Virus record (IMG/VR): IMGVR_UViG_3300025383_000020
Length of the DNA stretch: 64,000 nt
Reading direction: 5' to 3' (one strand)
From: an uncultured virus (IMG/VR IMGVR_UViG_3300025383_000020)
Lineage: Duplodnaviria > Heunggongvirae > Uroviricota > Caudoviricetes
Positions 1 through 64,000 of the stretch are shown piece after piece (position 1 is the stretch's first letter; each line of letters starts with the position of its first letter). The notes beneath the pieces were generated by a model that saw nothing but the letters and a program-made list of their open reading frames with translations, did no database searches and was not told the origin of the DNA. The translations under genes and the position numbers were made by a program.

Positions 1-423
1 TAAGGTACCTTAGTGCTCACTGTGACCCTAAATTCACAAGTCCTTACTTACTCAATTGCAAACATAACTCTAGGTTCTTGGTACTCTCTAGTAGTGTCAG
101 TTTCTAATGAGTTTAGACAATGTGGAGTCTACGTCTATTCAATTATGGAAGACCCATCTGACATCACTAATCACAATGCCTTGAGTCGTGTTTTTGCAAG
201 CGCATCTTCGCTGACTCCAGTAACATTCAATATCTCACAATATTATACGCTACCTACTTCAAACATGTGGATCGCAAATATTCGAGTATTCAACACGATG
301 ATCAAGGAAGAGCAACATGAGTTTATCATAAGTCAACAGTTCATAAAAGACGAGTCACTACTTGTTCTTATCGATAACTGTAGACAACAGATCAACTTGC
401 CTTACATCGCAAAAAATAGATAA
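1..423 (+). CDS. C-terminal part of ConA/LamG-like virion protein (5' partial)
   Basis: ORF begins at window edge; beta-rich, 'WYSLVV...NIRVFN' LamG-like pattern. Confidence 0.4.
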
Positions 424-426
424 TCA

Positions 427-1215
427 ATGCAGAATAACAACCAGGAGAACATCATCAATCGTAACGTTGACGACATATTTGTTAGAAATGCCACGCTTTC
501 AGTATTGGACCTCCTAAATCGTCAGGTAATAATTGACCTAAAGAGAAATGATACAGTAGAAAAACATGAAGTTCCGTTCTTCTATAATTTTTCAGGAGAT
601 GAAGGATTTATGAAGGACTTTTTCATAGACATTCCAAGTGATTGTAAGTACCCAAGAGCCGCTGAAGGAAATTACGAAGTGTTACCTCGCGGAATAGTGA
701 CCCTAAGTTCTTTTGCAATAAGACCAGGGGACGTTACCAATAAATTTGTCAGAGGGTCATTTAATCAGGAAACCCGAGATGTGAATGATCAAAAGCAATT
801 ATTAGCTTATTCTTCAAGACTATTTGCTCTACCTATCACCTTAAAATACACTCTTAAGATTGAGAGCGATAACCTAAATAAGACTTTCAAGATACTTGAA
901 AAGATCTTTGATTTTTACTATAAGAATCAGGTGAGATACTTTCAATTTAGAGGAACCAGAATACCCGGACAGATAACTTTTCCAGACACTGCTGAGTTTC
1001 AAAAGCAGTATAATTTTGACTATACGACTGACAATAAAGTTTTTATCACACTGTCACTGGATTTTGAAACATATTTCCCTAGCTTTGACGATTATTCTAC
1101 CAGATTTAAAGGAAATACCATCAAGCAATTTAATCACAGAGAAAAGATTGCAGGTTCAGAATTTGTGATAAGCGATACTTTTGTGGATCAGGATTTTCCA
1201 CCTAGCGAAATATAA
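427..1215 (+). CDS. T4 gp15-like tail terminator/sheath stabiliser
   Basis: VPFFY, LPRGIV, PITLKYTL, ILEKIFDFY pattern resembles gp15 family; structural context. Confidence 0.55.
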   Translation: MQNNNQENIINRNVDDIFVRNATLSVLDLLNRQVIIDLKRNDTVEKHEVPFFYNFSGDEGFMKDFFIDIPSDCKYPRAAEGNYEVLPRGIVTLSSFAIRPGDVTNKFVRGSFNQETRDVNDQKQLLAYSSRLFALPITLKYTLKIESDNLNKTFKILEKIFDFYYKNQVRYFQFRGTRIPGQITFPDTAEFQKQYNFDYTTDNKVFITLSLDFETYFPSFDDYSTRFKGNTIKQFNHREKIAGSEFVISDTFVDQDFPPSEI

Positions 1216-1229
1216 AATAAATAATACTA

Positions 1230-1799
1230 ATGGAAGCACGAGTAAAAAGTTTTTCACAGTTTGTGAATGAATCAAGTCAGGCATCAGACAGCCTGGAATA
1301 TCACGTATCTAAGGGCGTATCAATTGCAGAATCAGTTTTTAGACCGGGCAGCGACGCTCACGTGAGACTTCTAGTCGAAGCCAGAGAGCTATATGAAGCT
1401 GGCCAATTGGCCCTAAATGAGTTGGATGCCTCGCTATTTGAAGAGACTGATCTTGGTAAGATTGGTCTATATGAAGGTCAGATTGTGCCATTAGACATGG
1501 TGCTAGAAGCCGAATATCATGGAAAGTCAGTTGAGCTTGGAAAACCAATGAGAGGTGGAGCCAAGAAATACCATGTCTTTGTGATGAATCCCAAAACCAA
1601 GAAGGTGAAACAAATATCCTTCGGCGATGTTCATGGAGGACTCACAGCAAAAGTATCGAATCCTAAAGCTAGAAAGTCATTTGCCGCAAGGCACAATTGC
1701 GCACAAAAGACTGATCGTATGACTGCTGGTTACTGGGCATGTCGAATAAATCGTTACGCTCACCTTTGGGGTGGAAAAACTTATCCAGGATACTGGTAA
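1230..1799 (+). CDS. conserved phage virion protein
   Basis: KKVKQISFGD...RKSFAARHNC...AGYWAC motif seen in T4-like phages; N-terminal SFSQFVNES tag. Confidence 0.55.
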   Translation: MEARVKSFSQFVNESSQASDSLEYHVSKGVSIAESVFRPGSDAHVRLLVEARELYEAGQLALNELDASLFEETDLGKIGLYEGQIVPLDMVLEAEYHGKSVELGKPMRGGAKKYHVFVMNPKTKKVKQISFGDVHGGLTAKVSNPKARKSFAARHNCAQKTDRMTAGYWACRINRYAHLWGGKTYPGYW

Positions 1800-1812
1800 A
1801 ATATAAAATGCT

Positions 1813-2628
1813 ATGAAATATCTAAAACCATATGAAATATTTGAATCGAATTTCTACAGCGGTGTCAATGAAGAGAAAATTGTAAAATATCTACAAACTA
1901 AATTGGATTTCATTACTGGAAAATCTACTCAGGACGTGAATTTATCCAGTTTGATTTACAATTTTATTATGAGATCTAGCGGCAAAGAAAATAAAACTCT
2001 TGAAGATTTTGCTAAAAAAACAAAAAACGGATTTGATAATATTATCAATAGCTTACTAAATTACAAAGAAAATCCAATTTTAAAATTTTATCCAAATCCA
2101 GATAGAGAAAATATGCAGTGGTTGGAAGCAAAGTTCAATAGATCAGGAACTAAACAGGAAAAGACATATAACTACTACATTACTTTTAATCAAACCCCGG
2201 AAAATTTAGTTAAATTTTTCAATTCAATTTCTAAGTTAATAACTAAATTTTACAAATACTGTCAATCAAATAGAAACTTTGAGTGTGGATTCAAATTTGG
2301 ATCAGATTCAAGCTACTACACAATCGAAAAAGATCATCTTAAATTCTATTACTATAATATCAAAAATAAAGAAGAATTATTAAAACTGATAGATGAATGG
2401 CTAAGCGAAAATAATATTCTTACGGAAAAAAGACCATATGATCACGCAATAGATTCAAAAGACTCTTCAGGAAAAAAGACTTCATTTGGTGACATTGCAT
2501 CACAAACTATAGCCAAAGATTTGGAAAAGTTAATGATGACACATAAGGATAAGTTTACCGTCAAACAGTATTTTGATTGGTTGATAAAGTATATGTCAGA
2601 AGTAAAATATAACATCGTTGAAAAGTGA
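1813..2628 (+). CDS. hypothetical protein (AT-rich, head-targeting-like N-terminus)
   Basis: 271-aa ORF, MKYLKPYEIFES start. Confidence 0.6.
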   Translation: MKYLKPYEIFESNFYSGVNEEKIVKYLQTKLDFITGKSTQDVNLSSLIYNFIMRSSGKENKTLEDFAKKTKNGFDNIINSLLNYKENPILKFYPNPDRENMQWLEAKFNRSGTKQEKTYNYYITFNQTPENLVKFFNSISKLITKFYKYCQSNRNFECGFKFGSDSSYYTIEKDHLKFYYYNIKNKEELLKLIDEWLSENNILTEKRPYDHAIDSKDSSGKKTSFGDIASQTIAKDLEKLMMTHKDKFTVKQYFDWLIKYMSEVKYNIVEK

Positions 2629-2888
2629 AGCTACCATTTCAAGAAATAAAGGTGTCAGATGCAACCGTGATTCGAACTTTTAAGCAGGAAACTGACTCAG
2701 AAGATTTTATGTGGCATCGTGACCTTAGTGATAGACATGTAATTGCCATCTCAAAGACTGACTGGCAAATCCAGTTGGACAATAAATTGCCTGAGACATT
2801 GTCCCAGGTCTTTATTCCAAAGGGAGAGTGGCATAGGATAATAAAAGGCACTGGAGATCTTACTATTAAAATAATCGAGACATCGTAA
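2625..2888 (+). CDS. small cupin-fold protein
   Basis: WHRD...FIPKGEWHRIIKG cupin-like motifs. Confidence 0.5.
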   Translation: MKLPFQEIKVSDATVIRTFKQETDSEDFMWHRDLSDRHVIAISKTDWQIQLDNKLPETLSQVFIPKGEWHRIIKGTGDLTIKIIETS

Positions 2889-3403
2889 TGAAACAAGTTT
2901 TAAATTTTACCGATTGGGCAAAGCAGAAGGGTGAGCTCTCAGAAAAGGTAAACCCGGCATACCTAACAAAAGATGCTGCTACTATGCGTAGCGAAATCAA
3001 GAAAAATGCAAAGAAAAAAGACAGCGATTCGACTGCATACACAAGTCATCCAGACGGTGGATGGAAAGCTGACTATTCAAAGTCTGGAAAGAGGTATAAG
3101 ACCAAACCAAGCAAATACACTCTAGCTTATAGAAAAAAGTTTGAAAGCTATGTTGTGCCACTTGCTTTATTTGAAAACGAGACAGCTCTTAAAAATAAAG
3201 CAAAAAGCAGCGGAATTCCATTGGGAATCCTAAGGACCGTATACAAAAAAGGTATGGCTGCTTGGAAGACTGGACACCGTCCTGGCGTAGCACAGCAGCA
3301 GTGGGCCATGGCCAGAGTAAATTCTTTTATCGTGGGTGGCAAGACTACTAAAAAGGCCGATAAATCACTTTGGCAGAGAGCAAAAAAAGCTAAACACAAG
3401 TAA
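2888..3403 (+). CDS. conserved basic phage protein
   Basis: VYKKGMAAW...[11 protein letters not shown] motif; coupled to neighbours. Confidence 0.55.
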
Positions 3404-3948
3404 TGTTATTAAACGTAAGACAGAACGGATTCGTACTTCTATTTCCGCCGGATTTCTTTTCCCCAGCGATCATGGAAAAGTACAAGTCGTATTATCAGAG
3501 CCTTATTTTACCATATGATAAAGTGGAAGACTTTATGTCATCTACCATACAGAGCATCAATTTTCCTGGATGGAGAATGAGTCCAGCACAGCAGACGCGA
3601 ATCTATGGTAAGAAGCAGGATTTTAAAAACTCAGTGCCTATTGCCGATGATTTTGAGCGTGAGCTGACCGTCACTTTTAAATTGACTGACGCCTACCTTA
3701 ACTACTTTATCTTTCTAGAGAACGCACTTTCATACCTTGATTTTAATAATAAAGTCCAGACATTTTCACCTATTCGACTTGTGCTGATGGACAACCAAGG
3801 ATACTCAGTAGCCTCGGTGATTTTCAATAAACCGATCCTTAAAGAACAGGACGGATTCCGACTCTCATACAGCGCAAACACGCCAGAATTCAAGACGTTT
3901 CAGGCAAAATTCACCTATTTTGATCTTAAGTTTGAAGTAGATTTTTAA
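3403..3948 (+). CDS. putative tail tube-like/baseplate protein
   Basis: QSINFPG...ELTVTFKL...FTYFD pattern resembles T4 tube-fold proteins. Confidence 0.35.
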
Positions 3949-6674
3949 GGTACTATCTTCAGGTTGCAAGTTGCAGAATCATACCATACTGATCCTGAAG
4001 GAAGCCCTGAGCTACTTGATGGTATGTTTTTAATTGATAAGTTATTCACAAATGTAGTACATGCACGGTCACTAGTTATTCCAGTACCAACAATAAAGCT
4101 ATTGCTGCATGAGGCAGTGTTGCAAACTCCAGCAAGGATTCCGCTATATGCACCAGACACAGTATTACTGCATCCTGAACCAATAAATGAGTCGCATCCA
4201 CATGCTGTATTGCCATATCCTGAAACAACTGCCGATCCGACTCCGCCTGCAATATTAAACACTCCACCGCCAATAAATGAAAGATCTCCAATTGCTGAAT
4301 TTTGTTGACCTCCAGCCAACGTTGCATAGTGTCCAGAGGCAGTGCTCTGAATTCCTCCTCCAATAAAAGATTGGTTACCAGTTGCAGTATTAGAGCTGCC
4401 GCCTACTACAATTCCAGACTCAGCAGTATTAGAGTAGCCGCCTACTACAATTCCAGAATGTGCTACGGTATTTCCGTATCCTCCTCCAATAAATGAATGC
4501 TCACTATTTGTTTCAACAACATTATAGGATCCTCCGACTATTGAACTATATCCTCCACCTGGACGACTTAGTAACGGATCATTCACCGTATTGCAATAAC
4601 CGCCGCTAACGGTTGAACAGCATGAACCTACATAATTATAGATTCCTCCTCCTATTACTGATCCATATCCATTACAACCTATGGTGTTATTAGCTCCGCC
4701 AGAAATAACTCCTCCTCCGGAAACAATTGAATTTATGCCTCCTCCTGAGATAACTGATCCTGCACCGCTTATATAATTTCCACTACCTCCACCTATTGTT
4801 GAATAGTAAGAAGAAACAGTATTCTGTCCACCGCCTGCAATTACACTGAAAGGTGCAGTAATTGAATTATTGTTTCCTCCTGAAATAGTTGATACAATAT
4901 TCAAATATCCGCTTATTGTGTTATACGCCCCACCTGAGATTGTTGTTGCAGCCGAGCACGTACTGCTATTTCCAATTCCTCCAGCAATTGTGCTAGCCAG
5001 ACCTTCTTGATAATTACAGTATCCTCCTCCTATCGTTGAGTCTCCATTAATAATTTGACCTACCGTTATGGTAATATCATCAGCAGGACTAGATCCGCCA
5101 AATGTGGTTCCGTAAAATGTGATAGTATCGCCAGTGGAATAGCCGTGTCCTGGAAAAGAAACGGTAATTGATGCAATTCCTCCTGAAATCATTATTTCAA
5201 ATAGAGCATCATGACCGTTTCCAGAAGTAGAGTCCTGAGAAATTAAAGCATATGTATTATTCGAAAGGGTTCCACTGTATGTGGTTCCGCTAAGTGTTAG
5301 TATACCGTCTGCTCCAATTATGTGATTTAGTGCACCTCCACCGATTGTTGCGTGCGGTCCAGCTGATGTATTGCAGAATCCTCCTCCGACTGTTGCAACA
5401 CATGAGCTTGCACAGTTGCTAATTCCTCCAGAAACAGTAGCGGCTTCGTGACTCGTAAAGTTTCCGTAGCCTCCACCGATTATATTAGTTTCTCCAGTTG
5501 CAGAATTACAAACTCCTCCGCCGACGGTAGAGACATAACCAGATGCCAAGTTTCCGCCTCCACCTGAAATGGTTCCAAGTACACCGGACACGACATTTGA
5601 ATTTCCTCCGGCAATTGTGCCAGTGACCGCATTGTAAATAATACTTCCAACACCTCCGCCTATCACTGAACCTGCTGAACTGTTGATATAATTTGAATAT
5701 CCTCCGCCTATTGTTGTAGCTAGCGCGGCTTCGCTTGAATTTGCGTATCCTCCGCCAATAACTGAATTTCCTGGAAGTATTTGTGTTACCGTGAATACAA
5801 TATTGTCTTGAGGACGACTTCCTCCAAGCGAGTCTCCATATATAGTGAGGGTATCGCCTACCTGGTAATCGATGCCTGGATCAGCCGGAAAAGCAGTAAG
5901 GACTCCACCGGAAATTGTGATCACTGCAGTTGCACCAGATCCCATACCGGAAGTTGCATCAATTGCAGTTTGAATATTTGAGCCCATAGTATCAGGAAGC
6001 GAACCGCTGTATGCTGTTGAAAAATTAAGGACTCCTCCGCTTCCAGAAGCAGAATTTTGTGTACCTCCAGCGATGGTCGATGCATTACCTGATACTGTAT
6101 TTCCAGATCCGCCGGAAATGGTCGAATAGTTACCAGTTGCTGAGTTACCGTTTAACTTACGAACAGATGATCCAGTGCCATCGCCTAATACAATAACCGG
6201 ATCATTACCGCCTCCACCTCCACCGTTTCCAGTCAAACTCACCCAGCCTCTACCCTGTAAGTAGCCGATAAAATCCTCTCCAAAATAGGGTTGCTGATTT
6301 GAAATACCGGTGTAAATTATTTCTCCAGGTACTCCTGTGCTAGGCCAGTCATTAAAGTCCGTAAATCGTCTCCTCTTTGCTTGGGAGATCTGCATCGTGA
6401 TGCTTTGACCGACGATTCTGCCTTGAGCATCTATTGTTAGATTAGTGGTCGATCCCTGGACCATGCTTAAAGTATTCGTCACAATGACGGTGCCAACTGT
6501 TATTCCGCTAAGAGCTGCAGTATTTAGAGTTTCATCATACGCAATATTGGTTAGGAAACCAAGGTTTGCGGAGGATAGATTCTTAAAGTTTAGATTGGTA
6601 ATATCAATTATCGCATTTAAGCTAGAATTGGTAAGTCTCCTAATTGAGTTTAGGTTTGTGTAAATAGCCATCAA
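3945..6674 (-). CDS. Gly-rich repeat tail fibre/adhesin
   Basis: 909 aa of ~14-aa 'S.IGGG..N' beta-roll repeats with two inserted globular repeats. Confidence 0.65.
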
Positions 6675-6713
6675 GACCCATTATTTTTATTATTTATTAT
6701 AGTGGGACTGGGC

Positions 6714-8039
6714 TTATCTTAACTTGGCAATTATCTTGGTGTGCTTGTCTATCGTTGAATTGATGGTGAGTCTTCCTCTATTTACAAGGCACTCACGCAG
6801 ATCAGCATTAATCATCTTTAGGTCTGAGTTATCAAGAAAACTTGTACTAATGTCGTTGTTTTCTCCCATATAAGTGCAATCGATTATCTTTGAGCTCTTG
6901 ATAAAATTATTTGAAAAAACAGTACACTCACTAAGTTTTGAGCTCTTTATCGAACATCCCTCAAATAAGCAGCCCTTTGCATCAACTTCAACCGTACACT
7001 GGTAGAATTCGATATTTTCCACAAGTATTCCTCTAGAAACAGTTGCGTCCTTTACCTGAAAGGCTTTTCTTCTAGTGTCCCAGTTTATGACCCCCTCTGA
7101 GATCTCGCCGCCAAACACTAGCTGAAAGAGTCTCTCCTTTATAATGTCGTAGTTTGCTTCAATGAATCGACGGTCGTCCTTAAGATCAACATATATCGAT
7201 ATGCCAGGATATTTCATCTTAAAGTTACTATAGCTGCGAGTAGAATCTACTGCATCTCTAAGCTCAGAAGTTATCTCAGAGATAATCTTCTTTTCCTCTA
7301 ATGTATACTCATAATTATTGGATAGAGTAGCATAGAGGTGCTCTATGATAAAATTAATTGAGTCAACTGACTCCTTCTTTTTCTTGTGATAGTCCTTGCC
7401 TGAGATGTATTTTAAAATAAGGTTGCCTCGATCCATCTCAGAAAAGTCAGTTGCAAAGAAATCAGACTCAGGGAAATTAAATTCATTGGGATCCATTCTT
7501 TCGACACGGCTCTCTGTGACTACTGTGTTGTATATCTGTCGAGGTTTAATAAATCTCAACTGATTGCGATATACTTTGGTATTTTCATTGACCTTGTGCG
7601 GCCACATTTCAAATAGCTTAGACTCATCGAATCCAAGCAAATACTTAAACTTGTTTAGCTTATCAGTCTTTACAGTTAGTCCTAGCTCATCTTCGTTGAG
7701 GCGGACTCTGGTAGTCATTGAACAACGATCTGTAGTATAGCCAAGGGCTTCAATCACGTTCATCACCTTTAACATCATGTGTATTGCTTCTAGGTATGGC
7801 ATAAAACCTGTCGAAAGGCTCGTCTCTTTGTATCCGTTTGAATATACTGGAGAGATCTTAAACGATTCCAATGTGGGTTCAAAGGTGGAGTCAACGTCAG
7901 TGAACCACTTGACCTTTTTGCCGAGCGCTCTAGCTAATTTTGCAGCAAGTTCTCTCTTATTTAGAGGAGTAAAGAACTCAAAGACAAACGCAAGACTGGA
8001 ATTGTCGTATAACTCTTTATTTGAAATAGACTTAAACAT
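6714..8039 (-). CDS. amidoligase-like protein with C-terminal beta-helix
   Basis: FVFEFF and TTDRCS resemble COOH-NH2 ligase motifs but appear degenerate. Confidence 0.35.
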   Translation of the reverse strand: MFKSISNKELYDNSSLAFVFEFFTPLNKRELAAKLARALGKKVKWFTDVDSTFEPTLESFKISPVYSNGYKETSLSTGFMPYLEAIHMMLKVMNVIEALGYTTDRCSMTTRVRLNEDELGLTVKTDKLNKFKYLLGFDESKLFEMWPHKVNENTKVYRNQLRFIKPRQIYNTVVTESRVERMDPNEFNFPESDFFATDFSEMDRGNLILKYISGKDYHKKKKESVDSINFIIEHLYATLSNNYEYTLEEKKIISEITSELRDAVDSTRSYSNFKMKYPGISIYVDLKDDRRFIEANYDIIKERLFQLVFGGEISEGVINWDTRRKAFQVKDATVSRGILVENIEFYQCTVEVDAKGCLFEGCSIKSSKLSECTVFSNNFIKSSKIIDCTYMGENNDISTSFLDNSDLKMINADLRECLVNRGRLTINSTIDKHTKIIAKLR

Positions 8040-8126
8040 CTAACTGATCTTTATTCTATTTATTCTAAACTGGCTTCATCTTAAATAAATAAAGGTAGGA
8101 AGATCTCCTCAAAATAAGTAAAACAC

Positions 8127-8591
8127 ATGCAATACAGAGTAGAAGCAACAATTCTAAATAAATCAGGCAATTACACACCTACTGTAGGTTCACCAGCGGT
8201 TAATCTTGCTAGGAAGAACGAGGGAAATAATCGAATCCTTAATGTGTCTGCTGAGAAGATACTTACTGCAGATGAACTAATTGCTCAAATTGAATCAACG
8301 TTAGCTAGTCTAGTTCTCACTGGTGCTAAACTTACAGTTAACGGAGAGAGCCCAGCTGCAACTGACCTAATTAAAGAGGGAACGCTTGCCTACTCAGCCA
8401 CACTAGATAAGATTGTGCCTGTAAATAAACCTGCCACAATACCAGCAATGAAATCCACTAAACCTGCTTTAGGAAAAACTGTGGCACGGGACTCTCACAT
8501 TCTTCAGGATTCACTTTTTCCTAAAGTTAACCCAGTGGAAAGATTTATCGCAGCCTTTAATAAACTTAATGAATTAGATAACAAAAAATAA
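8127..8591 (+). CDS. hypothetical protein
   Basis: 154-aa ORF after ATAAATA motif. Confidence 0.6.
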   Translation: MQYRVEATILNKSGNYTPTVGSPAVNLARKNEGNNRILNVSAEKILTADELIAQIESTLASLVLTGAKLTVNGESPAATDLIKEGTLAYSATLDKIVPVNKPATIPAMKSTKPALGKTVARDSHILQDSLFPKVNPVERFIAAFNKLNELDNKK

Positions 8592-8620
8592 GCGATACAC
8601 TAAAAGTATATCGCTTATTG

Positions 8621-9035
8621 TGGACCGGGTGGGAGTTGAACCCACGTCTTGCTCGACTAGTAGAAAGGACTCATTCACAAGCTTACTCAGTTTACGACAC
8701 TGACAAACTTTTTGGTTTTCGGGGTAGTTTATGAAGAGTTTCCTTCTCTTCCTCATGACGGCTATCTACATGCCTACACGTCTTTCCGTAGTGTCTTCTG
8801 GCTTCCGATCTATTGATCGTACCTCCAATTTGTGACTTTCTGTTCCTAGGCAGTCACCGCCCGGTGCTTAGGCAGCTATTGCTACTTCTGCGCCAACGAA
8901 AGACATTGCGTCTTCGAAGGTAAATGTTGACTTAGCGTCGTTTGTATTCTGCATTGGGGATTAACGAGTTTCAATGCTAACTCAGCTTGCATCATCTCAA
9001 TGAACTAACGCCGCCAATCAATACCCGGCCGGCCC
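8621..9035 (-). ncRNA. ssrA: tmRNA
   Basis: 5' GGGCCGG pairs with 3' CCGGTCC-A (G3:U70 Ala identity); T-arm GTGGGTTCAACTCCCAC; internal tag frame ending ...EVAIAA-stop (8868-8939). Confidence 0.93.
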
Positions 9036-9130
9036 ATATTGGAAAGATCTGATTTATCTATCCGTAGTATTTTATCTAATATACTAAATCGGTTTCAACA
9101 GAATAAATAAAATAAACAATATTTAGGTAA

Positions 9131-10798
9131 ATGGCAAGCGCAGTTGACAATTTTAAAGTTCTTAATCGACTAAGTATATACATAGAAGACATCATGAGTC
9201 AGACTATAAACTATCTGACAAACCGCTTTAGTCAAAGCCGATCAATATTTACGGCAGCCTCACCTTTCGGCCAATTGTTACTTGTTGTTGAGAACCTTAC
9301 GCAACTTGTGTTCTATTATATAGAGGACTCTATCACTGAGCTTAATATAAATGAAGCCACCCGTCTTACATCTGTCTATTCGTTAGCTTCCCTTTCGGGA
9401 CATAACCCTAGCCGAGCAGTTGCCGCAATTGGTGAGATCAGCATTAGCACAAATTCAAGTGCGGTTAACGCTCCATACGACAGCGTGATTATTCCAAATC
9501 TCACGAGAATTCGTTCTCTAGCTAATGGACTTACCTATATTTTAGAGCTTTCGCAAGATCAAATAAGGTTTCCATTCAATGGAACCAATAACGGACTCAA
9601 GCTTGGAATAAAGCAAGGAATTGTTGAGACTCAGACAGTAACGGCTAAAGGCATACCGACAGACAGCTATTCGATTAGCAGTCCTCAAAACTTTTATATT
9701 GATAACTTTTTTGTCAATGTCTATGTGAACGGAAGTCTTTGGAACAGGTACGACTCTATCCTAGACATGCCAAGAGGCGAACCTGCATACATGGTTAGAA
9801 CCGGGATCACTAGCGGAATAGATGTGTATTTTGGTAATGGAAACTTTGGTGCAATACCGCCAAAGGGAGCAGACATCACAGTTGAATACCTGGTGACTGA
9901 GGGCGCAAACGGCAATATCCGTACAAACGACCTAGCAAAGGTTGGATTTGAATGGATCGACACTGGATTTAGCTCTTTGGGAGATGAGATCGACCTAAAT
10001 AAATACATCAGCATAACTGCAACACATGCTCCGTTCTTTGGATCCAATGCAGAAGATTCAACTTTGACTCGTCTTATTGCTCCTAGAGAATCGAAAAGCT
10101 TTGCCCTAGTCAATGTAGATCACTATGAAGTGTTACTAAGAAAGTTAAAGCTTTTCTCAGTGATCCAAGTGTATCTTGATCCAAACGATAGTCGTGTTCT
10201 GGACCTATTTCTTATTCCAGACATACGCCAAACATTTAACACAGGTCAGGATTATTTTAGCGCGACCATCGATCGATTCACCTTGACCGACTATCAAAAA
10301 AATGAGCTTTTGAAATACATTGAAAAATCAGGATCAAAGCTAATATCAACTGATGCAGTCATCATAGATCCAGTACCGAGCTTATATGTATTGAACGTTT
10401 CAATAATTGCATACGATGATGTTGACATTAGCATCATTAAAAACGACATACTTAACTCTTTAGGTACCTTCTTTATTCAAACGACTAGACGCAACAGAAT
10501 TCCAAAGAGTGATTTGATTGCTCTACTTGAGGGAGTAAACGGAGTCGATTCAGTTTCAATCTATATAGTATCTAAAAAGAACGAAATTAGCAAGATCGCA
10601 AATTCGTCTGCTGCAGATGTTGGAGTCGATGAATTCAACGATATTATAATAGAAAATGGAGAACTTGCGATAATAAAAGGTGGATTCACCGATCGCTACG
10701 GTAACGCATATAGCGAAGGTCTCTCTACCACTTCACTAGGTCCTGTAAATATTCAGGTGAAGAACATTGTCCCTAGACCAAAAAATGGATCAGCATGA
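9131..10798 (+). CDS. baseplate wedge subunit (T4 gp6/baseplate J-like)
   Basis: ATRLTSVYSLA..GHNP, VYFGNGNFG.IPP, EYLVTEGANGN motifs. Confidence 0.8.
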   Translation: MASAVDNFKVLNRLSIYIEDIMSQTINYLTNRFSQSRSIFTAASPFGQLLLVVENLTQLVFYYIEDSITELNINEATRLTSVYSLASLSGHNPSRAVAAIGEISISTNSSAVNAPYDSVIIPNLTRIRSLANGLTYILELSQDQIRFPFNGTNNGLKLGIKQGIVETQTVTAKGIPTDSYSISSPQNFYIDNFFVNVYVNGSLWNRYDSILDMPRGEPAYMVRTGITSGIDVYFGNGNFGAIPPKGADITVEYLVTEGANGNIRTNDLAKVGFEWIDTGFSSLGDEIDLNKYISITATHAPFFGSNAEDSTLTRLIAPRESKSFALVNVDHYEVLLRKLKLFSVIQVYLDPNDSRVLDLFLIPDIRQTFNTGQDYFSATIDRFTLTDYQKNELLKYIEKSGSKLISTDAVIIDPVPSLYVLNVSIIAYDDVDISIIKNDILNSLGTFFIQTTRRNRIPKSDLIALLEGVNGVDSVSIYIVSKKNEISKIANSSAADVGVDEFNDIIIENGELAIIKGGFTDRYGNAYSEGLSTTSLGPVNIQVKNIVPRPKNGSA

Positions 10799-11040
10799 CA
10801 AAAGACAGCATATTCAGACCCATCTTTAGTAGACGCGAGAATCGTCTAAACATGGGATACGATTACAAAGGAAACATACTTAAGAAAACTCTGTCAGGTC
10901 AGATGTTTGGAGTGAATCCAACGCTCGATACATACCTTTCAAAAATAGATGCGATTGTCTATGAATGGATAGAGGCAGTAAAACAGATAAAAATCAATGT
11001 GAATCCGGCATTAGATAAGTACGAAAACAAGATAAACTAA
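10795..11040 (+). CDS. hypothetical protein
   Basis: 81 aa, overlaps stop of wedge gene. Confidence 0.55.
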   Translation: MTKDSIFRPIFSRRENRLNMGYDYKGNILKKTLSGQMFGVNPTLDTYLSKIDAIVYEWIEAVKQIKINVNPALDKYENKIN

Positions 11041-11044
11041 ACAT

Positions 11045-11770
11045 ATGGCTAAGAAGCAAGGCGGCATGAGCCGCGAAAACCGTGGTCATCTAAAAGATGA
11101 GATAGAATCTCTTTTAGGTTCAATAGGGCAAGAGACTCACGCCAATCTTATAGTGGACAACGATCTTTCGCAGGAATTAAAGAAAGAGAGTCCTTATGAT
11201 TTTGAAGCGATGAGCTCACAGTTTACTAAGAAGGCAAGAGAGATCACTGACTCGCTCTTTAAAAACTTTGTGGACATTGGAGTATTTGAGCAAAATGACT
11301 ATGCAAAACACAAGAAAGAGCTTGATACAATCAACATCTCCAATCTTTTCTTTCAATTAAAGACTCTAAAGATCACAATCATAAAGGTGATGGAGGAGAT
11401 TACCTCAGGCAACACGCATCCTCGACTAATTGAGGTGATGGGTCAGCTACAGGATAAGATGGCAGACATCACTAAGATGCAGGCAAATTACATAATCTTT
11501 TTGGAAGAGACCTATCAGAAACTAAATAGAGATAAGCCAGTCAATTCTGACTTTGAAAAAGTTGATTCTAGTCCGCAGGAAGGTCAGTTCTTCATCACAG
11601 TTGGGACTAAGAACATGATAAAGAGTCTTCCTGAATCTGCCCCAACCAAAAAGGAGGCTAAAAATAACTTCGTTGATCCAAGTCAAAAGATCGACCTCAT
11701 GAAAGATCGTAATATCCAGATCCAAGCAGAAGACTCGGACGATTTTATCGATCTTAGCGAAATAATCTAA
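11045..11770 (+). CDS. terminase small subunit (T4 gp16-like)
   Basis: HPRLIEVMGQL resembles gp16 HPRxxEV; directly upstream of TerL. Confidence 0.6.
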   Translation: MAKKQGGMSRENRGHLKDEIESLLGSIGQETHANLIVDNDLSQELKKESPYDFEAMSSQFTKKAREITDSLFKNFVDIGVFEQNDYAKHKKELDTINISNLFFQLKTLKITIIKVMEEITSGNTHPRLIEVMGQLQDKMADITKMQANYIIFLEETYQKLNRDKPVNSDFEKVDSSPQEGQFFITVGTKNMIKSLPESAPTKKEAKNNFVDPSQKIDLMKDRNIQIQAEDSDDFIDLSEII

Positions 11771-11774
11771 TCGT

Positions 11775-13751
11775 ATGAAGGATATTATGTCAAGTAGGGG
11801 GGCGTTCGTCTCTCGTAAAGTGTCGTCAATGGGAGGAGCGGACAATGATACAAACGCCTCTTTATGGACTACGGTAAGGATCAATGCGCTAATTGAAGAA
11901 ATCGATAATGGACTTGATATAAAGGGACTGCACAGTTCTCCATTCAAAGACAATGACCTAAACCTAAAGCGGGCAGCGCTTCCATTTGAATACACTCCTG
12001 AAGAATTTGAAGAGCTTAAAAAGTGTAAAGAGGACATTATTTATTTTGCATACAATTATTGCTGCATACAAACACCTAAGGGAATTAAGCTGATAAAGGA
12101 AACGATGGGCCTTCGTGATTTTCAGGAACAGATCCTTGAGTCATTTAGCACAAACCGTCTTAATATTTTAATGGCAAGTCGTCAGATCGGTAAGTCGGTT
12201 ACTTCTGCTATTTTTATCCTTTGGTTTACCATGTTTAATCCTGAAAAGACTGCCCTAATCGTTGCCGATAACTTCAACACGACCAAGGAGCTATTAGATA
12301 AATTGAAGATAACTCTGGAGGGTCTACCTTTCTTTATGAAACCTGGAATAAAATTGATAAATTCCGGAAATATTAAATTTGACAACGACAGTCGTATTGT
12401 TGCAAGAACGACTACCAAAAAGTCAGGTATCGGTCTTACTGTTAACTTGCTCTATATGGACGAGTTTGCTCATATAGATTCTGCAAAGCTGGATGAATTT
12501 TATCGTGCAGTATTTCCAACCGTCACGGCAGACCCTAATGCAAAGGTTATCATAACATCTACACCAAATGGAAAGAACAAGTTCTATGATATATGGACTG
12601 ATGCGATTGAGCGTAGGAGTAACTACGTTCCGTTAAGAGTCGACTGGTGGCAGGTTCCAGGCAGGGATGAAAGGTGGAAAGAGGATACTATTGCGGATCT
12701 TGGCTCGATCGAAGACTTTAATCAGGAATATGGATTACAGTTCTTCTCGTCTGATCAATTGTTATTGGGATCAAATGAGCTAAAGAGACTCTATAACATG
12801 AAAGTCGAATACGTTAATACACAGTTTGCAGTAAACGATAACTTTCAACACATTAATGACTATTTTAAAATACATCCAAAGTATTCCAAATACTCAATAT
12901 CCGACCTTAAAGCAGATCGGTCAAACTATGTAGCGACGATAGATACTGCAGACGGAGTCGGCGGCGACTATTCAGTCATGAATATCTATCGATTAGTTGC
13001 TCTACCTGTAAATCTTCTATTGAAAAAGAAGGAGGCGATTCGCAATGAGCTTGATACCTTAGCTCTCGTGCAAGTTGCAACCTATCGAACGAATGAGCGA
13101 GACATCAACCAGTTTTCAGCAGATTGTGAACATATAGTGTATAAAATATTCAACCCTGAAAGGATCAGAATCGTACTTGAAGTGAATCATAAGGGAGAAA
13201 TTGTGCACAACATGATGTCATCAAATAACGATTATTGGCCGGGACAGTTTGTGCACACCAAGCACACAGAAATGGCAGTCGCTCCAAAATTAGGAGTAAG
13301 ACTTGGACCGACCAATAAAATCAAATACTGTGAACGATTTAAGTACACAGTTGCCGCAAACAAAATAATTCCTAATGAATACACGACTGTGATGGAATTA
13401 ATGGCATTTGGTAAATCAAAAGGAGGACAATACAGGGGACAGAACGGTAATGACGACCTTGCAATGACTTCAGTGACCATGACGACTTTCTTTGATTCTC
13501 CACAGTTTTGGGACATGGGAATTGACACATACGAATCAACTGCTCCAGAATATAGAAAGGAGATTGACGAAAAAATATTTAAAGTGTTTCGTGAAACGAA
13601 TCCCAAGAGTTTGTATGATTTTAATCAACTATCAAGTCTAAATGCTCCACGAGCATCAGACTCATCTGCCAACCCCGTAAAGCAAAATGTTTTCGATTTA
13701 AAATCGCTTGACGAATTTAAAAAATTACAAAGCCGATTTTTTAATCGTTAA
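11775..13751 (+). CDS. terL: terminase large subunit (T4 gp17-like)
   Basis: LRDFQ, ASRQIGKS Walker A, YMDEFA Walker B, STPNG, nuclease IDTADGVGGDYS and DDLAM. Confidence 0.95.
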   Translation: MKDIMSSRGAFVSRKVSSMGGADNDTNASLWTTVRINALIEEIDNGLDIKGLHSSPFKDNDLNLKRAALPFEYTPEEFEELKKCKEDIIYFAYNYCCIQTPKGIKLIKETMGLRDFQEQILESFSTNRLNILMASRQIGKSVTSAIFILWFTMFNPEKTALIVADNFNTTKELLDKLKITLEGLPFFMKPGIKLINSGNIKFDNDSRIVARTTTKKSGIGLTVNLLYMDEFAHIDSAKLDEFYRAVFPTVTADPNAKVIITSTPNGKNKFYDIWTDAIERRSNYVPLRVDWWQVPGRDERWKEDTIADLGSIEDFNQEYGLQFFSSDQLLLGSNELKRLYNMKVEYVNTQFAVNDNFQHINDYFKIHPKYSKYSISDLKADRSNYVATIDTADGVGGDYSVMNIYRLVALPVNLLLKKKEAIRNELDTLALVQVATYRTNERDINQFSADCEHIVYKIFNPERIRIVLEVNHKGEIVHNMMSSNNDYWPGQFVHTKHTEMAVAPKLGVRLGPTNKIKYCERFKYTVAANKIIPNEYTTVMELMAFGKSKGGQYRGQNGNDDLAMTSVTMTTFFDSPQFWDMGIDTYESTAPEYRKEIDEKIFKVFRETNPKSLYDFNQLSSLNAPRASDSSANPVKQNVFDLKSLDEFKKLQSRFFNR

Positions 13752-13791
13752 CTAATTATTAGTATCTTATAAAAGACTCGTACTACTTATT

Positions 13792-14091
13792 ATGAAATCA
13801 CTGGAATTTAGAGGAGACATAACTCTTGAAGAAGTTTTTAATGAACACAAAGCTGTTATATATGAAAGTGTTGTACATGCAATTCGTGATAATCTAAAAT
13901 TAAGCGAGCCTGAAGTACCAGTCATTAAAATCATAATAAATGAAATAGAGTATTCAATTAACTTAGGACACGAAAAGTTTCTTCGTTGCCTTGATCAGGC
14001 AATCGCTTTCTATGAGCAACTGGAGGAATATGAAAAATGTCAAGAGTGCTTAGAGATAAGCAATAACCTACGAAAAAAAGAGCTAGTTTAA
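13792..14091 (+). CDS. hypothetical protein with UvrB/C-like EEYEKC motif
   Basis: YEQLEEYEKCQE. Confidence 0.55.
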   Translation: MKSLEFRGDITLEEVFNEHKAVIYESVVHAIRDNLKLSEPEVPVIKIIINEIEYSINLGHEKFLRCLDQAIAFYEQLEEYEKCQECLEISNNLRKKELV

Positions 14092-14094
14092 TAT

Positions 14095-14721
14095 ATGGGA
14101 TATGAGAAAATTAATCTGATCAACAACGCAAGAATCCAAGAAATTTCAGAAAAACTACTAACCAGCGAAATAACAGAAAGAGAAAGAAACGAATTAGCAA
14201 CTCTAATCTCTCCAAAGCTTAAAAACTTCATCTGGAAATTCTGTAGAAATGAATTTGATACTGAGGAATCTCTTCAGTGGACTCTAAAAAAGATCTTCAA
14301 AAACGCTTCGCAATTCGATTTTAGTAAAGGCAGGTTTACTACCTGGATATACACGATTGCAAGAAACGAAACCTTGTATTACCTACATTACAAGAAGAAG
14401 AGCTCGGTGCAAGACATAGACGCTCACTATTCTGTTCAAGAAAGAATAGCAGATGATGGGTCTATTATTGAAAGCAAAAAATTACTGGATGACATTTATG
14501 ATGTTGTCGTCCATGAGATCAATCAAATAGAGGATGACCTCTTAAGATCCATTGCAGTTGATAAAATGCTACTTAACAAGAAAGTAAAGCAGATCGCAAG
14601 TGATTATGAGCTAAATGAGAACACCGTTAAAACTAAACTGCGTAAGATACGTTACGATGTTCGATTAGCTGTACTCAAGGGAAATCCACAACTTGAGCAA
14701 AAAATACAAGACTTATTATGA
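14095..14721 (+). CDS. ECF-like RNA polymerase sigma factor
   Basis: region 2 FDFSKGRFTTWIYTIARN; region 4 KQIA...NENTVKTKL. Confidence 0.85.
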   Translation: MGYEKINLINNARIQEISEKLLTSEITERERNELATLISPKLKNFIWKFCRNEFDTEESLQWTLKKIFKNASQFDFSKGRFTTWIYTIARNETLYYLHYKKKSSVQDIDAHYSVQERIADDGSIIESKKLLDDIYDVVVHEINQIEDDLLRSIAVDKMLLNKKVKQIASDYELNENTVKTKLRKIRYDVRLAVLKGNPQLEQKIQDLL

Positions 14722-15185
14722 AAATCAAAGACGTTAATCCGAAAAAGGTCTATCAGGATCTTATTGATTGTGTAACTGAACTCAAACATCACCAAAAGTA
14801 CAAGAAAATTATTTTTGGCTTACAGGAGAGTAAAAAGCTCGAAGAAGTCGGTCTTTCCGTTGATGAAGATGCCAATATGTATATTGGAGTCAATCTTAAT
14901 CCTGAAATGCTTATGTACACTGATACTGCAAAGGAATCAGTCGAGCTGAGACTAATCTCTGAAAAAATGAAAAAGTACACCGAATTTCTTACACAGGAGG
15001 GCATACTTGATTCAATTAAAATGGATTACGACCGAATCCAAACTGCAGACTTTTACGGATACGTTCTGCAAATAACGTTTGACTACAAAAAATACTCAAA
15101 GAAAAAGTTTAATTTTTCGATCGGCTATTTCGCTGTGATCACTTTACTTGTGATCCTTGGACTTGCATTTGCTATACACAGATAA
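14718..15185 (+). CDS. hypothetical membrane-anchored protein
   Basis: C-terminal hydrophobic helix. Confidence 0.6.
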   Translation: MKIKDVNPKKVYQDLIDCVTELKHHQKYKKIIFGLQESKKLEEVGLSVDEDANMYIGVNLNPEMLMYTDTAKESVELRLISEKMKKYTEFLTQEGILDSIKMDYDRIQTADFYGYVLQITFDYKKYSKKKFNFSIGYFAVITLLVILGLAFAIHR

Positions 15186-15223
15186 CGATCTGTTACTAAA
15201 ATAAATAACTAAAAGAGCAACTT

Positions 15224-15577
15224 ATGAAAAACATAATTGACTTATTAAAGCTTCATGTTTGGAAAGTAACAACTGTTATTTTCCTTTTGCTGTTTCTATC
15301 AAAAGGCTGCACCAGCAACAAGGTGACTAAGCTAGAGAAGGATTACGATTCAAAAACCCTTGTTCTTGAGAGAAAGATTGACTCACTGCAGACCAAATTG
15401 GACAAGATGCCAACTACTGATCAGGTAAAGGATGCAATGGAAAAGGTGATGTTTGACTACTTGGTATATTCTGAAAAGTCAGATGCAAAGAAGGCAAGTC
15501 TATCAGACATAAAAAAGAGTCTGTCTGAGATAAAAAATAAGATGACGGCAAAGGATGAATTGGATAGAAAAAAATAA
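15224..15577 (+). CDS. putative lipoprotein, coiled-coil (spanin-like?)
   Basis: signal peptide with LSKGC lipobox-like site. Confidence 0.45.
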   Translation: MKNIIDLLKLHVWKVTTVIFLLLFLSKGCTSNKVTKLEKDYDSKTLVLERKIDSLQTKLDKMPTTDQVKDAMEKVMFDYLVYSEKSDAKKASLSDIKKSLSEIKNKMTAKDELDRKK

Positions 15578-16211
15578 GAACTCGTTAATTCGATCGGCCT
15601 TTTTAATTCCAATACTTGCAGTTGCGGCAATATCAATATCTCACGTAGTTAGCTGGTACGGTCTTGCCAATCCAGTAAGCTGGGCAATTTACTTATCGGT
15701 TGCCGTTGAAATAGCGGCAATGTCAGCAATTGCAGCAGCCTCAGTAAGAGTTAAGGGCTTTTCTGTGTGGTTTGTTTTTATCATCGTTACCCTAATTCAA
15801 TTCATAGGTAACATCTACTTTAGCTACTCTCACATCGACGTTGCGTCTACCTCTTTTAAAGACTGGTCAGATCTGACTACTCCGATTATTGAATCGATGG
15901 GAAGCGACATAAGTGATCTTATTGCACAAAGAAGGTTACTTTCCATCCTCGAAGGCGGACTACTTCCGTTAATCTCTCTTACGTGCTTACATTTCTTCAT
16001 TAGTTATGAATCTAGAGAAGAGGTTAAGCCGACTCCAGATTCACAATACATTCCAGAAGAGACGCAAAGTCAGCCGGATCCAGTCGTAGAATCTGAACCG
16101 ATTACTGAACTTGCTGAACCAGTTGAGGAAGTTGCTGACCCTGAGCCCAAGAAAGGACTGGATTATACTCGATTGAGCCATACTATGAAAAAAATATTCA
16201 ATAATGATTGA
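15555..16211 (+). CDS. multi-pass membrane protein
   Basis: 3-4 hydrophobic helices, acidic tail. Confidence 0.6.
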   Translation: MNWIEKNKNSLIRSAFLIPILAVAAISISHVVSWYGLANPVSWAIYLSVAVEIAAMSAIAAASVRVKGFSVWFVFIIVTLIQFIGNIYFSYSHIDVASTSFKDWSDLTTPIIESMGSDISDLIAQRRLLSILEGGLLPLISLTCLHFFISYESREEVKPTPDSQYIPEETQSQPDPVVESEPITELAEPVEEVADPEPKKGLDYTRLSHTMKKIFNND

Positions 16212-16734
16212 TCTTACCACAATTTGTGATTGTTGCGGCGGTGCTCAACAAGACATACTGCAGCTATTCAATGACCTATGTTTTAAAATAATTAGCGGCT
16301 CGTCAACATCTGATGACTTTTGCATGAACGATTTTGCTTTTCCAGTAGACGGAAATACATGCGTCAGAACAAATGTTGACGCAAACGGTGGAGAGATCAC
16401 AATATTCGATAATGGACTTGACCAACACTCGCCAAGTTCAACGCTGGCTAGTGGACAACTTTATGCTCGTGGAATACTTTTAAAAGTGATCTATCCTACC
16501 TCTGATGCAAATGGCGAAACAATAGACATAACTACAAAGAATTCAGTGTTGACCATACAAAATGGTTCAACTTTGACTGATGTTGAGTATCCTTTGTACA
16601 ATTTCTTTGCGATGTTTACTAATCCCAAATCTAATCAGACGAGTCAAGTAATAAATAAAATAAAGATCTCGAACCCAAGCTCTAGTTTTAAAATTAGAGT
16701 AGTGGCTCTGGTCTTATTAGGACAAGCTAACTAA
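16204..16734 (+). CDS. hypothetical (probable virion) protein
   Basis: ORF in coupled operon. Confidence 0.55.
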   Translation: MIDLTTICDCCGGAQQDILQLFNDLCFKIISGSSTSDDFCMNDFAFPVDGNTCVRTNVDANGGEITIFDNGLDQHSPSSTLASGQLYARGILLKVIYPTSDANGETIDITTKNSVLTIQNGSTLTDVEYPLYNFFAMFTNPKSNQTSQVINKIKISNPSSSFKIRVVALVLLGQAN

Positions 16735-16748
16735 AAAAACAGAAAACG

Positions 16749-17174
16749 ATGCTAGAGAGCGGCACAGAACTAATAACCCTAGTCCACAACACGGATTATT
16801 CACCGACATTTGTAAGTACAGATAAAAGACTTCCCAAAGGCCAACCGACTTCGTTAGGCTACTACCAAATAGGAGCAACTCAACAATATGGAGCGGCAAA
16901 GGGACCTATTTTTAAAATAGAATTTGTTGACATATCTGGAATCGGTGCAGGTTCAACTCACGTAAAAATATGGGGAATCGATACTCCGGATGACTCAACT
17001 CTTGCTCCACTATATCCTGTTTCTTATTTGACTTCAGGAAATGGATTACACAGCACAATTCCAGTGTACCTTAAAAAGTTTTTGTTTTGCAACTCTTCTG
17101 GAGTAATGCAAACTCCTTCTGGTGCTTATACTGTCGTTGGATATAAGAGAAAATCAATGCAAACCGTTTGGTAA
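16749..17174 (+). CDS. hypothetical protein
   Basis: ORF in operon. Confidence 0.55.
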   Translation: MLESGTELITLVHNTDYSPTFVSTDKRLPKGQPTSLGYYQIGATQQYGAAKGPIFKIEFVDISGIGAGSTHVKIWGIDTPDDSTLAPLYPVSYLTSGNGLHSTIPVYLKKFLFCNSSGVMQTPSGAYTVVGYKRKSMQTVW

Positions 17175-17638
17175 TGAAGAACTTCGTATACGAAAATTAT
17201 ATTTCTCCTTTAGTAAACCGCGGTGATTTCACCAGGGGAATTCCATTTTATGGAACTAAGGGCGATTTTAATTTTACGATGGGTCGAAGCCAATTCACTC
17301 CAGGAATCTCTATAAAGCAGGTACCTCTTCAAGATCTGTCAGTCCGAGGCGACTCAGGCTTCACTGAGCTCGATATGAGTATCAATAAGCTAAAGAAATA
17401 TTTTAAGCCTGGAGATAGAGTAAGGGGCATCCTGATTAATTCTCAATTAGGAGAGGATGCTGGCACAATGGTCGTCGGTAAATTACTAAAGATCCAACCA
17501 GACTATGCAAATCAGGCAATCCGTGCCTGGATCAAAAATCCCAAGACTCTTAAGTCACAGGAGATCTACATTGAAACGATTGAAAAGGTTTACGAAGGCT
17601 TTAGAGCGCTTTCATTCACTCAATTCGTAAATTCCTAA
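17168..17638 (+). CDS. hypothetical protein, SH3/KOW-like C-half
   Basis: FKPGDRVRG; likely start 17174. Confidence 0.5.
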   Translation: MVMKNFVYENYISPLVNRGDFTRGIPFYGTKGDFNFTMGRSQFTPGISIKQVPLQDLSVRGDSGFTELDMSINKLKKYFKPGDRVRGILINSQLGEDAGTMVVGKLLKIQPDYANQAIRAWIKNPKTLKSQEIYIETIEKVYEGFRALSFTQFVNS

Positions 17639-17707
17639 TCCGCTTACTTAATTTTATTGAAACCTATACTCTTATCTTCGTTATAAGATTAAAAAAATGG
17701 GTAACCC

Positions 17708-18709
17708 ATGCAAACAATTGACGACTCTGTAGCAAAGGAAATGCTAGAAGAGCAAGATCGAATTCACGGAATTAACGGGAAAGACGACACAGTAACCGAA
17801 ACTATAAAAGAAAGTGAACCTGTCACAAGTCTAGGCAAAGCCCCTAGCTATTCTCCTGTTCAGGAGTCAGCGTTTGGTGAATCTCCTTGGAAGATACTTA
17901 ACCTAAATCTTCTTCCATCACAGGGATTGTTTTATCCAGAAGACGCTGAACTCTTAATTAGATCAGCAAAGGTAAAAGAAATTAGACACTGGTCTACAAT
18001 CGATGAATCCGATCCAGTAGACGTTAGAGAAAAGATCAACCTAATACTCAATTCTTGTACCAAATTTAGAGTAAAAGGAAGCAATACTCCACTAAACATA
18101 AATGATTTTTTGGAAGTAGACCGATATCACATACTCTTTAGAATATACGAACTCACATTTCCTAATCAGGAAAACAAGCTTTGGGCATACATCAAGTGTG
18201 AAAATCCAACCTGTAATCACACAAATAAGACCCAGGTAACAAGTCAAAATTTGGCAGGCTTTAAGTACCCATCTGAATTGATGAAATGGTATTCACCAGC
18301 AGATAGATGCTTTGTTATTAGATCTGAAAAGCTTAACGACACATTCAATCTCTATTTACCTAATTTGGGAATGTCTTCAAAGTTTAGACTTAAGAGGAGA
18401 TCAGAAGAGAAACTGGGTTCTGAGATTGATCAGGCATTCTATGAGTATGGTCCATATCTCACAAGGGACTGGAGAAGAGAAGATCTTAACTCTCTCACCG
18501 ACATCAAGTTCAAATCACTAAATTGGCACGAAAATAAGTTCGTATTCATCCATAAGTTTACAAAGCAATTGGAGGATGCCAGCCTAAATAGAGCGGTGTG
18601 TCTTTGCGAAAAGTGCAAGACCGTAACTGAGAGCGCCATTTTTTTGGGAGGAAGCTTCACTGTCAAAGATATTTTCATTATTTCAGCTGGACTTGATGAA
18701 CTTATTTGA
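17708..18709 (+). CDS. baseplate hub assembly chaperone (T4 gp26-like)
   Basis: LPSQGLFYP, IRSAKVKE, DRYHILFRI, CxxxxC and CxxC. Confidence 0.65.
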   Translation: MQTIDDSVAKEMLEEQDRIHGINGKDDTVTETIKESEPVTSLGKAPSYSPVQESAFGESPWKILNLNLLPSQGLFYPEDAELLIRSAKVKEIRHWSTIDESDPVDVREKINLILNSCTKFRVKGSNTPLNINDFLEVDRYHILFRIYELTFPNQENKLWAYIKCENPTCNHTNKTQVTSQNLAGFKYPSELMKWYSPADRCFVIRSEKLNDTFNLYLPNLGMSSKFRLKRRSEEKLGSEIDQAFYEYGPYLTRDWRREDLNSLTDIKFKSLNWHENKFVFIHKFTKQLEDASLNRAVCLCEKCKTVTESAIFLGGSFTVKDIFIISAGLDELI

Positions 18710-18905
18710 GCTTAATGCTCGGATGGCGGTGAAGCTTGGACAATCGTTCGATACGCTGTACAATCTTGAATACATGGAGTATTCTTACCTATTCAACATT
18801 ATTAAAAAGGACCTTGAAGAGAAGCTAGAGGATAAGCCCTCAATAGAGTCTATGCCAAGCTCTCCTATTGCTGTGAATCTTCCACCGCACCTAAAGCTAA
18901 AATAA
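18693..18905 (+). CDS. gp51-like small hub assembly protein
   Basis: ~70 aa overlapping gp26-like gene; SFDTLYNLEYMEY. Confidence 0.45.
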   Translation: MMNLFELNARMAVKLGQSFDTLYNLEYMEYSYLFNIIKKDLEEKLEDKPSIESMPSSPIAVNLPPHLKLK

Positions 18906-18927
18906 ATAACAAAAAGATTAGTGTTTA

Positions 18928-20553
18928 GTGGGCGATAAACTTAAAAAATTCATAGACCTATTTGCTAAGGAAGCTGCAAATAGAGTAGAAATAGCTTCGA
19001 CTAATCTTGAAACCTACAAGAAGGCTAAGGCCGAAGCTTTGAAATTTACTACTCCAGTAAACGCGACTTACCCTACTCTTGGAAGCCTAATCAAAGATCT
19101 TTTTCCTGAAGCCGGCGGTGTTGATAATTCATTATTCCGCGATTTATACACAAGTCTTTTGCTAGACAAAGAAGACAAGTCAGCTGTTTCTTCTCTTTTT
19201 AAAATTAAGGACGCTCCGATTCAATATAAGAACGAACTTGCTATTCAAAACCTAGGTGGAGAAGCCTACTTTAATTCTGTGATGAGATCAATAGGCTCAG
19301 AACTCATCAAAGCAGACCTGAAATTTGATAAGTTAGTTGAGTCAGTAAAAGTGGGCAAACCGGATGGCGATCTTGCTGAATTTATAGAAGATGCAATTGG
19401 AAAGTCTGGAGGTCACTATCTTGGCAAAATATTAAACTCTGCTGAGTTTTACGATGCTTTACTTGAAAATGGAGATCCAGTTGGTAAAAAGGAAGCTAAA
19501 CCTACAAGTCCAGTAAATCAACCGATTGAACAGGTCAAAGAAAAAACAAAGGCTCCAATAAATGAATTTGAGCCTGTGGCCAAGCCGATAACTCAAAGTT
19601 CTGCAGTCAATCCTGAAAAAGGGGAAACCTCAAATCAAACTGAAGTTTCGACATTGACCGGCTCAGTAACAACTACGCCAGTTAAATTACCTACTGAATC
19701 GACTGTGCCTGAGTCTGGGACAACAGTCAATCTAAACCTTGAATCTAAAGAAACTCCAGCAATATCCTCTCCAATCAATACAAGTCAATCGAATGTTTCA
19801 AATGTTGTAAACAATAGCTCTACGATTACCTCAAATGCATTGAACTCAATCAAAAATGTAGAAGGCAATACGACAAAAGAGAACACTGAATCGGCTACTA
19901 CAAATAATTCGATTAACTCTAAGTCAGAGTCAAGTGATAAGCAATCATATAGGGAAATTAGAGACGCTATGGCTTACCTTGAAAAGATAACCAAGACCTC
20001 AACGACCAATAACACATTAAACTCAAAAACAAACAAAAAAGAAAAGTCAGTTGAAAAAGTCTCAGCAAATACGGAGACATCTCCGATCAATGAAGAAAGC
20101 AAAGAGAGTGAGGAGTTAGTTGATTCTAATGAATTGGCGCAAGCCAAGTTTGATGCTCTAACCAATTATGTAAATCAATATGATAAAATGAACAAAGAAG
20201 AGTCAACTGAAGTTAAGTCAGAGGCTATACCGACCCTTCAACCTAAATCAAAGGATATGACTGAAGTGGTAAAGACAGCACCAAGCATTCCAAATAAACC
20301 CGCATCTCAAATTAAAGAAAAAGAGAGCACAACCTCACTAAATACTTCAGAAACATCAAATAATACTGGAGTATCTATGGTAGAGAAAAATACAGAGTCC
20401 AGATCAACGGTTACCGATAAGGTAACAGAAAGCAGTAATTCGACTGCTGCGCCTCAATCTATAAACATTGATATGAGCGAGGTCGCGCATAGATTGGCCA
20501 GATTAGAACATGTATTGACTGGAACACTTGAAGTAAAAATAGTAGAATCATGA
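18928..20553 (+). CDS. Ser/Thr/Glu-rich low-complexity protein
   Basis: 541-aa ORF after ATAAATA. Confidence 0.6.
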   Translation: MGDKLKKFIDLFAKEAANRVEIASTNLETYKKAKAEALKFTTPVNATYPTLGSLIKDLFPEAGGVDNSLFRDLYTSLLLDKEDKSAVSSLFKIKDAPIQYKNELAIQNLGGEAYFNSVMRSIGSELIKADLKFDKLVESVKVGKPDGDLAEFIEDAIGKSGGHYLGKILNSAEFYDALLENGDPVGKKEAKPTSPVNQPIEQVKEKTKAPINEFEPVAKPITQSSAVNPEKGETSNQTEVSTLTGSVTTTPVKLPTESTVPESGTTVNLNLESKETPAISSPINTSQSNVSNVVNNSSTITSNALNSIKNVEGNTTKENTESATTNNSINSKSESSDKQSYREIRDAMAYLEKITKTSTTNNTLNSKTNKKEKSVEKVSANTETSPINEESKESEELVDSNELAQAKFDALTNYVNQYDKMNKEESTEVKSEAIPTLQPKSKDMTEVVKTAPSIPNKPASQIKEKESTTSLNTSETSNNTGVSMVEKNTESRSTVTDKVTESSNSTAAPQSINIDMSEVAHRLARLEHVLTGTLEVKIVES

Positions 20554-20801
20554 TAACCACAACTGAAAAACAAAACATCGTTAATATTTACAAAAAATAC
20601 GGTGTAATACACGATAAGCTGACTGAATTGTCAAATGCTGCTGCGTCAATTGAAATGGCACGGACGAAGTTGAGTCAGGAACTTGAGGATATTCGAAACA
20701 GTGAACGTGAGTTAATAAATAAAATAGAGAAAGAGTCTGGTATAAAGCTAGGCCAAGCTGAACTTCTTGAAATAATTAAATATGATGGAAACGAAGGATA
20801 A
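20550..20801 (+). CDS. small coiled-coil protein
   Basis: ORF, coupled. Confidence 0.55.
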   Translation: MITTTEKQNIVNIYKKYGVIHDKLTELSNAAASIEMARTKLSQELEDIRNSERELINKIEKESGIKLGQAELLEIIKYDGNEG

Positions 20802-21579
20802 ATTTTATCTAGCCTTTATCGGAATCCTTATAGTAATTCTTCTTTGGCTTTCATGGAGGGTCGAAGCGGTAAAGTCTGCTGGTGCAAGCCAAGCCGATGA
20901 ACTTAAGAGATCAATTATCGCATCCGACTCGCTAGTCAAAGAAGCAAACGGTCGATACGCTAAACTTGAAGACTATTATAAAAGCGAGAGGGATCTAACT
21001 CTTGAACTTAAGAATTCAAATAGAGACTTGTACAATACTATTATGAGTCAGGGTGAGAGAATACTCAACCTAACTTCTTCTGTCATATCTCTAAAGGGAG
21101 AAGTATCTAATGGATTCGGTAAATTCAACCCGGCAGATTCAAGCCAAATCGGATTAGCTCTTAAATATCCAGAAGAAAAGGACCCATTCATAAAGTGGGA
21201 CGGATTCATCAATAAAAACACGGCTAGCTATCGAGGCAATTGGTCTTTTGGTAAGCTGCCTATACAAATAGTGGTCACTGAAGACAAGAGAGGACTTTGG
21301 AAAAACCGAATAGTTGGGCCAGACTGGTTAATAATTGATTCTTTACAAGTTAATAGTTTACCTCCAGATAAGTATGTTCCAGAAGTAGAGAAAAAAATTG
21401 AATTTATATTGGGAGCAAGCTACTCTAAGCCTATTTTCACTAGGGATCTAGGAACTCTTGGAATTGCTGGTGGAATCTCAATACTAAGTCAGCACAATCT
21501 CATGCTTACTCTAAATACTAGAGAAGAAGTTGGACTTGCTTACTACTATAAGTTTAAATCAATCAAGAAGAATAAATGA
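20782..21579 (+). CDS. membrane-anchored coiled-coil protein
   Basis: N-terminal TM helix then coiled coil. Confidence 0.55.
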   Translation: MMETKDKFYLAFIGILIVILLWLSWRVEAVKSAGASQADELKRSIIASDSLVKEANGRYAKLEDYYKSERDLTLELKNSNRDLYNTIMSQGERILNLTSSVISLKGEVSNGFGKFNPADSSQIGLALKYPEEKDPFIKWDGFINKNTASYRGNWSFGKLPIQIVVTEDKRGLWKNRIVGPDWLIIDSLQVNSLPPDKYVPEVEKKIEFILGASYSKPIFTRDLGTLGIAGGISILSQHNLMLTLNTREEVGLAYYYKFKSIKKNK

Positions 21580-23630
21580 GGACTAGCCGTTTTGTAAGCC
21601 TTACTCCGTATTGTGTGGTCGAATACATGTTTGACCAGTTAAACTCTACTGACTTTTATACAGATAACTTTACGTTATTGAAAAATAGTTATACTAATAC
21701 ACATCAAATATTTAATGATGAGGCTTCGTATAACACAACAAAGAATATACAGGGACTTAGCGCTACTGGATTAGGAAACAATACATACGTCTATTTAGAT
21801 TACGAGAAGATCCCTAATTATCTGCAATACGATAGTACAAATATCGTATCAGTACCAATTAACGGTCATGATGTTGTAATGGACCAAGTCCGTTTTCACT
21901 TTGTTTCAGGCTTTAGTTTTGATAACTTCAAAGCCCTAATACTTACTGTTAAAAATCCAGAAAACGACGGAAAAGAAAATATCTTTGCAAATATTCTTCT
22001 TTCCCCAATCACGTTGCCGCTAATGATGACGTTTAATCCCAAGCCTTTGTTTTTGGGAAATGCATTATATGACAGATACATTGACATCTTTGTTCCTTCA
22101 ATCAAGAATGTAAACGAAGATTACCAAATAGCTCTAAACCAGTCAACGACCTTTGCTGCTGCAATAACGCCAACTGATACTGGATATTCAGGATTCATTA
22201 ACAATAGTCCAATACTTATTGGTTTGTCCGAGTGCGGAACGTCTAGCACTCTATACACAAATATCGGTCAGACCTACCAAACTTATGGAGTGACTGAGTA
22301 TTTTGAAGCATCCGTTTCGCAAAGCAACGAGTTTGATGGAGTCGGAGCCTACATAAATGAAGCATCTGATGGAGACTATATTGATTTCTACCTAACATTT
22401 AATGGAGGCTTTCCTGAGGACCTAATCTCTATTCTAAATTCAAGAAATCCTTCTGCTGATTGGATAATCGTGCATCAGCTTAGCGTGTTTGAGCAAGTAG
22501 GAACAGATTTTATTAATACTTCAAGGTTTGCCTTTTTTCAAGAGAGCGCGTTTGATGCACCTAATGTATTTAGGCCTGTTCTTACGTATGCGAACGAAGC
22601 AGTCAGCATGTCAATTGACTATATTGCTAGGCTTACCAATAGACAGAATGGCGAGCAAATCATTCGTGAAGGATCATTTACCCTAACTTCTCCAAAAAAA
22701 TACGGAAGAAGCCTCGTTACAATGCCTTTACTTGATAAGCCGCAGTCACATAAGATCTACAATAAGCTTATACAAAATAGCTATGAAGCAACCAAGTTGT
22801 TTATTGAGCCTGCACTACCTAGCGCATTTAATCTGACTTCAACTACGACAACTGGTCAATCGACTATCACTAAGTACGTGCCAATCTTTTTTAATAACAA
22901 TAATATTTCAATTTCACACGCAAGTTCTCTAATCAAGACAAGCGATAAGACAGACGAAGTAGTGTTTGGTCCTGGTCAACTCAGATTTGTGCTTTCACCT
23001 TTTGACAATGTCATAAAGCTTAAAGTTTTTACTTCAAGCACATCGTCTAGCACAACGACTCTTACTCCGCTAGATCTAAACATCAATTCATCAACCTTTA
23101 AACTTGTGTTTGACACAGATAATGGAAAGATCTCTACCCTAAATGCAAACGATTCCCAATTGGAGAATCTATCAACTGGTGTAATTGTCTTTAAAGTATC
23201 AAAGGCAGACAGTTCGACTATTGTAAAATCAATGAGTCAAACAGTATACCTAGTCTCGGTTGCACCAGATGGAACCGAGACTCTGATGTACACCGGCGAA
23301 TGGAGAAACACAAGTCAACAGTCTGATGTCGATGCTGCGATAACTGCAGCAAGAGACGCAGCAAACACTGCACAAAACACGCAAACTGCACTAAACCAAA
23401 TAATTCAAAAGGTTACGGCAAACGAAGAAACTTTGGCCACTAAACAGCTATTGGATTCTAATAAATTAACACTCAAACCAATCGCACCGGCATCAATCGT
23501 TAATAAGTTTGGAGTTACTGCCGCGAAAGGAATACAACCGACTTCATCAACCGTTAAAGATACTGGAAGTACTACCACTAGTCAAGAGACAACAACCTCT
23601 AACAAGGTTGGAGTTACAACAGCTATTTAA
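21576..23630 (+). CDS. probable virion structural protein
   Basis: 684 aa, beta-rich, Thr-rich tail. Confidence 0.55.
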   Translation: MRTSRFVSLTPYCVVEYMFDQLNSTDFYTDNFTLLKNSYTNTHQIFNDEASYNTTKNIQGLSATGLGNNTYVYLDYEKIPNYLQYDSTNIVSVPINGHDVVMDQVRFHFVSGFSFDNFKALILTVKNPENDGKENIFANILLSPITLPLMMTFNPKPLFLGNALYDRYIDIFVPSIKNVNEDYQIALNQSTTFAAAITPTDTGYSGFINNSPILIGLSECGTSSTLYTNIGQTYQTYGVTEYFEASVSQSNEFDGVGAYINEASDGDYIDFYLTFNGGFPEDLISILNSRNPSADWIIVHQLSVFEQVGTDFINTSRFAFFQESAFDAPNVFRPVLTYANEAVSMSIDYIARLTNRQNGEQIIREGSFTLTSPKKYGRSLVTMPLLDKPQSHKIYNKLIQNSYEATKLFIEPALPSAFNLTSTTTTGQSTITKYVPIFFNNNNISISHASSLIKTSDKTDEVVFGPGQLRFVLSPFDNVIKLKVFTSSTSSSTTTLTPLDLNINSSTFKLVFDTDNGKISTLNANDSQLENLSTGVIVFKVSKADSSTIVKSMSQTVYLVSVAPDGTETLMYTGEWRNTSQQSDVDAAITAARDAANTAQNTQTALNQIIQKVTANEETLATKQLLDSNKLTLKPIAPASIVNKFGVTAAKGIQPTSSTVKDTGSTTTSQETTTSNKVGVTTAI

Positions 23631-23671
23631 TAGGGCATAGAGATAAATAAAATAAAAATAAGCACTGCAAA

Positions 23672-25270
23672 ATGACAAACTTTGTTCATTCAGTTCTATC
23701 TGAACTTACAAAAAATACTAGCTTAAACTCTGAGCCACTGGTGCAGATGCTAGTGGAATCAACTAATAAATCAATATCTTTGGGTGAAAGCTCAGAGAAA
23801 ATTTATAAGAGCCTAAAAAGTGGACTTACTACAGTAAACCATGCGCTTAAAAATCCTTTACTTGAGAATCTTATTTCTCAATTTGAAAAGAATGAAGTGA
23901 CTCCAGAATCAAAACTTGCTTCACTTGCAAAGGAAGTAAATATTGGATCTAGTCTCTCTGCAATAAAATTATCAAAGGCGTATGCAAACCCAATAATAAA
24001 GACTCAAGTTGATATGTTTGAATCTACAATTGCAAAGGGAGCTCCAGATTTTGGAATGAGTCCAAACTTTGTTAAGGCATTTGAAGTATATTCATATGAA
24101 CCTGCAGTAAAGAAGGAAGTAAATCGAGTTAAGGCTTACATGATCACTAACGAAGCTAAATTAAACATGCTTCACACAATATTCACATTTGAATCATTTG
24201 GATCTCCAATATATGCAGGAGTAGTTTCTGATCTTAAAGACATGTTGATCAACGAAAGTTATACTGCAGACATCCTTAAGATAAAATACGGTAATTCAAT
24301 TGGTCTAGTTAACGATTTGATCAATGCACTTCGTATTGTTGAATCAAGAGAGTCTAACGGTTTTACTTTAGGTGAAGGAAATGGTGACACTCGAGTAAGT
24401 AACTTAATTGCTCCAACTATAAAGATCGAAGAAGGAATGCTTCTCTATGCAGACAACAGATTTATTGCAATTCGTGAAGCCAAAGGATTGACTGGAAACG
24501 AATCTAAAGTATGTGTGGACGAATCTATTAAGATCACCGAAATGCAACCAGACTTTGTAAAATCAACTCAACCTCAATTTTACGCATTCTGTGAGGCACT
24601 AGCAACGCTAGGATTCGCAAAAACAGGTGACGGAATGGGAGTTGAATCTTCAGCAATTCGTAACTTTAAATTAGGATTCAAGATGAATGAAGGTAAAGAC
24701 TTTGATCTATACCTTAATGACACTAAGATGGATTCACTAGATTCAGTAAACGTTTCTGAAGCAGTAGCCCTTCAATCGGTTGCAATAAAAGAGAGACTTA
24801 ATCTAATTCTTGAAAACGTAGAGACTCTATGTAATCTTGAGTTCATCAAAGAAGTAACAAACGACCGTCTCCTAAAAGAAGCTCTTGTTCTTAACATAAA
24901 CGAAGAATTTTTTGTTTGTGAAAAAGTAAACGCAGCAGACAGAAAGTGGTCAAAGGTTGATGAGTTCAAACTCTTTGAATTATTCAAATCTAATTTTAAT
25001 TACGACATAAGCAATATATTTAAAACTAAGATCGAAGAAGGTTTTGCTGAGATCAAGAAAATCGAAGAGCAAAAGAAATCAATTGAACTTAGCATCTCTA
25101 AACTTGAACCATCTATCGCTAAAATATCAGAAGCATGCAAAGTAGCTGGATTGGATCCAACTGAAGTAAGCAAACTTGAAATGATCAAGGAAGAACTTGA
25201 AAATAAAGTTAACGAGCTAAAGAAGAACTATATCGCTTTGGACATTTATAAAAAAAAAGAATTAGTCTAA
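23672..25270 (+). CDS. probable head/core protein with C-terminal coiled coil
   Basis: 532 aa, several (L/I)xE(S) sites; ends in A9 run (see findings). Confidence 0.55.
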   Translation: MTNFVHSVLSELTKNTSLNSEPLVQMLVESTNKSISLGESSEKIYKSLKSGLTTVNHALKNPLLENLISQFEKNEVTPESKLASLAKEVNIGSSLSAIKLSKAYANPIIKTQVDMFESTIAKGAPDFGMSPNFVKAFEVYSYEPAVKKEVNRVKAYMITNEAKLNMLHTIFTFESFGSPIYAGVVSDLKDMLINESYTADILKIKYGNSIGLVNDLINALRIVESRESNGFTLGEGNGDTRVSNLIAPTIKIEEGMLLYADNRFIAIREAKGLTGNESKVCVDESIKITEMQPDFVKSTQPQFYAFCEALATLGFAKTGDGMGVESSAIRNFKLGFKMNEGKDFDLYLNDTKMDSLDSVNVSEAVALQSVAIKERLNLILENVETLCNLEFIKEVTNDRLLKEALVLNINEEFFVCEKVNAADRKWSKVDEFKLFELFKSNFNYDISNIFKTKIEEGFAEIKKIEEQKKSIELSISKLEPSIAKISEACKVAGLDPTEVSKLEMIKEELENKVNELKKNYIALDIYKKKELV

Positions 25271-25516
25271 ACGAAGAGATCGAAATCCACTCTAGAAAGA
25301 ATAAGTATCGAGTAGGAGAGACAGTAGAAGCTGGAGAGAGATTGGGAACGGTGACTGCGATCAATGGATCAACTGGAATTTATCTAGTGATGATAGGATC
25401 AAAAAACATACCATTTAAGGAATCACAACTAAAGAAACCGGCGGCAAAGTCAAAGAAGAAAGATACAGCAATGAAGAGAAATAAGATGCCTGCAGAAAGG
25501 GAATCTAAATTATAAG

Positions 25517-25543
25517 AAAAAGGGAGCAAATGCTCCCTTTTTA
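25517..25543 (+). terminator. intrinsic terminator
   Basis: AAAAGGGAGC-AAAT-GCTCCCTTTTT. Confidence 0.75.
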
Positions 25544-25619
25544 ATTTTATGAAGTCTTTTAGTATAGTATAAGCGAGAACTGACGGCTTTCCCCATAGTA
25601 TAACTATAAAACACATAAA

Positions 25620-26423
25620 ATGGATACAAGAATAGACTTTAATACTGCTAAGAAGTTTGACCAGCTCGAACTAGTAGATTGGAAAACTCGATATGCAGAT
25701 TTTAAGTTCTACGTAAGAAAGGGCCTACAGGAAGTCAAGTACAACATCGGAACGAATGTTACCAAGAGCCCAAATAGCGGAGAATACATCAAGCCACTCA
25801 CTTCTGCAGCATACGGACCTGCAATGAACGTCAATGAGGTATTCAACCAAGACGATATCTGGTTAGATATTGGCGGACACATCGGATGTTTTGCAATAAG
25901 AATGGCAAAGCAATTTCCTAAGATCCAAAAAGTTGTTTCATATGAAGCTCTACCGCACAACGTCTCTTTTGCCTTGGAGAATATTGCAATCAATGATGTG
26001 AAAGGCACATGCGAATATGTACAGAAAGCGATTGTTCCCGGAAATGATAAAGACATTAGCTTCTTTATCTCAAGTGATTCAGGCAAACACTCTATCCTTC
26101 CAATAAACGGCAGGGACACTATAATCGTACCGGCGATCAACATCAATGAAGCAATCAAGCAACATGGTGCAACTGCGATCAAAATGGATGTGGAAGGAGC
26201 AGAATACGACCTAATCAAGGCAGTGACTGACTGGTCAAAAATAAGAGTCGTTATTGTTGAATACCACTTCATGTACAAGCCGCTCAAGGCAAATAGAGTA
26301 CAGAAGTTCCAAGAGATCATGGAAATAATCAGTGCAAATTTCGATACCGTTCGTAAGATCGAAAGCGTTGAATACGGCAAGAACTTCATTACTCACTTTG
26401 TTGGAATCAAGACCGGTGCATAA
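25620..26423 (+). CDS. FkbM-family SAM methyltransferase
   Basis: LDIGGHIG, YEA.P.N, IKMDVEGAEY, VEYH. Confidence 0.85.
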   Translation: MDTRIDFNTAKKFDQLELVDWKTRYADFKFYVRKGLQEVKYNIGTNVTKSPNSGEYIKPLTSAAYGPAMNVNEVFNQDDIWLDIGGHIGCFAIRMAKQFPKIQKVVSYEALPHNVSFALENIAINDVKGTCEYVQKAIVPGNDKDISFFISSDSGKHSILPINGRDTIIVPAININEAIKQHGATAIKMDVEGAEYDLIKAVTDWSKIRVVIVEYHFMYKPLKANRVQKFQEIMEIISANFDTVRKIESVEYGKNFITHFVGIKTGA

Positions 26424-26862
26424 TAGTCCATACAATTTACTACAAGAAATCTATCGTAAGCATCCCTGGAGGATGCTCATCTGCTGTATAATGCTTAACT
26501 GTACTTCAAGAAAGCAGGTGGATCAGGTTCGAGAAGAATTTTTTAAGCGCTATCCGGATGCACTTGAAGCTGAGATGGCAGATCCTGAAGAAATGGCAGA
26601 GCTAATTGCCCCGCTTGGATTTAAAAACCGAAGAACTAGCACAATAATCAGGTTCTCACACGACTGGGTCAATTTAGATTGGGAAGAGCCTAGTGAGTTA
26701 TATGGAATAGGCAAGTACGGACAGGATTCATGGGAGATATTCCAGAAAGGCAATCTAAACGTTGAGCCGACTGACGGAGTTCTTAATACTTATCTTGATT
26801 GGGCAAAAACCCAAGTCAACGAACCCAGTATAACAAATTATGTTTCCGAATCTAACAAATAG
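26416..26862 (+). CDS. MBD4-like HhH-GPD DNA glycosylase
   Basis: PWRMLICCIMLNCT, PLGF..RR, LYGIGKYGQDSW.IF, D..L..Y; GTG start at 26416 inferred. Confidence 0.8.
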   Translation: MHNSPYNLLQEIYRKHPWRMLICCIMLNCTSRKQVDQVREEFFKRYPDALEAEMADPEEMAELIAPLGFKNRRTSTIIRFSHDWVNLDWEEPSELYGIGKYGQDSWEIFQKGNLNVEPTDGVLNTYLDWAKTQVNEPSITNYVSESNK

Positions 26863-26934
26863 CACTAAGCAAGCAACCGTTATCACTCTTGCTATAGTGA
26901 TAACCATCTTATCACTTCTAATATTTTGTCTTAT

Positions 26935-28008
26935 ATGAAAGGACTTTATGCATACTTTGGTCTGCTTGACCTGCACACAATTGACTCTCCTGGACACTCA
27001 TTCTATCAATTGGGTCTAATGGACTCAATCTGCCAAGAATTTGGGATCAATGGACTCGATTTCTTTTCCTATTATCCGGAGAATGAAATAAAGTCTACTG
27101 AATACCATAACTATCCGGATACTCAGCTTGGCAAGCTATTTACTGAGTATCTAGCGCAAATTGTTGAAAAAAAAGAAATGGATCTTGAAGCCGTGGTGAA
27201 AGCCATAGCAAAAAAGGAATATAAAAAGCTGTTTCTTAAGGCTAGATTTAGAAATCTTTCTACTCTCACTAAAAAATGGAAAGATGCTAGCTATTTTGAA
27301 GAGATTATCGATACTGCAATTCATTCAGGGTACGCAAAAGAAGACATTATTATACTGGACACCGATCTTTCTCTTTCTGACTCTTTTGTCAAAGAGTATG
27401 AATCTCGAGTGACCATTAAAATACCGTCTATTGATTTTCCAGGAATATCGATGTCTTTCCTAGACAAGTGCATAGAAATTCGTAAGGCTGAAAAAAGCAA
27501 AGAGTTTGGTCCAGTTTTCTATGGAAATATTGATACTACGAACTACAAGAGTGGAAATGCAAAGAGTGAAATGCTCGGCGACGTCCTTACTTACTTTAAA
27601 AATAACGCTAGATTTGTCGAAGAACCGTTTACAATAATAAGTAAAGGTTCAGATATTAAATCCATCGATGAATCAGTCCACACAATCGACCGCAGAAATC
27701 GTCACTTGATCTGGGACGAGCTTGAAAGAAAGTCAATCATGCTCAATGTCACCAAGGCAAAATACGCAGAGAGAAAATTCATTCCGGCCAGGATATACGA
27801 AGCACTGATCTTTGGCATGATCCCAGTATCTTATGACTTTGAATTTCTAAGCAACACATTCTCATTCAGCACAATGGCAGATCTCAATGAGATTATTCGT
27901 TACCTAAAGGAGTGTTCGCAAGAAGACTTGACCAAAGCCTATCTGCATTTCGTCAATCAATACAAGGAATATGAGGCAAGCCGAATTTTAAGTATCACAA
28001 CTAAATAA
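26935..28008 (+). CDS. GT-B glycosyltransferase (beta-glucosyltransferase-like)
   Basis: FYGN...; C-terminal PARIYEALIFGMIPV motif. Confidence 0.55.
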   Translation: MKGLYAYFGLLDLHTIDSPGHSFYQLGLMDSICQEFGINGLDFFSYYPENEIKSTEYHNYPDTQLGKLFTEYLAQIVEKKEMDLEAVVKAIAKKEYKKLFLKARFRNLSTLTKKWKDASYFEEIIDTAIHSGYAKEDIIILDTDLSLSDSFVKEYESRVTIKIPSIDFPGISMSFLDKCIEIRKAEKSKEFGPVFYGNIDTTNYKSGNAKSEMLGDVLTYFKNNARFVEEPFTIISKGSDIKSIDESVHTIDRRNRHLIWDELERKSIMLNVTKAKYAERKFIPARIYEALIFGMIPVSYDFEFLSNTFSFSTMADLNEIIRYLKECSQEDLTKAYLHFVNQYKEYEASRILSITTK

Positions 28009-28028
28009 ATAATAAGAAAGACTACTAA

Positions 28029-29885
28029 ATGTATAGTTTTTCTGAATACTTAGACAGGAATAATTACGATTATTACGCACGACAAATACTTACCCAAAAC
28101 GAACAAGTAATAACTCACGCCTTAACTTTTGAGAATATTACATGGGAAGCAGATCTACTAAACTCAGTAGAGGATCTCATACCGGAAAGTTTCAATTTAC
28201 ACTTAGACTTGATCCTAGATGGAGGATCTAAAGCCATATCTCACTACTACCACGAATTAGCAAAAGGCAAAAACGTAATTTTAGAGAAAGCCAAGGCAAC
28301 TCTAGATTCAGCAAGTGTCACTCAAATTGACGAGGCATTTACCTCATTTATGCATGAGGTCAAAACAAAAATATCACAGCTAAACGAACAGTTTACCTCA
28401 ACGGTTGATCCTGGAATGGCGGCTGCCGGCATTGATCCTGATTCCATTACCAAAGCAATGGCAGGGTTTAAAACTGACGGTGACACAGATAAAAGTAAAT
28501 CTGGAATATTTGAAACGATTAAAGAATTACTTAGTGCCTTAACCGAAGGTGGAAGTTTCTTTGGAATCCTACAGCTTATTTTAGATGTAGTTGGACTTAT
28601 CGGTGGACCGGGTTGGGGCACAGCCGCCGACTCTATAAATGCAATCATCTATTTTCTTAGGGGTAAAACTTTACTTGGAATATTATCAATTGTATCTGCA
28701 ATTCTTGGCGCAGCCGCAGGCCCTTTAAAAATGCTTAAGTTTGGAAAATCTGCAGCAAAAACTGAGGAGATCATAATAACTTTAACCAAGAGTGGAAAGT
28801 CAAGGGAAGCTGCTGAAATGTTAGTAAAACTTCCAGCAAAAGAGCAAGGAATTGTTATGAAAGCTCTGCGATTTATTGCGGGCAACATAACGGAAGTAAT
28901 GGCAAAGGCAGGTAGCGCAGTTTCCAAGTTTTTTACTGAGTTTCTAACAAAGGTTACAAGCTGGATTCCTGGAATAGGTGGTCCACTTAAAACTGTGTTT
29001 GAAAAGATTGGTGCAACTTTGGAAAAATGGACTGCAAGTTTAACTACCTTTTCTAAGGAATTTAAAGAGGCTGAGTCTACTGCTATTAAAATTTCAATGA
29101 AGGAAGCTGGCACACATATTGCAACTATGCTTCAAAAGGGCGGCAAGATGGAATTAGATGAGGCCGCAAACCTAGTGAGAGTCTTGGATAAAGAGGGAAA
29201 ACCAATCGGCTCTTTTTCAAAAGAGTTTTTGAAGAAGTCTAAGGTGCTAAACGATAAAATGCCCGGACTATATAAAGATCCTAAAGCTCTAGTTAACTAT
29301 TACAATTCAGTAAGCAAAACAACTCCTAAATTTACAGAAGCGATCGGTAATTTCTTTTCTACTGCATTTAAGGCTAAATTTAATACTGCAAAGCTTGCGA
29401 TATTCCTAGGAAAGGAATTTATTAAATATTCTACAGGAAACCCTAAACAGGGCCTAACCCTGACTGAACCTGAATATCAATATTATGGAAATTCTACATT
29501 GAATTCTATTATAAAAGATGAAATGAAGAAAAAGGAGGATGCGACTGGCGCAAAATATGCAGCTGAAGTTACTCTAGATTCGTCAGATGAATCGACGATG
29601 AAATTAGTAACTGGTTATCAAAACGAGTATGCAAAACTTGTAGGCGAGCCAAGCATAATAAATGTTGCTTATAACAAATTTAGAAACGACGATACTGAAA
29701 ACGAGTTTAAAGAATTTTGGGATAGCGTTGCTGCTGGTAAAGTAAAGAAAGAAGAGGATGGAGCCGTTGTAAGAACAAATGCCGACTCAGAAGCTGAGCC
29801 TGCTCCTTCTGAGAGGCCCTACAATGAATCCTTTTCTGGAAACAAGATACTTTCTTATTCAGAATACCGTAAATTTAGCCGATAA
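28029..29885 (+). CDS. virion protein with pre-toxin TG-like segment
   Basis: LDVVGLIGGPGWGTAADSINAIIY..RG...G.LS resembles PT-TG domain. Confidence 0.5.
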   Translation: MYSFSEYLDRNNYDYYARQILTQNEQVITHALTFENITWEADLLNSVEDLIPESFNLHLDLILDGGSKAISHYYHELAKGKNVILEKAKATLDSASVTQIDEAFTSFMHEVKTKISQLNEQFTSTVDPGMAAAGIDPDSITKAMAGFKTDGDTDKSKSGIFETIKELLSALTEGGSFFGILQLILDVVGLIGGPGWGTAADSINAIIYFLRGKTLLGILSIVSAILGAAAGPLKMLKFGKSAAKTEEIIITLTKSGKSREAAEMLVKLPAKEQGIVMKALRFIAGNITEVMAKAGSAVSKFFTEFLTKVTSWIPGIGGPLKTVFEKIGATLEKWTASLTTFSKEFKEAESTAIKISMKEAGTHIATMLQKGGKMELDEAANLVRVLDKEGKPIGSFSKEFLKKSKVLNDKMPGLYKDPKALVNYYNSVSKTTPKFTEAIGNFFSTAFKAKFNTAKLAIFLGKEFIKYSTGNPKQGLTLTEPEYQYYGNSTLNSIIKDEMKKKEDATGAKYAAEVTLDSSDESTMKLVTGYQNEYAKLVGEPSIINVAYNKFRNDDTENEFKEFWDSVAAGKVKKEEDGAVVRTNADSEAEPAPSERPYNESFSGNKILSYSEYRKFSR

Positions 29886-29886
29886 G

Positions 29887-30726
29887 ATGAAATTAGAGAA
29901 ATTTAAAACCTACTCCCAAAGGTACGAAAAGGACCCTAGAAACTTTGAAAAAATGGTGATTTTTGCTTCACCTAGCGATAAGGGTCTTGATCTTTTTGAA
30001 ACAATACACGATGCTAAATTGTTAGGCAAGCCTTTTGAAAAGCCAGTAGTCACATGGAACGGATTTGAATTGGGTCTTAATGAGAGCCATACAGTATTCA
30101 ATAGGATCCAGATGCCAGAATACGAGGAAGTTGCCGATGCTTTTAAAGAAGAACCATTTATTCCAAAAACAGTCTCCTCTCGAAATGCAGTAAGCGGGCT
30201 AACGTTTCCAATAACTGGAATATCCGGTTCTGACAGGGAAGACTTTAAAACTCTAGGCAAATTTAAAAAGTCCGAGAAGACCTTTGATAAGTTTAGGGAA
30301 AAGTTGGTACCTCTCACTAGATTCTCAGTGCTTGCCTTTAAAGGTGAACCGATTCACATACAGGAAAAAATAAATAAGGCAGGATTTGATATTGATCCGG
30401 AAAGATTCAAGTATCAGGAGAGCATCTCTGACGCTCTAAAAAAGATCCATGCAAAATATCCTACTGATTTTCAAAATTTTGATTTCATAGATGTTGGCGG
30501 AGGCCGAGCCTACCTAGAGTCGTTTGATTCAAACTCAAAGCTGACCCCTTCCCAATTGGTAAAGATGTACGAATCGGTCTATGAGAACTATTATGAAACT
30601 CGACTACCTAGCTGGTTTAAAAACCAATTATTTGAAAAATATGTAAAACCGTATTTGGCAACTAAGTACTTTGATTCTATGCTACTAAAGCCAAAAAATT
30701 CAATGGACTTCAAAAAATTTATATAA
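29887..30726 (+). CDS. hypothetical protein (possibly degenerate ATP-grasp)
   Basis: FIPKTV...LTFPI...RFSVLAFKGEPIHIQE; start reassigned to ATG 29887. Confidence 0.4.
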   Translation: MKLEKFKTYSQRYEKDPRNFEKMVIFASPSDKGLDLFETIHDAKLLGKPFEKPVVTWNGFELGLNESHTVFNRIQMPEYEEVADAFKEEPFIPKTVSSRNAVSGLTFPITGISGSDREDFKTLGKFKKSEKTFDKFREKLVPLTRFSVLAFKGEPIHIQEKINKAGFDIDPERFKYQESISDALKKIHAKYPTDFQNFDFIDVGGGRAYLESFDSNSKLTPSQLVKMYESVYENYYETRLPSWFKNQLFEKYVKPYLATKYFDSMLLKPKNSMDFKKFI

Positions 30727-30918
30727 GTGATCATAATTGATTGTAATAACAAAAAGTTTGAAATGTGTCTCAAGGAGTATCGCAAGAGAAGCGACAAGGC
30801 TGGCACAATTAGTGAATTAGTTAAACGTAAGAAACACACAAAACCTTCTGAAAAAAGAAGAGCCGAGATTCTTGCTGCAAAATATCGTAACCTAAAAGCA
30901 AAAAATGATGAACTTTAA
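30727..30918 (+). CDS. rpsU: ribosomal protein bS21
   Basis: 63-aa basic protein, LKEYRK...ELVKRKKHTKPSEKRR...A.YR. Confidence 0.88.
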   Translation: MIIIDCNNKKFEMCLKEYRKRSDKAGTISELVKRKKHTKPSEKRRAEILAAKYRNLKAKNDEL

Positions 30919-31384
30919 CGAATTCATAAATGAGGAGTCTCTGGAAAGCAGATCTGCCGCTGGAGTTGCCATCATTTACAATAACAAGATATTGCTAGTT
31001 CATCCTACTGGAGCTTCATGGCAAAAGGGGACTTGCGGTATTCCAAAGGGAGGTATTGATCCTCATGAAGACACACTAGATGCTGCACTCAGGGAACTAA
31101 AGGAGGAGACTGGAATAACTCTTGATCCTTCTGCTCTAGACAAGTCGCCTGAAGTAGTCGTATCACAACACCCCAAGAAAAATAAGTTACGTCACCTCAC
31201 GTACTACATCTGCCGAATATCGGATCTATCCAAGATCGGACTCACGTCCGAAAGGGTACCCAAAGATCAACTACAGCTCGAAGAGATTGATTGGGCAAAA
31301 TTTATGAGCGCTGAGGAAGCCTATCCAATAATGGCACAGAGCCAGTTGATTATCCTAGATCGTCACCTTACTCTAAATAAATAA
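30905..31384 (+). CDS. NUDIX hydrolase
   Basis: Nudix box GGIDPHEDTLDAALRELKEETG. Confidence 0.9.
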   Translation: MMNFNEFINEESLESRSAAGVAIIYNNKILLVHPTGASWQKGTCGIPKGGIDPHEDTLDAALRELKEETGITLDPSALDKSPEVVVSQHPKKNKLRHLTYYICRISDLSKIGLTSERVPKDQLQLEEIDWAKFMSAEEAYPIMAQSQLIILDRHLTLNK

Positions 31385-31399
31385 AAATAAAGAGTAGAA

Positions 31400-32659
31400 A
31401 TGTCATATCTCGTATCATACAGTCGTTGGAAAATGTTAACGGAATCTGCAAACGGTCAGCTTTCAAATGACGAGTTAGTAGCGATAGATTCGACAGGTGA
31501 CTTAAAGCTAAACAAGGCAGCTGCAGCTGCCTACGCTAAAATGAAGGCGGCAGCTGAAGCAGACGGAATTCGCTGGAAACCAATTGACGCATATCGTGAT
31601 ATTGAAGATCAACAGAAAATGGCAGCTGACTTCGGTCAGTTTAAAACCGGCGGAAAAGCATCTACTCCAGGAAACTCAAATCACGGTTGGGGCGGAGCAG
31701 TTGATTTGGACATAAAGGCTGGCGGCCCAGAATACAAGTGGTTAAAGGCTAACGCTTCAAAATTTGGATTTTCAACTATCCCTGATCAGCCATGGCACTG
31801 GGAACACACCGCAAGCACAAGGTCAATGGAAACGTCAACTGGCCAACCTAAAGAATCTGAACCTGAACTTCCAAAGAACCCTACTGCACCAGATGAGACT
31901 AAACTTGCAAAGGTTGATCAGTTTTACAATGCATTGGGAGAAATAGCTTCGCCGATATCTCAACAGGATGATAAGACTTATTCATTTAGTAAAGCGGTAA
32001 AAGCCGTACAGACGGGCTTGGAGCTCCTAGGTTATCCTCTTGCTCAGCATGGAGTAGACGGACTCTTTGGTCCTGAAACCAAAGCTCAGGTTGATAAATT
32101 CCAAAAAGATAACTCACTACCTGAAACTGGCACAATCGATAAAGCGACAGCAGATAAGATCACTGCCCTACTAAAAGAAAAGAAGATCTCAGATAAGGAC
32201 GTTGAAAAATATGCATCTAGCACTTCACTCGACGTAAAGATGAAGGACGACGATTTTTATAAGTCTCTACTTACTACACTAGGCGCACCAATCACTGACG
32301 ACAATCTTAAATTTCTTTATGCATGGAGACAAGTGGAAGGAGGTACCGCAAAGAACAATCCATTCAATACCACATATCAACTGTCAAAGGACAAGGACAG
32401 CACCAATTACAACAGCGTAAAAGTTAAGAATTATTCTACTCCTGAATATGGAGTTGAAGCGACTGCCAGAACGCTAATGCTTCCATACTACACAGATATT
32501 CTAAACGGACTAAGAAACGATATTGGTCTGGACGCACTATCTAAATCAAAGGGACTAGTTACTTGGTCAGGAAACAGTCCAACTTACCTTAACTTATTCT
32601 CAAATGTGGTGAAAGGCTATGCTGCAGGTAATGCTCCTGCGCCTCATAATATTGCATAA
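31400..32659 (+). CDS. multidomain peptidoglycan hydrolase (M15B/VanY + PG-binding + lysozyme-like)
   Basis: AYR, PGNSNHGWGGAVD, PWHW; DGLFGPETK..V..FQ; AWRQVEGG..NNPFNTT. Confidence 0.8.
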   Translation: MSYLVSYSRWKMLTESANGQLSNDELVAIDSTGDLKLNKAAAAAYAKMKAAAEADGIRWKPIDAYRDIEDQQKMAADFGQFKTGGKASTPGNSNHGWGGAVDLDIKAGGPEYKWLKANASKFGFSTIPDQPWHWEHTASTRSMETSTGQPKESEPELPKNPTAPDETKLAKVDQFYNALGEIASPISQQDDKTYSFSKAVKAVQTGLELLGYPLAQHGVDGLFGPETKAQVDKFQKDNSLPETGTIDKATADKITALLKEKKISDKDVEKYASSTSLDVKMKDDDFYKSLLTTLGAPITDDNLKFLYAWRQVEGGTAKNNPFNTTYQLSKDKDSTNYNSVKVKNYSTPEYGVEATARTLMLPYYTDILNGLRNDIGLDALSKSKGLVTWSGNSPTYLNLFSNVVKGYAAGNAPAPHNIA

Positions 32660-32720
32660 TTTTCCAAAGTTTAAAACTTAGTGTCTCTGCATTGTATAAG
32701 AGACCTAAACAAATAAACAA

Positions 32721-33221
32721 ATGGAAGATAACACAACAGACGTAGCACCAGGTGCCACAGAACAAGTCACAACTCAAGAAGATCAAACCCTAGAACCAGG
32801 TCATGTTCAGGAAGTTATTCCTGAAGTAGAAGATCCTCTAACCAAGCTAATTAACGCTAGAACTGGAAACTTTGAGGTAAAGATCGGCTATGCTGAACTT
32901 AAATACCTTAAAAATCACCTTCAGTCAAAGATTGAATGGAAAGGTCCAAACGAGGCTTATTTGTTGATAATGGCTACGCTCAGCATCAGCGATATTATAA
33001 AAGGAATGGATCCCAAGACTCCTGCTGCAGTGCCTTTGCAATTTCCAGCAACAATTATCGAATCTCTAAACTACTTCATCAATAAAGTAAAGGGCACTGG
33101 AATTGATTCAGCTCAAAAATTATTTTCAATTGCAATGATGTTCAGACCTGCAACCGAAGCGATCTCTAAACTCGATAAGCAGATAGAGAGCCTAAATGCC
33201 GCTCCTGCTGAAAAAAACTAA
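32721..33221 (+). CDS. hypothetical protein
   Basis: ORF after AAACT-N15-GTATAA. Confidence 0.6.
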   Translation: MEDNTTDVAPGATEQVTTQEDQTLEPGHVQEVIPEVEDPLTKLINARTGNFEVKIGYAELKYLKNHLQSKIEWKGPNEAYLLIMATLSISDIIKGMDPKTPAAVPLQFPATIIESLNYFINKVKGTGIDSAQKLFSIAMMFRPATEAISKLDKQIESLNAAPAEKN

Positions 33222-33267
33222 AAAACCTGAGCACGAGGTTAGATAAATAATAAAAAACTAAACCGAA

Positions 33268-33684
33268 ATGAAAGTTCAAAATTTTGCAGGTTTTATGAAA
33301 TCTCGTACACTCAACGAGGACGATATGTACGGAAGTAACAACTTCGGTAGCACTGACCAGACTGAAGAGTGGAGAGACGATCAAAACACATATAGCATGG
33401 ACGGAGGCGCATTTGGTGCAAATCCGGCAGATGAAAAAGACGAAGATCACATGGATGATAATCCAGAAGATCAGGATAATATGGAAGAAGGCGAAGAAAA
33501 AGAGGTAACTCTCGAAGATCTTAAAGCCATGATCGAGGATCTTACTGAAAGAGTTGAAAAACTTGAAGAAGGCGAAGAAGGTGAAGAACCTAAAGAGGGA
33601 GAAGAAGGTGAAGAAGGCGAAGAGCCTAAAGAGGGAGAAGAAGGTGAAGAGCCTAAAGAGGGAGAAGAAAAACCTGCAAAGTAA
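33268..33684 (+). CDS. acidic scaffold-like protein with EGEE(PK) repeats
   Basis: very acidic, short coiled coil, head-tag-like N-terminus. Confidence 0.6.
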   Translation: MKVQNFAGFMKSRTLNEDDMYGSNNFGSTDQTEEWRDDQNTYSMDGGAFGANPADEKDEDHMDDNPEDQDNMEEGEEKEVTLEDLKAMIEDLTERVEKLEEGEEGEEPKEGEEGEEGEEPKEGEEGEEPKEGEEKPAK

Positions 33685-33704
33685 TCCTTAATTCATAGAT
33701 TTTT

Positions 33705-33739
33705 AAAATGGGCGGACGTTTAACGACTGCCCATTTTTT
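33705..33739 (+). terminator. intrinsic terminator
   Basis: AAAATGGGCGG...CTGCCCATTTTTT. Confidence 0.7.
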
Positions 33740-33756
33740 GTTTAATAAATAATCAT

Positions 33757-34194
33757 ATGAGCCACTACATAAACAACCTAACGCTTCCTCTATTTGAGAC
33801 ATTTTGTCGTAAGACTCAAGTAGACGGAAAGACAATCGAAGCCAAGATAGGAGACAATACGTTACTGCTAAAAGTCGCAACTACTCCAGCGAGTCAAGCG
33901 CAGGGTTACATGGGAGCAAAAGAGTCACCAAATGAAAATGAAGGTATTATGTTTGTGTATGACGAGCCGATGCCGCTTTCCTTTTGGATGAAAAACGTCA
34001 ACTTTCCACTAGACATAATGTTCTTTGATTCGGAAATGCAGTGTGTCGGTTACGAGACAATGGATCCATACCGTGGCGAACCTGACACAGCAATAAAACA
34101 CTACATAAGTAAGAAACCTGCAAGATTTGCAGTCGAAGTCATGGCTGGCTGGTGCTCCAAGAACTTTAAAGAGGGCGCCACTCTTTCTTTTTAA
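33757..34194 (+). CDS. DUF192-family protein
   Basis: GYM, GIMFVY, FWMKNVNFPLDIMF, AVEV.AG. Confidence 0.85.
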   Translation: MSHYINNLTLPLFETFCRKTQVDGKTIEAKIGDNTLLLKVATTPASQAQGYMGAKESPNENEGIMFVYDEPMPLSFWMKNVNFPLDIMFFDSEMQCVGYETMDPYRGEPDTAIKHYISKKPARFAVEVMAGWCSKNFKEGATLSF

Positions 34195-34233
34195 AGCTGC
34201 AAAACTTTTAGTATCTTGTACTAAAAGCTACAT

Positions 34234-35616
34234 ATGTCAATAAAACAAATTTTCGATGAGATTGCTAGCGAGTCTGGCTCAAACCGAAAGATGGAGATCC
34301 TTGAATCTCACAAAGACAATCCTGTACTCAAGCAGGTTCTATACCTTGCAAACTCACGTAGAGTAAAGTTCTACATCAAGCAAATTCCAAAATACGTACC
34401 TTGCACTGAGAATCCTGCAAGCCTAGAATCGGCTCTTCCGGCACTCTCAGTTCTTTCACAGCGAATCGTGACAGGAAACGACGCGATCCAGCACCTCACT
34501 GAAATACTGAGCGATCTTACAGCAGAGGATGCATACATCATCGAGCGCATCATCGACAAAGATTGCAAAATCGGAATGGGTACGACCAACATCAACAAAA
34601 TATTTCCTGATCTTATCGAGGAGACCCCTTACATGGGAGCTCGAGCATTTAGCAGAGAAGCAGTGCTCAAGATACTCGACAAAGGCAAGGCACTAAGCCA
34701 AATAAAAATGGACGGTCGTTACTGCAATGCAGTGATCCGTAGGGGAATCGTCGATCTGGAAAGCCGACAGGGAGAAACCAATCACCTTACTGGCGCAACC
34801 TTCCTCTCTGAGCTTACCGGCTTTCCCGACTGCGTGCTGAATGGTGAGCTTACAATGGACGGGATCCATCGCTACATAAGCAATGGAATTATTGGATCGC
34901 TCATCACAATCATCGGCAAAGTGGAAGACGACAAAGACGTCTCAAAAGAAACAGAAAACTTTTATGCTGAAAACGGAATGACAGTCAGCGAAGCGCTTAA
35001 AAGGATCAGGTATACTGTCTGGGACACTATTAGCATCGAGGAATATGGATCAAAAGGCTCAAATGAACCGTACTACAGGAGGTTACAGAAGGTCTCAGAA
35101 TACATTACAGCGTCCAGCTCCACTATGGTATCCCTGGTTGAAGTGGTTGAAGTGACTACTTACCCTGAAGCAATGTCCCACTTTCAGAAACTAATTAATG
35201 CCGGACACGAAGGAACCATCTTGAAAGCGTATGACGGCCCGTGGAAAGACGGAAAGCCAAACCACCAAATAAAGCTGAAACTCGAGATTGACCTCGATCT
35301 CAAGATCGTGGGTTTCAATTACGGCACCGGCAAAAATGAAAAGCTCATCTCCTCAGTCACTTGCGAAAGCTCAGACGGAAAGCTTAGAACTTCTCCGACT
35401 GGTATAAAAGAAAAGACGATGCACTGGATCACTGAAAACCAGGAGGCACTGATGGGAAAGATCCTTAAGGTCAAGTGCTCAGGGATCTCACAAGACAGTC
35501 TAAATAATTACTCACTGCTTCACCCGGTATACAAGGAGATTCGTGACGACAAAGAGGTCGCTGACTCTTTGGAGACTATCCTTGACATAGAGGCAATGGC
35601 AAAAGGTTTAAAGTAA
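34234..35616 (+). CDS. ATP-dependent DNA ligase
   Basis: KMDGRY motif I, LNGEL, VWD, EGTILK, KLK, LHPVY..IRDDK. Confidence 0.93.
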   Translation: MSIKQIFDEIASESGSNRKMEILESHKDNPVLKQVLYLANSRRVKFYIKQIPKYVPCTENPASLESALPALSVLSQRIVTGNDAIQHLTEILSDLTAEDAYIIERIIDKDCKIGMGTTNINKIFPDLIEETPYMGARAFSREAVLKILDKGKALSQIKMDGRYCNAVIRRGIVDLESRQGETNHLTGATFLSELTGFPDCVLNGELTMDGIHRYISNGIIGSLITIIGKVEDDKDVSKETENFYAENGMTVSEALKRIRYTVWDTISIEEYGSKGSNEPYYRRLQKVSEYITASSSTMVSLVEVVEVTTYPEAMSHFQKLINAGHEGTILKAYDGPWKDGKPNHQIKLKLEIDLDLKIVGFNYGTGKNEKLISSVTCESSDGKLRTSPTGIKEKTMHWITENQEALMGKILKVKCSGISQDSLNNYSLLHPVYKEIRDDKEVADSLETILDIEAMAKGLK

Positions 35617-35620
35617 AACA

Positions 35621-36193
35621 ATGATAAGACAAATATTTAGCCTTTTTGGCTATACGATAATTGAGACTCAGGTCTATGAAAAGACACTGGGTGACATGAA
35701 AGACGCTCTGGCTGAGTGTAAAAATGAACTGCAAAGCCAACTTGAGCCCCCTAAATTAACTGCTGAAATATCCTTTACTGAATTTAAAAAGCGGGAAATG
35801 GACACTCTCGATCCTAAATACGACCCGTGGAATCTTTACTGGCGAAAGTACTATTCCGATGCGCATCTTGCCTACTACTTACGCAAACTTTCAAAGCATC
35901 CTGACGTAATAAAACCGTTTTTTGAAGCCTTTGCAAACTTTTCATGGGTAGGAACTGCTGACTACATGCGAAAGGTCAAGTGGTACTGGGCAAGAAACAA
36001 CACTTCTCCGTCTGTCCTTGACTTACATGAGTGCGTGTTTGGTCTACTTGAGTCAGCTCTCGTAGAAATTGAAAAGACTGGGATCACCGACTCAACAGTA
36101 GAGTCAGGCGGATTTAAAGTAAGAGTCGTGAGGTCACAAAACAAAAAGACCAGAGTAACGATCCAATTCGATAAATCTCTGATCAACGCATAA
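35621..36193 (+). CDS. hypothetical protein
   Basis: ORF in operon. Confidence 0.55.
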   Translation: MIRQIFSLFGYTIIETQVYEKTLGDMKDALAECKNELQSQLEPPKLTAEISFTEFKKREMDTLDPKYDPWNLYWRKYYSDAHLAYYLRKLSKHPDVIKPFFEAFANFSWVGTADYMRKVKWYWARNNTSPSVLDLHECVFGLLESALVEIEKTGITDSTVESGGFKVRVVRSQNKKTRVTIQFDKSLINA

Positions 36194-36226
36194 AACCTAA
36201 GCTGTCCAAGCTAAGTATAAAAAATT

Positions 36227-36421
36227 ATGGGATTCTATCAGCAGAGACTTGAAGAAGTAGAAAAGCTTAAAAAGGAGTATGAAAGACTAGGACACGAAGC
36301 TTTTATTGCATCTTTTGCAAAAGTCGATGCCTTCACTGGACCTGCAGATTCAATCCACTTCCTAAACGATTTATTTAAAAAAGAAAAAGAAAAAAGAGAA
36401 TGTACTACATCGCAAAAGTAA
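36227..36421 (+). CDS. hypothetical protein
   Basis: small ORF after promoter-like motif. Confidence 0.5.
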   Translation: MGFYQQRLEEVEKLKKEYERLGHEAFIASFAKVDAFTGPADSIHFLNDLFKKEKEKRECTTSQK

Positions 36422-36600
36422 AGTTTGAGACATACGACGAAAAGACTGGCCGTACCAAGAAAATGTACGAGCAATACCTTGTTGACGCAGAATCGGTTTC
36501 TGCAGCAGAAGAAAAGGTAAAAGAGAGATTCAAAGACTCAATCGCAGATCATGCAGTAGTCTCAGTTCAGGAATCTAAATTGATGGGCGTAATAAAATAA
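36400..36600 (+). CDS. DUF4494-like protein (Bacteroidota family)
   Basis: YYIAKVKF...KK..EQYLVDAESVSAAE. Confidence 0.7.
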   Translation: MYYIAKVKFETYDEKTGRTKKMYEQYLVDAESVSAAEEKVKERFKDSIADHAVVSVQESKLMGVIK

Positions 36601-36603
36601 GCA

Positions 36604-36906
36604 ATGAAACAGCTTCCAACAGTAGTCGCAGAGAACATCTATACAATGCTCGAAAAGAAACTAGGAGTTAGCCGGGATCATTATGAACGTGAGGCATTCA
36701 TATACCATTATGGAGTAGTCACAGGTGCCCCAAAGGATCACCGGTTACTCTGCAAAGACGGTCAAGCTCGCACTTTTTTCTGTAGCCCACAAAAGAAGCT
36801 ATGGGTTGAGGGTCCGGGCACAGACGAGGTAAACCTCATACTTAAACAGGTGAGTAAAAGCGTTCTTCGCAGTCAGCAACTCGAGGAATTTACGGTAAGC
36901 AGATGA
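36604..36906 (+). CDS. hypothetical protein
   Basis: ORF in operon. Confidence 0.5.
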   Translation: MKQLPTVVAENIYTMLEKKLGVSRDHYEREAFIYHYGVVTGAPKDHRLLCKDGQARTFFCSPQKKLWVEGPGTDEVNLILKQVSKSVLRSQQLEEFTVSR

Positions 36907-37337
36907 CAAACGGATTATTTGTTCCATGGGATAAGGATTCCGAATTTGCAAAAGCGCTCTTTGAGACTCTTTCTGAGAATCTTGCACGTCTTAAGATGGA
37001 GCATGGAAAGTGGCCAGACTCCCTTATTTTTCATGGAAGGCTGGGACTTGAGCTCTTCGAGTTTATCAATATGATGGGATGGAATCTCAATAAGTTTAAT
37101 CCATCAACTAATGTGATGAGCACTGACAGGATCACTTACGAGTATACAAAACCTCTTTCCCAAATAGAAGACCGCGGCGGAACGATATTTGACAAGTCGC
37201 TTAGCGACACGACAGTTAATGGAATACCTGGAGTTGAAACTGTCGCAAAAATAAAATCGGCTTACTCTGGCAATCTTGCCTACACGATTGAAAGAACAGT
37301 AAGACCTAAGCTTGAAACAAAACTCATAAGAAAATGA
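36903..37337 (+). CDS. hypothetical protein
   Basis: ORF in operon. Confidence 0.5.
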   Translation: MTNGLFVPWDKDSEFAKALFETLSENLARLKMEHGKWPDSLIFHGRLGLELFEFINMMGWNLNKFNPSTNVMSTDRITYEYTKPLSQIEDRGGTIFDKSLSDTTVNGIPGVETVAKIKSAYSGNLAYTIERTVRPKLETKLIRK

Positions 37338-37582
37338 ATAAAAAACTAATAGTATTTGTAATAACACTAATGTGGTTAGCATTTGGCATCTTTTTATGTA
37401 CTGAAAAATCCATGGAAAAGAATTGCGAAAAACTAATTACTCCATGCACACAGTCGATCGATAGTCTAAACGAAGTCATTACGAATCTTACAATAGACAA
37501 CACTCGATACGAGATCGTGTTAGAAAAGATTCGTGAGAAAGACTCAACGATCGTAGAAAAAGCTTTAAGAGAAGTAGAATGA
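37334..37582 (+). CDS. small membrane-anchored protein
   Basis: N-terminal TM. Confidence 0.5.
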   Translation: MNKKLIVFVITLMWLAFGIFLCTEKSMEKNCEKLITPCTQSIDSLNEVITNLTIDNTRYEIVLEKIREKDSTIVEKALREVE

Positions 37583-37806
37583 AGCCGGAAACCAAACATT
37601 ATTTTTCTCCTGACAAGTTATACGGAGATGCCATCGATTACGTAAGAACCGATGAGGACGGCACTATGTGGGTGGGAAACGGAGAGTATGAAAGCCAGGT
37701 AAATTTTTGCCCTTTTACTGGAACTCCTGCCGTGACTCAAATGAAAATAAAAAAAGAAGGATCTCTTGAATGGGCAAAAGGGGAGCCGTACACTGAATAT
37801 GAATAA
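37579..37806 (+). CDS. hypothetical protein
   Basis: coupled ORF. Confidence 0.5.
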   Translation: MKPETKHYFSPDKLYGDAIDYVRTDEDGTMWVGNGEYESQVNFCPFTGTPAVTQMKIKKEGSLEWAKGEPYTEYE

Positions 37807-39049
37807 CCTAGATAAAAAGTACACTGAACTTTTGCAAGACATTCTCGATAATGGCACTGTCAAAAAAGACAGAACCGACACGGGAACAATTTCGGTGTTT
37901 GGAAGACAGATAAAACACAAGATGTCCGAAGGATTTCCACTTCTCACCACAAAGAAGATGTACTTTAAAGGTATCGTAACCGAACTATTATGGTTTTTAA
38001 GAGGAGACACAAATATAAAGTTCTTGGTTGATAATGGATGTAATATTTGGAATGGTGATGCTTATAAGAATTTTGAGAAACAATGTGTTCCTGGTACTGG
38101 TAAGAAAATGTCTCAAGAAGAGTTTATTAACTTTATCAAAACAGATGATGAGTTTGCTAAGAATTGGGGGAGTTTGGGTCGAATATACGGGGCACAATGG
38201 CGAGACTGGGGTGGAAGGGTTTCTAATAAACACCAAAACCACAACGGAACAAGCGGTGTACATTTTAATGGCATTGACCAAATACAAAACATCATAACCA
38301 AGTTAAAAACAACCCCAGATGACCGTAGGATGCTTGTTACGGCTTGGAATCCAGATGAAGTTGATACTTGCGTTTTGCCACCTTGCCATTATGGGTTTCA
38401 AGTTTATACAAGAGAGTTGAGTGAAAAAGAAAGAATGGACACTCTTACTCAAAATGAACAAAGACTAATTTATGAAGAAGTTCAAAGTTTTAAGAATGTT
38501 AGAAGAAAAAAAATCAAAGAATGTTTAGATGAAAAGAATATTCCAACCAGAGCAATCTCATTAATGTGGAACCAGCGTTCAGTCGATACATTCCTTGGCC
38601 TTCCGTTCAATATAGCTTCTTATGGCCTACTTTTAGAGATACTTGCAAAGATTACAAACATGATTCCAGATGAATTAATCGGAAACTTGGGCGATACACA
38701 CTTATATCTTAATCATATCGAACAAGCAAAAGAACAAATTGGAAGAGAATTGAGTATAGAAGAGAGAATTAATTTAGCTCAGTCAGAATATTCAGAGGGA
38801 AATGAGATGGATTTAGATATACAATTATCTGGTTCTTCAACAAAAGAAGAAACACAGCAGGTTTTAGATTATTATGGAGTTCCAAAAAGAACTCGTGAAC
38901 CATATCCACTTCCAACACTAACAATGAACCCAATATTTTTAGCTAACTTAGAACACAAAGGACTGGATGAAGCGATAAATGGGCAAGTAAATTTTAAACT
39001 TGAAAACTATAAATCTCACCCAGCTATAAAGGCAAATTTAAGCAATTAA
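37799..39049 (+). CDS. thyA: thymidylate synthase (with insertions)
   Basis: DRTDTGT, ELLWFLRG, YGAQWR, LPPCH, QRSVDTFLGLPFNIASY, DTHLY.NH. Confidence 0.95.
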   Translation: MNNLDKKYTELLQDILDNGTVKKDRTDTGTISVFGRQIKHKMSEGFPLLTTKKMYFKGIVTELLWFLRGDTNIKFLVDNGCNIWNGDAYKNFEKQCVPGTGKKMSQEEFINFIKTDDEFAKNWGSLGRIYGAQWRDWGGRVSNKHQNHNGTSGVHFNGIDQIQNIITKLKTTPDDRRMLVTAWNPDEVDTCVLPPCHYGFQVYTRELSEKERMDTLTQNEQRLIYEEVQSFKNVRRKKIKECLDEKNIPTRAISLMWNQRSVDTFLGLPFNIASYGLLLEILAKITNMIPDELIGNLGDTHLYLNHIEQAKEQIGRELSIEERINLAQSEYSEGNEMDLDIQLSGSSTKEETQQVLDYYGVPKRTREPYPLPTLTMNPIFLANLEHKGLDEAINGQVNFKLENYKSHPAIKANLSN

Positions 39050-39052
39050 AGC

Positions 39053-39427
39053 ATGATAGAAAATTCAACATTATACGTAGGCGGAAATTCAATTCTAGTA
39101 TTTATAGGAAAAGGAATTGCAAAACTTGGTAACGTGATTGAGTGGATTGGAGAAAAGCTTTTAACTTTTGGCAATACCGTAGTTGCAAATAATAAGACGC
39201 AAAAAGTAATCAATCCTTCAGCAAAGCTGCCAAATCCTTTTACTTTAATTATCAGTTTCACAGTAGATGGATCTGACAAATATCAAATGGTTCTTCAGGG
39301 AAAGTACAAACAAAAATACATAATAAAGGAAAAGGAATCTGAGAATCCAGACCTTGTTGATTTTTCAGAAGACGAACTATTCATGATCATCAATCAGAAC
39401 AGGAATAGCTGGTTTAAAAAGGACTAA
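39053..39427 (+). CDS. hypothetical protein
   Basis: ORF. Confidence 0.5.
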   Translation: MIENSTLYVGGNSILVFIGKGIAKLGNVIEWIGEKLLTFGNTVVANNKTQKVINPSAKLPNPFTLIISFTVDGSDKYQMVLQGKYKQKYIIKEKESENPDLVDFSEDELFMIINQNRNSWFKKD

Positions 39428-39477
39428 CTCTGTCACTCACTTGCATAGATAAATAATAAAGTAAAAATTTATCTATT

Positions 39478-39795
39478 ATGGCATCATTCAATACCATTCA
39501 TATATTCGATAACGGCACAATTCAAGTAATTGGCGAAAAGAGCGGAATTGTAAACCTTAGTCAGGTTGCATCAAGCACTGCTTTTATTGCCAACGTAAAA
39601 GCTTCAATTCCTTCTGCTAAGTTTGCAGACTATCGAGTAATCCACATATTTGAAGGTAATGACGTGAAGTATTTGGCTTCAACTCCAATGAATAGCATAT
39701 CTTTTGGAGGAAACACTTCAGTAAAGATAGCAGCACTTGACCAGGCAAAATATGGTGCATTTATTGCTGAGGTAATCGCTCTTCTTCCAGCTTAA
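39478..39795 (+). CDS. hypothetical protein
   Basis: ORF after ATAAATA. Confidence 0.55.
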   Translation: MASFNTIHIFDNGTIQVIGEKSGIVNLSQVASSTAFIANVKASIPSAKFADYRVIHIFEGNDVKYLASTPMNSISFGGNTSVKIAALDQAKYGAFIAEVIALLPA

Positions 39796-40610
39796 GAGTA
39801 TTTAAACTCATCATAAAACCACTTGTAATGGGTCTTTATCCAGTTACATGCATGGTCTCCCAAGACTTCGCGATAGTCTTCCCTAAGAGGTTCTAACTTC
39901 TTTCTTATCGTATGGTCACCGTATATTCCATACACTGAATCGTCCTCTTTGGTGATCTGTTCAATATTATTAAAGTCGTGCTCGTATTCTGGCACTCCCA
40001 GATAATTGTAGACGCGAGCCATCTCATACTTAGGATTTTTAGCCAAGCTTTCGTACTTCACAAAAAGAATCTTTTTAGCAGTACCGTCCTTTAGCATCTG
40101 ACTCAATCTCTCAATCGCAAGACCGACAGGCTGACTGTTTGCCCATAGGTCAATCCTCTTCTCAGTAGTAGTGCCGCTCATCTTTGAGTGATCGACTATT
40201 CCTGAGTCCATGTGTTGGCTCTTACGAAAGTTCTTCTCCATTGAGGCATAGATCCCACGAAGGTCCCTGACCATGCAGATCATCTTGGGATCCGGATAGA
40301 ATGAATTAACGAAGCCGTAGTGTATGCCCCAACCTCTGCTCTTATCAATCACATAAGGTCGATCTGTGATGGAATTAAAAAAGCCAAGAACTCCTTCACG
40401 ACAGAAACCGGTAAATCCCTTCTTCATTAGTTCTGAGTCCTGTGCCTTAAATTCGGGAGAATTACTGTAGTTGCTCCTAGCTGCGTATATTAGTTCTAGG
40501 ACGCCTGAGGTCGGAGTCACATAGAAATCTGGATTCTGTCCCAATATGTTTTGAAATAGGGTTGAACCCGCTCTAGGTAGGCTCGATTGAAAAAATAGTT
40601 TTTGTACCAT
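39792..40610 (-). CDS. sulfotransferase
   Basis: LPRAGSTL 5'-PSB, DKSR.W, VRD...YAS, YESL. Confidence 0.85.
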   Translation of the reverse strand: MVQKLFFQSSLPRAGSTLFQNILGQNPDFYVTPTSGVLELIYAARSNYSNSPEFKAQDSELMKKGFTGFCREGVLGFFNSITDRPYVIDKSRGWGIHYGFVNSFYPDPKMICMVRDLRGIYASMEKNFRKSQHMDSGIVDHSKMSGTTTEKRIDLWANSQPVGLAIERLSQMLKDGTAKKILFVKYESLAKNPKYEMARVYNYLGVPEYEHDFNNIEQITKEDDSVYGIYGDHTIRKKLEPLREDYREVLGDHACNWIKTHYKWFYDEFKYS

Positions 40611-40611
40611 G

Positions 40612-41496
40612 TTAAAATGAATTTATTGAAGCAAGGATCTCGTCTTGTGAAAAGACGTTTAGATCAAATACCGGACACTCGTGCAGAGCTCCATGGAATG
40701 AGTAGTCAAATAAATAACTGTCAGGTAACTTCACGTCTTCTGGCAGGTTGGCCTTTATGTTATTGTGAATTGAGTAGCCAAAAAGTTCTGGAGAAGTTCC
40801 AACCCAGAGAACTGTCGAAGGTAGATTTAGAGCCGATGCTGCGTGTTGGAGCGATGAATCGATTAAGACTCGCTTTGTTGAAACAAGCAACATTGTAAAG
40901 AGCTCAATATTTGAAAGTTGACCCGAAACTACTTCTGTTCCTGGAATGACCTGTGCTGGATCTCTACACACTTGAATTATGTGGTAGCTCTTGGAAAATT
41001 CCTGTACTATTCTATTTGCAATCAAAGGCGGCATGTCTCTACACCATGAATAAGGATAAGGTTGATTTTTCATGGGTCCACCGTTAGTGTGTAGGATCAT
41101 TACTGGACGATCCCTTCTCCACTTATTGATTCCATATTGAGTCTGTCTAATGTTGAAAGAAAGAGTCGGCATCTCACCAGAATAGGTCAGGTTGTATAGC
41201 TTACACCAATTCGCAATAAGAGGCATCGTCTTGCTAATGTGATCCGTCGTGTAATACGGCTCGTGCTTAAATATAAGAGTGTCCTTGCCTTTAATGTAGT
41301 CCTGATAGAAGTAGGGCGTGTTGCCTATTCTATACACTCGACTAACTGATGGCATGTTTAAGAAAACTTCAGGATAGGCACAAACCACGATTAGCTCACG
41401 ATCAGGGTGGTTATTTTTAATACACTGCGCGACTGCTGTTGCTGCAACGTGTTTACCGAGGCCTCCTTCGATATGAAAAAGAGAATATTTGCTCAT
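40612..41496 (-). CDS. GT9 (heptosyltransferase-like) glycosyltransferase
   Basis: GGLGK, IDSSLQHAASAL..PS.VLW..T.P..FGY. Confidence 0.75.
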   Translation of the reverse strand: MSKYSLFHIEGGLGKHVAATAVAQCIKNNHPDRELIVVCAYPEVFLNMPSVSRVYRIGNTPYFYQDYIKGKDTLIFKHEPYYTTDHISKTMPLIANWCKLYNLTYSGEMPTLSFNIRQTQYGINKWRRDRPVMILHTNGGPMKNQPYPYSWCRDMPPLIANRIVQEFSKSYHIIQVCRDPAQVIPGTEVVSGQLSNIELFTMLLVSTKRVLIDSSLQHAASALNLPSTVLWVGTSPELFGYSIHNNIKANLPEDVKLPDSYLFDYSFHGALHECPVFDLNVFSQDEILASINSF

Positions 41497-41710
41497 TTTT
41501 TAATAAATAATTTTTTAGATTGCTAAATTTATGGTATATTAAAAATCATCTAACCAAAAAATGTTAACCTTTATGCTACTTATTATACTTAGAAAGGCTT
41601 ATGGGTTCTTTGAGCTTAATTGCGGATGGTTCTTTGTGAACGGTCGCAAGCGTGAAGCATGGAATAGATACATCGCTAAAAAATACAAAAGTAAAAATTT
41701 TTAAGAAAAA

Positions 41711-41745
41711 AGTGAAACTTAAGTCAAACCTTAAGTATAAATAAC
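41711..41745 (+). promoter_or_regulatory. tRNA-block promoter AAGTGAAACT-N15-GTATAAATAA (1)
   Basis: identical bipartite motif before three tRNA blocks. Confidence 0.7.
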
Positions 41746-41764
41746 AAAAAACGAAACATCTTCA

Positions 41765-41902
41765 ATGCTATTCAATAAAAATATGATCCTAGTTATCGAT
41801 TTCCAAGTGGAGACGGGGATAGATCGCATTGATAATGACGTGAGTTAAGAAAAGTTCTAATAAAGAAAAGAACCTCAACTCACACCGAGTTGAGGTTTTT
41901 TA
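41765..41902 (+). promoter_or_regulatory. attenuator-like leader 1: 27-aa uORF plus terminator
   Basis: uORF 41765-41848; hairpin AACCTCAACTC/GAGTTGAGGTT+T run; GTGAGTT can pair with AACTCAC. Confidence 0.55.
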
Positions 41903-41909
41903 TTTTTAT

Positions 41910-41982
41910 GGACCTGGCGCATAACGGCTGGTGTACCCGACTGTCTATCGGTGTTTAGAGGGTTCGACTCCCTTCAGGTCCG
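41910..41982 (+). tRNA. tRNA-Asp(GTC)
   Basis: cloverleaf, loop CTGTCTA. Confidence 0.88.
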
Positions 41983-42042
41983 CTAAAATACTTCACAGCA
42001 AAAGTCGTAAGTTCGAATGATAAATAATAAAAAGAAAGTATC

Positions 42043-42723
42043 ATGAAAACTTGCGAAAACTGTGGAAAAGATCACACTGGAGAATACGGAAGTGGTCGAT
42101 TTTGTTCTTTGAAATGCTCTAGGGGATTTAGTACTAAAGGTAAGAGAAGTGAAATCAATAAAAAGGTATCAGCTGCTCTTAGCAATAGTGGGAACACTCC
42201 AGTCAAAAAAAGTTGCAAGTTATGTAAGAATGAATTTGCTGTTGCTTGGAATAAGCGTAGGCAAATGTATTGTTCATCTTCATGCGCAGCAAAAGATATT
42301 GGTTGGAAAAATAGTCATTCTAAAATCTCAAAGAGCAAGTGGTCTGAAATAAACAAAAGATCTTATGCTTTAGGTAAAAATCGAATTGCTGGTGGAACTA
42401 CCAAGTGGCTCAATTACAAAGACATAAAAGTTCAAGGAACGTATGAACTCGCTGCTTGTAAAAAGCTAGATCTACTTAAAGAAAGAGGTGAAATTTTTAA
42501 ATGGGAATATGCAGTAAATCGAATATCCTATATAGGGATCGATAGAAAAAAGCACACATACTTAATTGATTTTACAGTTACACTACCTGATGGAAGTATT
42601 AAGTTCATCGAAGTTAAGGGAAGAGAAACTGATAATGATAAACTAAAGTGGAATGCGGTAAGAGAAGCGGGACATACTCTTGAAGTATGGAGAAAATTTG
42701 ATTTATTATCTAAAGTTCTTTAA
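42043..42723 (+). CDS. free-standing Zn-finger + PD-(D/E)XK endonuclease (homing-like)
   Basis: CENC/FCSLKC, CKLC/YCSSSC; YLIDF...FIEVKG; sits between tRNAs. Confidence 0.7.
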   Translation: MKTCENCGKDHTGEYGSGRFCSLKCSRGFSTKGKRSEINKKVSAALSNSGNTPVKKSCKLCKNEFAVAWNKRRQMYCSSSCAAKDIGWKNSHSKISKSKWSEINKRSYALGKNRIAGGTTKWLNYKDIKVQGTYELAACKKLDLLKERGEIFKWEYAVNRISYIGIDRKKHTYLIDFTVTLPDGSIKFIEVKGRETDNDKLKWNAVREAGHTLEVWRKFDLLSKVL

Positions 42724-42727
42724 AAAT

Positions 42728-42800
42728 GCCGAGATAGCTCAGTTGGTAGAGCGCAACACTCATAATGTTGAGGTAACGGGTTCAAACCCCGTTCTCGGTA
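42728..42800 (+). tRNA. tRNA-Met(CAT) elongator
   Basis: cloverleaf, CTCATAA loop. Confidence 0.88.
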
Positions 42801-42812
42801 CGAAAATAACAT

Positions 42813-42885
<73 letters not shown>

Positions 42886-42888
42886 CTA

Positions 42889-43053
42889 AGTCAGTAGTAA
42901 CGTGAGAGTTACTTCGAAATCCATTATCAGGACGGTGTCGGTGGTTCGAATCCATCTCTCCCCACTAAGAAGAAATTCTTAATTTTTAACTTGGGGAGAT
43001 AGCTCAGCTGGTAGAGCACGTAAAAGAAAAATCTCTCGCAACTTTCTCTGACT
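42889..43053 (+). ncRNA. Y RNA (YrlA-like) 1, permuted tRNA body
   Basis: conserved TAGTAAC..AGAGTTACTTC stem; T-arm precedes acceptor and D-arm; upstream of TROVE. Confidence 0.75.
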
Positions 43054-43092
43054 AATTTTTTAAAAGCTAGGAGAATTTAGTATTATCTACAC

Positions 43093-43470
43093 ATGGATAA
43101 TAATTTAAGAGAACTAAGCAACCAGTTGTTAGCGATGCCAAAACAAATGGCAGACACACAACTCATAATCTTGGAAAAGAGCCAAGAGGCTCAGAAGATC
43201 GAGAACGAGATCTCTGAGATCGAGACTAAACTGAAGATGTCTATAGCAAATAAGCTGGACGAAAGCGGTAAGAAAGTCTACTCAAATGCAGATGCTAGAG
43301 AAGCTGCATTCGTCGAAGCCTGTACTGGTGAGTTTGACCTAATTGAATTAAAGTCAAAACTAGCAGCCATACAAAATCAAATTCAATTGTCAAAGATTGC
43401 ATATGAGAGGGTCGGCAACGAACAAAAGAATCTAAGAATAGTGTTACAACTATTTTCAGAAGCGGAATAA
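43093..43470 (+). CDS. coiled-coil protein upstream of TROVE
   Basis: 125 aa, YSNADAREA. Confidence 0.6.
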   Translation: MDNNLRELSNQLLAMPKQMADTQLIILEKSQEAQKIENEISEIETKLKMSIANKLDESGKKVYSNADAREAAFVEACTGEFDLIELKSKLAAIQNQIQLSKIAYERVGNEQKNLRIVLQLFSEAE

Positions 43471-43563
43471 ATTTTTTCAATAAACTTGAAATAGCGACAA
43501 TAAACTTAGTAAGTTTATTAAACTAAATCAAGTTTACCAAATAAAAACCTTGTACTAAAAATT

Positions 43564-45189
43564 ATGGCAAAATTTAGAAACCAAAATCTTCGCAACACGC
43601 TCGCTGGTATGCAGCCTGATGCGAAGCTGGTTGAAGCAGCAACCCTGCCTAAGCCAGACACCAAGAACCGTCAAGGTCACGCAGCTTATTCTATGGATAA
43701 GTGGCTTCACCTCTTGACAATGCTAAACACTCTCAAACTCGAGAACCAGTTTTATCGTTCTGAAAACGAAACGATGAAAGAGCTCAAGGGTCTAGTGGAT
43801 GTTTGTGCAAAGGAAGACGCTTATCTAGTAGCACAGTGCATCGTGTATTCACGTTGCGTCGGTGAAGGTATGCGTTCAGTAAACCACCTAGCCGCAAGCT
43901 ACCTTGCACCACACTGTGCAGGAAAAGACTGGGCAAAGCGTTTCTACTCACTGTGGAACAAGAAGACTCAATCAGGCGGTACTATCTTCAGACCGGATGA
44001 CATGTCAGAAATTGTTGCTTGCTTCTCAGCAATGAACAAGACTGCTGTGACAAACGCAATGAAGAAAGGATTCAAGGATGCTCTTGAAAAGCTAGATGCA
44101 TACTCTCTATTGAAATACAAGGGAGATCTGATCGACGTTGCTAACCTAGTTCACCCTAACCCTAGCCTGTCAAAGGCAACGGCAAAGGTTGATAGCGAAA
44201 AGGTCTCAGTGCTTTCAGCGATCATGAAGGGCTTGCCAGTGTCAGCCGACACTTGGGAAGTTGCTCAGTCTGATGCAGGTCAAGAAGTTGCAAAGGCCGT
44301 AAAGGCAGGTAAGCTTACTGAAACTCAAGCGGAAAAAGTCCTAAAGGAAGCTAAGGCTGAAAACTGGAACGCTCTCTTGACAGAAGGAAAGCTGGGTATC
44401 CTTGCAGCACTTCGCAACATCAGAAACATCATAACAAATGATGCAAAGGCTGCGGCAATCACTGCACTATGCGATCTACTTTCTGATGGCGTAGCGATCC
44501 GTAAGGGAAAGATCATGCCGTACCAAATCGATATGGCTCACGAAGTCCTAACCTCTGAGTTCAGCAACATGGAATCTCGTAAGATCGCTCAAGCTCTTTT
44601 GAAGGGATACGAAGCGGCAGTGCCGAACCTAGCAGAAATGCTTCCTGGCAGAAACCTGATCATGGTTGACTTTTCTGGATCTATGGGTACACAAGTAGTC
44701 GATCCAAACAAGAAGACACGATACAAGAGCTCATGCTTGGATAAGGCAGCGCTGATTGCAGCAACGATAGCAAAAGCAACAAACGCGGATATTATTCGCT
44801 TTGGATCTGATGCAGAGTACGCTAAATACAATGCAAATGCAGACGTCTTCACTATTGCTAACGCAATGAAGAGAGACATGGGAGGAACAAGCCTTGAAAC
44901 TGCATGGAATGTAGCTCAAAGATCTGGCACAAAGTACGATAGAGTATTCATACTCTCAGATAACGAATGTAACCGTGGCTCAAGCTACAAGGCATACGAA
45001 AGATATGTCAAGGCATGCGGAAGCCCATACGTTTACTCAGTGGATCTAGCCGCATACGGAACAGCTCAACTCGCAGGAGATAAGGTTCGTTTCTACTACG
45101 GCTACGGATACTCAATGTTCGATGACATCGCGAAGAGCGAGTTCAACCCGAACTACCACCTCGAAAAGGTGAAGAAGATTGTGATCTAA
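43564..45189 (+). CDS. rsr: Ro60/Rsr TROVE-vWA RNA-binding protein
   Basis: NRQGH.AY, GMRSV, RPDDM, KYK, HP, TWE, AALRNIRN, vWA MIDAS VDFSGSM, GGT, ILSDNE. Confidence 0.9.
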   Translation: MAKFRNQNLRNTLAGMQPDAKLVEAATLPKPDTKNRQGHAAYSMDKWLHLLTMLNTLKLENQFYRSENETMKELKGLVDVCAKEDAYLVAQCIVYSRCVGEGMRSVNHLAASYLAPHCAGKDWAKRFYSLWNKKTQSGGTIFRPDDMSEIVACFSAMNKTAVTNAMKKGFKDALEKLDAYSLLKYKGDLIDVANLVHPNPSLSKATAKVDSEKVSVLSAIMKGLPVSADTWEVAQSDAGQEVAKAVKAGKLTETQAEKVLKEAKAENWNALLTEGKLGILAALRNIRNIITNDAKAAAITALCDLLSDGVAIRKGKIMPYQIDMAHEVLTSEFSNMESRKIAQALLKGYEAAVPNLAEMLPGRNLIMVDFSGSMGTQVVDPNKKTRYKSSCLDKAALIAATIAKATNADIIRFGSDAEYAKYNANADVFTIANAMKRDMGGTSLETAWNVAQRSGTKYDRVFILSDNECNRGSSYKAYERYVKACGSPYVYSVDLAAYGTAQLAGDKVRFYYGYGYSMFDDIAKSEFNPNYHLEKVKKIVI

Positions 45190-45273
45190 TCAGTCACAAC
45201 ACTAGACTGGGATGGAGGAGACTTCTACCCAGTCACAAAATGTCGAAAGACACAAAGTTCTTTGAAAGACATA

Positions 45274-45400
45274 ATCAGGTAGCAACGTAAGAGTTACTTC
45301 GTAGTGCAATTGGTAGCACAATTTTTTTGGGAAAAATGGGTTGCGGGTTCAATCCCCGTCGAGCGGCGAAAGCCGAATACTCTTACACTTTCCTCCTGAT
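45274..45400 (+). ncRNA. Y RNA-like 2, unpermuted D-AC(TGG)-T body
   Basis: ATCAGG/CCTGAT closing stem, shared motif, tRNA arms in normal order. Confidence 0.75.
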
Positions 45401-45409
45401 ATTTTATTA

Positions 45410-45550
45410 AAGACGTAGCAAGAATAGAGTTACTTCGCAATTATTGGTTCGAATCCAATATTTTCTCACTGGGAAAATTAGACAAATGGTTAAGTCGACA
45501 AATTCATAATTTGTTTTTCAGAAACAACGCTCTACTCATTTTCTCGTCTT
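45410..45550 (+). ncRNA. Y RNA-like 3, T-acceptor-D-AC(CAT) body
   Basis: AAGACG/CGTCTT closing stem, shared motif. Confidence 0.75.
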
Positions 45551-45559
45551 AAATTTATA

Positions 45560-45690
45560 AAACTGATAGCAATGGATAAGGTTACTTCGAAAATTAGCTC
45601 AGTTGGTTGAGCGTTTATATTCCAATAAAAGGTCATTGGTTCAACTCCAATATTTTCATCCAAACATACCTTACCGATTTTCTTCAGTTT
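45560..45690 (+). ncRNA. Y RNA-like 4, unpermuted body
   Basis: AAACTGA/TCAGTTT closing stem; TAAGGT/ACCTTA covariant helix. Confidence 0.75.
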
Positions 45691-45694
45691 ATTT

Positions 45695-45767
45695 GCGGAA
45701 GTAGCTCATTTGGTAGAGCGATAGCCTTCCAAGCTATAGGCGGCCGGTTCAAGCCCGGTCTTCCGCT
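45695..45767 (+). tRNA. tRNA-Gly(TCC)
   Basis: cloverleaf. Confidence 0.92.
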
Positions 45768-45808
45768 CTAGATAGTTTTGTACTTTGTTACAAACATCAA
45801 AATAACAT

Positions 45809-45881
45809 CGTGAGGTAGAGCAGTGGCCAGCTCGTTGGGCTCATAATCCAAAGGTCGTAGGTTCGAATCCTACCCTCGCAA
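45809..45881 (+). tRNA. tRNA-fMet(CAT) 2
   Basis: C1:A72, GGG/TCC stem. Confidence 0.85.
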
Positions 45882-45935
45882 CAACGGAGAGTAGACGTAA
45901 GTCTTCTAACAAAGAAGGGGTTTACTCAAAGACAT

Positions 45936-46080
45936 AAATCAGTAGTAACGTGAGAGTTACTTCAATATTTGACTATTAATCAGAAGGTCTGGGTTCGAAT
46001 CCCAGTGCGGAGAGCAATCTCAGTATGGTGTAAATGGCAGCATAAAAACGAAAAACCACTCTCGCAACTTTCTCTGATTT
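45936..46080 (+). ncRNA. Y RNA-like 5, AC-T-acceptor-D body
   Basis: AAATCAG/CTGATTT closing stem, stem nearly identical to copy 1. Confidence 0.75.
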
Positions 46081-46088
46081 TTTTAAAT

Positions 46089-46160
46089 GCCGCGTTCGTC
46101 TATCGGCTAGGACATCTCCCTTTCACGGAGGGAAGAGGGGTTCAACTCCCCTACGCGGTA
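46089..46160 (+). tRNA. tRNA-Glu(TTC)
   Basis: cloverleaf. Confidence 0.92.
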
Positions 46161-46165
46161 CTAAA

Positions 46166-46279
46166 TTAACTCACGGAGTTCGCTAGCAGATGGTAGAGAT
46201 GCAACTACCTGGGTGCAGCGGAGTTGACCAGATCAACATTGACCTATGATTTATCTAAAAAGCGGGCACCGTGAGTTAA
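46166..46279 (+). ncRNA. unassigned structured RNA
   Basis: 11-bp terminal stem TTAACTCACGG/CCGTGAGTTAA plus inner hairpins. Confidence 0.45.
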
Positions 46280-46294
46280 AAATAAAAAACCAAA

Positions 46295-46329
46295 AAGTGA
46301 AACTCTATTTGAGTTTGGTGTATAAATAA
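46295..46329 (+). promoter_or_regulatory. tRNA-block promoter (2)
   Basis: AAGTGAAACT-N15-GTATAAATAA. Confidence 0.7.
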
Positions 46330-46336
46330 TAAAGTA

Positions 46337-46512
46337 ATGAAAAACTATCGTAACATATCAAATCACTCATGCAGCTGGAATCACATTCCAACAGGAGTGA
46401 AGTTTGTGTCTACACTAAAATCAACTGGTGCAGGAAAAAACGAGGTTCGAATAAGTTAACAGTAAAAATAACTATATAGAGAACCTCGAACCACAAAAGT
46501 TCGAGGTTTTTT
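46337..46512 (+). promoter_or_regulatory. attenuator-like leader 2: 40-aa uORF plus terminator
   Basis: uORF 46337-46459; hairpin AACCTCGAAC/GTTCGAGGTT+T run; CGAGGTTC can pair with GAACCTCG. Confidence 0.6.
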
Positions 46513-46518
46513 GTTTAT

Positions 46519-46593
46519 AGTCTCTTAGCTCAGTTGGTTCAGAGCGGTTGCCTTACAAGCAATAGGTCAGGGGTTCGACTCCCTTAGGGACTA
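46519..46593 (+). tRNA. tRNA-Val(TAC)
   Basis: cloverleaf. Confidence 0.92.
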
Positions 46594-46678
46594 CTTAAAA
46601 GAAAGTAATTAAAAAAAATGAAGCGAAAGCGAAAATATAAACGGTAAGAGCACGTAGCCTTTGAGTTACGTGGTGAAT

Positions 46679-46752
46679 GACTTCGTAGCTCAGTTGGTAG
46701 CAGCAATACACTTTTAATGTATGGGTCGTTGGTTCAAATCCAACCGGAGTCA
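46679..46752 (+). tRNA. tRNA-Lys(TTT)
   Basis: cloverleaf. Confidence 0.9.
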
Positions 46753-46763
46753 CTGATTACAAT

Positions 46764-46835
46764 GCACCTATAGCTGAGCGGTAAAGCTGCGCCCTCTTAA
46801 GGCGATGATCCCAGCTTCAAATCCTGGTGGGTGCA
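46764..46835 (+). tRNA. tRNA-Lys(CTT)
   Basis: cloverleaf, slightly irregular T stem. Confidence 0.8.
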
Positions 46836-46858
46836 CACCATTAAAAACAAAGAGAGTC

Positions 46859-47365
46859 ATGATGAAGTTAAGCGATTTTAGAGTATTGGTTCTTAATGCA
46901 GATTATCAGCCTGTCAACATGACTTCTTTTAAGAAGGGCTGTAAGTTGGTCTACAAAGGAAAGGCAGAAGTTCTTACATTAGACGAAGAAAACAACCTGA
47001 CCTCTGCAGTGCTTACTGAGGTTCGACCAAAGGTAATTAGACTCTTGCAGTACATTTACCTTCCTCATCGGAAGATGAGCCTCACTAAGCAAAACATCTA
47101 CAAGCGCGACGGATATCGTTGTGGCTACTGTGGATCCAAAGATGAGTTGACAATCGACCACATCTTGCCTAAGTCCAGAGGAGGTAAAAATAGCTGGGAA
47201 AACCTAGTTACTTGTTGCTCAAAGTGCAACAGCAAAAAGGACAACCAGACCCCAGCTGAAGCTCGAATGAAATTGAGAGTTGAGCCACACGCGCCGACTT
47301 TCAAGAGCTTGATTGGGTTAAGTAAAGACTCAAGTCTCACTGACGCTCTAGTAGCTCAGTGGTAA
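46859..47365 (+). CDS. HNH endonuclease (McrA-like)
   Basis: VLVLNADY.P, RDGYRCGYCG, TIDHILP.SRGG..SWENLV.CC..CN..K; start reassigned past tRNA. Confidence 0.9.
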   Translation: MMKLSDFRVLVLNADYQPVNMTSFKKGCKLVYKGKAEVLTLDEENNLTSAVLTEVRPKVIRLLQYIYLPHRKMSLTKQNIYKRDGYRCGYCGSKDELTIDHILPKSRGGKNSWENLVTCCSKCNSKKDNQTPAEARMKLRVEPHAPTFKSLIGLSKDSSLTDALVAQW

Positions 47366-47442
47366 GTTAAGTGTCTTGCATGCTCTGATGAAATTCGACT
47401 GCAAGGTCTCGGTAGGCAGAACGCGTCTGAACCTACCCACAC

Positions 47443-47518
<76 letters not shown>

Positions 47519-47594
47519 AGCAAGGAAGTAGTTTGCAGAAAGTTGTGCCGTGTTCTGCTGATGAAATTAAACCCTTGTGACAACGGTGCAACCC

Positions 47595-47666
47595 GGTCAT
47601 ATAGCTCAGCGGGAGAGCGCTTCCTTGACGTGGAAGAAGTCGGTGGTTCAAATCCATCTGGGATCA
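47595..47666 (+). tRNA. tRNA-Val(GAC)
   Basis: cloverleaf, one acceptor mismatch. Confidence 0.82.
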
Positions 47667-47725
47667 CTAAGTCGCAGAAAGGTAACTCCAGTATTTGATT
47701 ACCGTTGCCCTCCTGCGACTCCACT

Positions 47726-47797
47726 GCCTCATTAGCTCAGTGGTAGAGCTGCTCATTTGTAATGAGCGGGTCGGCAGTTCGAATCTGTCATGAGGCT
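47726..47797 (+). tRNA. tRNA-Thr(TGT)
   Basis: cloverleaf. Confidence 0.92.
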
Positions 47798-47827
47798 CTC
47801 AAATAAAAAGTAATTTATTTTCACACA

Positions 47828-47862
47828 AAGTGAAACTCTTTAGTAAAATATTGTATAAATAA
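47828..47862 (+). promoter_or_regulatory. tRNA-block promoter (3), followed by 31-aa uORF 47887-47982
   Basis: AAGTGAAACT-N15-GTATAAATAA. Confidence 0.7.
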
Positions 47863-48083
47863 CTAAGACTATTAAAGTCAAACAAAATGAAAAAGCAAGC
47901 CTACATACGAATTTATAGACCGTGCCAACCGTTAGCATGGCAGCTAGGCTTGTCGAATCATAATTCACTAAGCCGATTCTGATCCCCTGGCCAGTGAATA
48001 TCTCAAATCCATAATTTTACACAACCGATTTTAGGAATGCACTGGCCTCTAGTAGGAAGGCTTAATAATGTTCTTTGAATATT

Positions 48084-48158
48084 GGTCCCTTAGCTCAGAT
48101 GGTTAGTAGCATCTGACTCATAATCAGAGGGTCACTGGTTCAAGTCCAGTAGGGACCA
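48084..48158 (+). tRNA. tRNA-Ile2/Met(CAT)
   Basis: cloverleaf; GGTCCCT acceptor resembles lysidine tRNA-Ile2. Confidence 0.85.
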
Positions 48159-48165
48159 CACATAT

Positions 48166-48247
48166 GGGTATACGCCGAAGTTGGAGAGTCGGGGCGGTCT
48201 GTAAAACCGTTGCATTAGCTGAACAGGTTCGAATCCTGTTATACTCA
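48166..48247 (+). tRNA. tRNA-Tyr(GTA)
   Basis: cloverleaf with long variable arm. Confidence 0.88.
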
Positions 48248-48252
48248 CACTT

Positions 48253-48330
48253 GGAAAGGTAGCGCAGTTGGTCAGTTCGCACCGGACTGAAAATCCGGCG
48301 ATGTGAGTTCGATTCTCACCCTTTCCACCA
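48253..48330 (+). tRNA. tRNA-Phe(GAA)
   Basis: cloverleaf, ACCA end. Confidence 0.9.
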
Positions 48331-48426
48331 ATCAGTATGGGTTAATTGCCTCGAGAGACGTCTCGATATAAAAACCGGTCTTCGCTTAGAAGATAGATGT
48401 TGGTCTGGAATCCAACTGCTGAATAC

Positions 48427-48499
48427 GGCCTTGTAGCTCAATGGATAGAGCATCTGACTACGGATCAGAAGGTTTAGGGTTCGAGTCCCTACGAGGTCA
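48427..48499 (+). tRNA. tRNA-Arg(ACG)
   Basis: cloverleaf. Confidence 0.92.
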
Positions 48500-48518
48500 C
48501 TAACGTTCTTTAACGAAT

Positions 48519-48600
48519 GCTCGGGTGGTGAAATAGGTAGACACGTCAGACTTAAACCCTGGTGGATTTTTCCGTGCGGGTTCGATTCCCGCCTCGAGTA
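48519..48600 (+). tRNA. tRNA-Leu(TAA)
   Basis: type II cloverleaf. Confidence 0.85.
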
Positions 48601-48605
48601 CTAAT

Positions 48606-48679
48606 GGTCCTGTAGCTCAGTTGGATAGAGCATCTCACTTCTAATGAGACGGTCGGGGGTTCGAATCCCTTCGGGACTA
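48606..48679 (+). tRNA. tRNA-Arg(TCT)
   Basis: cloverleaf. Confidence 0.92.
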
Positions 48680-48685
48680 CAAACT

Positions 48686-48769
48686 GCCTCGATGGCGGAA
48701 TCGGTAGACGCGTCGGTCTCAAAAACCGATCGAAGATAGTAGGTGCGGGTTCGATTCCCGCTCGAGGTA
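48686..48769 (+). tRNA. tRNA-Leu(CAA)
   Basis: type II cloverleaf. Confidence 0.9.
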
Positions 48770-49100
48770 CTGAAGATCTTTGAAATATTGGAACAAAAGA
48801 AATTGAAATGTTGCTGAAAGCACTTCAATGAAAAGTTAGAATGAAAGCTTTAGAGTCATTTGCAATAACACACGCAAAGGCTTTAAAAACCGCGAGCCGG
48901 ATGAAAGGTCCGGACAGGTTGCAGATGATGATACTGTTAGTAGGTCTAGCTAAGTAAAAGAAGGGAGTAAGTAACAGAGTAAGGCACATAGACTAATTAG
49001 TCTATAACACAGCGGACAGTGCACCGGCTTAGCATTTGCGTTTGGCGCCGGGGAGGTGGGTTCGAATCCCACTAGTCAAATTAAGTGATGTGTCAGTTAT

Positions 49101-49173
49101 CGGGATGTAGCTCAGTTGGTAGAGTACTCGGTTTGGGACCGAGACGCCGGAGGTTCGAGTCCTCTCATCCCGA
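49101..49173 (+). tRNA. tRNA-Pro(TGG)
   Basis: cloverleaf. Confidence 0.92.
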
Positions 49174-49176
49174 CTA

Positions 49177-49287
49177 AGGACTTAAATAAGCTGAGGTGGT
49201 AGAGAGTGCCATAGGTAAGTTGACGACGGTCGACTGAGAGAAGGGGTACTACACGGTGACGGACCTCTGTAAATGCTCAGCTGTCCT
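49177..49287 (+). ncRNA. unassigned structured RNA
   Basis: AGGAC/GTCCT and AGCTGAG/CTCAGCT stems, AGTTGAC-GACG-GTCGACT hairpin. Confidence 0.4.
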
Positions 49288-49291
49288 ACTT

Positions 49292-49371
49292 GCCCAGGTG
49301 GCGTAATGGCAGCCGCGCCAGACTTAGGATCTGGTGTCTTTGACGTGTCGGTTCGAGTCCGACCCTGGGTA
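49292..49371 (+). tRNA. tRNA-Leu(TAG)
   Basis: type II cloverleaf. Confidence 0.9.
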
Positions 49372-49377
49372 CAAAAT

Positions 49378-49458
49378 GTCCGGTGGCGAAATTGGTAGAC
49401 GCACCATCATGAGGAGGTGGCGGTTTTTATCGTGCGGGTTCGAATCCCGCTTCGGACA
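49378..49458 (+). tRNA. tRNA-Leu(GAG)
   Basis: type II cloverleaf, irregular acceptor, loop ATGAGGA. Confidence 0.75.
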
Positions 49459-49576
49459 CAAGATCTAATAGTGTAAACGCGTAGCGGCCGACACATGATG
49501 GTTCGTCCTTTTAGACGATAGAGTTAAACTCAGCCACATATAGGAACGATAAGGCCTCCTTAGATCAAAATAACAT

Positions 49577-49699
49577 GGGGAAGAATGCAAAACAAACACT
49601 TTGTCGCACATTCTTCGGAAACGATAGCAACAGATAGAGTTACTTCGCAATCAATCTGTAAAATTGACGTTTGGTATTGAGAGATACCCTTCCCCACCA
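49577..49699 (+). ncRNA. tRNA-Tyr-like RNA with Y-RNA stem replacing D-arm (Y RNA-like 6)
   Basis: GGGGAAG/CTTCCCC-ACCA; TCAAT-CTGTAAA-ATTGA; Y motif closed by TCG-GAAA-CGA. Confidence 0.7.
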
Positions 49700-49700
49700 T

Positions 49701-49771
49701 GGTCTTGTGGCCGAGTGATTAGGCGCAGCTCTGCAAAAGCTGATACACTGGTTTGATCCCAGTCGAGACCT
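49701..49771 (+). tRNA. tRNA-Cys(GCA)
   Basis: cloverleaf, U73. Confidence 0.85.
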
Positions 49772-49778
49772 CTTAAAT

Positions 49779-49849
49779 ACGTTCGTGGTGCAATGGTAGC
49801 ATACCGGTCTCCAAAACCGTTGATGGGGGTTCGAATCCCTCCGTTCGTG
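49779..49849 (+). tRNA. tRNA-Trp(CCA)
   Basis: cloverleaf, two T:T acceptor mismatches. Confidence 0.82.
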
Positions 49850-49862
49850 CAAAAAATAAATT

Positions 49863-49937
49863 GGGTACATAGCTCAGAGGTAGAGCAATCGGCCGTTAAC
49901 CGATTGGCCGCAGGTTCGATCCCTGCTGTGCCCGCCA
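49863..49937 (+). tRNA. tRNA-Asn(GTT)
   Basis: cloverleaf, GCCA end, atypical C33. Confidence 0.85.
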
Positions 49938-49959
49938 ACGAATCTAGCGGATTCATAAT

Positions 49960-50030
49960 TGTCCCTTCGTCTAATGGCAGGACATCTGATTTTGGCTCAG
50001 ATAATTGAGGTTCGAATCCTTGAGGGACAA
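49960..50030 (+). tRNA. tRNA-Gln(TTG)
   Basis: cloverleaf, U1-A72. Confidence 0.9.
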
Positions 50031-50040
50031 CAATAACTAT

Positions 50041-50114
50041 GGGGAATTAGCTCACTTGGCTAGAGCGCCTGCTTTGCAAGCAGGAGGCAGCGAGTTCGAC
50101 TCTCGCATTCTCCA
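50041..50114 (+). tRNA. tRNA-Ala(TGC)
   Basis: cloverleaf, G3:U70. Confidence 0.93.
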
Positions 50115-50182
50115 CTTGAGGGAGGTGGGATGACCACCCAACGATTCAGCTCGTCACTGAGTCGGCTTCCCCAAAATAACTA

Positions 50183-50257
50183 GGACAAAAAGGTGTGGGG
50201 AGGATCGCACGCTGGGCTCGCAACCCAGAAGACTGGTTCGTGTCTCCAGTGAGTCCA
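50183..50257 (+). pseudogene. degenerate tRNA-like element (anticodon CGC)
   Basis: CTGGG-CTCGCAA-CCCAG arm, T-arm with 9-nt loop, weak acceptor GGAC/GTCC. Confidence 0.45.
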
Positions 50258-50260
50258 TAT

Positions 50261-50334
50261 AGGCAATTAGCTCATTTGGTTAGAGCGCCGATCTGATACG
50301 TCGGAGGTGCCCAGTTCGAGCCTGGGATTGCCTA
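50261..50334 (+). tRNA. tRNA-Ile(GAT)
   Basis: cloverleaf. Confidence 0.9.
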
Positions 50335-50350
50335 CTTAAAAACAAAAACA

Positions 50351-50806
50351 ATGTCACTAAAAGCAACAATCTATGCGGACTTTATGACTGCATTTAAAGC
50401 AAAAGAAGAAAAGGCAAAGTCTGCTCTGAGCATGCTGAAGGCAAAGATCACTGAAGCCGAAAAGGCAAATAAGAATCAGGAACTTACTGATGCTGAAGTG
50501 CTAAAGGTGATACTTGCTTCGGTGAAACAGAGAAAGCAATCGATCGGCGAATTTGAGAAGGGCGGCCGACCTGATCTTGTTGAAAAGGAGGCGGCAGAGC
50601 TCAAGGTTCTTGAAGCATACCTTCCAAAACAAATGTCTCGCGAAGAGATTGAGTCTGAATTGCGTACGATCCTACTTGGTTTTGGCGAAAAAGAACCGCA
50701 TAACAAAAAGGTGGGACAGAGCATGGGAATGTTCAATAAGAAGTTTCCAGGAATGGCTGACCCGAAGGTAGTACAAGAGGTCATAAATTCTCTGGTTGCT
50801 GCATAA
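50351..50806 (+). CDS. GatB/YqeY domain protein
   Basis: VKQRKQSI..F..GGR.DL..KE..EL.VL..YLP.QMS.EEI. Confidence 0.88.
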   Translation: MSLKATIYADFMTAFKAKEEKAKSALSMLKAKITEAEKANKNQELTDAEVLKVILASVKQRKQSIGEFEKGGRPDLVEKEAAELKVLEAYLPKQMSREEIESELRTILLGFGEKEPHNKKVGQSMGMFNKKFPGMADPKVVQEVINSLVAA

Positions 50807-50817
50807 AAATCAATAAT

Positions 50818-50900
50818 GGAGAGTGCCCGAATGGACGAGGAACCTGTCTTGAAAACAGCTGGGTGTAAAAGCTTTGGGGGTTCGATTCCCTCACTCTCCG
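50818..50900 (+). tRNA. tRNA-Ser(TGA)
   Basis: type II cloverleaf, G73. Confidence 0.88.
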
Positions 50901-50936
50901 CCGAAAACCAATAGTCATGGAAAAAAGATCTCCGAA

Positions 50937-51359
50937 ATGTCGGACGCTGAGTTTACTGCCTTTGCTGAAAAGGAAAAGGCTGAAATACAACTCGCTAAGA
51001 AAAAAGAGCTGCTCGATCGCTGGAATAATCTTCCTAGGTTCGATGAGGTGCACCAAGTTCCTATTCTGCCTCAGGTAGACGATCCAAGGGAATGGTCAGA
51101 GTTTTATGTAAAGAAACTCATCTCATCTGGAGCTATTCCCAAGGAGGCCCTAAAGGATGGAGAGCATTACGTGGGATCCCATCGCAGAGCGCAAGTCGCT
51201 CGATGGAATTCTGAAATGGGTCGATTTGAATACTGGAGAACCAAGTTCAACCAGACTTTCATCGACTACTGTAATCACTTTGAAGACGACGACGGGTTTT
51301 CTCTGTTTGTTCCAATTGGCACTGCCTCGAAAGATCAGTTTGAAAAGAACGAAATATAA
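50937..51359 (+). CDS. hypothetical protein
   Basis: start reassigned past tRNA-Ser. Confidence 0.55.
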   Translation: MSDAEFTAFAEKEKAEIQLAKKKELLDRWNNLPRFDEVHQVPILPQVDDPREWSEFYVKKLISSGAIPKEALKDGEHYVGSHRRAQVARWNSEMGRFEYWRTKFNQTFIDYCNHFEDDDGFSLFVPIGTASKDQFEKNEI

Positions 51360-51362
51360 TTT

Positions 51363-51451
51363 GGAAAGGTACTCAAGATGGCTTAAGAGGACGCTTTGCT
51401 AAAGCGTTAGGTCGGGTAACTGGCGCGTGGGTTCAAATCCCACTCTTTCCG
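51363..51451 (+). tRNA. tRNA-Ser(GCT)
   Basis: type II cloverleaf. Confidence 0.9.
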
Positions 51452-51515
51452 CAAAAAGACTGTTGATGTAGGCTGTCAGCCATAGAGGGGTGAGTCAAAC
51501 ATATTCCCTTCACAT

Positions 51516-51589
51516 GGAGTCATTAGCTCAATTGGTAGAGTGCCGGGTTGTGGTCCCGGAGGCAATGGGATCGAAGCCCATATGACTCC
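51516..51589 (+). tRNA. tRNA-His(GTG)
   Basis: G-1:C73, TTGTGGT loop. Confidence 0.87.
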
Positions 51590-51594
51590 CTCTT

Positions 51595-52527
51595 TTATTT
51601 GTTAGGTTTGCCGACCGCTTTGGTTATGTCGTCTGTTGTTATTCCTAAACTTTGCATAATATCATACGAACGAAGTAGTGCATCAATTGCGACATTACGT
51701 TCAACTGAATGTTTAGAAAACACTTTTCCTAACTGTACCTGAAGTTCAAATATCTTTTTTACAACTTCTAATTTTTCTGGAGAAGTTATGTCAACTGAAT
51801 TCAAACGATCTGCTAAACTCTCAAAATAATTTAGCTGGGTTTCAATATTTTCGGCGTACTCTTTGAGGTATACCGGTTTTCTATTAAACGGCTTAGCTTG
51901 TTCTAAGACCATTATTGATAATTCCTTTTTAATTAAAGGCGAAAGTGCTGACTCAAATTTAGAGATGACTTTGGGTTGACCGACAAAAGGTATAGTTAAA
52001 AAAGCCTCTTCAATATTATCGGGAGTAAAGACCTCTTCTGCTTCCTTGAGGCTAATGCCGCGGACAGCCATGCTCCTGTTAAATTCCGATGCGTCTATGA
52101 TGTCAGCAATTATATCATCATCACTAAGAGTTACTGCATCTCCAGTTAACGAAAATATAATGTGCTCGTTCGTCTGTTCTTTGCTAACTTGCGGTTCATA
52201 CCTTTGAAATTTTGAATAGATCACACGGGCAATCTGATTTTCATACATTGGAGTAGTGTGCGGATTATAAGGAATCTCTAGGGTTAAATCAATTCCAATA
52301 CTTGAAAAAGAAGTTTCGGTATCATTTTCAATGAGCGATATTTTTACAGAGTTTTCAGTAATGTTATCGAGCTTACAAACTGACTTTACACTATCAAATA
52401 GTTTAGCTATTGCGACTTTAACGGCTTCCTTTACACTAAAATTATAATCTAAATTAATTGTAATATACACTGCATCAGGCTGAGCAGATTCATTTATCCT
52501 GTTCCACTTTGAAAAATTAAGTAGCAT
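51595..52527 (-). CDS. hypothetical protein, head-tag N-terminus
   Basis: MLLNFSKWNRINES. Confidence 0.6.
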   Translation of the reverse strand: MLLNFSKWNRINESAQPDAVYITINLDYNFSVKEAVKVAIAKLFDSVKSVCKLDNITENSVKISLIENDTETSFSSIGIDLTLEIPYNPHTTPMYENQIARVIYSKFQRYEPQVSKEQTNEHIIFSLTGDAVTLSDDDIIADIIDASEFNRSMAVRGISLKEAEEVFTPDNIEEAFLTIPFVGQPKVISKFESALSPLIKKELSIMVLEQAKPFNRKPVYLKEYAENIETQLNYFESLADRLNSVDITSPEKLEVVKKIFELQVQLGKVFSKHSVERNVAIDALLRSYDIMQSLGITTDDITKAVGKPNK

Positions 52528-52532
52528 GAAAA

Positions 52533-53063
52533 TTATTGATTTTTTAAAAGATCTAATCCATGTACTGCAAGCTGATCTAGAAGTTCTAGAGCAGAGCCGC
52601 GATAGACGATTGCTCCTTTTGTGTGATATATTCGCGCAACGCTACAAGTGTCTGAATCAAGATCAATTTCAATAATGTATTCAGCATCATTGAACGCAAA
52701 CTTAAAATAGATGAATCCGCCGTCTACTCTATAGCTAACGCCTTCTCCATCGAGCCTTCTAAGAAAGTGCACGATCTGGGCGATGTCTTCGTATGCTACA
52801 ATCTCAAGCTCTTCTTCTGGCGTAAATTCAAGTCCGTGAATTCCTTCCTTGTCGACCGTTGCTTCGTTAACAAATTCAGAAAAAGTAAGGATAAAATTTT
52901 CTTTGAGGCCCTTGTGTTTCGTCTTTGCAAAGAGTTCAAGTTCCTTTTCTGGCATCTCCTCTGCAAGCTCTTTTACCTTCTTACTTGCGCCCTTCATTTT
53001 ACCCCTCTTTTGAGCAAGAGCCATTGCAAAAAGCCTCTGTTGTGATTTTGATTTTGCTGGCAT
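52533..53063 (-). CDS. DUF3008-like N-terminal domain protein
   Basis: MPAKSKSQQRLFAMAL...FAKTKHKGL. Confidence 0.65.
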   Translation of the reverse strand: MPAKSKSQQRLFAMALAQKRGKMKGASKKVKELAEEMPEKELELFAKTKHKGLKENFILTFSEFVNEATVDKEGIHGLEFTPEEELEIVAYEDIAQIVHFLRRLDGEGVSYRVDGGFIYFKFAFNDAEYIIEIDLDSDTCSVARIYHTKGAIVYRGSALELLDQLAVHGLDLLKNQ

Positions 53064-53064
53064 G

Positions 53065-54885
53065 TTAAAAATCGCAGTCTACCGAATATTTTAAAGGTCC
53101 ATCAACTGTATCGATTGTCCAATCCGCAGTAGATCCTGTGCTTAACTTATATATGCCGTAGACGCCTAGACCTGCTGCTACTACAGGGAAAGGCACAACA
53201 TATGCCGCTGCATATGCTGCAAGAGCGCCCTTTGCAATGCTCTCTAATTTATCTGCAGTAAACTCCTTTAGTATTTTCTTACGAATTACTGCATCCGCTG
53301 CAAGCAATAACGCTTTGTTTGGATCATTAGGCTTCATCTTATCAATGTATTGAGCCTTTATTGTCTTAACAAACCAATTATTATAAAGTCTTTCTCCTTT
53401 AACTTCATCATCATTAATAACACCTTTTGCAGGCTTCCAAAATGCCTCGTCTGAAAACTTATTTTGGATTGCTTCGCTTGCATCTATTGCAAGTTGGTCA
53501 TCCTCTTTTGTGCGGGTAAATTTACCAGTAGTCGATGTAGATTGTGCTGTACCTGCAGAAGACTGAGTCGATGATTTTGCAGAAGTAGAGGTAGCAGAAT
53601 ATGATTTTGCAGTTGACGTAAATGCGTTTGAATCAAATGATTCAAAAATGCGCATGTTAAGATTAAGATAACTCTCATCTATCTTTTCAGTCTGTAGCTT
53701 ATTAACGAGTTCAGAAGTGATAGTAGTGCCAGTCTTATCAGCTAGACCGAACCCTGATTTAAGGGCTGCGATCATCTTTTCAGTAGTCGGCCCGTACACT
53801 CCATCTGCTCCGTATTTTGCAAATGCGACGTATAGGTCAGAACCTGCTAATTTTTTGCTAAATTTGTCGATTATTAGCTGTTGAATCTTTTTTAGTGTTT
53901 CATCCCCCTGTGGTACATTTGCTTTCTTAAGTCCACCTTCTGGAAGCTTAATGTCTCCAGTAGCTGCAGATGTTCCGCCTACTGCCTTTAAGAATAGATC
54001 AGTGTTGAAGTCGGCAGGTAGAGGTGCAGTCTCCTGTTCGTAGAGACGGCTCTCGTTTTTAGCAACTGCAGGACTTTCTGCCGCTTTTGCTGGAGTGCCT
54101 AACGTAAGCATTTTATCAACTACATTCTGGTCAATCGACTCAACCGGATCGCCATATTCGTCTTTGATGCTGAATCCGGCAATAATTCCTTTGACGAAAT
54201 TCGCAGAAGCGTCGCCAAGAGTTCCAGCTTTAAGTTCAGCCTTTACTTTTGCAAATATCGGATTTGAGCTCAGTTTAGGGTCTTTCAATAGTGCAAAATA
54301 CGCCTTCTTGATTGGAGAAAATGCAGGATCCTTTGAAGTCACTTTAGCAATATTATTTAGAGCGATTGGAGTAGTGATTTTTACTGGAGCTTGCGATACG
54401 CTTGCTTTTCCAGTAGCCGATGCATTTGCGGTAGATACAGTTTGAGTAAGGATGCTCGCTTTTGCTGAATCTGTCACTAGGCTCTTAACTTCTTCCTGGG
54501 TAATAATTGTACGATCTGCAGGTAGGCCTGGGGCTTCTGATCTTGGCGATATGGTGAACGTTATTAGCTGCTTGTTCGCGTTATCCTTGTCGACATGGTA
54601 TATCACAAAGTTATTCTTAAGATCCCCTAGACCAGGATAGTATGGAAGCCACTTTGGCTGATTTTTTATCCAAGTAAGTATGCTGTTCCACCCGTTTTGA
54701 GTGATTTTACCAGTTGCCTCATCGATTACTCTAAGATCGTGAACTATCTTGATTTTAAAGCTTTTTTCGTCAACTGGAATACCTACGACCTTTTGACCGA
54801 ATCCTGCAGTCTGTTTTGTTCTGCCTGGAAATTCAGCTTCGTTTAATACTTTCCATTTTGAAAAGTCCGATACTATGTGATTCAT
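53065..54885 (-). CDS. large protein with PG-binding-like motif
   Basis: YGADGVYGPTTEKMI; C-terminal hydrophobic segment. Confidence 0.6.
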   Translation of the reverse strand: MNHIVSDFSKWKVLNEAEFPGRTKQTAGFGQKVVGIPVDEKSFKIKIVHDLRVIDEATGKITQNGWNSILTWIKNQPKWLPYYPGLGDLKNNFVIYHVDKDNANKQLITFTISPRSEAPGLPADRTIITQEEVKSLVTDSAKASILTQTVSTANASATGKASVSQAPVKITTPIALNNIAKVTSKDPAFSPIKKAYFALLKDPKLSSNPIFAKVKAELKAGTLGDASANFVKGIIAGFSIKDEYGDPVESIDQNVVDKMLTLGTPAKAAESPAVAKNESRLYEQETAPLPADFNTDLFLKAVGGTSAATGDIKLPEGGLKKANVPQGDETLKKIQQLIIDKFSKKLAGSDLYVAFAKYGADGVYGPTTEKMIAALKSGFGLADKTGTTITSELVNKLQTEKIDESYLNLNMRIFESFDSNAFTSTAKSYSATSTSAKSSTQSSAGTAQSTSTTGKFTRTKEDDQLAIDASEAIQNKFSDEAFWKPAKGVINDDEVKGERLYNNWFVKTIKAQYIDKMKPNDPNKALLLAADAVIRKKILKEFTADKLESIAKGALAAYAAAYVVPFPVVAAGLGVYGIYKLSTGSTADWTIDTVDGPLKYSVDCDF

Positions 54886-54967
54886 TATTCGAAATTCTTT
54901 TTTTTATTTATCTTTAATGTAGGGCCCAATTGTAGTACTTTAATTATACACCATTAAACTTAAAATC

Positions 54968-55540
54968 ATGAAAAAGTTAATTGCAATAGCATTCTTTGCG
55001 GTAACTATAACAGTTCATGCACAAACAAAGCTTGATACTCTAATATTCAATAAAGTAAATGAATATCGCGCTGAAAATTGCTTGTCTTCACTAAAATGGT
55101 CAGAATCAGCTACTTGTGTTGCACAAAACCAGGTAGAATATTGCTATCGTATAAAATATATTTTTCACTATCAGACGGATAGCTCAGTAAACGATTCAAG
55201 TTTTAAAATTGAACCAAACTTTCAAAAAAGATTCAAGCAGGGAGGAGTTAACATATCCGGTAAAACCTGGACGATTGCTGAGAATCTTTTAGTATATGTA
55301 GATACTACTGATAATTATACTGAAAGTCTTGAGAAAGTTGCAAATGAGACTATTTCTGGATGGAAAGAGTCGCCTGAACACAATGCAATGATGCTGAGAA
55401 TCGACCTTGAATATGCAGCAGTCGCTCACACGATCGGCAAAGAATTCGTAAAACGTTGGTTTGATCCAATAATGTTTGAAGACTACGAAACAATATTTCA
55501 AGGAAAAGCTTATTATATTGCGTTAGACGCGTATAGATGA
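54968..55540 (+). CDS. secreted CAP/SCP domain protein A
   Basis: signal peptide, VNEYR, H, AENL, WKESPEHN.MML. Confidence 0.85.
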   Translation: MKKLIAIAFFAVTITVHAQTKLDTLIFNKVNEYRAENCLSSLKWSESATCVAQNQVEYCYRIKYIFHYQTDSSVNDSSFKIEPNFQKRFKQGGVNISGKTWTIAENLLVYVDTTDNYTESLEKVANETISGWKESPEHNAMMLRIDLEYAAVAHTIGKEFVKRWFDPIMFEDYETIFQGKAYYIALDAYR

Positions 55541-56125
55541 TTAAGGTATCTTTTGAGTATCAACTCCAGTATTTATGTCAGTCTGAGTATTGACCACTGC
55601 TGCCTTAACTTTAGGTTCACTTGAATTTCCAACTTCACGTAAAGAGCCAACTGTCTTATTTAGATCTTCTGGATGCGCCTTCATTTTATCAATTCCATAG
55701 TCAATCAATGCGTGAGAAGTATGAATTCCAAATACTCCATCGTTAAACGCTCTGGTTTTACCGATACGAGTAGTATATGTCTTGTATTTGGTGTCACTCA
55801 TTAAAAACTCTTGAAACTTCTTGATGTCAGGATTTCCATCTTTTCCCTTTTGATTATATCCCTTGTTTGTAAAGAATTGAATTGCCGAATTAAGTTGATC
55901 ATTTGTTAATTTGGAAAGTGCATCAATATATTGGGCGACAGTCATTTTAGAAACAGCAGCTGATCCTCCAAGTAAAGTAGGCAAAAACTCAGAATTAAAC
56001 ATCATCAGAAAGTTCGCTATTTCTGGATCAAGAGATGGCGCTTTTACTGGAAGGGGTGTAATTGTTTGTTTAGGCTTAGCCTTTTGTTCATTTATTGCCT
56101 TCCATCTTGAGAAATTTAAAATCAT
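55541..56125 (-). CDS. head-tagged protein A with PG-binding-like motif
   Basis: IKKFQEFL...DGVFG..T..AL. Confidence 0.6.
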   Translation of the reverse strand: MILNFSRWKAINEQKAKPKQTITPLPVKAPSLDPEIANFLMMFNSEFLPTLLGGSAAVSKMTVAQYIDALSKLTNDQLNSAIQFFTNKGYNQKGKDGNPDIKKFQEFLMSDTKYKTYTTRIGKTRAFNDGVFGIHTSHALIDYGIDKMKAHPEDLNKTVGSLREVGNSSEPKVKAAVVNTQTDINTGVDTQKIP

Positions 56126-56201
56126 CGTGAAACTTTTTATTATTTATTTAATAAGTAACGATATTGTAGTATTTTAATTATACACCATTAAACCTAAAAT
56201 C

Positions 56202-56765
56202 ATGAAAAAGTTAATTGCAATAGCATTCTTTGCGGTAACTATCTCAGCAAACGCACAGACTCACCTTGACACTTTGATCTTCAATAAAGTCAATGAGTAT
56301 CGCGCTAAAAAAGGAATAAAGCCGCTTTTCTGGAGTGATCAAGGCTATCGAGTAGCAAAAAACCAAGCACAATATATAAAGCTGCTTAAAGCAGTAATCC
56401 ACGATCAAATAGATAGTGTAAGTCCGACTTTTAAATTGGAACCAAATTTTGTTAAGCGTTTTTCAAGACAGGGAATTTGCGTAACTGATACTAACTCATA
56501 CGAAGCTGAAAATCTTGTAGCGGTCGGAGACACTGTTGCCTTTGTGAGCGATGAGGAAGTCGCAAACCGTGCGATTAACTCTTGGAAGAATTCACCGGCA
56601 CATAATTCAATGATGCTTATGAAAGAAGTAACGTTCGCTGGTGTTGCGAACGTTATTGGAAGTGAATTATATGATGTCGCTGGAATAGATCCGGCAACTT
56701 TGGAAGAAACAATTATTCAAGTAAAAGGATATGTTTACTTTATTGCGCTAGACGCTCACAATTAA
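56202..56765 (+). CDS. secreted CAP/SCP domain protein B
   Basis: paralogue of 54968; WKNSPAHN.MML. Confidence 0.85.
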   Translation: MKKLIAIAFFAVTISANAQTHLDTLIFNKVNEYRAKKGIKPLFWSDQGYRVAKNQAQYIKLLKAVIHDQIDSVSPTFKLEPNFVKRFSRQGICVTDTNSYEAENLVAVGDTVAFVSDEEVANRAINSWKNSPAHNSMMLMKEVTFAGVANVIGSELYDVAGIDPATLEETIIQVKGYVYFIALDAHN

Positions 56766-57304
56766 GGAACATATTGAGTTCCGGTTCCAGTCTTAACATC
56801 AGAAGGAGTAGCGACCTTTGCCGCTGGCACGTTTTGACCTGGTTCTTGATGAATTTGCGCAGCAGTTGCAGTAGTAGCTCCTACCGTCTTATTTTGGTCT
56901 GATGCGTGACTGTATTTTATTATTCTATACTGAACTAACGCATTTGCAGTAGCTCTACCGAGTTTACCATCATCGAATTTTTCAGTCTTATCTTCAGCAG
57001 TAGTGAAAGTTTTAATTTCAGTCTTTGACATAAGGTATTGCTGAAGCTTAGTGATTGCTTCATTTGGCTGTTTATATCCTTTATCTGTAAAGAACTGTAT
57101 TGCTCCGTTAAACGAATCGAGAGTTAGAGTTTTTAGCTTTGCAATATAGTCAGCAATTGTCATATTTGTTGGATCTCCAGTAAGAGTCGGAAGATATTCA
57201 GTATTAAATATCTCAAATACCTTTTTTGCTTCTGGATCCATTGCTGAAACTTCATGGGTAACTTGCTCGTGTAAAGCGCTCCATTTCTTAAAATTTAAAA
57301 TCAT
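56762..57304 (-). CDS. head-tagged protein B, paralogue of 55541
   Basis: FN.E.LPTL.G, AIQFFT.KGY, DGKLGRAT..AL. Confidence 0.6.
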   Translation of the reverse strand: MILNFKKWSALHEQVTHEVSAMDPEAKKVFEIFNTEYLPTLTGDPTNMTIADYIAKLKTLTLDSFNGAIQFFTDKGYKQPNEAITKLQQYLMSKTEIKTFTTAEDKTEKFDDGKLGRATANALVQYRIIKYSHASDQNKTVGATTATAAQIHQEPGQNVPAAKVATPSDVKTGTGTQYVP

Positions 57305-57335
57305 TTCTGAAAGTTTTTTATTATTTATCTAGTGA

Positions 57336-58055
57336 TTAAGGCAAACGCTCAAATATCTTATCAGCAAAGCCTAAATCTATCGTTTCTTCAGGCGAAAGTA
57401 TTGTGTCATAATTTAAAAGATTGGCCAAATGCAGGCGAAGCTGTTCCCTTTTTTCCTCTGCTTTTTCTGAGAAAGTTATCTTTGCCTCTGGTAGTATTGA
57501 CTTTATCTCAAAGGTCTTTTGTTTGGCCAGGATCCTCGATATTGCACCTGCAAGGTGACCGCCCCCTTCCTTTTCCTCTTTCTCAAGCATTGAATCAAGA
57601 TAGATGTTCTCCATGATCCAGTTGTTTCTCTTGGACTCGTCTGCCCACTTTTCAAAGATCTTGGTGTGTCCAGCGATACCGTCAGTGCCGTAGTGTATCA
57701 TGAATCTTGAATTGGGCATCATTATTCTCTCATCTGCCGCCTGCAGTATTACGCTACCCATGCTCATGGCATAGCCGTAGACTTTTATGGTGATGTGACA
57801 GTTTGAATATTTAATAGCGTCGTAGATCGCCATTCCGTGGTACCAGTCACCTCCTGGATTATTCATTATGACGGTTATAGGTTTCTTATTCTTGGATTCA
57901 AGGACGTGCATGCCTTTGATGAAACACTCAGTCATGTTGTGATCGACTCCGCCTTCGCTTCCGTCTTCGTGAGTGTGCATGCTTCCCATGTAAATCATTC
58001 TCGATTGGAGATCGAGGTTTAATGAAAACCATTTTTCTACGTCTCTAACAATCAT
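57336..58055 (-). CDS. clpP: ClpP-like protease
   Basis: NNPGG, GMAIYDAI, AMSMG (Ser), FMIH, E.IDLGFAD. Confidence 0.85.
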   Translation of the reverse strand: MIVRDVEKWFSLNLDLQSRMIYMGSMHTHEDGSEGGVDHNMTECFIKGMHVLESKNKKPITVIMNNPGGDWYHGMAIYDAIKYSNCHITIKVYGYAMSMGSVILQAADERIMMPNSRFMIHYGTDGIAGHTKIFEKWADESKRNNWIMENIYLDSMLEKEEKEGGGHLAGAISRILAKQKTFEIKSILPEAKITFSEKAEEKREQLRLHLANLLNYDTILSPEETIDLGFADKIFERLP

Positions 58056-58146
58056 TGAAATGAATTTATTTGAAGTGCTCTATACTATATTATTTATTTC
58101 AAATCGATTTTAAAAATTGCTTCTATTTTGAGTATTAGTTTCAAAC

Positions 58147-59025
58147 ATGATGAAACACATACAAATATCAGCTGACCGAAAACTAAATAAGCTGAAGGGT
58201 ACTAACACCTATTTTAATGAGATTGACCGAATCAAGAGATTAACTATCGACCAGGAAGTTGACCTGGCAACCAGAGCAAAAGCCGGCGACAAGGCCGCGA
58301 TGGACAAGCTGATCGAGGCAAACCTCAAGTTCGTGGTGTCAGTAGCAAAAAATTACACATCAGATCCAGTCCTAGTGCAGGAGCTCATTGCCCAAGGCAA
58401 TATCGGAATTATCCGTGCAGCGCAAAAATTTGATCCTACTCGCGGATTCAAGTTCATAACGTATGCAGTTTTCTGGATTCGTAACGAGATTCTTGAATAC
58501 TACCTAAAGTACAATAGAGTGGTTCACCTGCCGTTGCACGTCGAAAACGACCTTAGAAAGGTAAAAAGGGTGCAGGCAAAGCTTGAACAAAAGTTTGATC
58601 GAACCCCTACCTTAAACGAAATCGAAGATGAGCTAATCAAAATAGGAGAGCCGATTGATCTGGACAAGCTTAGACTCATACTTGAAGTAAAGGATCATGC
58701 CGTGCCCCTAGTGACTGACGACCCTGAGTCATACGATCCAATCGAGTGGATAGAGGTCAAGTCAGAGACTGAAGTGACGATGCAACAGCTTGAATTTAGG
58801 GAAAAGATCGACGAGATACTTGAGGTACTCAGCCCAGACGAGAGGTCAATTGTGAGAAAGAGGCATGGATTTGACGGGTACGGCCCAATGGAATTTGAAG
58901 CGATTGGGATCCAGCACGGAAAAGGCACAGGTTGGGCAAGTCAGAGATATGCGATAGCGATGCGAAAAATGAGGGCTAAGCTCCACTTGATAAATTCATC
59001 AGAAGAGATCACTTTTTCTCTATAA
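58147..59025 (+). CDS. sigma70-family (RpoD/RpoS-like) sigma factor
   Basis: ANLKFVVSVAK.Y, GNIG..RAA.KFDP.RGFKFITYAVFWIR, region 4. Confidence 0.92.
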   Translation: MMKHIQISADRKLNKLKGTNTYFNEIDRIKRLTIDQEVDLATRAKAGDKAAMDKLIEANLKFVVSVAKNYTSDPVLVQELIAQGNIGIIRAAQKFDPTRGFKFITYAVFWIRNEILEYYLKYNRVVHLPLHVENDLRKVKRVQAKLEQKFDRTPTLNEIEDELIKIGEPIDLDKLRLILEVKDHAVPLVTDDPESYDPIEWIEVKSETEVTMQQLEFREKIDEILEVLSPDERSIVRKRHGFDGYGPMEFEAIGIQHGKGTGWASQRYAIAMRKMRAKLHLINSSEEITFSL

Positions 59026-59602
59026 GGTAATCTTCAAACTTTGAGCTTTTTGGCTTGGTGTTAGTAAAGTAGTATTTCTCCTCGTGCTCTGCATAGTGTA
59101 GAGTCTTCCAAAAACCAGTAGGGATCCTGGCCCCGCTTTGCACCTTCTTTGCTGGGCCGCTAAAATCAACATCGATCCTGACCATCACTGGGTACTGTTG
59201 AGCAAGCTTACGCTCGTGATCCTCAAGAAACCTCCACGTTCCACGATTTAAGTTCTCCTGCTGTAGCGCGCAGTTCGCATAGGAAAAGGTCGCAATGAGA
59301 GCTAGCGAGTCGCAGTCAAAGTCTGCAGCTGGCGCCATGTGTCCCTTGTCCCACTCGTTATCCGCATAGTCTTTATTGCCAGTAGTTATGAGCCCGGGCT
59401 CAGGTTTAAAATCAAGCCCCTTGCGTGAGTATTTGGATTCGGTGCATAACACTTCATACTCTACCCAAACAGGCTCCCTAAATTCCTCTGAGTAACCGAC
59501 CGTGTAGTGCGGTTTCTGGACTATCTTTATTTTAGTAGAGGGTTGGGTTGCAGCCACTGTAAAAACAAAGAGGGTAAGCAATAGGACTCTTAACTTAAGC
59601 AT
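59009..59602 (-). CDS. secreted DNA/RNA non-specific endonuclease (NucA type)
   Basis: signal peptide, DKGHMAPAAD, N...Q...LNRG.W..LE, IPTGFWK. Confidence 0.9.
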   Translation of the reverse strand: MLKLRVLLLTLFVFTVAATQPSTKIKIVQKPHYTVGYSEEFREPVWVEYEVLCTESKYSRKGLDFKPEPGLITTGNKDYADNEWDKGHMAPAADFDCDSLALIATFSYANCALQQENLNRGTWRFLEDHERKLAQQYPVMVRIDVDFSGPAKKVQSGARIPTGFWKTLHYAEHEEKYYFTNTKPKSSKFEDYLIEKK

Positions 59603-59622
59603 GGGATAAGATTCTTTTTATT

Positions 59623-60429
59623 TTAGAGATCCCAGTCAGTGCTTGCAGCTACTGTGAGGTATTGTGTTCCGTCAAACTTGATGCTACCGCCTGCACCACC
59701 GAACGGGTCGTCTGCATCCCATACTGCAGAGTTCACATTAGTGACCGTTCTTGCATGGGAACTGGAATCAGTAAGCAAGTGACCGGAATCCGTCGCAAGG
59801 AGCAGCAGCTTGGTTTCAGGCAGGGCAGTTAGCGGTGCAGTAGGTGTAGTAAAAGGTTCAGTGTAGATACATTTTGCAGTCCATCTAAAGTTAGTGATCT
59901 TTCCGTCTACTAGACTATCGAGGCCTCCGTCTTTTGGTTCTGCGCCAATGTATAAGGTATTACCACCGCTTGGTATCGCGTCATTATAGGTCGCGTCAGA
60001 TCCAATCTGTGAACCATTAACGTAGAGTCGTAGTAGTCCGTTATTACGAGTCGCTGCTATGTGGTACCAGTTAGTTGTATTAAAGCTGACTGTTCCATCG
60101 ACCCGATTGGTTTCATTAGACCACCAGTATGCGTGGTGTCCGCCGTTCTCTATGCTGATCGCGTTAGGCGCTGGGTAAGTTCCTAGCGAGTAAGGACGTG
60201 GGTGTGATGTAGGGTTGCTCCAACTTGCGGCCTTGATAAAAAATTCAATAGTAAAGTCGACTCCGGCAACGTGTGGTGGAGTCCTCTGTAGCTTGCTGCC
60301 GCCAGCTGCGCCGGGTGCCTGACCTGCTCTGGCCATTCGCACTGCCTGTTCGTATATAGCATCGAGCTCAAATCTCTGATTTATTGATCTTTGTTCGGGA
60401 GTCTGGTGTCCCCAATTGATAAATGACAT
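59623..60429 (-). CDS. LamG/ConA-like domain protein
   Basis: DFTIEFF, WYHIAATR, LYVNG, G.ITNFR. Confidence 0.8.
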   Translation of the reverse strand: MSFINWGHQTPEQRSINQRFELDAIYEQAVRMARAGQAPGAAGGSKLQRTPPHVAGVDFTIEFFIKAASWSNPTSHPRPYSLGTYPAPNAISIENGGHHAYWWSNETNRVDGTVSFNTTNWYHIAATRNNGLLRLYVNGSQIGSDATYNDAIPSGGNTLYIGAEPKDGGLDSLVDGKITNFRWTAKCIYTEPFTTPTAPLTALPETKLLLLATDSGHLLTDSSSHARTVTNVNSAVWDADDPFGGAGGSIKFDGTQYLTVAASTDWDL

Positions 60430-60475
60430 GATTAAAGTGTGTTTTAGTTATTTATCAATGGTGCCTAAAAATCTC

Positions 60476-60676
60476 TTAGCTCTTTAGGTATTCTATTTTT
60501 GCTGGATCGAAGTCGACGAGTCCGTTCGGCTCGTATGGAAAGTCGCCGACTGATTTTTTAACTAGTGCGTCAACTGGGTGTGACACCTTTGGAATGGGCA
60601 GGGGACCCACTGGGACGTCCCTTTTTGGAAGGTCGTTAGTCTTTATTAGCTTTCCGGAAAATACGCCAGGCATCAT
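60476..60676 (-). CDS. hypothetical protein
   Basis: small ORF after ATAAATA. Confidence 0.5.
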   Translation of the reverse strand: MMPGVFSGKLIKTNDLPKRDVPVGPLPIPKVSHPVDALVKKSVGDFPYEPNGLVDFDPAKIEYLKS

Positions 60677-60684
60677 AGGATTAT

Positions 60685-61290
60685 TTATCGCCAGTCAAAC
60701 TTGAGAAAGTCGGCAAGATTATTCGGATAGTTCGGGTGATTTAGGGCAGCGTAACTCACATAAGAGTCTGGGTCCTTTGCAAGCTGGACTAGGATCTCGC
60801 CTGGAGAGTTAGGATTCCCAGCGACCAGGAGACGTACGTCAGCCAATCGGTCCCCTGCAAGCTGGGCTAGGGTCGATTGTTCCGCGTTCTGGTGATTGGC
60901 AACCACCAATCTTACATCAAAGTCAGCGTCCTTTGCCAGGAGGCCCAGCACCTCGCCTGGAGAGTTAGGATTCTTGGCGACCATTATTCGAACAAGGTCG
61001 GACGGATCCTCTGCAAGCTGGATTAGAGACTCGACTGGAGCGTTAGGGTTCTGAGCGACTCTTACTCGTACCTGAAGGTCAAAGTCAGTTGCCAGCACGG
61101 CAAGGACTTTCTTTGGTGTGTTCTGGTGATTCGCGACGCCTGATCTTATATCAGGATTTGAGTCTGCTGCAAGCTCGACAAGAGTCTTCGCTGGAGTGTT
61201 AGGATTCCTCACAAGAGCATTGAGATCATCTACCGGATTCACATTTGATTCGAGCAAAAATTGGGAATATGATTTGATATGCATCTGCAT
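60685..61290 (-). CDS. LRV/HEAT-like 24-aa repeat protein 1
   Basis: VA.NPN.P...L..LA.D....VR repeats. Confidence 0.85.
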   Translation of the reverse strand: MQMHIKSYSQFLLESNVNPVDDLNALVRNPNTPAKTLVELAADSNPDIRSGVANHQNTPKKVLAVLATDFDLQVRVRVAQNPNAPVESLIQLAEDPSDLVRIMVAKNPNSPGEVLGLLAKDADFDVRLVVANHQNAEQSTLAQLAGDRLADVRLLVAGNPNSPGEILVQLAKDPDSYVSYAALNHPNYPNNLADFLKFDWR

Positions 61291-61298
61291 AGAGTTAT

Positions 61299-61889
61299 TT
61301 ATCGCCAGTCAAACTTAAGCCAGTCAGCTAGATTATTAGGATAGTTCGGGTGTTCTTGAGCCGCCTGGCTCACTTTAGGCTGTAAATCCTTTGCTAGCTG
61401 AAGTAGGGTCTCGATAGGCACGTTAGGATTCTGGGCGACTCCCTTTCGTACACTCCATATAGCGTCCTTTGCTAGCTGAAGTAGCGTCTCGTCTGAAGTG
61501 TTAGAGTTACTGGCAACGTGCCATCTCACATAAGAGTCTGGGTCCTGTGACAGGAGGGCAAGGGTCTCCGATGACGTGTTGGGATTTTCAGCTATAGCCA
61601 CTCTCACTCTAGTGTCCTTTTCCTTTGAGAGCTGAAGTAGAGCCTCAGCTGGAGTTTTCGGGTTCCGGGCGACACATCGTCTCACTTTAATTTCAGGGTC
61701 CGCTGCAAGCTGGGCTAGAGCCTCAGCCGGAGCGTTCGGGTTCCAGACGACTTCTAGTCGTACCTCCAACTCAGGGTCCTGTGAAAGTTTCATTAGGACA
61801 TCGGCTGGAGCATTAGGGTCCCTGGCTAGTGCCCGGTCCGAGTCATATTTCTCTAGTAGTAAACTTGAGTAAGGTTTAACGTACTTCAT
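61299..61889 (-). CDS. LRV/HEAT-like repeat protein 2
   Basis: same repeat and C-terminal cap. Confidence 0.85.
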   Translation of the reverse strand: MKYVKPYSSLLLEKYDSDRALARDPNAPADVLMKLSQDPELEVRLEVVWNPNAPAEALAQLAADPEIKVRRCVARNPKTPAEALLQLSKEKDTRVRVAIAENPNTSSETLALLSQDPDSYVRWHVASNSNTSDETLLQLAKDAIWSVRKGVAQNPNVPIETLLQLAKDLQPKVSQAAQEHPNYPNNLADWLKFDWR

Positions 61890-61897
61890 AGAATTAT

Positions 61898-62608
61898 TTA
61901 TCGCCAGTCGAACTTGAGAAAATCCGCTAGATTATTAGGATAGTTCGGGTGGTTTTGAGCCAAGTGTCTCACAACAGAGTCTGGGTCCTTTGCCAACTGG
62001 AGTAGAGACTCGATAGGCGCGTTAGGGTTCCCGGAGACTGCAATTCTTATAGAACGATCTGAGTTCTGTGAAAGTTTCGCTAGGATCTCCACTGGAGTAT
62101 TAGGATTCTCGGCGACCATAAAACGCACGTCACTGTCGGCATCCCGTGTAAGGTCCACTAGGGTCTCGGCCGGAGTGTTCGGGTTATTGGCTACGCCCTG
62201 TCTCACTTCATCGTCTTCATCCTCTGCAAGTTTCACTAGGGTCTCGGCCGGAGTGTTCGGGTTTTCAGCGACTCTAAATCTCACTTTATAGTCTCCATCC
62301 TCTGCAAGTTCCACTAGGGTCTCGGAAGGGAGCTTGGGACTCTCGGCGACCTTTCTTACGACATCGGGGTCGGAGTCTCGTAAAAGTTTGACAAGGGTCC
62401 TGGGTTCAGTTGCTGGGTGCTTGGCGACCAACCAGCGAATCAAGGCCATGGGGCTGCTGGCCAGGTGGTGTAGGTCCTCGGCATCCACTCTTGGCGAATT
62501 GATAAACTCACGGATCTTGCCGAGCTCTTCGTCAGTTGGATTAGTGATATTGAACTCAAGGCGAGACTCAAGCAAAAATTGTGAATATGATTTGACGTGT
62601 AGCTTCAT
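61898..62608 (-). CDS. LRV/HEAT-like repeat protein 3
   Basis: same repeat and cap. Confidence 0.85.
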   Translation of the reverse strand: MKLHVKSYSQFLLESRLEFNITNPTDEELGKIREFINSPRVDAEDLHHLASSPMALIRWLVAKHPATEPRTLVKLLRDSDPDVVRKVAESPKLPSETLVELAEDGDYKVRFRVAENPNTPAETLVKLAEDEDDEVRQGVANNPNTPAETLVDLTRDADSDVRFMVAENPNTPVEILAKLSQNSDRSIRIAVSGNPNAPIESLLQLAKDPDSVVRHLAQNHPNYPNNLADFLKFDWR

Positions 62609-62619
62609 ATAAGATATAT

Positions 62620-63369
62620 TTATCGCCAGTCAAACTTGAGAAAGTCGGCAAGATTATTAGGATAGTTCGGGTGTTCTTGAGCCTTTTGGCTCACTTTAGG
62701 GTCCGGGTCCTCTGCCAGTTGGAGTAGGGTCTTGATGGGAGTGTTTGGGTTCCTGGCGACAACTCGTCTCAGACTAGCGTCCCCATTTGCTGCAAGCTGG
62801 ACAAGGGTCTCCACTGACACGTTAGGGTGCTCGACGACTCTCCATAGCACACGGTAATCGTCGTCCTCTGCAAGTTCAGCTAGGACCTCGGCGGGAGTCT
62901 TTAGGTTATCGGCGACGTTCCGTCTTACTTCACTGTCTCTATTCCTTGCAAGGTCCATCAGGATCTCCACTGGCGTGTTAGGGTTCTCAGCGACGCCACA
63001 TCTCACCAAATAGTATCTGTCCGCTGCAAGCTGGGCTAGAGTCTCCACTGGAGTGTTATGATTTCGGGCGACGTTCCGTCTTACGTCAGAGTCTGGGTCA
63101 CGTGCAAGGTCAATTAGGGTCTCCACTGGAGTGTTAGGGTTCGAGGCGACCCTCCATCTCACTTCAATTTCAGGGTCCTTTGCAAGCTGGACAAGGGTCT
63201 TGATGGGAGAGTTATGATTCCTGGCGACTCCTTCTCTCACTTTAACTTTAGGGTCCTTTGCAAGCTGGACAAGGGTCTCCACTGGAGTGTTAGGATCTTG
63301 GGCGACGTCCTCTCTTGACCGGTCTGATTGCTCTAGTAATAAGCTTGTGTAAGGCTTTACGTGCTTCAT
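62620..63369 (-). CDS. LRV/HEAT-like repeat protein 4
   Basis: start reassigned to MKHVKP. Confidence 0.85.
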   Translation of the reverse strand: MKHVKPYTSLLLEQSDRSREDVAQDPNTPVETLVQLAKDPKVKVREGVARNHNSPIKTLVQLAKDPEIEVRWRVASNPNTPVETLIDLARDPDSDVRRNVARNHNTPVETLAQLAADRYYLVRCGVAENPNTPVEILMDLARNRDSEVRRNVADNLKTPAEVLAELAEDDDYRVLWRVVEHPNVSVETLVQLAANGDASLRRVVARNPNTPIKTLLQLAEDPDPKVSQKAQEHPNYPNNLADFLKFDWR

Positions 63370-63383
63370 ATAAGATATATTTA

Positions 63384-64000
63384 TCACCAGTCACCGAGCG
63401 CCCAGTCTGTAATATCTTCGGGAAAGTTTGGATTTTCTTCCGCTGCTTTGCGGACTCTCGGGTCGGAGTCCGCTGCAAGGTGGACGAGAGTCTCCTTTGG
63501 AGTATTAGGGTTCGAGGCGACTCCTTCTCTCACTTCAACTTCAGGGTCCTTTGCAAGCTGGACAAGGGTCTCCACTGGAGTGTTAGGGTTCCTGGCGACT
63601 CCTTCTCTCACTTCAACTTCAGGGTCCACTGCAAGCTGGACAAGGGTCTCCACTGGAGTGTTAGGGTTCGAGGCGACCATCCATCTTACACTAGAGTCTG
63701 AGTCCTTTGCAAGCTGGACAAGGGTCTTGATGGGAGAGTTATGATTCCTGGCGACTCCTCCTCTCACTTTAACTTTAGGGTCCACTGCAAGCTGGACAAG
63801 GGTCTCCACTGGAGTGTTAGGGTTCCAGGCGACCATCCATCTTACACGAGAGTCTGAGTCCTTTGCAAGCTGGACTAGGGTCTTGATGGGAGAGTTAGGA
63901 TTCTTGGCGACACTATGTCTCACATGAAATTCTGAGTCCCCTGCAATCTGGGCAAGGGTCTCGATGGGAGTGTTAGGGTTCCAGGCGACAATATGTCTCA
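63384..64000 (-). CDS. LRV/HEAT-like repeat protein 5 (5' partial), near-identical 72-bp tandem repeats
   Basis: frame open to window end. Confidence 0.85.
   Translation of the reverse strand, partial: RHIVAWNPNTPIETLAQIAGDSEFHVRHSVAKNPNSPIKTLVQLAKDSDSRVRWMVAWNPNTPVETLVQLAVDPKVKVRGGVARNHNSPIKTLVQLAKDSDSSVRWMVASNPNTPVETLVQLAVDPEVEVREGVARNPNTPVETLVQLAKDPEVEVREGVASNPNTPKETLVHLAADSDPRVRKAAEENPNFPEDITDWALGDW

Follow-up and report, generated by a model that had tools for sequence, protein, structure and literature searches.

The stretch of DNA analysed here, which we refer to as the window (64,000 nucleotides), is part of a large AT-rich phage for which freshwater metagenomes are the sole known source. 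It encodes a T4-type terminase, a homologue of gp15 and two sigma factors, one of which consists of region 2 only and is built like T4 gp55, while the other is a full sigma-70. The window carries 32 tRNA genes, every one of them on the + strand, which extend from position 41909 to position 51590; a tmRNA is present too, and a gene for a Ro/TROVE protein is found at 43564-45189. When the window was compared with cultured phages by blastn, a single match of 173 nt was obtained, which falls under the gene on the opposite strand upstream of the region studied here, and a tblastn search of cultured phages with the Ro protein returned no relative above 33% identity. The nearest record (G001) contains no match to that region.

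We focused on positions 41711-41902, hereafter leader 1, which lie directly in front of a tRNA-Asp(GTC) gene scoring 37.7 bits against the Rfam tRNA model. In agreement with the original prediction made for this DNA, a promoter motif, a 27-codon upstream ORF and a strong terminator placed 8 nt before tRNA-Asp are all in place (Table 1). The ORF holds Asp codons at positions 12, 20, 23 and 25. The terminator stem comprises 15 pairs (41867-41901), about 8 nt from tRNA-Asp, and the hairpin directly abuts the 5' end of the tRNA. The HNH gene that follows tRNA-Asp is an insertion relative to the related loci L001 and L052.

Table 1. Features of leader 1, of the paralogous leader 2 and of their surroundings in the window (U, pairing strand at the ORF end; family A, the relatives of leader 1).
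Feature	Position	Strand	Remarks
Sigma factor, region 2 only	14095-14721		Built like T4 gp55
Gene upstream of leader 1	40612-41496		Opposite strand
Small gene upstream of leader 1	41561-41704		Homologue present in L001
-35-like box GTGAAACT	41712-41719	+	16 nt 5' of the -10-like motif; putative function
Late-type promoter motif TATAAATAA (-10-like)	41736-41744	+	
Leader 1 ORF	41765-41848	+	27 codons + TAA; peptide MLFNKNMILVIDFQVETGIDRIDNDVS
Small hairpin within leader 1 ORF	41800-41813	+	UUUCC-AAGU-GGAGA; RNAalifold, family-A alignment
Antiterminator 5' strand U	41840-41849	+	GUGAGUU + AG; spans last two codons + stop
Spacer helper helix	41854-41873	+	GUUCU (41854-58) : AGAAC (41869-73)
Intrinsic terminator	41866-41908	+	5' arm 41866-41881, loop ACACC, 3' arm 41887-41901, T-run
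tRNA-Asp(GTC)	41909-41983	+	Gene directly 3' of leader 1 terminator
Further late-type motif ATAAATAA	42020		Before HNH gene
Ro/TROVE protein gene	43564-45189		
Leader 2	46297-46518	+	Paralogous module before tRNA-Val; same promoter boxes
Leader 2 ORF	46337-46459	+	40 codons
Leader 2 pairing strand U	46441-46448	+	CGAGGUUC, at ORF end
Leader 2 terminator	46480-46510	+	Stem AACCTCGAAC
Full sigma-70	58147-59025		

The leader 1 ORF is preceded by the architecture GTGAAACT-N16-TATAAATAA, and both boxes recur with the same spacing at 46297/46321 and 47830/47854. The octamer ATAAATAA occurs 30 times in the window compared to 5.8 expected, a number attained in none of 100 shuffles, and the majority of its copies lie 10-25 nt 5' of start codons, in the orientation of the gene. 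Because the octamer is enriched and situated just 5' of gene starts, we predict that it is the phage's own promoter motif. It matches TATAAATA, which we take to be the T4 late promoter consensus, presumably placed at -10 and recognised by a gp55-type sigma. Neither TATAAATA alone (4 copies versus 3.6 expected) nor GTGAAACT with at most one mismatch (75 versus 70) was enriched in the window, and a generic sigma-70 scan, which overall gave 30 hits compared to 31.2 expected, did not call the leader 1 promoter. Among relatives of leader 1 (family A, see below), TATAAATAA is unchanged in all eight aligned members, and the -35 position reads GAAACT or AAAACT. No Shine-Dalgarno sequence was seen before the leader 1 ORF or before the phage's other genes; since all of the phage's genes are without one, its absence at the leader 1 ORF is uninformative.

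The heptamer GTGAGTT (41840-46) at the ORF end is perfectly complementary to AACTCAC (41877-83) in the terminator, just as had been predicted. Folding calculations gave -20.6 kcal/mol for the terminator hairpin (z -8.4) and -11.6 kcal/mol for an alternative hairpin spanning 41838-41886 (z -4.07), which is composed of three helices, GUGAGUU:AACUCAC, AG:CU and GUUCU:AGAAC, and was equalled in none of 200 shuffles. In transcripts ending before the 3' arm, strand U (41840-41849) pairs with 41874-41883 at a probability of 0.67-1.0, and the GUUCU:AGAAC helix ties up the base of the terminator 5' arm. The leader 1 region as a whole also folds better than its shuffles (z -4.65). As the terminator is about 9 kcal/mol stabler than the antiterminator, a switch between the two must act kinetically, which is how the choice of fold is made in classical attenuators.

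To see how often such complementarity is found elsewhere, we compared the terminator 5' arm with its 70 nt upstream at 75 unrelated metagenomic terminators that share the stem 5' arm AACCTCAAC. An exact upstream complement of at least 7 nt was present at one of them and one of at least 6 nt at five; GTTGAG was found upstream of the same stem in 1 of the 75 unrelated-DNA controls. Judged on the window alone, these data moderately favour a pairing beyond chance. The simplest alternative is that leader 1 is a plain constitutive terminator whose 7-nt complement arose by chance, which would fit the occasional 7-mer complement in controls (the 1 of 75 given above and 4 of 53 in a second set described below) and the expected number of TATAAATA copies in the window. 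We regard this as highly improbable, since the alternative hairpin outscores its shuffles, the element is conserved in ten relatives, and the complementarity recurs with unrelated stems.

In viral contigs, 26 relatives of the gene at 40612-41496 were found, and a tRNA block adjoins only one of them (L001). This locus holds the full module, namely a homologue of the small gene 41561-41704, TATAAATAA, a 28-codon ORF (MKAHKNMITLDFSLPVEVGTDRECLFRS), a terminator with the same core, and tRNA-Asp. Family A was gathered by a search with the Ro protein and by a search for the terminator only, in which the antiterminator was not presupposed. It consists of eleven distinct sequences counting the window, the others being L079, L067, L070, L077, L076, L081 and L083 from viral contigs and L143, L145 and L177 from metagenomes. 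The window's exact terminator had no match in viral contigs, and a search for the pattern CTTCAATG-N9-AAAAATATGAT matched one true relative and L027, which on reading proved to be a chance hit and was discarded. Throughout family A the promoter motif TATAAATA is located 136-146 nt 5' of the stem, and the ORF of 27-28 codons ends in AGT-stop-G (AGT-TGA-G in the relatives), leaving a gap of 22-28 nt between the stop and the stem.

The reading frame of the leader is well maintained in these sequences. Frame 0 is open over 27-28 codons in 10 of 10 distinct relatives, and the other frames contain 1-6 stops. In the ten codon-aligned members, indels in the ORF are in frame, and differences fall on the first, second and third codon positions 441, 463 and 595 times, so that the third position is the most variable. 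Conserved sites show synonymous swaps (Glu GAG/GAA, Gly GGG/GGC/GGT, Arg CGY/AGA). Codon differences amount to 682 non-synonymous versus 132 synonymous ones, and the peptide drifts except at a few positions. To judge from these substitutions, the pattern is that of a frame kept for being translated and not for its product.

This pattern also bears on the possibility that the region specifies a non-coding RNA of about 155 nt, such as a small RNA or a scaffold for processing of the tRNA precursor, with an incidental frame and an alternative hairpin that belongs to the intrinsic fold of the RNA or directs its processing. Small RNAs that derive from attenuators occur in bacteria, according to one report (PMC6614838), and both the better-than-shuffled folding of the region and the direct junction of the hairpin with the tRNA 5' end would suit such an RNA. 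The open frame in all ten relatives, the in-frame indels and the synonymous changes are hard to reconcile with it, as are the constant spacing of 20-37 nt between stop and stem in otherwise very dissimilar sequences and a leader codon content that tracks the downstream tRNAs (both presented below). Moreover, the region matches no Rfam family, and we hold a non-coding RNA to be very unlikely.

We then examined the pairing itself across the family-A sequences. When transcripts are truncated ahead of the 3' arm, the 5'-arm core is paired to the region of the stop codon in 8 of 8 members, with a probability of ~0.99. The pairing strand in ten members is AGUUGAG, which corresponds to Ser AGU, the stop UGA and a G. 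In the window, the UAA stop breaks this register and an extension of the terminator, CUCAC, yields the 7-bp register instead; L143 is intermediate in this respect (GAGUUGAG versus CUCAACUC). The core pairing is just 6 bp in 6 of the 11 members, and small spacer hairpins analogous to GUUCU:AGAAC assist it in other members of the family. The terminator core AACCTCAAC/GTTGAGGTT is identical in all 8 aligned members, and because of this constancy no covariation is visible in family A. RNAalifold recovered only the terminator and the small hairpin within the ORF, from a MAFFT alignment in which the stop regions are not aligned codon-wise. Three of the five pairs of that ORF hairpin have changed on both sides, and the hairpin is a possible pause element. 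Conservation of the pairing in related phages had been proposed as a check on the original prediction, and the pairing of the stop region with the 5' arm is indeed kept in ten distinct relatives.

In L079, L067, L143 and L145, too, the homologous leader has tRNA-Asp as its first downstream gene, and each of the five tRNA-Asp leaders carries an Asp at position ~20-22. Members of the L070 subgroup have a second promoter-like sequence, TATAAT, between the terminator and the tRNA, which means that the tRNA of this subgroup need not depend on read-through.

Leader 2 provides a second case within the window. Its pairing strand CGAGGUUC is complementary to GAACCUCG of its own stem, and the corresponding alternative hairpin has an energy of -14.4 kcal/mol (z -4.6). 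With eight further members, leader 2 makes up family B, in which the stem (CTCGAA) differs from that of family A and the ORF-end strand is CGAGGTTC, forming 8 bp. CGAGGTT is invariant in 9 of 9 family-B members, and it is read as C-GAG-GTT in the window versus CGA-GGT-T in the other members. One member (L092) has the helix lengthened to 11 bp, and another (L104) carries a compensatory change, C to T and G to A on opposite strands. Leader 2 was also tried as a member of the Rfam family Thr_leader, but it scored 29.9 bits, below the cut-off of 55, and membership was rejected.

To determine if this arrangement extends beyond the two families, we counted the perfect-stem terminators of the window and of 37 Ro-phage loci, which belong to distantly T4-like freshwater phages. 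The census yielded 76 distinct sites, of which 23 have a tRNA gene no more than 120 nt downstream and 53 do not. The stems of the 23 pre-tRNA sites are highly diverse (CCGGGAC, CTTCGAT, CCCGAGT, CTCCGGATC, CCCCTTAG, CCCTGA, ACTCTGG and others). An upstream complement of at least 7 nt was present at 13 of the 23 pre-tRNA terminators compared to 4 of the 53 other terminators (Fisher p 9e-6), and one of at least 6 nt at 17 of 23 compared to 14 of 53. Ahead of the stem, an ORF of 19-52 codons was found in all 16 closely inspected stem families with the exception of the doubtful L044, where the sole frame ending there has 77 codons, or 17 if counted from a GTG. Most of the leader ORFs of this superfamily begin with M-K-N-x-x-N-I-S, and the distance from stop to stem is 20-37 nt.

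The match between each ORF end and its own terminator was further assessed by swapping arms among modules. From 34 pre-tRNA terminators we chose 15 representative modules, one per leader/tRNA-set group; five of 39 pre-tRNA terminators had been excluded, one for want of a clear leader ORF (L044), three for their unrelated contexts (L097, L110 and L196) and one because its peptide equals that of L067 (L161). Duplex energies were calculated between the upstream 70 nt and the 5'-arm core, which comprised the final 10 nt of the arm and 3 nt of the loop. The 15 modules reached -191.3 kcal/mol with their own arms and -116.4 +/- 9.4 with swapped arms, and none of 200,000 permutations attained the own value, although permutation p-values in this set overstate independence, the modules being partly homologous and the representatives and ORFs hand-chosen. 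Leader 1 itself gave -11.0 against a mean of -6.1. At 50 other terminators the energies per site were -6.96 with the own arm and -6.19 with swapped arms, and the best of these 50, at 9874 in L035, proved to belong to another such leader, located about 130 nt 5' of tRNA-Ser, Thr and Cys. All 15 modules have their pairing strand in the final 1-14 codons of the ORF or overlapping the stop, and for 12 of them it is in the final 8 codons; in leader 1 it is formed by codons 26-27 and the stop.

As a measure of codon match we took the share of codons in each leader that can be decoded by tRNAs encoded up to 700 nt downstream. In the same hand-chosen and partly homologous 15 modules the own sum was 3.54 compared to 2.14 +/- 0.27 after permutation, and 0 of 200,000 permutations reached the own value. 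Changing the cut-off to 150, 300 or 1500 nt left the result intact (p 3e-4 to 1e-5), and it persisted when two possibly homologous modules were left out and when the three best were left out (p 3.6e-4). As an example, MINISNILPLSLRPSIRRSTKVLC stands before Ser, Arg, Pro, Ile, Met and Leu tRNAs and has 12 of 23 codons matched; MKNLFHTTTSSSTSTSSCDEDTRALLRDR precedes Ser, Ser, Thr and Cys tRNAs. Leaders in which tRNA-Asp comes first contain 14 Asp among 160 residues, compared to 27 among 972 in the others, and Ser-first leaders contain 20% Ser compared to 9.7%. No enrichment of the own amino acid was seen in Phe-, Thr- and Met-first leaders. In the 15 representatives, the majority of the matched codons are upstream of the pairing strand. 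The Asp share of leader 1 (4 of 26) is the top value among them, and with whole downstream tRNA sets its codon-match score ranks 6th of 15. Leader 1 has no run of Asp codons, and codons 23 and 25 are so near the pairing strand that stalling at either would be expected to leave it covered by the ribosome.

These comparisons allow us to weigh a further explanation, in which leader 1 is an ordinary late gene that encodes a 27-residue micropeptide and has its own promoter and terminator, the tRNA has other promoters or depends on leak-through, and no regulatory function attaches to the complementarity. A promoter motif and a strong terminator of its own are what such a gene would have, and the promoter-like TATAAT of some relatives could serve the tRNA. 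In addition, the M-K-N-x-x-N-I-S N-terminus and some E/G/R positions are conserved among leader peptides across the superfamily, a hint, read from the sequences, at a role for the peptide itself. Outside those few positions, however, conservation is poor, as the excess of non-synonymous differences shows, and leader lengths vary from 19 to 52 codons. The pairing strand is kept at the nucleotide level in two reading frames, and a short ORF precedes the tRNA gene in every inspected stem family bar the doubtful one. A micropeptide gene would also leave unexplained both the complementarity to the own arm and the codon match to the tRNAs, and we consider it unlikely.

Taken together, the conserved frame, the co-variation of ORF end and terminator arm, the constant distance from stop to stem and the codon match lead us to the view that leader 1 is probably a ribosome-mediated, leader-peptide type of transcription attenuator that gates tRNA-Asp. 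The core of the original prediction, a ribosome-sensing attenuator with a geometry like that of trp and his, is thereby upheld by comparative evidence. According to this model, transcription would start from the phage late-type promoter with its -10 TATAAATAA (41736-44), and after an untranslated leader of ~14 nt without a Shine-Dalgarno sequence the 27-codon ORF would be translated. The last two codons and the stop (GUGAGUU-A-AG) could pair with the upper half of the terminator 5' arm while the spacer helix occupies its lower half, and this antiterminator (-11.6 kcal/mol) would be able to form before the terminator 3' arm has been synthesised. A ribosome at the end of the ORF would mask the strand, so that the -20.6 kcal/mol terminator folds and transcription stops 8 nt before tRNA-Asp. 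A ribosome held upstream would leave the strand free, the antiterminator would form and RNA polymerase would enter tRNA-Asp.

The dimensions of leader 1 are compatible with such a choice. The footprint of a bacterial ribosome extends ~12-13 nt beyond the A-site codon. A ribosome at the conserved Asp codon 20 would end at about codon 24, leaving codons 26-27 free for the 5' arm, and one at codons 23-27 or at the stop would cover the strand and favour the terminator. By this geometry, the position of the ribosome may select the fold. Coupling of transcription and translation in the host, and a rise of read-through upon stalling, are presumed by the model. Given an attenuator, decoding of Asp and translation in general are about equally good candidates for the signal.

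It had been proposed that leader 1 gates the whole block of tRNAs, Ro and Y RNAs. This was not supported, given the further promoter motif at 42020 and other modules or promoters at 46297 and 47829. Since ATAAATAA at 42020 precedes the HNH gene, the influence of leader 1 can extend no further than the next promoter, and it can be argued that leader 1 gates tRNA-Asp only. The proposal that induction would take place only when translation stalls was not supported either, nor was host tRNA cleavage as the trigger. A broader model, which we advance tentatively and with some doubt, is that the tRNA sub-clusters are each headed by a test frame written in the codons of their own tRNAs. A shortage, caused by a mismatch in codon usage or by an anticodon nuclease of the host, would stall the ribosome and open the terminator, and leader 1 would be the Asp sensor of the set. 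If this were true, replacement tRNAs would be made on demand and the phage tRNA genes would be under feedback.

The phage element shares with the leader-peptide (class I) attenuators of enterobacteria (trpL, hisL, pheL, thrL, leuL and ilv) a short leader ORF, a terminator ahead of the gene under control, and an antiterminator that excludes this terminator and has its 5' strand at the end of the ORF. In the trp leader, the antiterminator (~-12 kcal/mol) and the terminator (~-20 kcal/mol) have energies similar in magnitude to those of leader 1. In class I attenuators the leader codons correspond to the product, as they do across the phage leader superfamily, and some phage leaders, for example TTTSSSTSTSSC before tRNA-Ser, Ser, Thr and Cys, resemble the multivalent thr and ilv leaders. 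In contrast to class I attenuators, the regulated genes here are phage tRNA genes and not those of biosynthetic enzymes, so the signal would be the decoding capacity that the product supplies. Leader 1 also differs from them in that it lacks a run of regulatory codons and a Shine-Dalgarno sequence. A clear 1:2 'protector' helix was not found in leader 1, and neither the Rfam leader families (Trp, His, Leu, Thr, Phe) nor T-box overlapped 41711-41902 at the gathering score or at E<=1.

T-box riboswitches likewise couple the status of tRNA to a choice between terminator and antiterminator, in front of genes of the translation apparatus, but their ligand is uncharged tRNA itself and they lack a leader ORF, whereas the phage element has a conserved one. 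In the whiB7 uORF attenuator and in the erm and cat leader peptides, slow translation of a short upstream ORF turns on downstream expression, as we propose here. Those systems differ in that they respond to ribosomes stalled by drugs and regulate protein genes, and erm and cat act on the initiation of translation rather than on a terminator. A search of the open-access and bioRxiv literature yielded no description of tRNA genes attenuated by a leader peptide, whether in phages or elsewhere; within that literature the logic of attenuation is known for amino-acid genes and is not described for tRNA genes.

How and why phages carry and deploy tRNA genes is an old question. It has gained new edge of late, since phage tRNAs counter host defences that cleave tRNAs, according to three reports (PMC10264068, PMC11555353, PMC11464382). 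The element described here is compact and portable, consisting of a promoter, 27 codons and two hairpins, and a switch of this kind would make the question directly testable. If the proposed attenuator is real, the phage would gauge decoding capacity and tune its supply of tRNA, and the classical logic of attenuation would reach from amino-acid supply to tRNA supply.

A module paralogous to leader 1, the proposed ribosome-mediated attenuator before tRNA-Asp, occurs as a second attenuator-like element in the window, with genes for tRNA-Val, Lys and Lys downstream. This leader 2 scored 29.9 bits against the Rfam model Thr_leader, which is below the cut-off of 55. Its ORF is one of those starting with M-K-N-x-x-N-I-(S/L), as do most leader ORFs of the superfamily (short-ORF leaders before tRNA genes in related Ro-encoding phages), irrespective of the tRNAs downstream. 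This pattern could reflect the context for initiation, an effect of the nascent chain, or a motif at the RNA level. The promoter boxes AAGTGAAACT-N16-TATAAATAA are present a third time in front of a tRNA-Met gene, where a short ORF is followed by a structured RNA of ~100 nt (z -2.61); a canonical terminator is absent from this module.

Coordinates of features in the window and of two leader ORFs from compared loci
Feature	Position	Strand	Details
tmRNA, phage-encoded	8620-9035	(-)	tag peptide DAKSTFTFEDAMSFVGAEVAIAA
Conserved ORF	41561-41704		47 residues
Endonuclease gene	42043-42723		PHROG matches: HNH or other endonuclease; ATAAATAA at 42020
YrlA match	42911-43045		candidate Y RNA
Partial tRNA-like match	45299-45362		candidate Y RNA
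Leader 2	46297-46518		pairing strand CGAGGUUC; stem AACCTCGAAC
Leader 2 ORF	46337-46459		40 codons; peptide MKNYRNISNHSCSWNHIPTGVKFVSTLKSTGAGKNEVRIS; M-K-N-x-x-N-I-(S/L) start
Third promoter-box module	47829-48083		tRNA-Met at 48084
ORF of third module	47887-47982		31 codons
LRV/HEAT-repeat protein genes	60685-63923	(-)	five in tandem
Leader ORF	L030:637-709		M-K-N-x-x-N-I-(S/L) start
Leader ORF	L058:547-616		M-K-N-x-x-N-I-(S/L) start

Directly 5' of leader 1 lies a conserved ORF with the motif GWFF[VI]NGxKREAW, which gave no family match and has counterparts of 74-90 aa in L001/L029 and of 39 aa in L052. The endonuclease gene, which carries its own ATAAATAA motif, is an insertion separating tRNA-Asp from a pair of tRNA-Met genes; these three tRNA genes stand side by side in L001 and L052. 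Two candidate Y RNAs were found around the Ro gene. One, in the interval from the tRNA-Met pair to Ro, matches the Y RNA-like family YrlA at 32.3 bits, below the cut-off of 69; the other, immediately 3' of Ro, resembles part of a tRNA (44.4 bits over model positions 5-66). Elsewhere in the window, near-identical sequences, GACTGGCGATAAATA, precede three of the five LRV/HEAT-repeat genes.

Within family A, which comprises leader 1 and its homologous modules, the Met/Glu-first subgroup (L070, L077, L081, L083 and L177) harbors a TATAAT-/TATTAT-like promoter element, AGAGTATWATAA, 10-45 nt past the terminator. Because this element precedes the first tRNA, the tRNAs of these loci may have a second, attenuator-independent promoter.

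What the first reader, a model, noticed from the sequence alone, without database searches (positions are those of the whole stretch)
49577..49699. Possibly chargeable tRNA-Tyr/Y-RNA hybrid: Y stem circularly permuted into the D-arm
Seen: 7-bp acceptor GGGGAAG/CTTCCCC with discriminator A and encoded CCA; anticodon arm TCAAT-CTGTAAA-ATTGA (GTA); T-like arm GGTAT-TGAGAG-ATACC. In place of the D-arm, the Y-stem strands occur in reversed order (ACTTTGTCGCACATTCT first, then TAGCAACAGATAGAGTTACTTC), capped by TCG-GAAA-CGA. Known: GTA, A73 and G1-C72 are bacterial TyrRS identity elements. Inference: an aminoacylatable RNA that could carry Ro to synthetases, EF-Tu or ribosomes. A normal tRNA-Tyr exists separately at 48166.
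Basis: partly seen in the sequence, partly recalled or inferred. Interest (0 to 1): 0.88.

Follow-up and report, generated by a model that had tools for sequence, protein, structure and literature searches.

The report
Y RNA with tRNA ends
A conserved small RNA in a phage's cluster of tRNA genes joins the stem typical of the partner RNAs of the Ro60 protein to a tRNA-like body with tRNA-type ends, a layout I found described in no paper; whether it is ever charged with an amino acid is untested.

Summary
Window 49577-49699 (+) has a 7-bp acceptor stem, A73 and an encoded CCA. It also has a 5-bp arm with the 7-nt loop CTGTAAA and a T-position hairpin. Where a D arm should be, there is a long side arm capped by GAAA. 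That side arm is the same module (H1, TAGYAAY/...TTCT internal loop, H2, TACTTCG) that closes five ordinary YrlA-like RNAs flanking a Ro60 (TROVE) gene at 43564-45189. The element is a real family: 31 distinct members in phage and metagenome contigs, 96% of pair cells paired against 70% in shuffles, and 23 of 24 pairs with compensatory changes. Members sit in tRNA slots of tRNA arrays and share the arrays' U-1 and C74.

My reading is a Ro60-partner Y-like RNA with tRNA topology, excised and end-matured like a tRNA. Tyrosine charging is not supported as a family trait. The loop triplet varies (GTA, GTG, CAT, TGA and others), U33 is A in several copies, and CCA is encoded in only about half. The window's clade has lost the T-loop consensus and has neither a D arm nor a long variable arm. 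No expression, processing or Ro-binding data exist. It is a new variant of a known kind.

The parts
49577..49583 (+). acceptor-stem 5' strand GGGGAAG; the base before it (-1) is T
   Evidence: Pairs 7/7 with 49689-49695. The acceptor helix is 99.5% paired over 31 members, with changes on both sides at all 7 pairs.
49584..49597 (+). A-rich single-stranded linker where positions 8-9 and the D arm would lie
   Evidence: every member has an A-rich linker of variable length and sequence here. No D-type hairpin is present.
49598..49605 (+). H2' strand ACTTTGTC of the Y module
   Evidence: Pairs with 49633-49640. H2 is 97.3% paired with 6 of 6 modelled pairs covarying. Alignment-free duplex test.
49606..49614 (+). 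internal-loop strand GCACATTCT (the ...TTCT side)
   Evidence: Counterpart of AACTTTCT, ACTTTCCT and ...TTTTCT in the five ordinary Y-like RNAs. TTCT is kept in 18 of the first 19 family members listed; L027 has TTGT.
49615..49624 (+). H1 (TCG/CGA) capped by the GNRA tetraloop GAAA
   Evidence: H1 is 98.9% paired and 3 of 3 pairs covary. Caps are GAAA, GCAA, GTAA or GCGA.
49625..49632 (+). internal-loop strand TAGCAACA (the TAGYAAY motif)
   Evidence: The same motif occurs at 42895, 45280, 45416, 45567 and 45943.
49633..49640 (+). H2 strand GATAGAGT
   Evidence: see H2' above.
49641..49650 (+). conserved TACTTCG followed by CAA. It lies where the Rfam YrlA model aligns its GNCGAA region in the neighbouring Y-like RNA.
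   Evidence: GTTACTTCG occurs exactly 5 times in the window, all in Y-like RNAs. YrlA alignment of 42911-43045.
49651..49667 (+). anticodon-type arm TCAAT-CTGTAAA-ATTGA (triplet GTA at 49658-49660)
   Evidence: The helix is 96% paired and 5 of 5 pairs covary. The loop is identical to that of the phage's tRNA-Tyr at 48166-48248.
49668..49672 (+). 5-nt variable region CGTTT
49673..49688 (+). T-position hairpin GGTAT-TGAGAG-ATACC, with no T-loop consensus
   Evidence: 20 of 31 relatives have a 5-bp stem with a 7-nt loop here, 18 of them starting TTC. The window clade (7 members) does not.
49689..49699 (+). acceptor 3' strand CTTCCCC, discriminator A, encoded CCA. tRNA-Cys starts 2 nt later, at 49701.
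43564..45189 (+). Ro60-like (TROVE + vWA) protein gene, the presumed protein partner
   Evidence: Pfam TROVE 27.3 bits (cut-off 23). PHROG 850 at E 1.6e-34. A profile of 10 phage orthologues hits PDB TROVE proteins 9kop/9l5y at E 7e-26, Ro60 1yvp at 4e-9 and Rsr 2nvo at 1.6e-8.
42890..43052 (+). ordinary Y-like RNA (ends paired in H1; tRNA-like domain with a closed acceptor stem)
   Evidence: Rfam YrlA 32.3 bits, E 1.6e-5, below the gathering score of 69.
45275..45687 (+). three tandem ordinary Y-like RNAs (45275-45399, 45412-45548, 45563-45687) just after the Ro60 gene
45938..46078 (+). fifth ordinary Y-like RNA

Best explanation
The element is a roughly 123-nt non-coding RNA that is a Y RNA in function and a tRNA in topology.

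Shown: it is a conserved, covarying four-way structure. The arms are a 7-bp acceptor stem with free ends, a long side arm, an anticodon-type hairpin and a T-position hairpin. The side arm is the same module that forms the terminal stem of the five ordinary YrlA-like RNAs beside the phage's Ro60 gene, but here its distal end is closed by a GNRA tetraloop and the RNA ends lie in the acceptor stem. Relatives occupy ordinary tRNA slots in tRNA arrays.

Inferred: it is transcribed with the tRNA array. Its 5' end is cut by host RNase P (U-1, acceptor/T minihelix). Its 3' end is matured like its tRNA neighbours (C74; CCA is encoded in this copy). The side arm then binds phage Ro60, while the tRNA-like half serves as the effector and stability domain, as proposed for YrlA.

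The encoded CCA in the window clade may compensate for the lost T-loop and D-loop elbow that CCA-adding enzymes read. This last point is inference from general knowledge.
For: 1. Same module as the ordinary Y-like RNAs. H1, TAGYAAY, H2 and TACTTCG on one strand and H2'...TTCT and H1' on the other were verified base by base for all six copies in the window, with different helix sequences in each.

2. Ro60 linkage.
- The gene at 43564-45189 is a TROVE/Ro60 homologue.
- 12 of 37 Ro-anchored loci carry a model match at E <= 1.4e-6 on the Ro strand, some 240-600 nt upstream of Ro.
- In a Ro-blind pattern scan, 21 loci held model matches. Ro lies within 6 kb in 12 of them and on the same contig in 3 more.
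- The 5'-strand motif occurs 124 times on the Ro strand against 21 on the other strand in 609 kb around Ro genes.

3. Structure. 96.3% of cells are paired against 69.9% in shuffles, and 23 of 24 pairs are compensatory. H2 cognate and non-cognate duplex energies differ, with 0 of 10000 permutations reaching the observed value.

4. tRNA-like processing context.
- The RNA sits in tRNA slots: Lys|RNA|Val in L003, Trp|RNA|Arg in L002 (5-nt spacers), Pro|RNA|Gly in L022 (4 and 1 nt), and RNA|Cys in the window (1 nt).
- The -1 base is T in 25 of 29 in-register members, against 27 of 31 window tRNAs.
- The first base after N73 is C in 28 of 29 members, against 31 of 31 tRNAs.
- No promoter or terminator signal above chance lies around it.

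5. Precedent. M. smegmatis YrlA, which has a 7-bp acceptor stem, is cut by RNase P and CCA-tailed while bound to Rsr (PMC4201824, section 8 read). Thermus phage phiLo Ro60 binds phage-encoded Y-like RNAs and host PNPase (PMC12135203, passages read).
Against: - There are no data on expression, ends or Ro binding. Four metatranscriptome runs covered only neighbouring conserved tRNA parts.
- The window copy's H2 and anticodon-type arm are not in its MFE fold (p about 0.1). H2 is in the MFE of only 13 of 30 members.
- RNAalifold on a naive alignment recovers only two helices.
- The Rfam YrlA model does not hit the element at E <= 10. The published Ro-contact motif GNCGAA/CGAA is only approximated here (TTCGCAA).
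- The element is dispensable. The close relative L001 (Ro 79% identical; record 81% complete) has tRNA-Leu(gag) directly followed by tRNA-Cys and no model match in the whole record.
- The Ro linkage partly reflects how the loci were collected. Six of the 21 Ro-blind loci show no Ro, though all six are fragments.
Confidence: 0.6

Rival explanations
1. Chargeable tRNA-Tyr mimic. Host TyrRS tyrosylates the CCA end using A73, G1-C72 and G34-U35. The charged RNA then brings Ro60 to EF-Tu or the ribosome, or is protected by charging.
For: - All 8 GTA copies I read (window, L003, L022, L523, L364, L002, L601, L622) keep G1-C72 and A73. Seven of the 8 encode CCA (L622 has TCA), while their arm stems differ.
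- The loop CTGTAAA equals that of the phage's own tRNA-Tyr.
- CCA is encoded in 15 of 29 members against 3 of 31 window tRNAs.
- Chen et al. raised possible aminoacylation of RNase P-cut M. smegmatis YrlA (PMC4201824, passages read).
Against: - The triplet is not conserved across the family, and paralogues on one contig differ (L354: CAT, GTG, TTC; L350: CAT, TGA).
- N73 does not follow the triplet as tRNA identity rules (recalled) would predict: GTG comes with A or T, and GCA with G.
- Position 33 is A in 4 of the 8 GTA copies.
- There is no D arm and no long variable arm, and the T-loop consensus is lost in exactly the window clade.
- Neither ARAGORN nor the Rfam tRNA model calls it.
- No phage TyrRS/TrpRS-family gene was found in 5 related records.
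Confidence: 0.1
2. Bait or decoy. The anticodon-type arm mimics particular tRNAs so that anticodon-loop-directed host enzymes (defence nucleases, modification enzymes) bind it. It either soaks them up or brings Ro60 and an exonuclease or repair enzyme to them. The varied triplets reflect varied targets.
For: - The loops keep the anticodon-loop signature (T at 33 in 19 of 25, A at 37 in 20 of 25) while the triplet varies. Contigs carry 2-3 paralogues with different triplets.
- Phage tRNA arrays and Ro-type proteins have been linked to conflict systems: a Ro60-like Bas63 gp130 counters the Ppl defence and lies next to tRNA genes (PMC11482910, passages read); the ROT/TROVE protein plus a tRNA-like partner is viewed as a repair platform (PMC7824862, passage read); Septu cleaves tRNA-Tyr (PMC13096335, abstract only).
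- RNA_ligase-family genes are present in 5 of 5 related phage records.
Against: - The idea is purely circumstantial, and no nuclease or target is identified.
- Many loops contain GNRA-type tetrads (GTAA, GTGA, GAAA, GCAA), so the variation may reflect a structural motif rather than an anticodon (my reading).
- No RtcB was found in the 5 records.
Confidence: 0.12
3. The side arm binds a factor other than Ro60, such as a product of the small neighbouring ORFs or a host protein. The Ro60 linkage is only genomic neighbourhood.
For: Ro binding is not shown for any RNA of this phage group. The Ro-contact motif of known Y RNAs is only partly present. ORFs 42043-42723 and 43093-43470 beside the Y-like RNAs have no clear function.
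Against: The module flanks Ro genes that are only 36-80% identical across many contigs and lies on the same strand. One ordinary copy scores as YrlA at E 1.6e-5. Ro-Y RNA pairing is the rule wherever it has been tested (PMC4201824, PMC12135203).
Confidence: 0.08
4. It is a decaying tRNA gene with an inserted sequence and has no function of its own.
For: The T loop is degenerate, the D arm is missing, and a close relative lacks the element.
Against: There are 31 distinct members with compensatory changes in every helix, including the side arm. There is one copy in each of three complete phage genomes. It is retained across Ro proteins down to 36% identity.
Confidence: 0.03

Closest known systems
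YrlA (Y RNA-like A; Rfam RF02553; Chen et al. 2014, PMC4201824; structure preprint bioRxiv 10.1101/312249)
   Same: It is encoded by a Ro60 gene on the same strand. It is modular: a bulged or looped stem for Ro plus a tRNA-like domain. Five ordinary RNAs of that layout lie in this window, and one scores 32.3 bits against the YrlA model.
   Different: In YrlA the RNA ends pair to form the Ro stem and the acceptor stem is a closed loop. [quoted passage not shown] Here the ends are in the acceptor stem with an encoded CCA, the Ro-type stem is capped, an anticodon-type loop is present and the D arm is missing. The YrlA model gives no hit on it.
[quoted passage not shown]
   Same: It is a Ro-bound Y RNA whose tRNA-like domain acquires tRNA-type 5' and 3'-CCA ends and has a 7-bp acceptor stem.
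   Different: There the ends arise by cutting a closed acceptor loop, which gives two RNA halves held by the open Ro stem. Here a single chain is encoded in that topology, the Ro-type stem is closed by GNRA, and the gene sits in a tRNA array.
Thermus phage phiLo Ro60 with Yrl1/Yrl2 (PMC12135203; PDB 9KOP, 9L5Y)
   Same: A phage Ro60 with phage-encoded Y-like RNAs next to its gene. The Ro profile of this phage group hits 9kop/9l5y best, at E 7e-26.
   Different: Yrl1 and Yrl2 are described as a 5'-3' stem flanking a bulge with a CGAA motif. The passages I read mention no tRNA-type ends or anticodon-type arm.
Chargeable tRNA mimics: tmRNA and viral tRNA-like structures (recalled; mentioned in bioRxiv 10.1101/312249)
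   Same: Free acceptor end with CCA, an acceptor/T minihelix, a reduced or missing D arm, and a large extra domain grafted onto the tRNA-like core.
   Different: Those are shown to be aminoacylated and have defined identity elements (recalled, not checked here). Here nothing is shown, and the extra domain is a Y-RNA stem. A tmRNA of the usual kind is separately present at 8620-9035.
Circularly permuted tRNA genes of algae and archaea (PMC3978253, search listing only; discussed in bioRxiv 10.1101/312249)
   Same: The relation between this RNA and the ordinary Y-like RNAs is a change of where the chain ends lie on one and the same set of helices.
   Different: Those are processed back into ordinary tRNAs. 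Here both topologies appear to exist as separate genes.

Membership tests
Y RNA / YrlA | Encoded close to a Ro60/Rsr gene and on the same strand (Chen 2014: best matches lie within 4 kb) | tested here: met
   Same strand, 4.4 kb downstream of the Ro60 stop in the window. It lies 240-600 nt upstream of Ro in L003/4/6, L034 and L035.
Y RNA / YrlA | Scores at or above the Rfam RF02553 gathering threshold (69 bits) | tested here: not met
   No YrlA match overlaps 49577-49699 even at E <= 10. The ordinary neighbour 42911-43045 reaches 32.3 bits.
Y RNA / YrlA | The 5' and 3' ends pair to form the Ro-binding stem | tested here: not met
   The ends pair as an acceptor stem, and the Y-type stem is closed by GAAA.
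Y RNA / YrlA | GNCGAA(N)G / CGAA motif in the 5' strand of the stem | tested here: inconclusive
   The element has TTCGCAA. Ordinary copies in the window have TTCGAAA, TTCGTAG, TTCGCAA and TTCAATA. The YrlA model aligns its motif region to ACTTCGAAAT.
Y RNA / YrlA | tRNA-like domain with conserved T and D stem-loops | tested here: not met
   There is no D arm, and the T-position hairpin loop TGAGAG lacks the consensus. 20 of 31 relatives keep a 5-bp/7-nt T arm, and a subgroup of 4 has a D-like arm.
Y RNA / YrlA | Bound by Ro60 | not testable with these tools
   It needs a pull-down or EMSA.
tRNA (tRNA-Tyr) | Recognised as a tRNA by ARAGORN or Rfam RF00005 | tested here: not met
   Neither calls it, although 31-32 neighbours are called.
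tRNA (tRNA-Tyr) | 7-bp acceptor stem, discriminator and 3' CCA | tested here: met
   A73 and CCA are encoded.
tRNA (tRNA-Tyr) | 7-nt anticodon loop with U33, R37 and GUA | tested here: met
   CTGTAAA on a 5-bp stem. Four of the 8 GTA relatives have A33.
tRNA (tRNA-Tyr) | D arm and T loop forming the elbow | tested here: not met
tRNA (tRNA-Tyr) | Long variable arm of bacterial tRNA-Tyr (recalled rule) | tested here: not met
   The variable region is 5 nt. The phage's own tRNA-Tyr is 82 nt in Rfam's coordinates.
tRNA (tRNA-Tyr) | Aminoacylation and use in translation | not testable with these tools
   It needs charging assays.

The most novel reading that the evidence does not exclude
These RNAs are genuinely aminoacylated or otherwise read through their anticodon-type loops. 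Phages would then deploy a set of Ro60-tethering 'tRNAs' with different anticodons (Tyr-type in this window). Each would couple Ro60, and an attached exonuclease or repair enzyme, to one synthetase, one codon or one anticodon-directed defence nuclease. They would also be living intermediates between tRNAs and Y RNAs.
Probability: 0.1. Interest if true: 0.9.

Novelty: new variant of a known kind. Interest (0 to 1): 0.66.

Why it matters
Bacterial Y RNAs of the YrlA type are described as tRNA mimics that lack a free CCA end and an anticodon loop, and what their tRNA-like half binds is still unknown. This family supplies a natural version with both features, encoded in tRNA arrays next to phage Ro60 genes.

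That makes three open questions directly testable:
- whether Y RNAs are made and protected by the tRNA-processing machinery;
- whether any Y RNA meets synthetases, EF-Tu or anticodon-directed enzymes;
- how Y RNAs arose from tRNAs.

It also warns annotators that gaps in phage tRNA arrays can hold tRNA-ended non-coding RNAs that tRNA finders and Rfam miss. My four full-text searches found no paper describing a Y-type stem inside a tRNA-ended RNA. The library lacks most subscription journals, and I could not open the 2020 Annual Review on bacterial Ro60.

Tried and rejected
- **Expression.** One run search and one lay of four metatranscriptome runs. Their contigs matched only conserved parts of tRNA-Trp and tRNA-Asn from other organisms. 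This says nothing about the element.
- **Naive alignment.** RNAalifold on a MAFFT alignment of 14 members gave only the acceptor stem and H1, because MAFFT puts the variable-length strands out of register. I therefore relied on the model-fitted alignment with its controls and on an alignment-free duplex test.
- **Longer pattern in other collections.** In genome contigs it gave 0 family members among the 121 rows kept. In metagenome contigs it gave 11 among 118.
- **Close phage records.** blastn against GenBank phages found only tRNA-level matches.
- **Single-sequence Ro search.** phmmer of the Ro protein against PDB found nothing. The profile did.
- **The window's own assembly.** It is not held. 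The nearest record, G001, is a 32-kb fragment without the region.
- **Simple permutation as origin.** I considered the element an exact circular permutation of the ordinary YrlA-like RNAs. The order of elements from TAGYAAY to the acceptor 3' strand is collinear. However, four relatives carry a D-like arm 3' of the side arm, not 5' of it as a simple permutation predicts. The origin, permutation or insertion of the module into a tRNA gene, stays open.
- **The triplet as a true anticodon.** Many loops contain GNRA-type tetrads, so I do not treat the triplet as established.
- **Complex prediction.** Not used: it takes proteins only.
Full report
**What the window is.** It is part of a large phage from freshwater metagenomes. 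It carries a T4-type large terminase (11775-13751), a tmRNA (8620-9035, minus strand), thymidylate synthase, a ligase and sigma factors. An array of 32 ARAGORN-called tRNA genes runs from 41.9 to 51.6 kb on the + strand. G+C is about 0.36-0.51. No close relative is in GenBank phages, and the window's own assembly is not held.

**The Ro60 gene.** ORF 43564-45189 (+) is a Ro60 homologue. Pfam TROVE scores 27.3 bits (cut-off 23) with a sub-threshold Ro60 vWA match. PHROG 850 'RNA-binding protein' scores E 1.6e-34. A profile of ten orthologues from related contigs (A5) matches PDB TROVE proteins 9kop/9l5y at E 7e-26. According to PMC12135203 these are the Ro60 of Thermus phage phiLo. The profile also matches Xenopus Ro60 (1yvp, 4e-9), human RO60 (9nen, 1.1e-8) and D. 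radiodurans Rsr (2nvo, 1.6e-8).

**The observation.** The element lies between tRNA-Leu(gag) (49378-49459) and tRNA-Cys (49701-49772). Its CCA ends 1 nt before tRNA-Cys. ARAGORN, the Rfam tRNA model and the Rfam YrlA model do not call it, even at E <= 10.

**The Y module.**
- GTTACTTCG occurs exactly five times in the window, and a one-mismatch sixth copy (45956) also lies in a Y-like RNA.
- Reading these places and checking them by script shows five ordinary Y-like RNAs: 42890-43052, 45275-45399, 45412-45548, 45563-45687 and 45938-46078.
- Each has the plan 5'-H1-TAGYAAY(n)-H2-T(T)ACTTCG ... tRNA-like domain ... H2'-(n)TTTCT or TTCCT-H1'-3'.
- H1 and H2 differ in sequence between copies but are fully complementary within each copy.
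- The copy at 42911-43045 is the only one that the Rfam YrlA model scores (32.3 bits, E 1.6e-5, gathering score 69).
- In the finding the same pieces occur in the order H2' (ACTTTGTC), loop strand GCACATTCT, H1' (TCG), GAAA, H1 (CGA), loop strand TAGCAACA, H2 (GATAGAGT), TACTTCG.
One correction: ACTTTGTC is the H2 partner, and the loop strand is GCACATTCT.

**Relatives.**
- The Ro60 protein retrieved 37 loci from IMG/VR, 36-81% identical.
- blastn with the element found four kinds of homologue.
- A covariance model (R1) built from three of them matched the window and 12 of the 37 loci at E <= 1.4e-6, always on the Ro strand.
- A junction pattern that ignores Ro found 74 loci in IMG/VR. 21 of them held 25 model matches.
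- Ro60 lies within 6 kb in 12 of those 21. It lies on the same contig in three more: L359 and L340 are the contigs of L017 and L037, and L350's record has Ro 12 kb away. The other six are fragments of 11-15% estimated completeness or lie at contig ends.
- The same pattern gave 11 members among 118 metagenome rows and none among 121 bacterial-genome rows.
- Altogether 31 distinct members align to the model (A6).
- Three complete phage genomes carry exactly one copy each. L001's 207-kb record (81% complete) carries none.

**Structure.**
- On A6, 96.3% of 701 pair cells are standard pairs against 69.9% in shuffles (0 of 500 reach it). 23 of 24 pairs change on both sides, and sliding the partners gives 43-53% (the 19-member set is).
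- By helix: acceptor 99.5%, H2 97.3%, H1 98.9%, anticodon-type arm 96.0%. The three modelled T-position pairs reach 82.7%.
- Because A6 is fitted to the model, I added a test that uses no alignment. The 14 nt before the loop strand and the bases after TAGYAA form a duplex of -6.64 kcal/mol on average within a sequence, against -3.36 between sequences. None of 10000 permutations reach that value.
- Against this, single-sequence MFE folds contain the acceptor in 27 of 30, the T hairpin in 28, an anticodon-type hairpin in 21, H1 in 17 and H2 in only 13.
- For the window copy the proposed fold is 2.8 kcal/mol above the MFE (the MFE z-score is -2.72).
- RNAalifold on a naive MAFFT alignment finds only the acceptor and H1.
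- H2 usually carries a mid-helix mismatch or bulge (my reading). That would fit a protein-stabilised helix, but this is inference.

**tRNA-like context.**
- Members sit in tRNA slots: tRNA-Lys 9561-9636 | RNA 9641-9761 | tRNA-Val in L003; tRNA-Trp | RNA | tRNA-Arg with 5-nt spacers in L002; tRNA-Pro | RNA | tRNA-Gly with 4- and 1-nt spacers in L022.
- Among the window's 31 Rfam-called tRNAs the base before position 1 is T in 27. The base after the discriminator is C in 31. A full CCA is encoded in only 3.
- Among the 29 family members that the model placed in register, the -1 base is T in 25, the first tail base is C in 28 and CCA is encoded in 15. N73 is A in 20, G in 7 and T in 2. Two rows (L539, L593:271) are out of register by a few bases and were left out of these counts.
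- No promoter- or terminator-like site above chance surrounds the element.
- Together this argues that the RNA is released and end-matured by the machinery that handles its neighbours. That is inference; no ends have been observed.

**Variation that bears on function.**
- A 5-bp stem with a 7-nt loop at the T position is present in 20 of 31 members, 18 with loops starting TTC. Seven members, including the window copy, have a plain hairpin there.
- An automatic parse found a perfect stem of at least 4 bp with a 7-nt loop in 25 of 31. Position 33 is T in 19 and A in 5. Position 37 is A in 20.
- The 34-36 triplet is GTA in 7 (8 with L364, read by eye), CAT in 4, GTG in 3, TGA in 2, TGG in 2, with several singletons. 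A few of these picks are other hairpins.
- Contigs with several copies carry different triplets: L350 has CAT and TGA; L354 has CAT, GTG and TTC.
- Four members (L593:271-404, L604, L608, L613:235-366) have, after TACTTCG, a hairpin GCNG-AWTGGYT-CNGC with one compensatory change, followed by the anticodon-type arm and a canonical T arm. That is a full cloverleaf plus the Y arm between acceptor and D stems.
It argues against a simple circular permutation of the ordinary YrlA-like layout as the origin.
- In L001, whose array is otherwise syntenic, tRNA-Leu(gag) is followed after 5 nt by tRNA-Cys, so the element comes and goes.

**Other gene content.** In five related phage records (three complete) I found no TyrRS/TrpRS-family gene, no RtcB and no CCA-adding-enzyme family gene, with positive controls ringing. 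An RNA_ligase-family gene is present in all five, above the cut-off in three.

**Comparison with what is known.**
- Chen et al. 2014 (PMC4201824; abstract, passages and section 8 read) found YrlA RNAs beside Ro60 genes in 254 bacteria and 22 phages. They showed tRNA-type modifications. They also showed that M. smegmatis YrlA, which has a 7-bp acceptor stem, is cut by RNase P and CCA-tailed while bound to Rsr.
[quoted passage not shown] It discusses an origin from tRNA.
- PMC12135203 (passages read) shows a phage Ro60 binding phage Y-like RNAs and host PNPase.
- PMC11482910 (passage read) speculates that some 'tRNA genes' next to a Ro60-like gene of phage Bas63 may be Y RNAs.
- None of these, and none of my four searches, describes a Y-type stem carried as a capped side arm by an RNA with tRNA ends.
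I did not check it.

**Verdict.** It works like a Y RNA (YrlA type), but it fails several defining features of that family as modelled. It is not a tRNA by any detector. I file it as a new variant of the tRNA-like Y RNAs.

Processing by the tRNA machinery and binding to Ro60 are well-grounded inferences (confidence about 0.6 for the whole mechanism). Tyrosylation remains possible for the GTA clade, but what can be seen does not favour it (about 0.1).

Noticed in passing
window 42890-43052, 45275-45399, 45412-45548, 45563-45687, 45938-46078 (+): Five ordinary Y-like RNAs flank the Ro60 gene, three of them in tandem with 12-14-nt spacers. Their tRNA-like domains differ in layout. Two (42890, 45938) have the acceptor closed by a loop, as in YrlA. 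Two (45275, 45563) have a tRNA-like domain nested with its acceptor stem continuing the Y stem. ARAGORN calls part of one 'tRNA-???' (45588-45662), and Rfam tRNA hits 45299-45362 and 45472-45545.
   Followed up: partly
L593:271-404, L604:232-367, L608:235-367, L613:235-366: A subgroup of the family keeps a D-like arm (GCNG-AWTGGYT-CNGC, one compensatory change) after the Y arm. This gives a five-armed RNA: a full cloverleaf plus the Y stem.
   Followed up: partly
L350 (3659-3779, 3816-3940), L354 (4379-4525, 5943-6074, 6193-6317), L593, L598, L613: Some contigs carry two or three copies of the tRNA-ended Y-like RNA, often in tandem, with different loop triplets.
   Followed up: partly
window tRNA array 41910-51589: All 31 Rfam-called tRNAs have C right after the discriminator, but only 3 encode CCA. 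27 of 31 have T at -1. This is a uniform 3' trailer rule for the whole array.
   Followed up: yes
window 49460-49576: The 117-nt spacer just upstream of the element is 78% identical over 102 nt to a stretch in L009/L010, where it precedes a tRNA-Met. It contains GATAGAGTTA, also found in the element. Its function is unknown.
   Followed up: partly
window 48998-49080: Rfam tRNA match (33.5 bits) that ARAGORN does not call. The other long gaps in the array (48771-48997, 49175-49291, 50116-50260) fold stably but had no blastn match in the fetched loci.
   Followed up: partly
L001 16372-16532: In the closest syntenic relative, tRNA-Leu(gag) is followed after 5 nt by tRNA-Cys. The element and its upstream spacer are absent, and no model match exists in that 207-kb record.
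   Followed up: yes
window 46805-47365 and 50351-50806 (+): An HNH endonuclease ORF and a YqeY-like (GatB/YqeY-type) ORF lie inside the tRNA array.
   Followed up: no
window 60685-63998 (-): Five consecutive ORFs made of LRV/HEAT-type repeats lie in a stretch of higher G+C (0.49-0.51).
   Followed up: no
G007, G009, G010 (related phage records): RNA_ligase-family (PF09414) genes score above the cut-off in three related phages. In G010 the gene lies 5 kb upstream of the tRNA-ended Y-like RNA. No RtcB or CCA-adding enzyme was found.
   Followed up: partly
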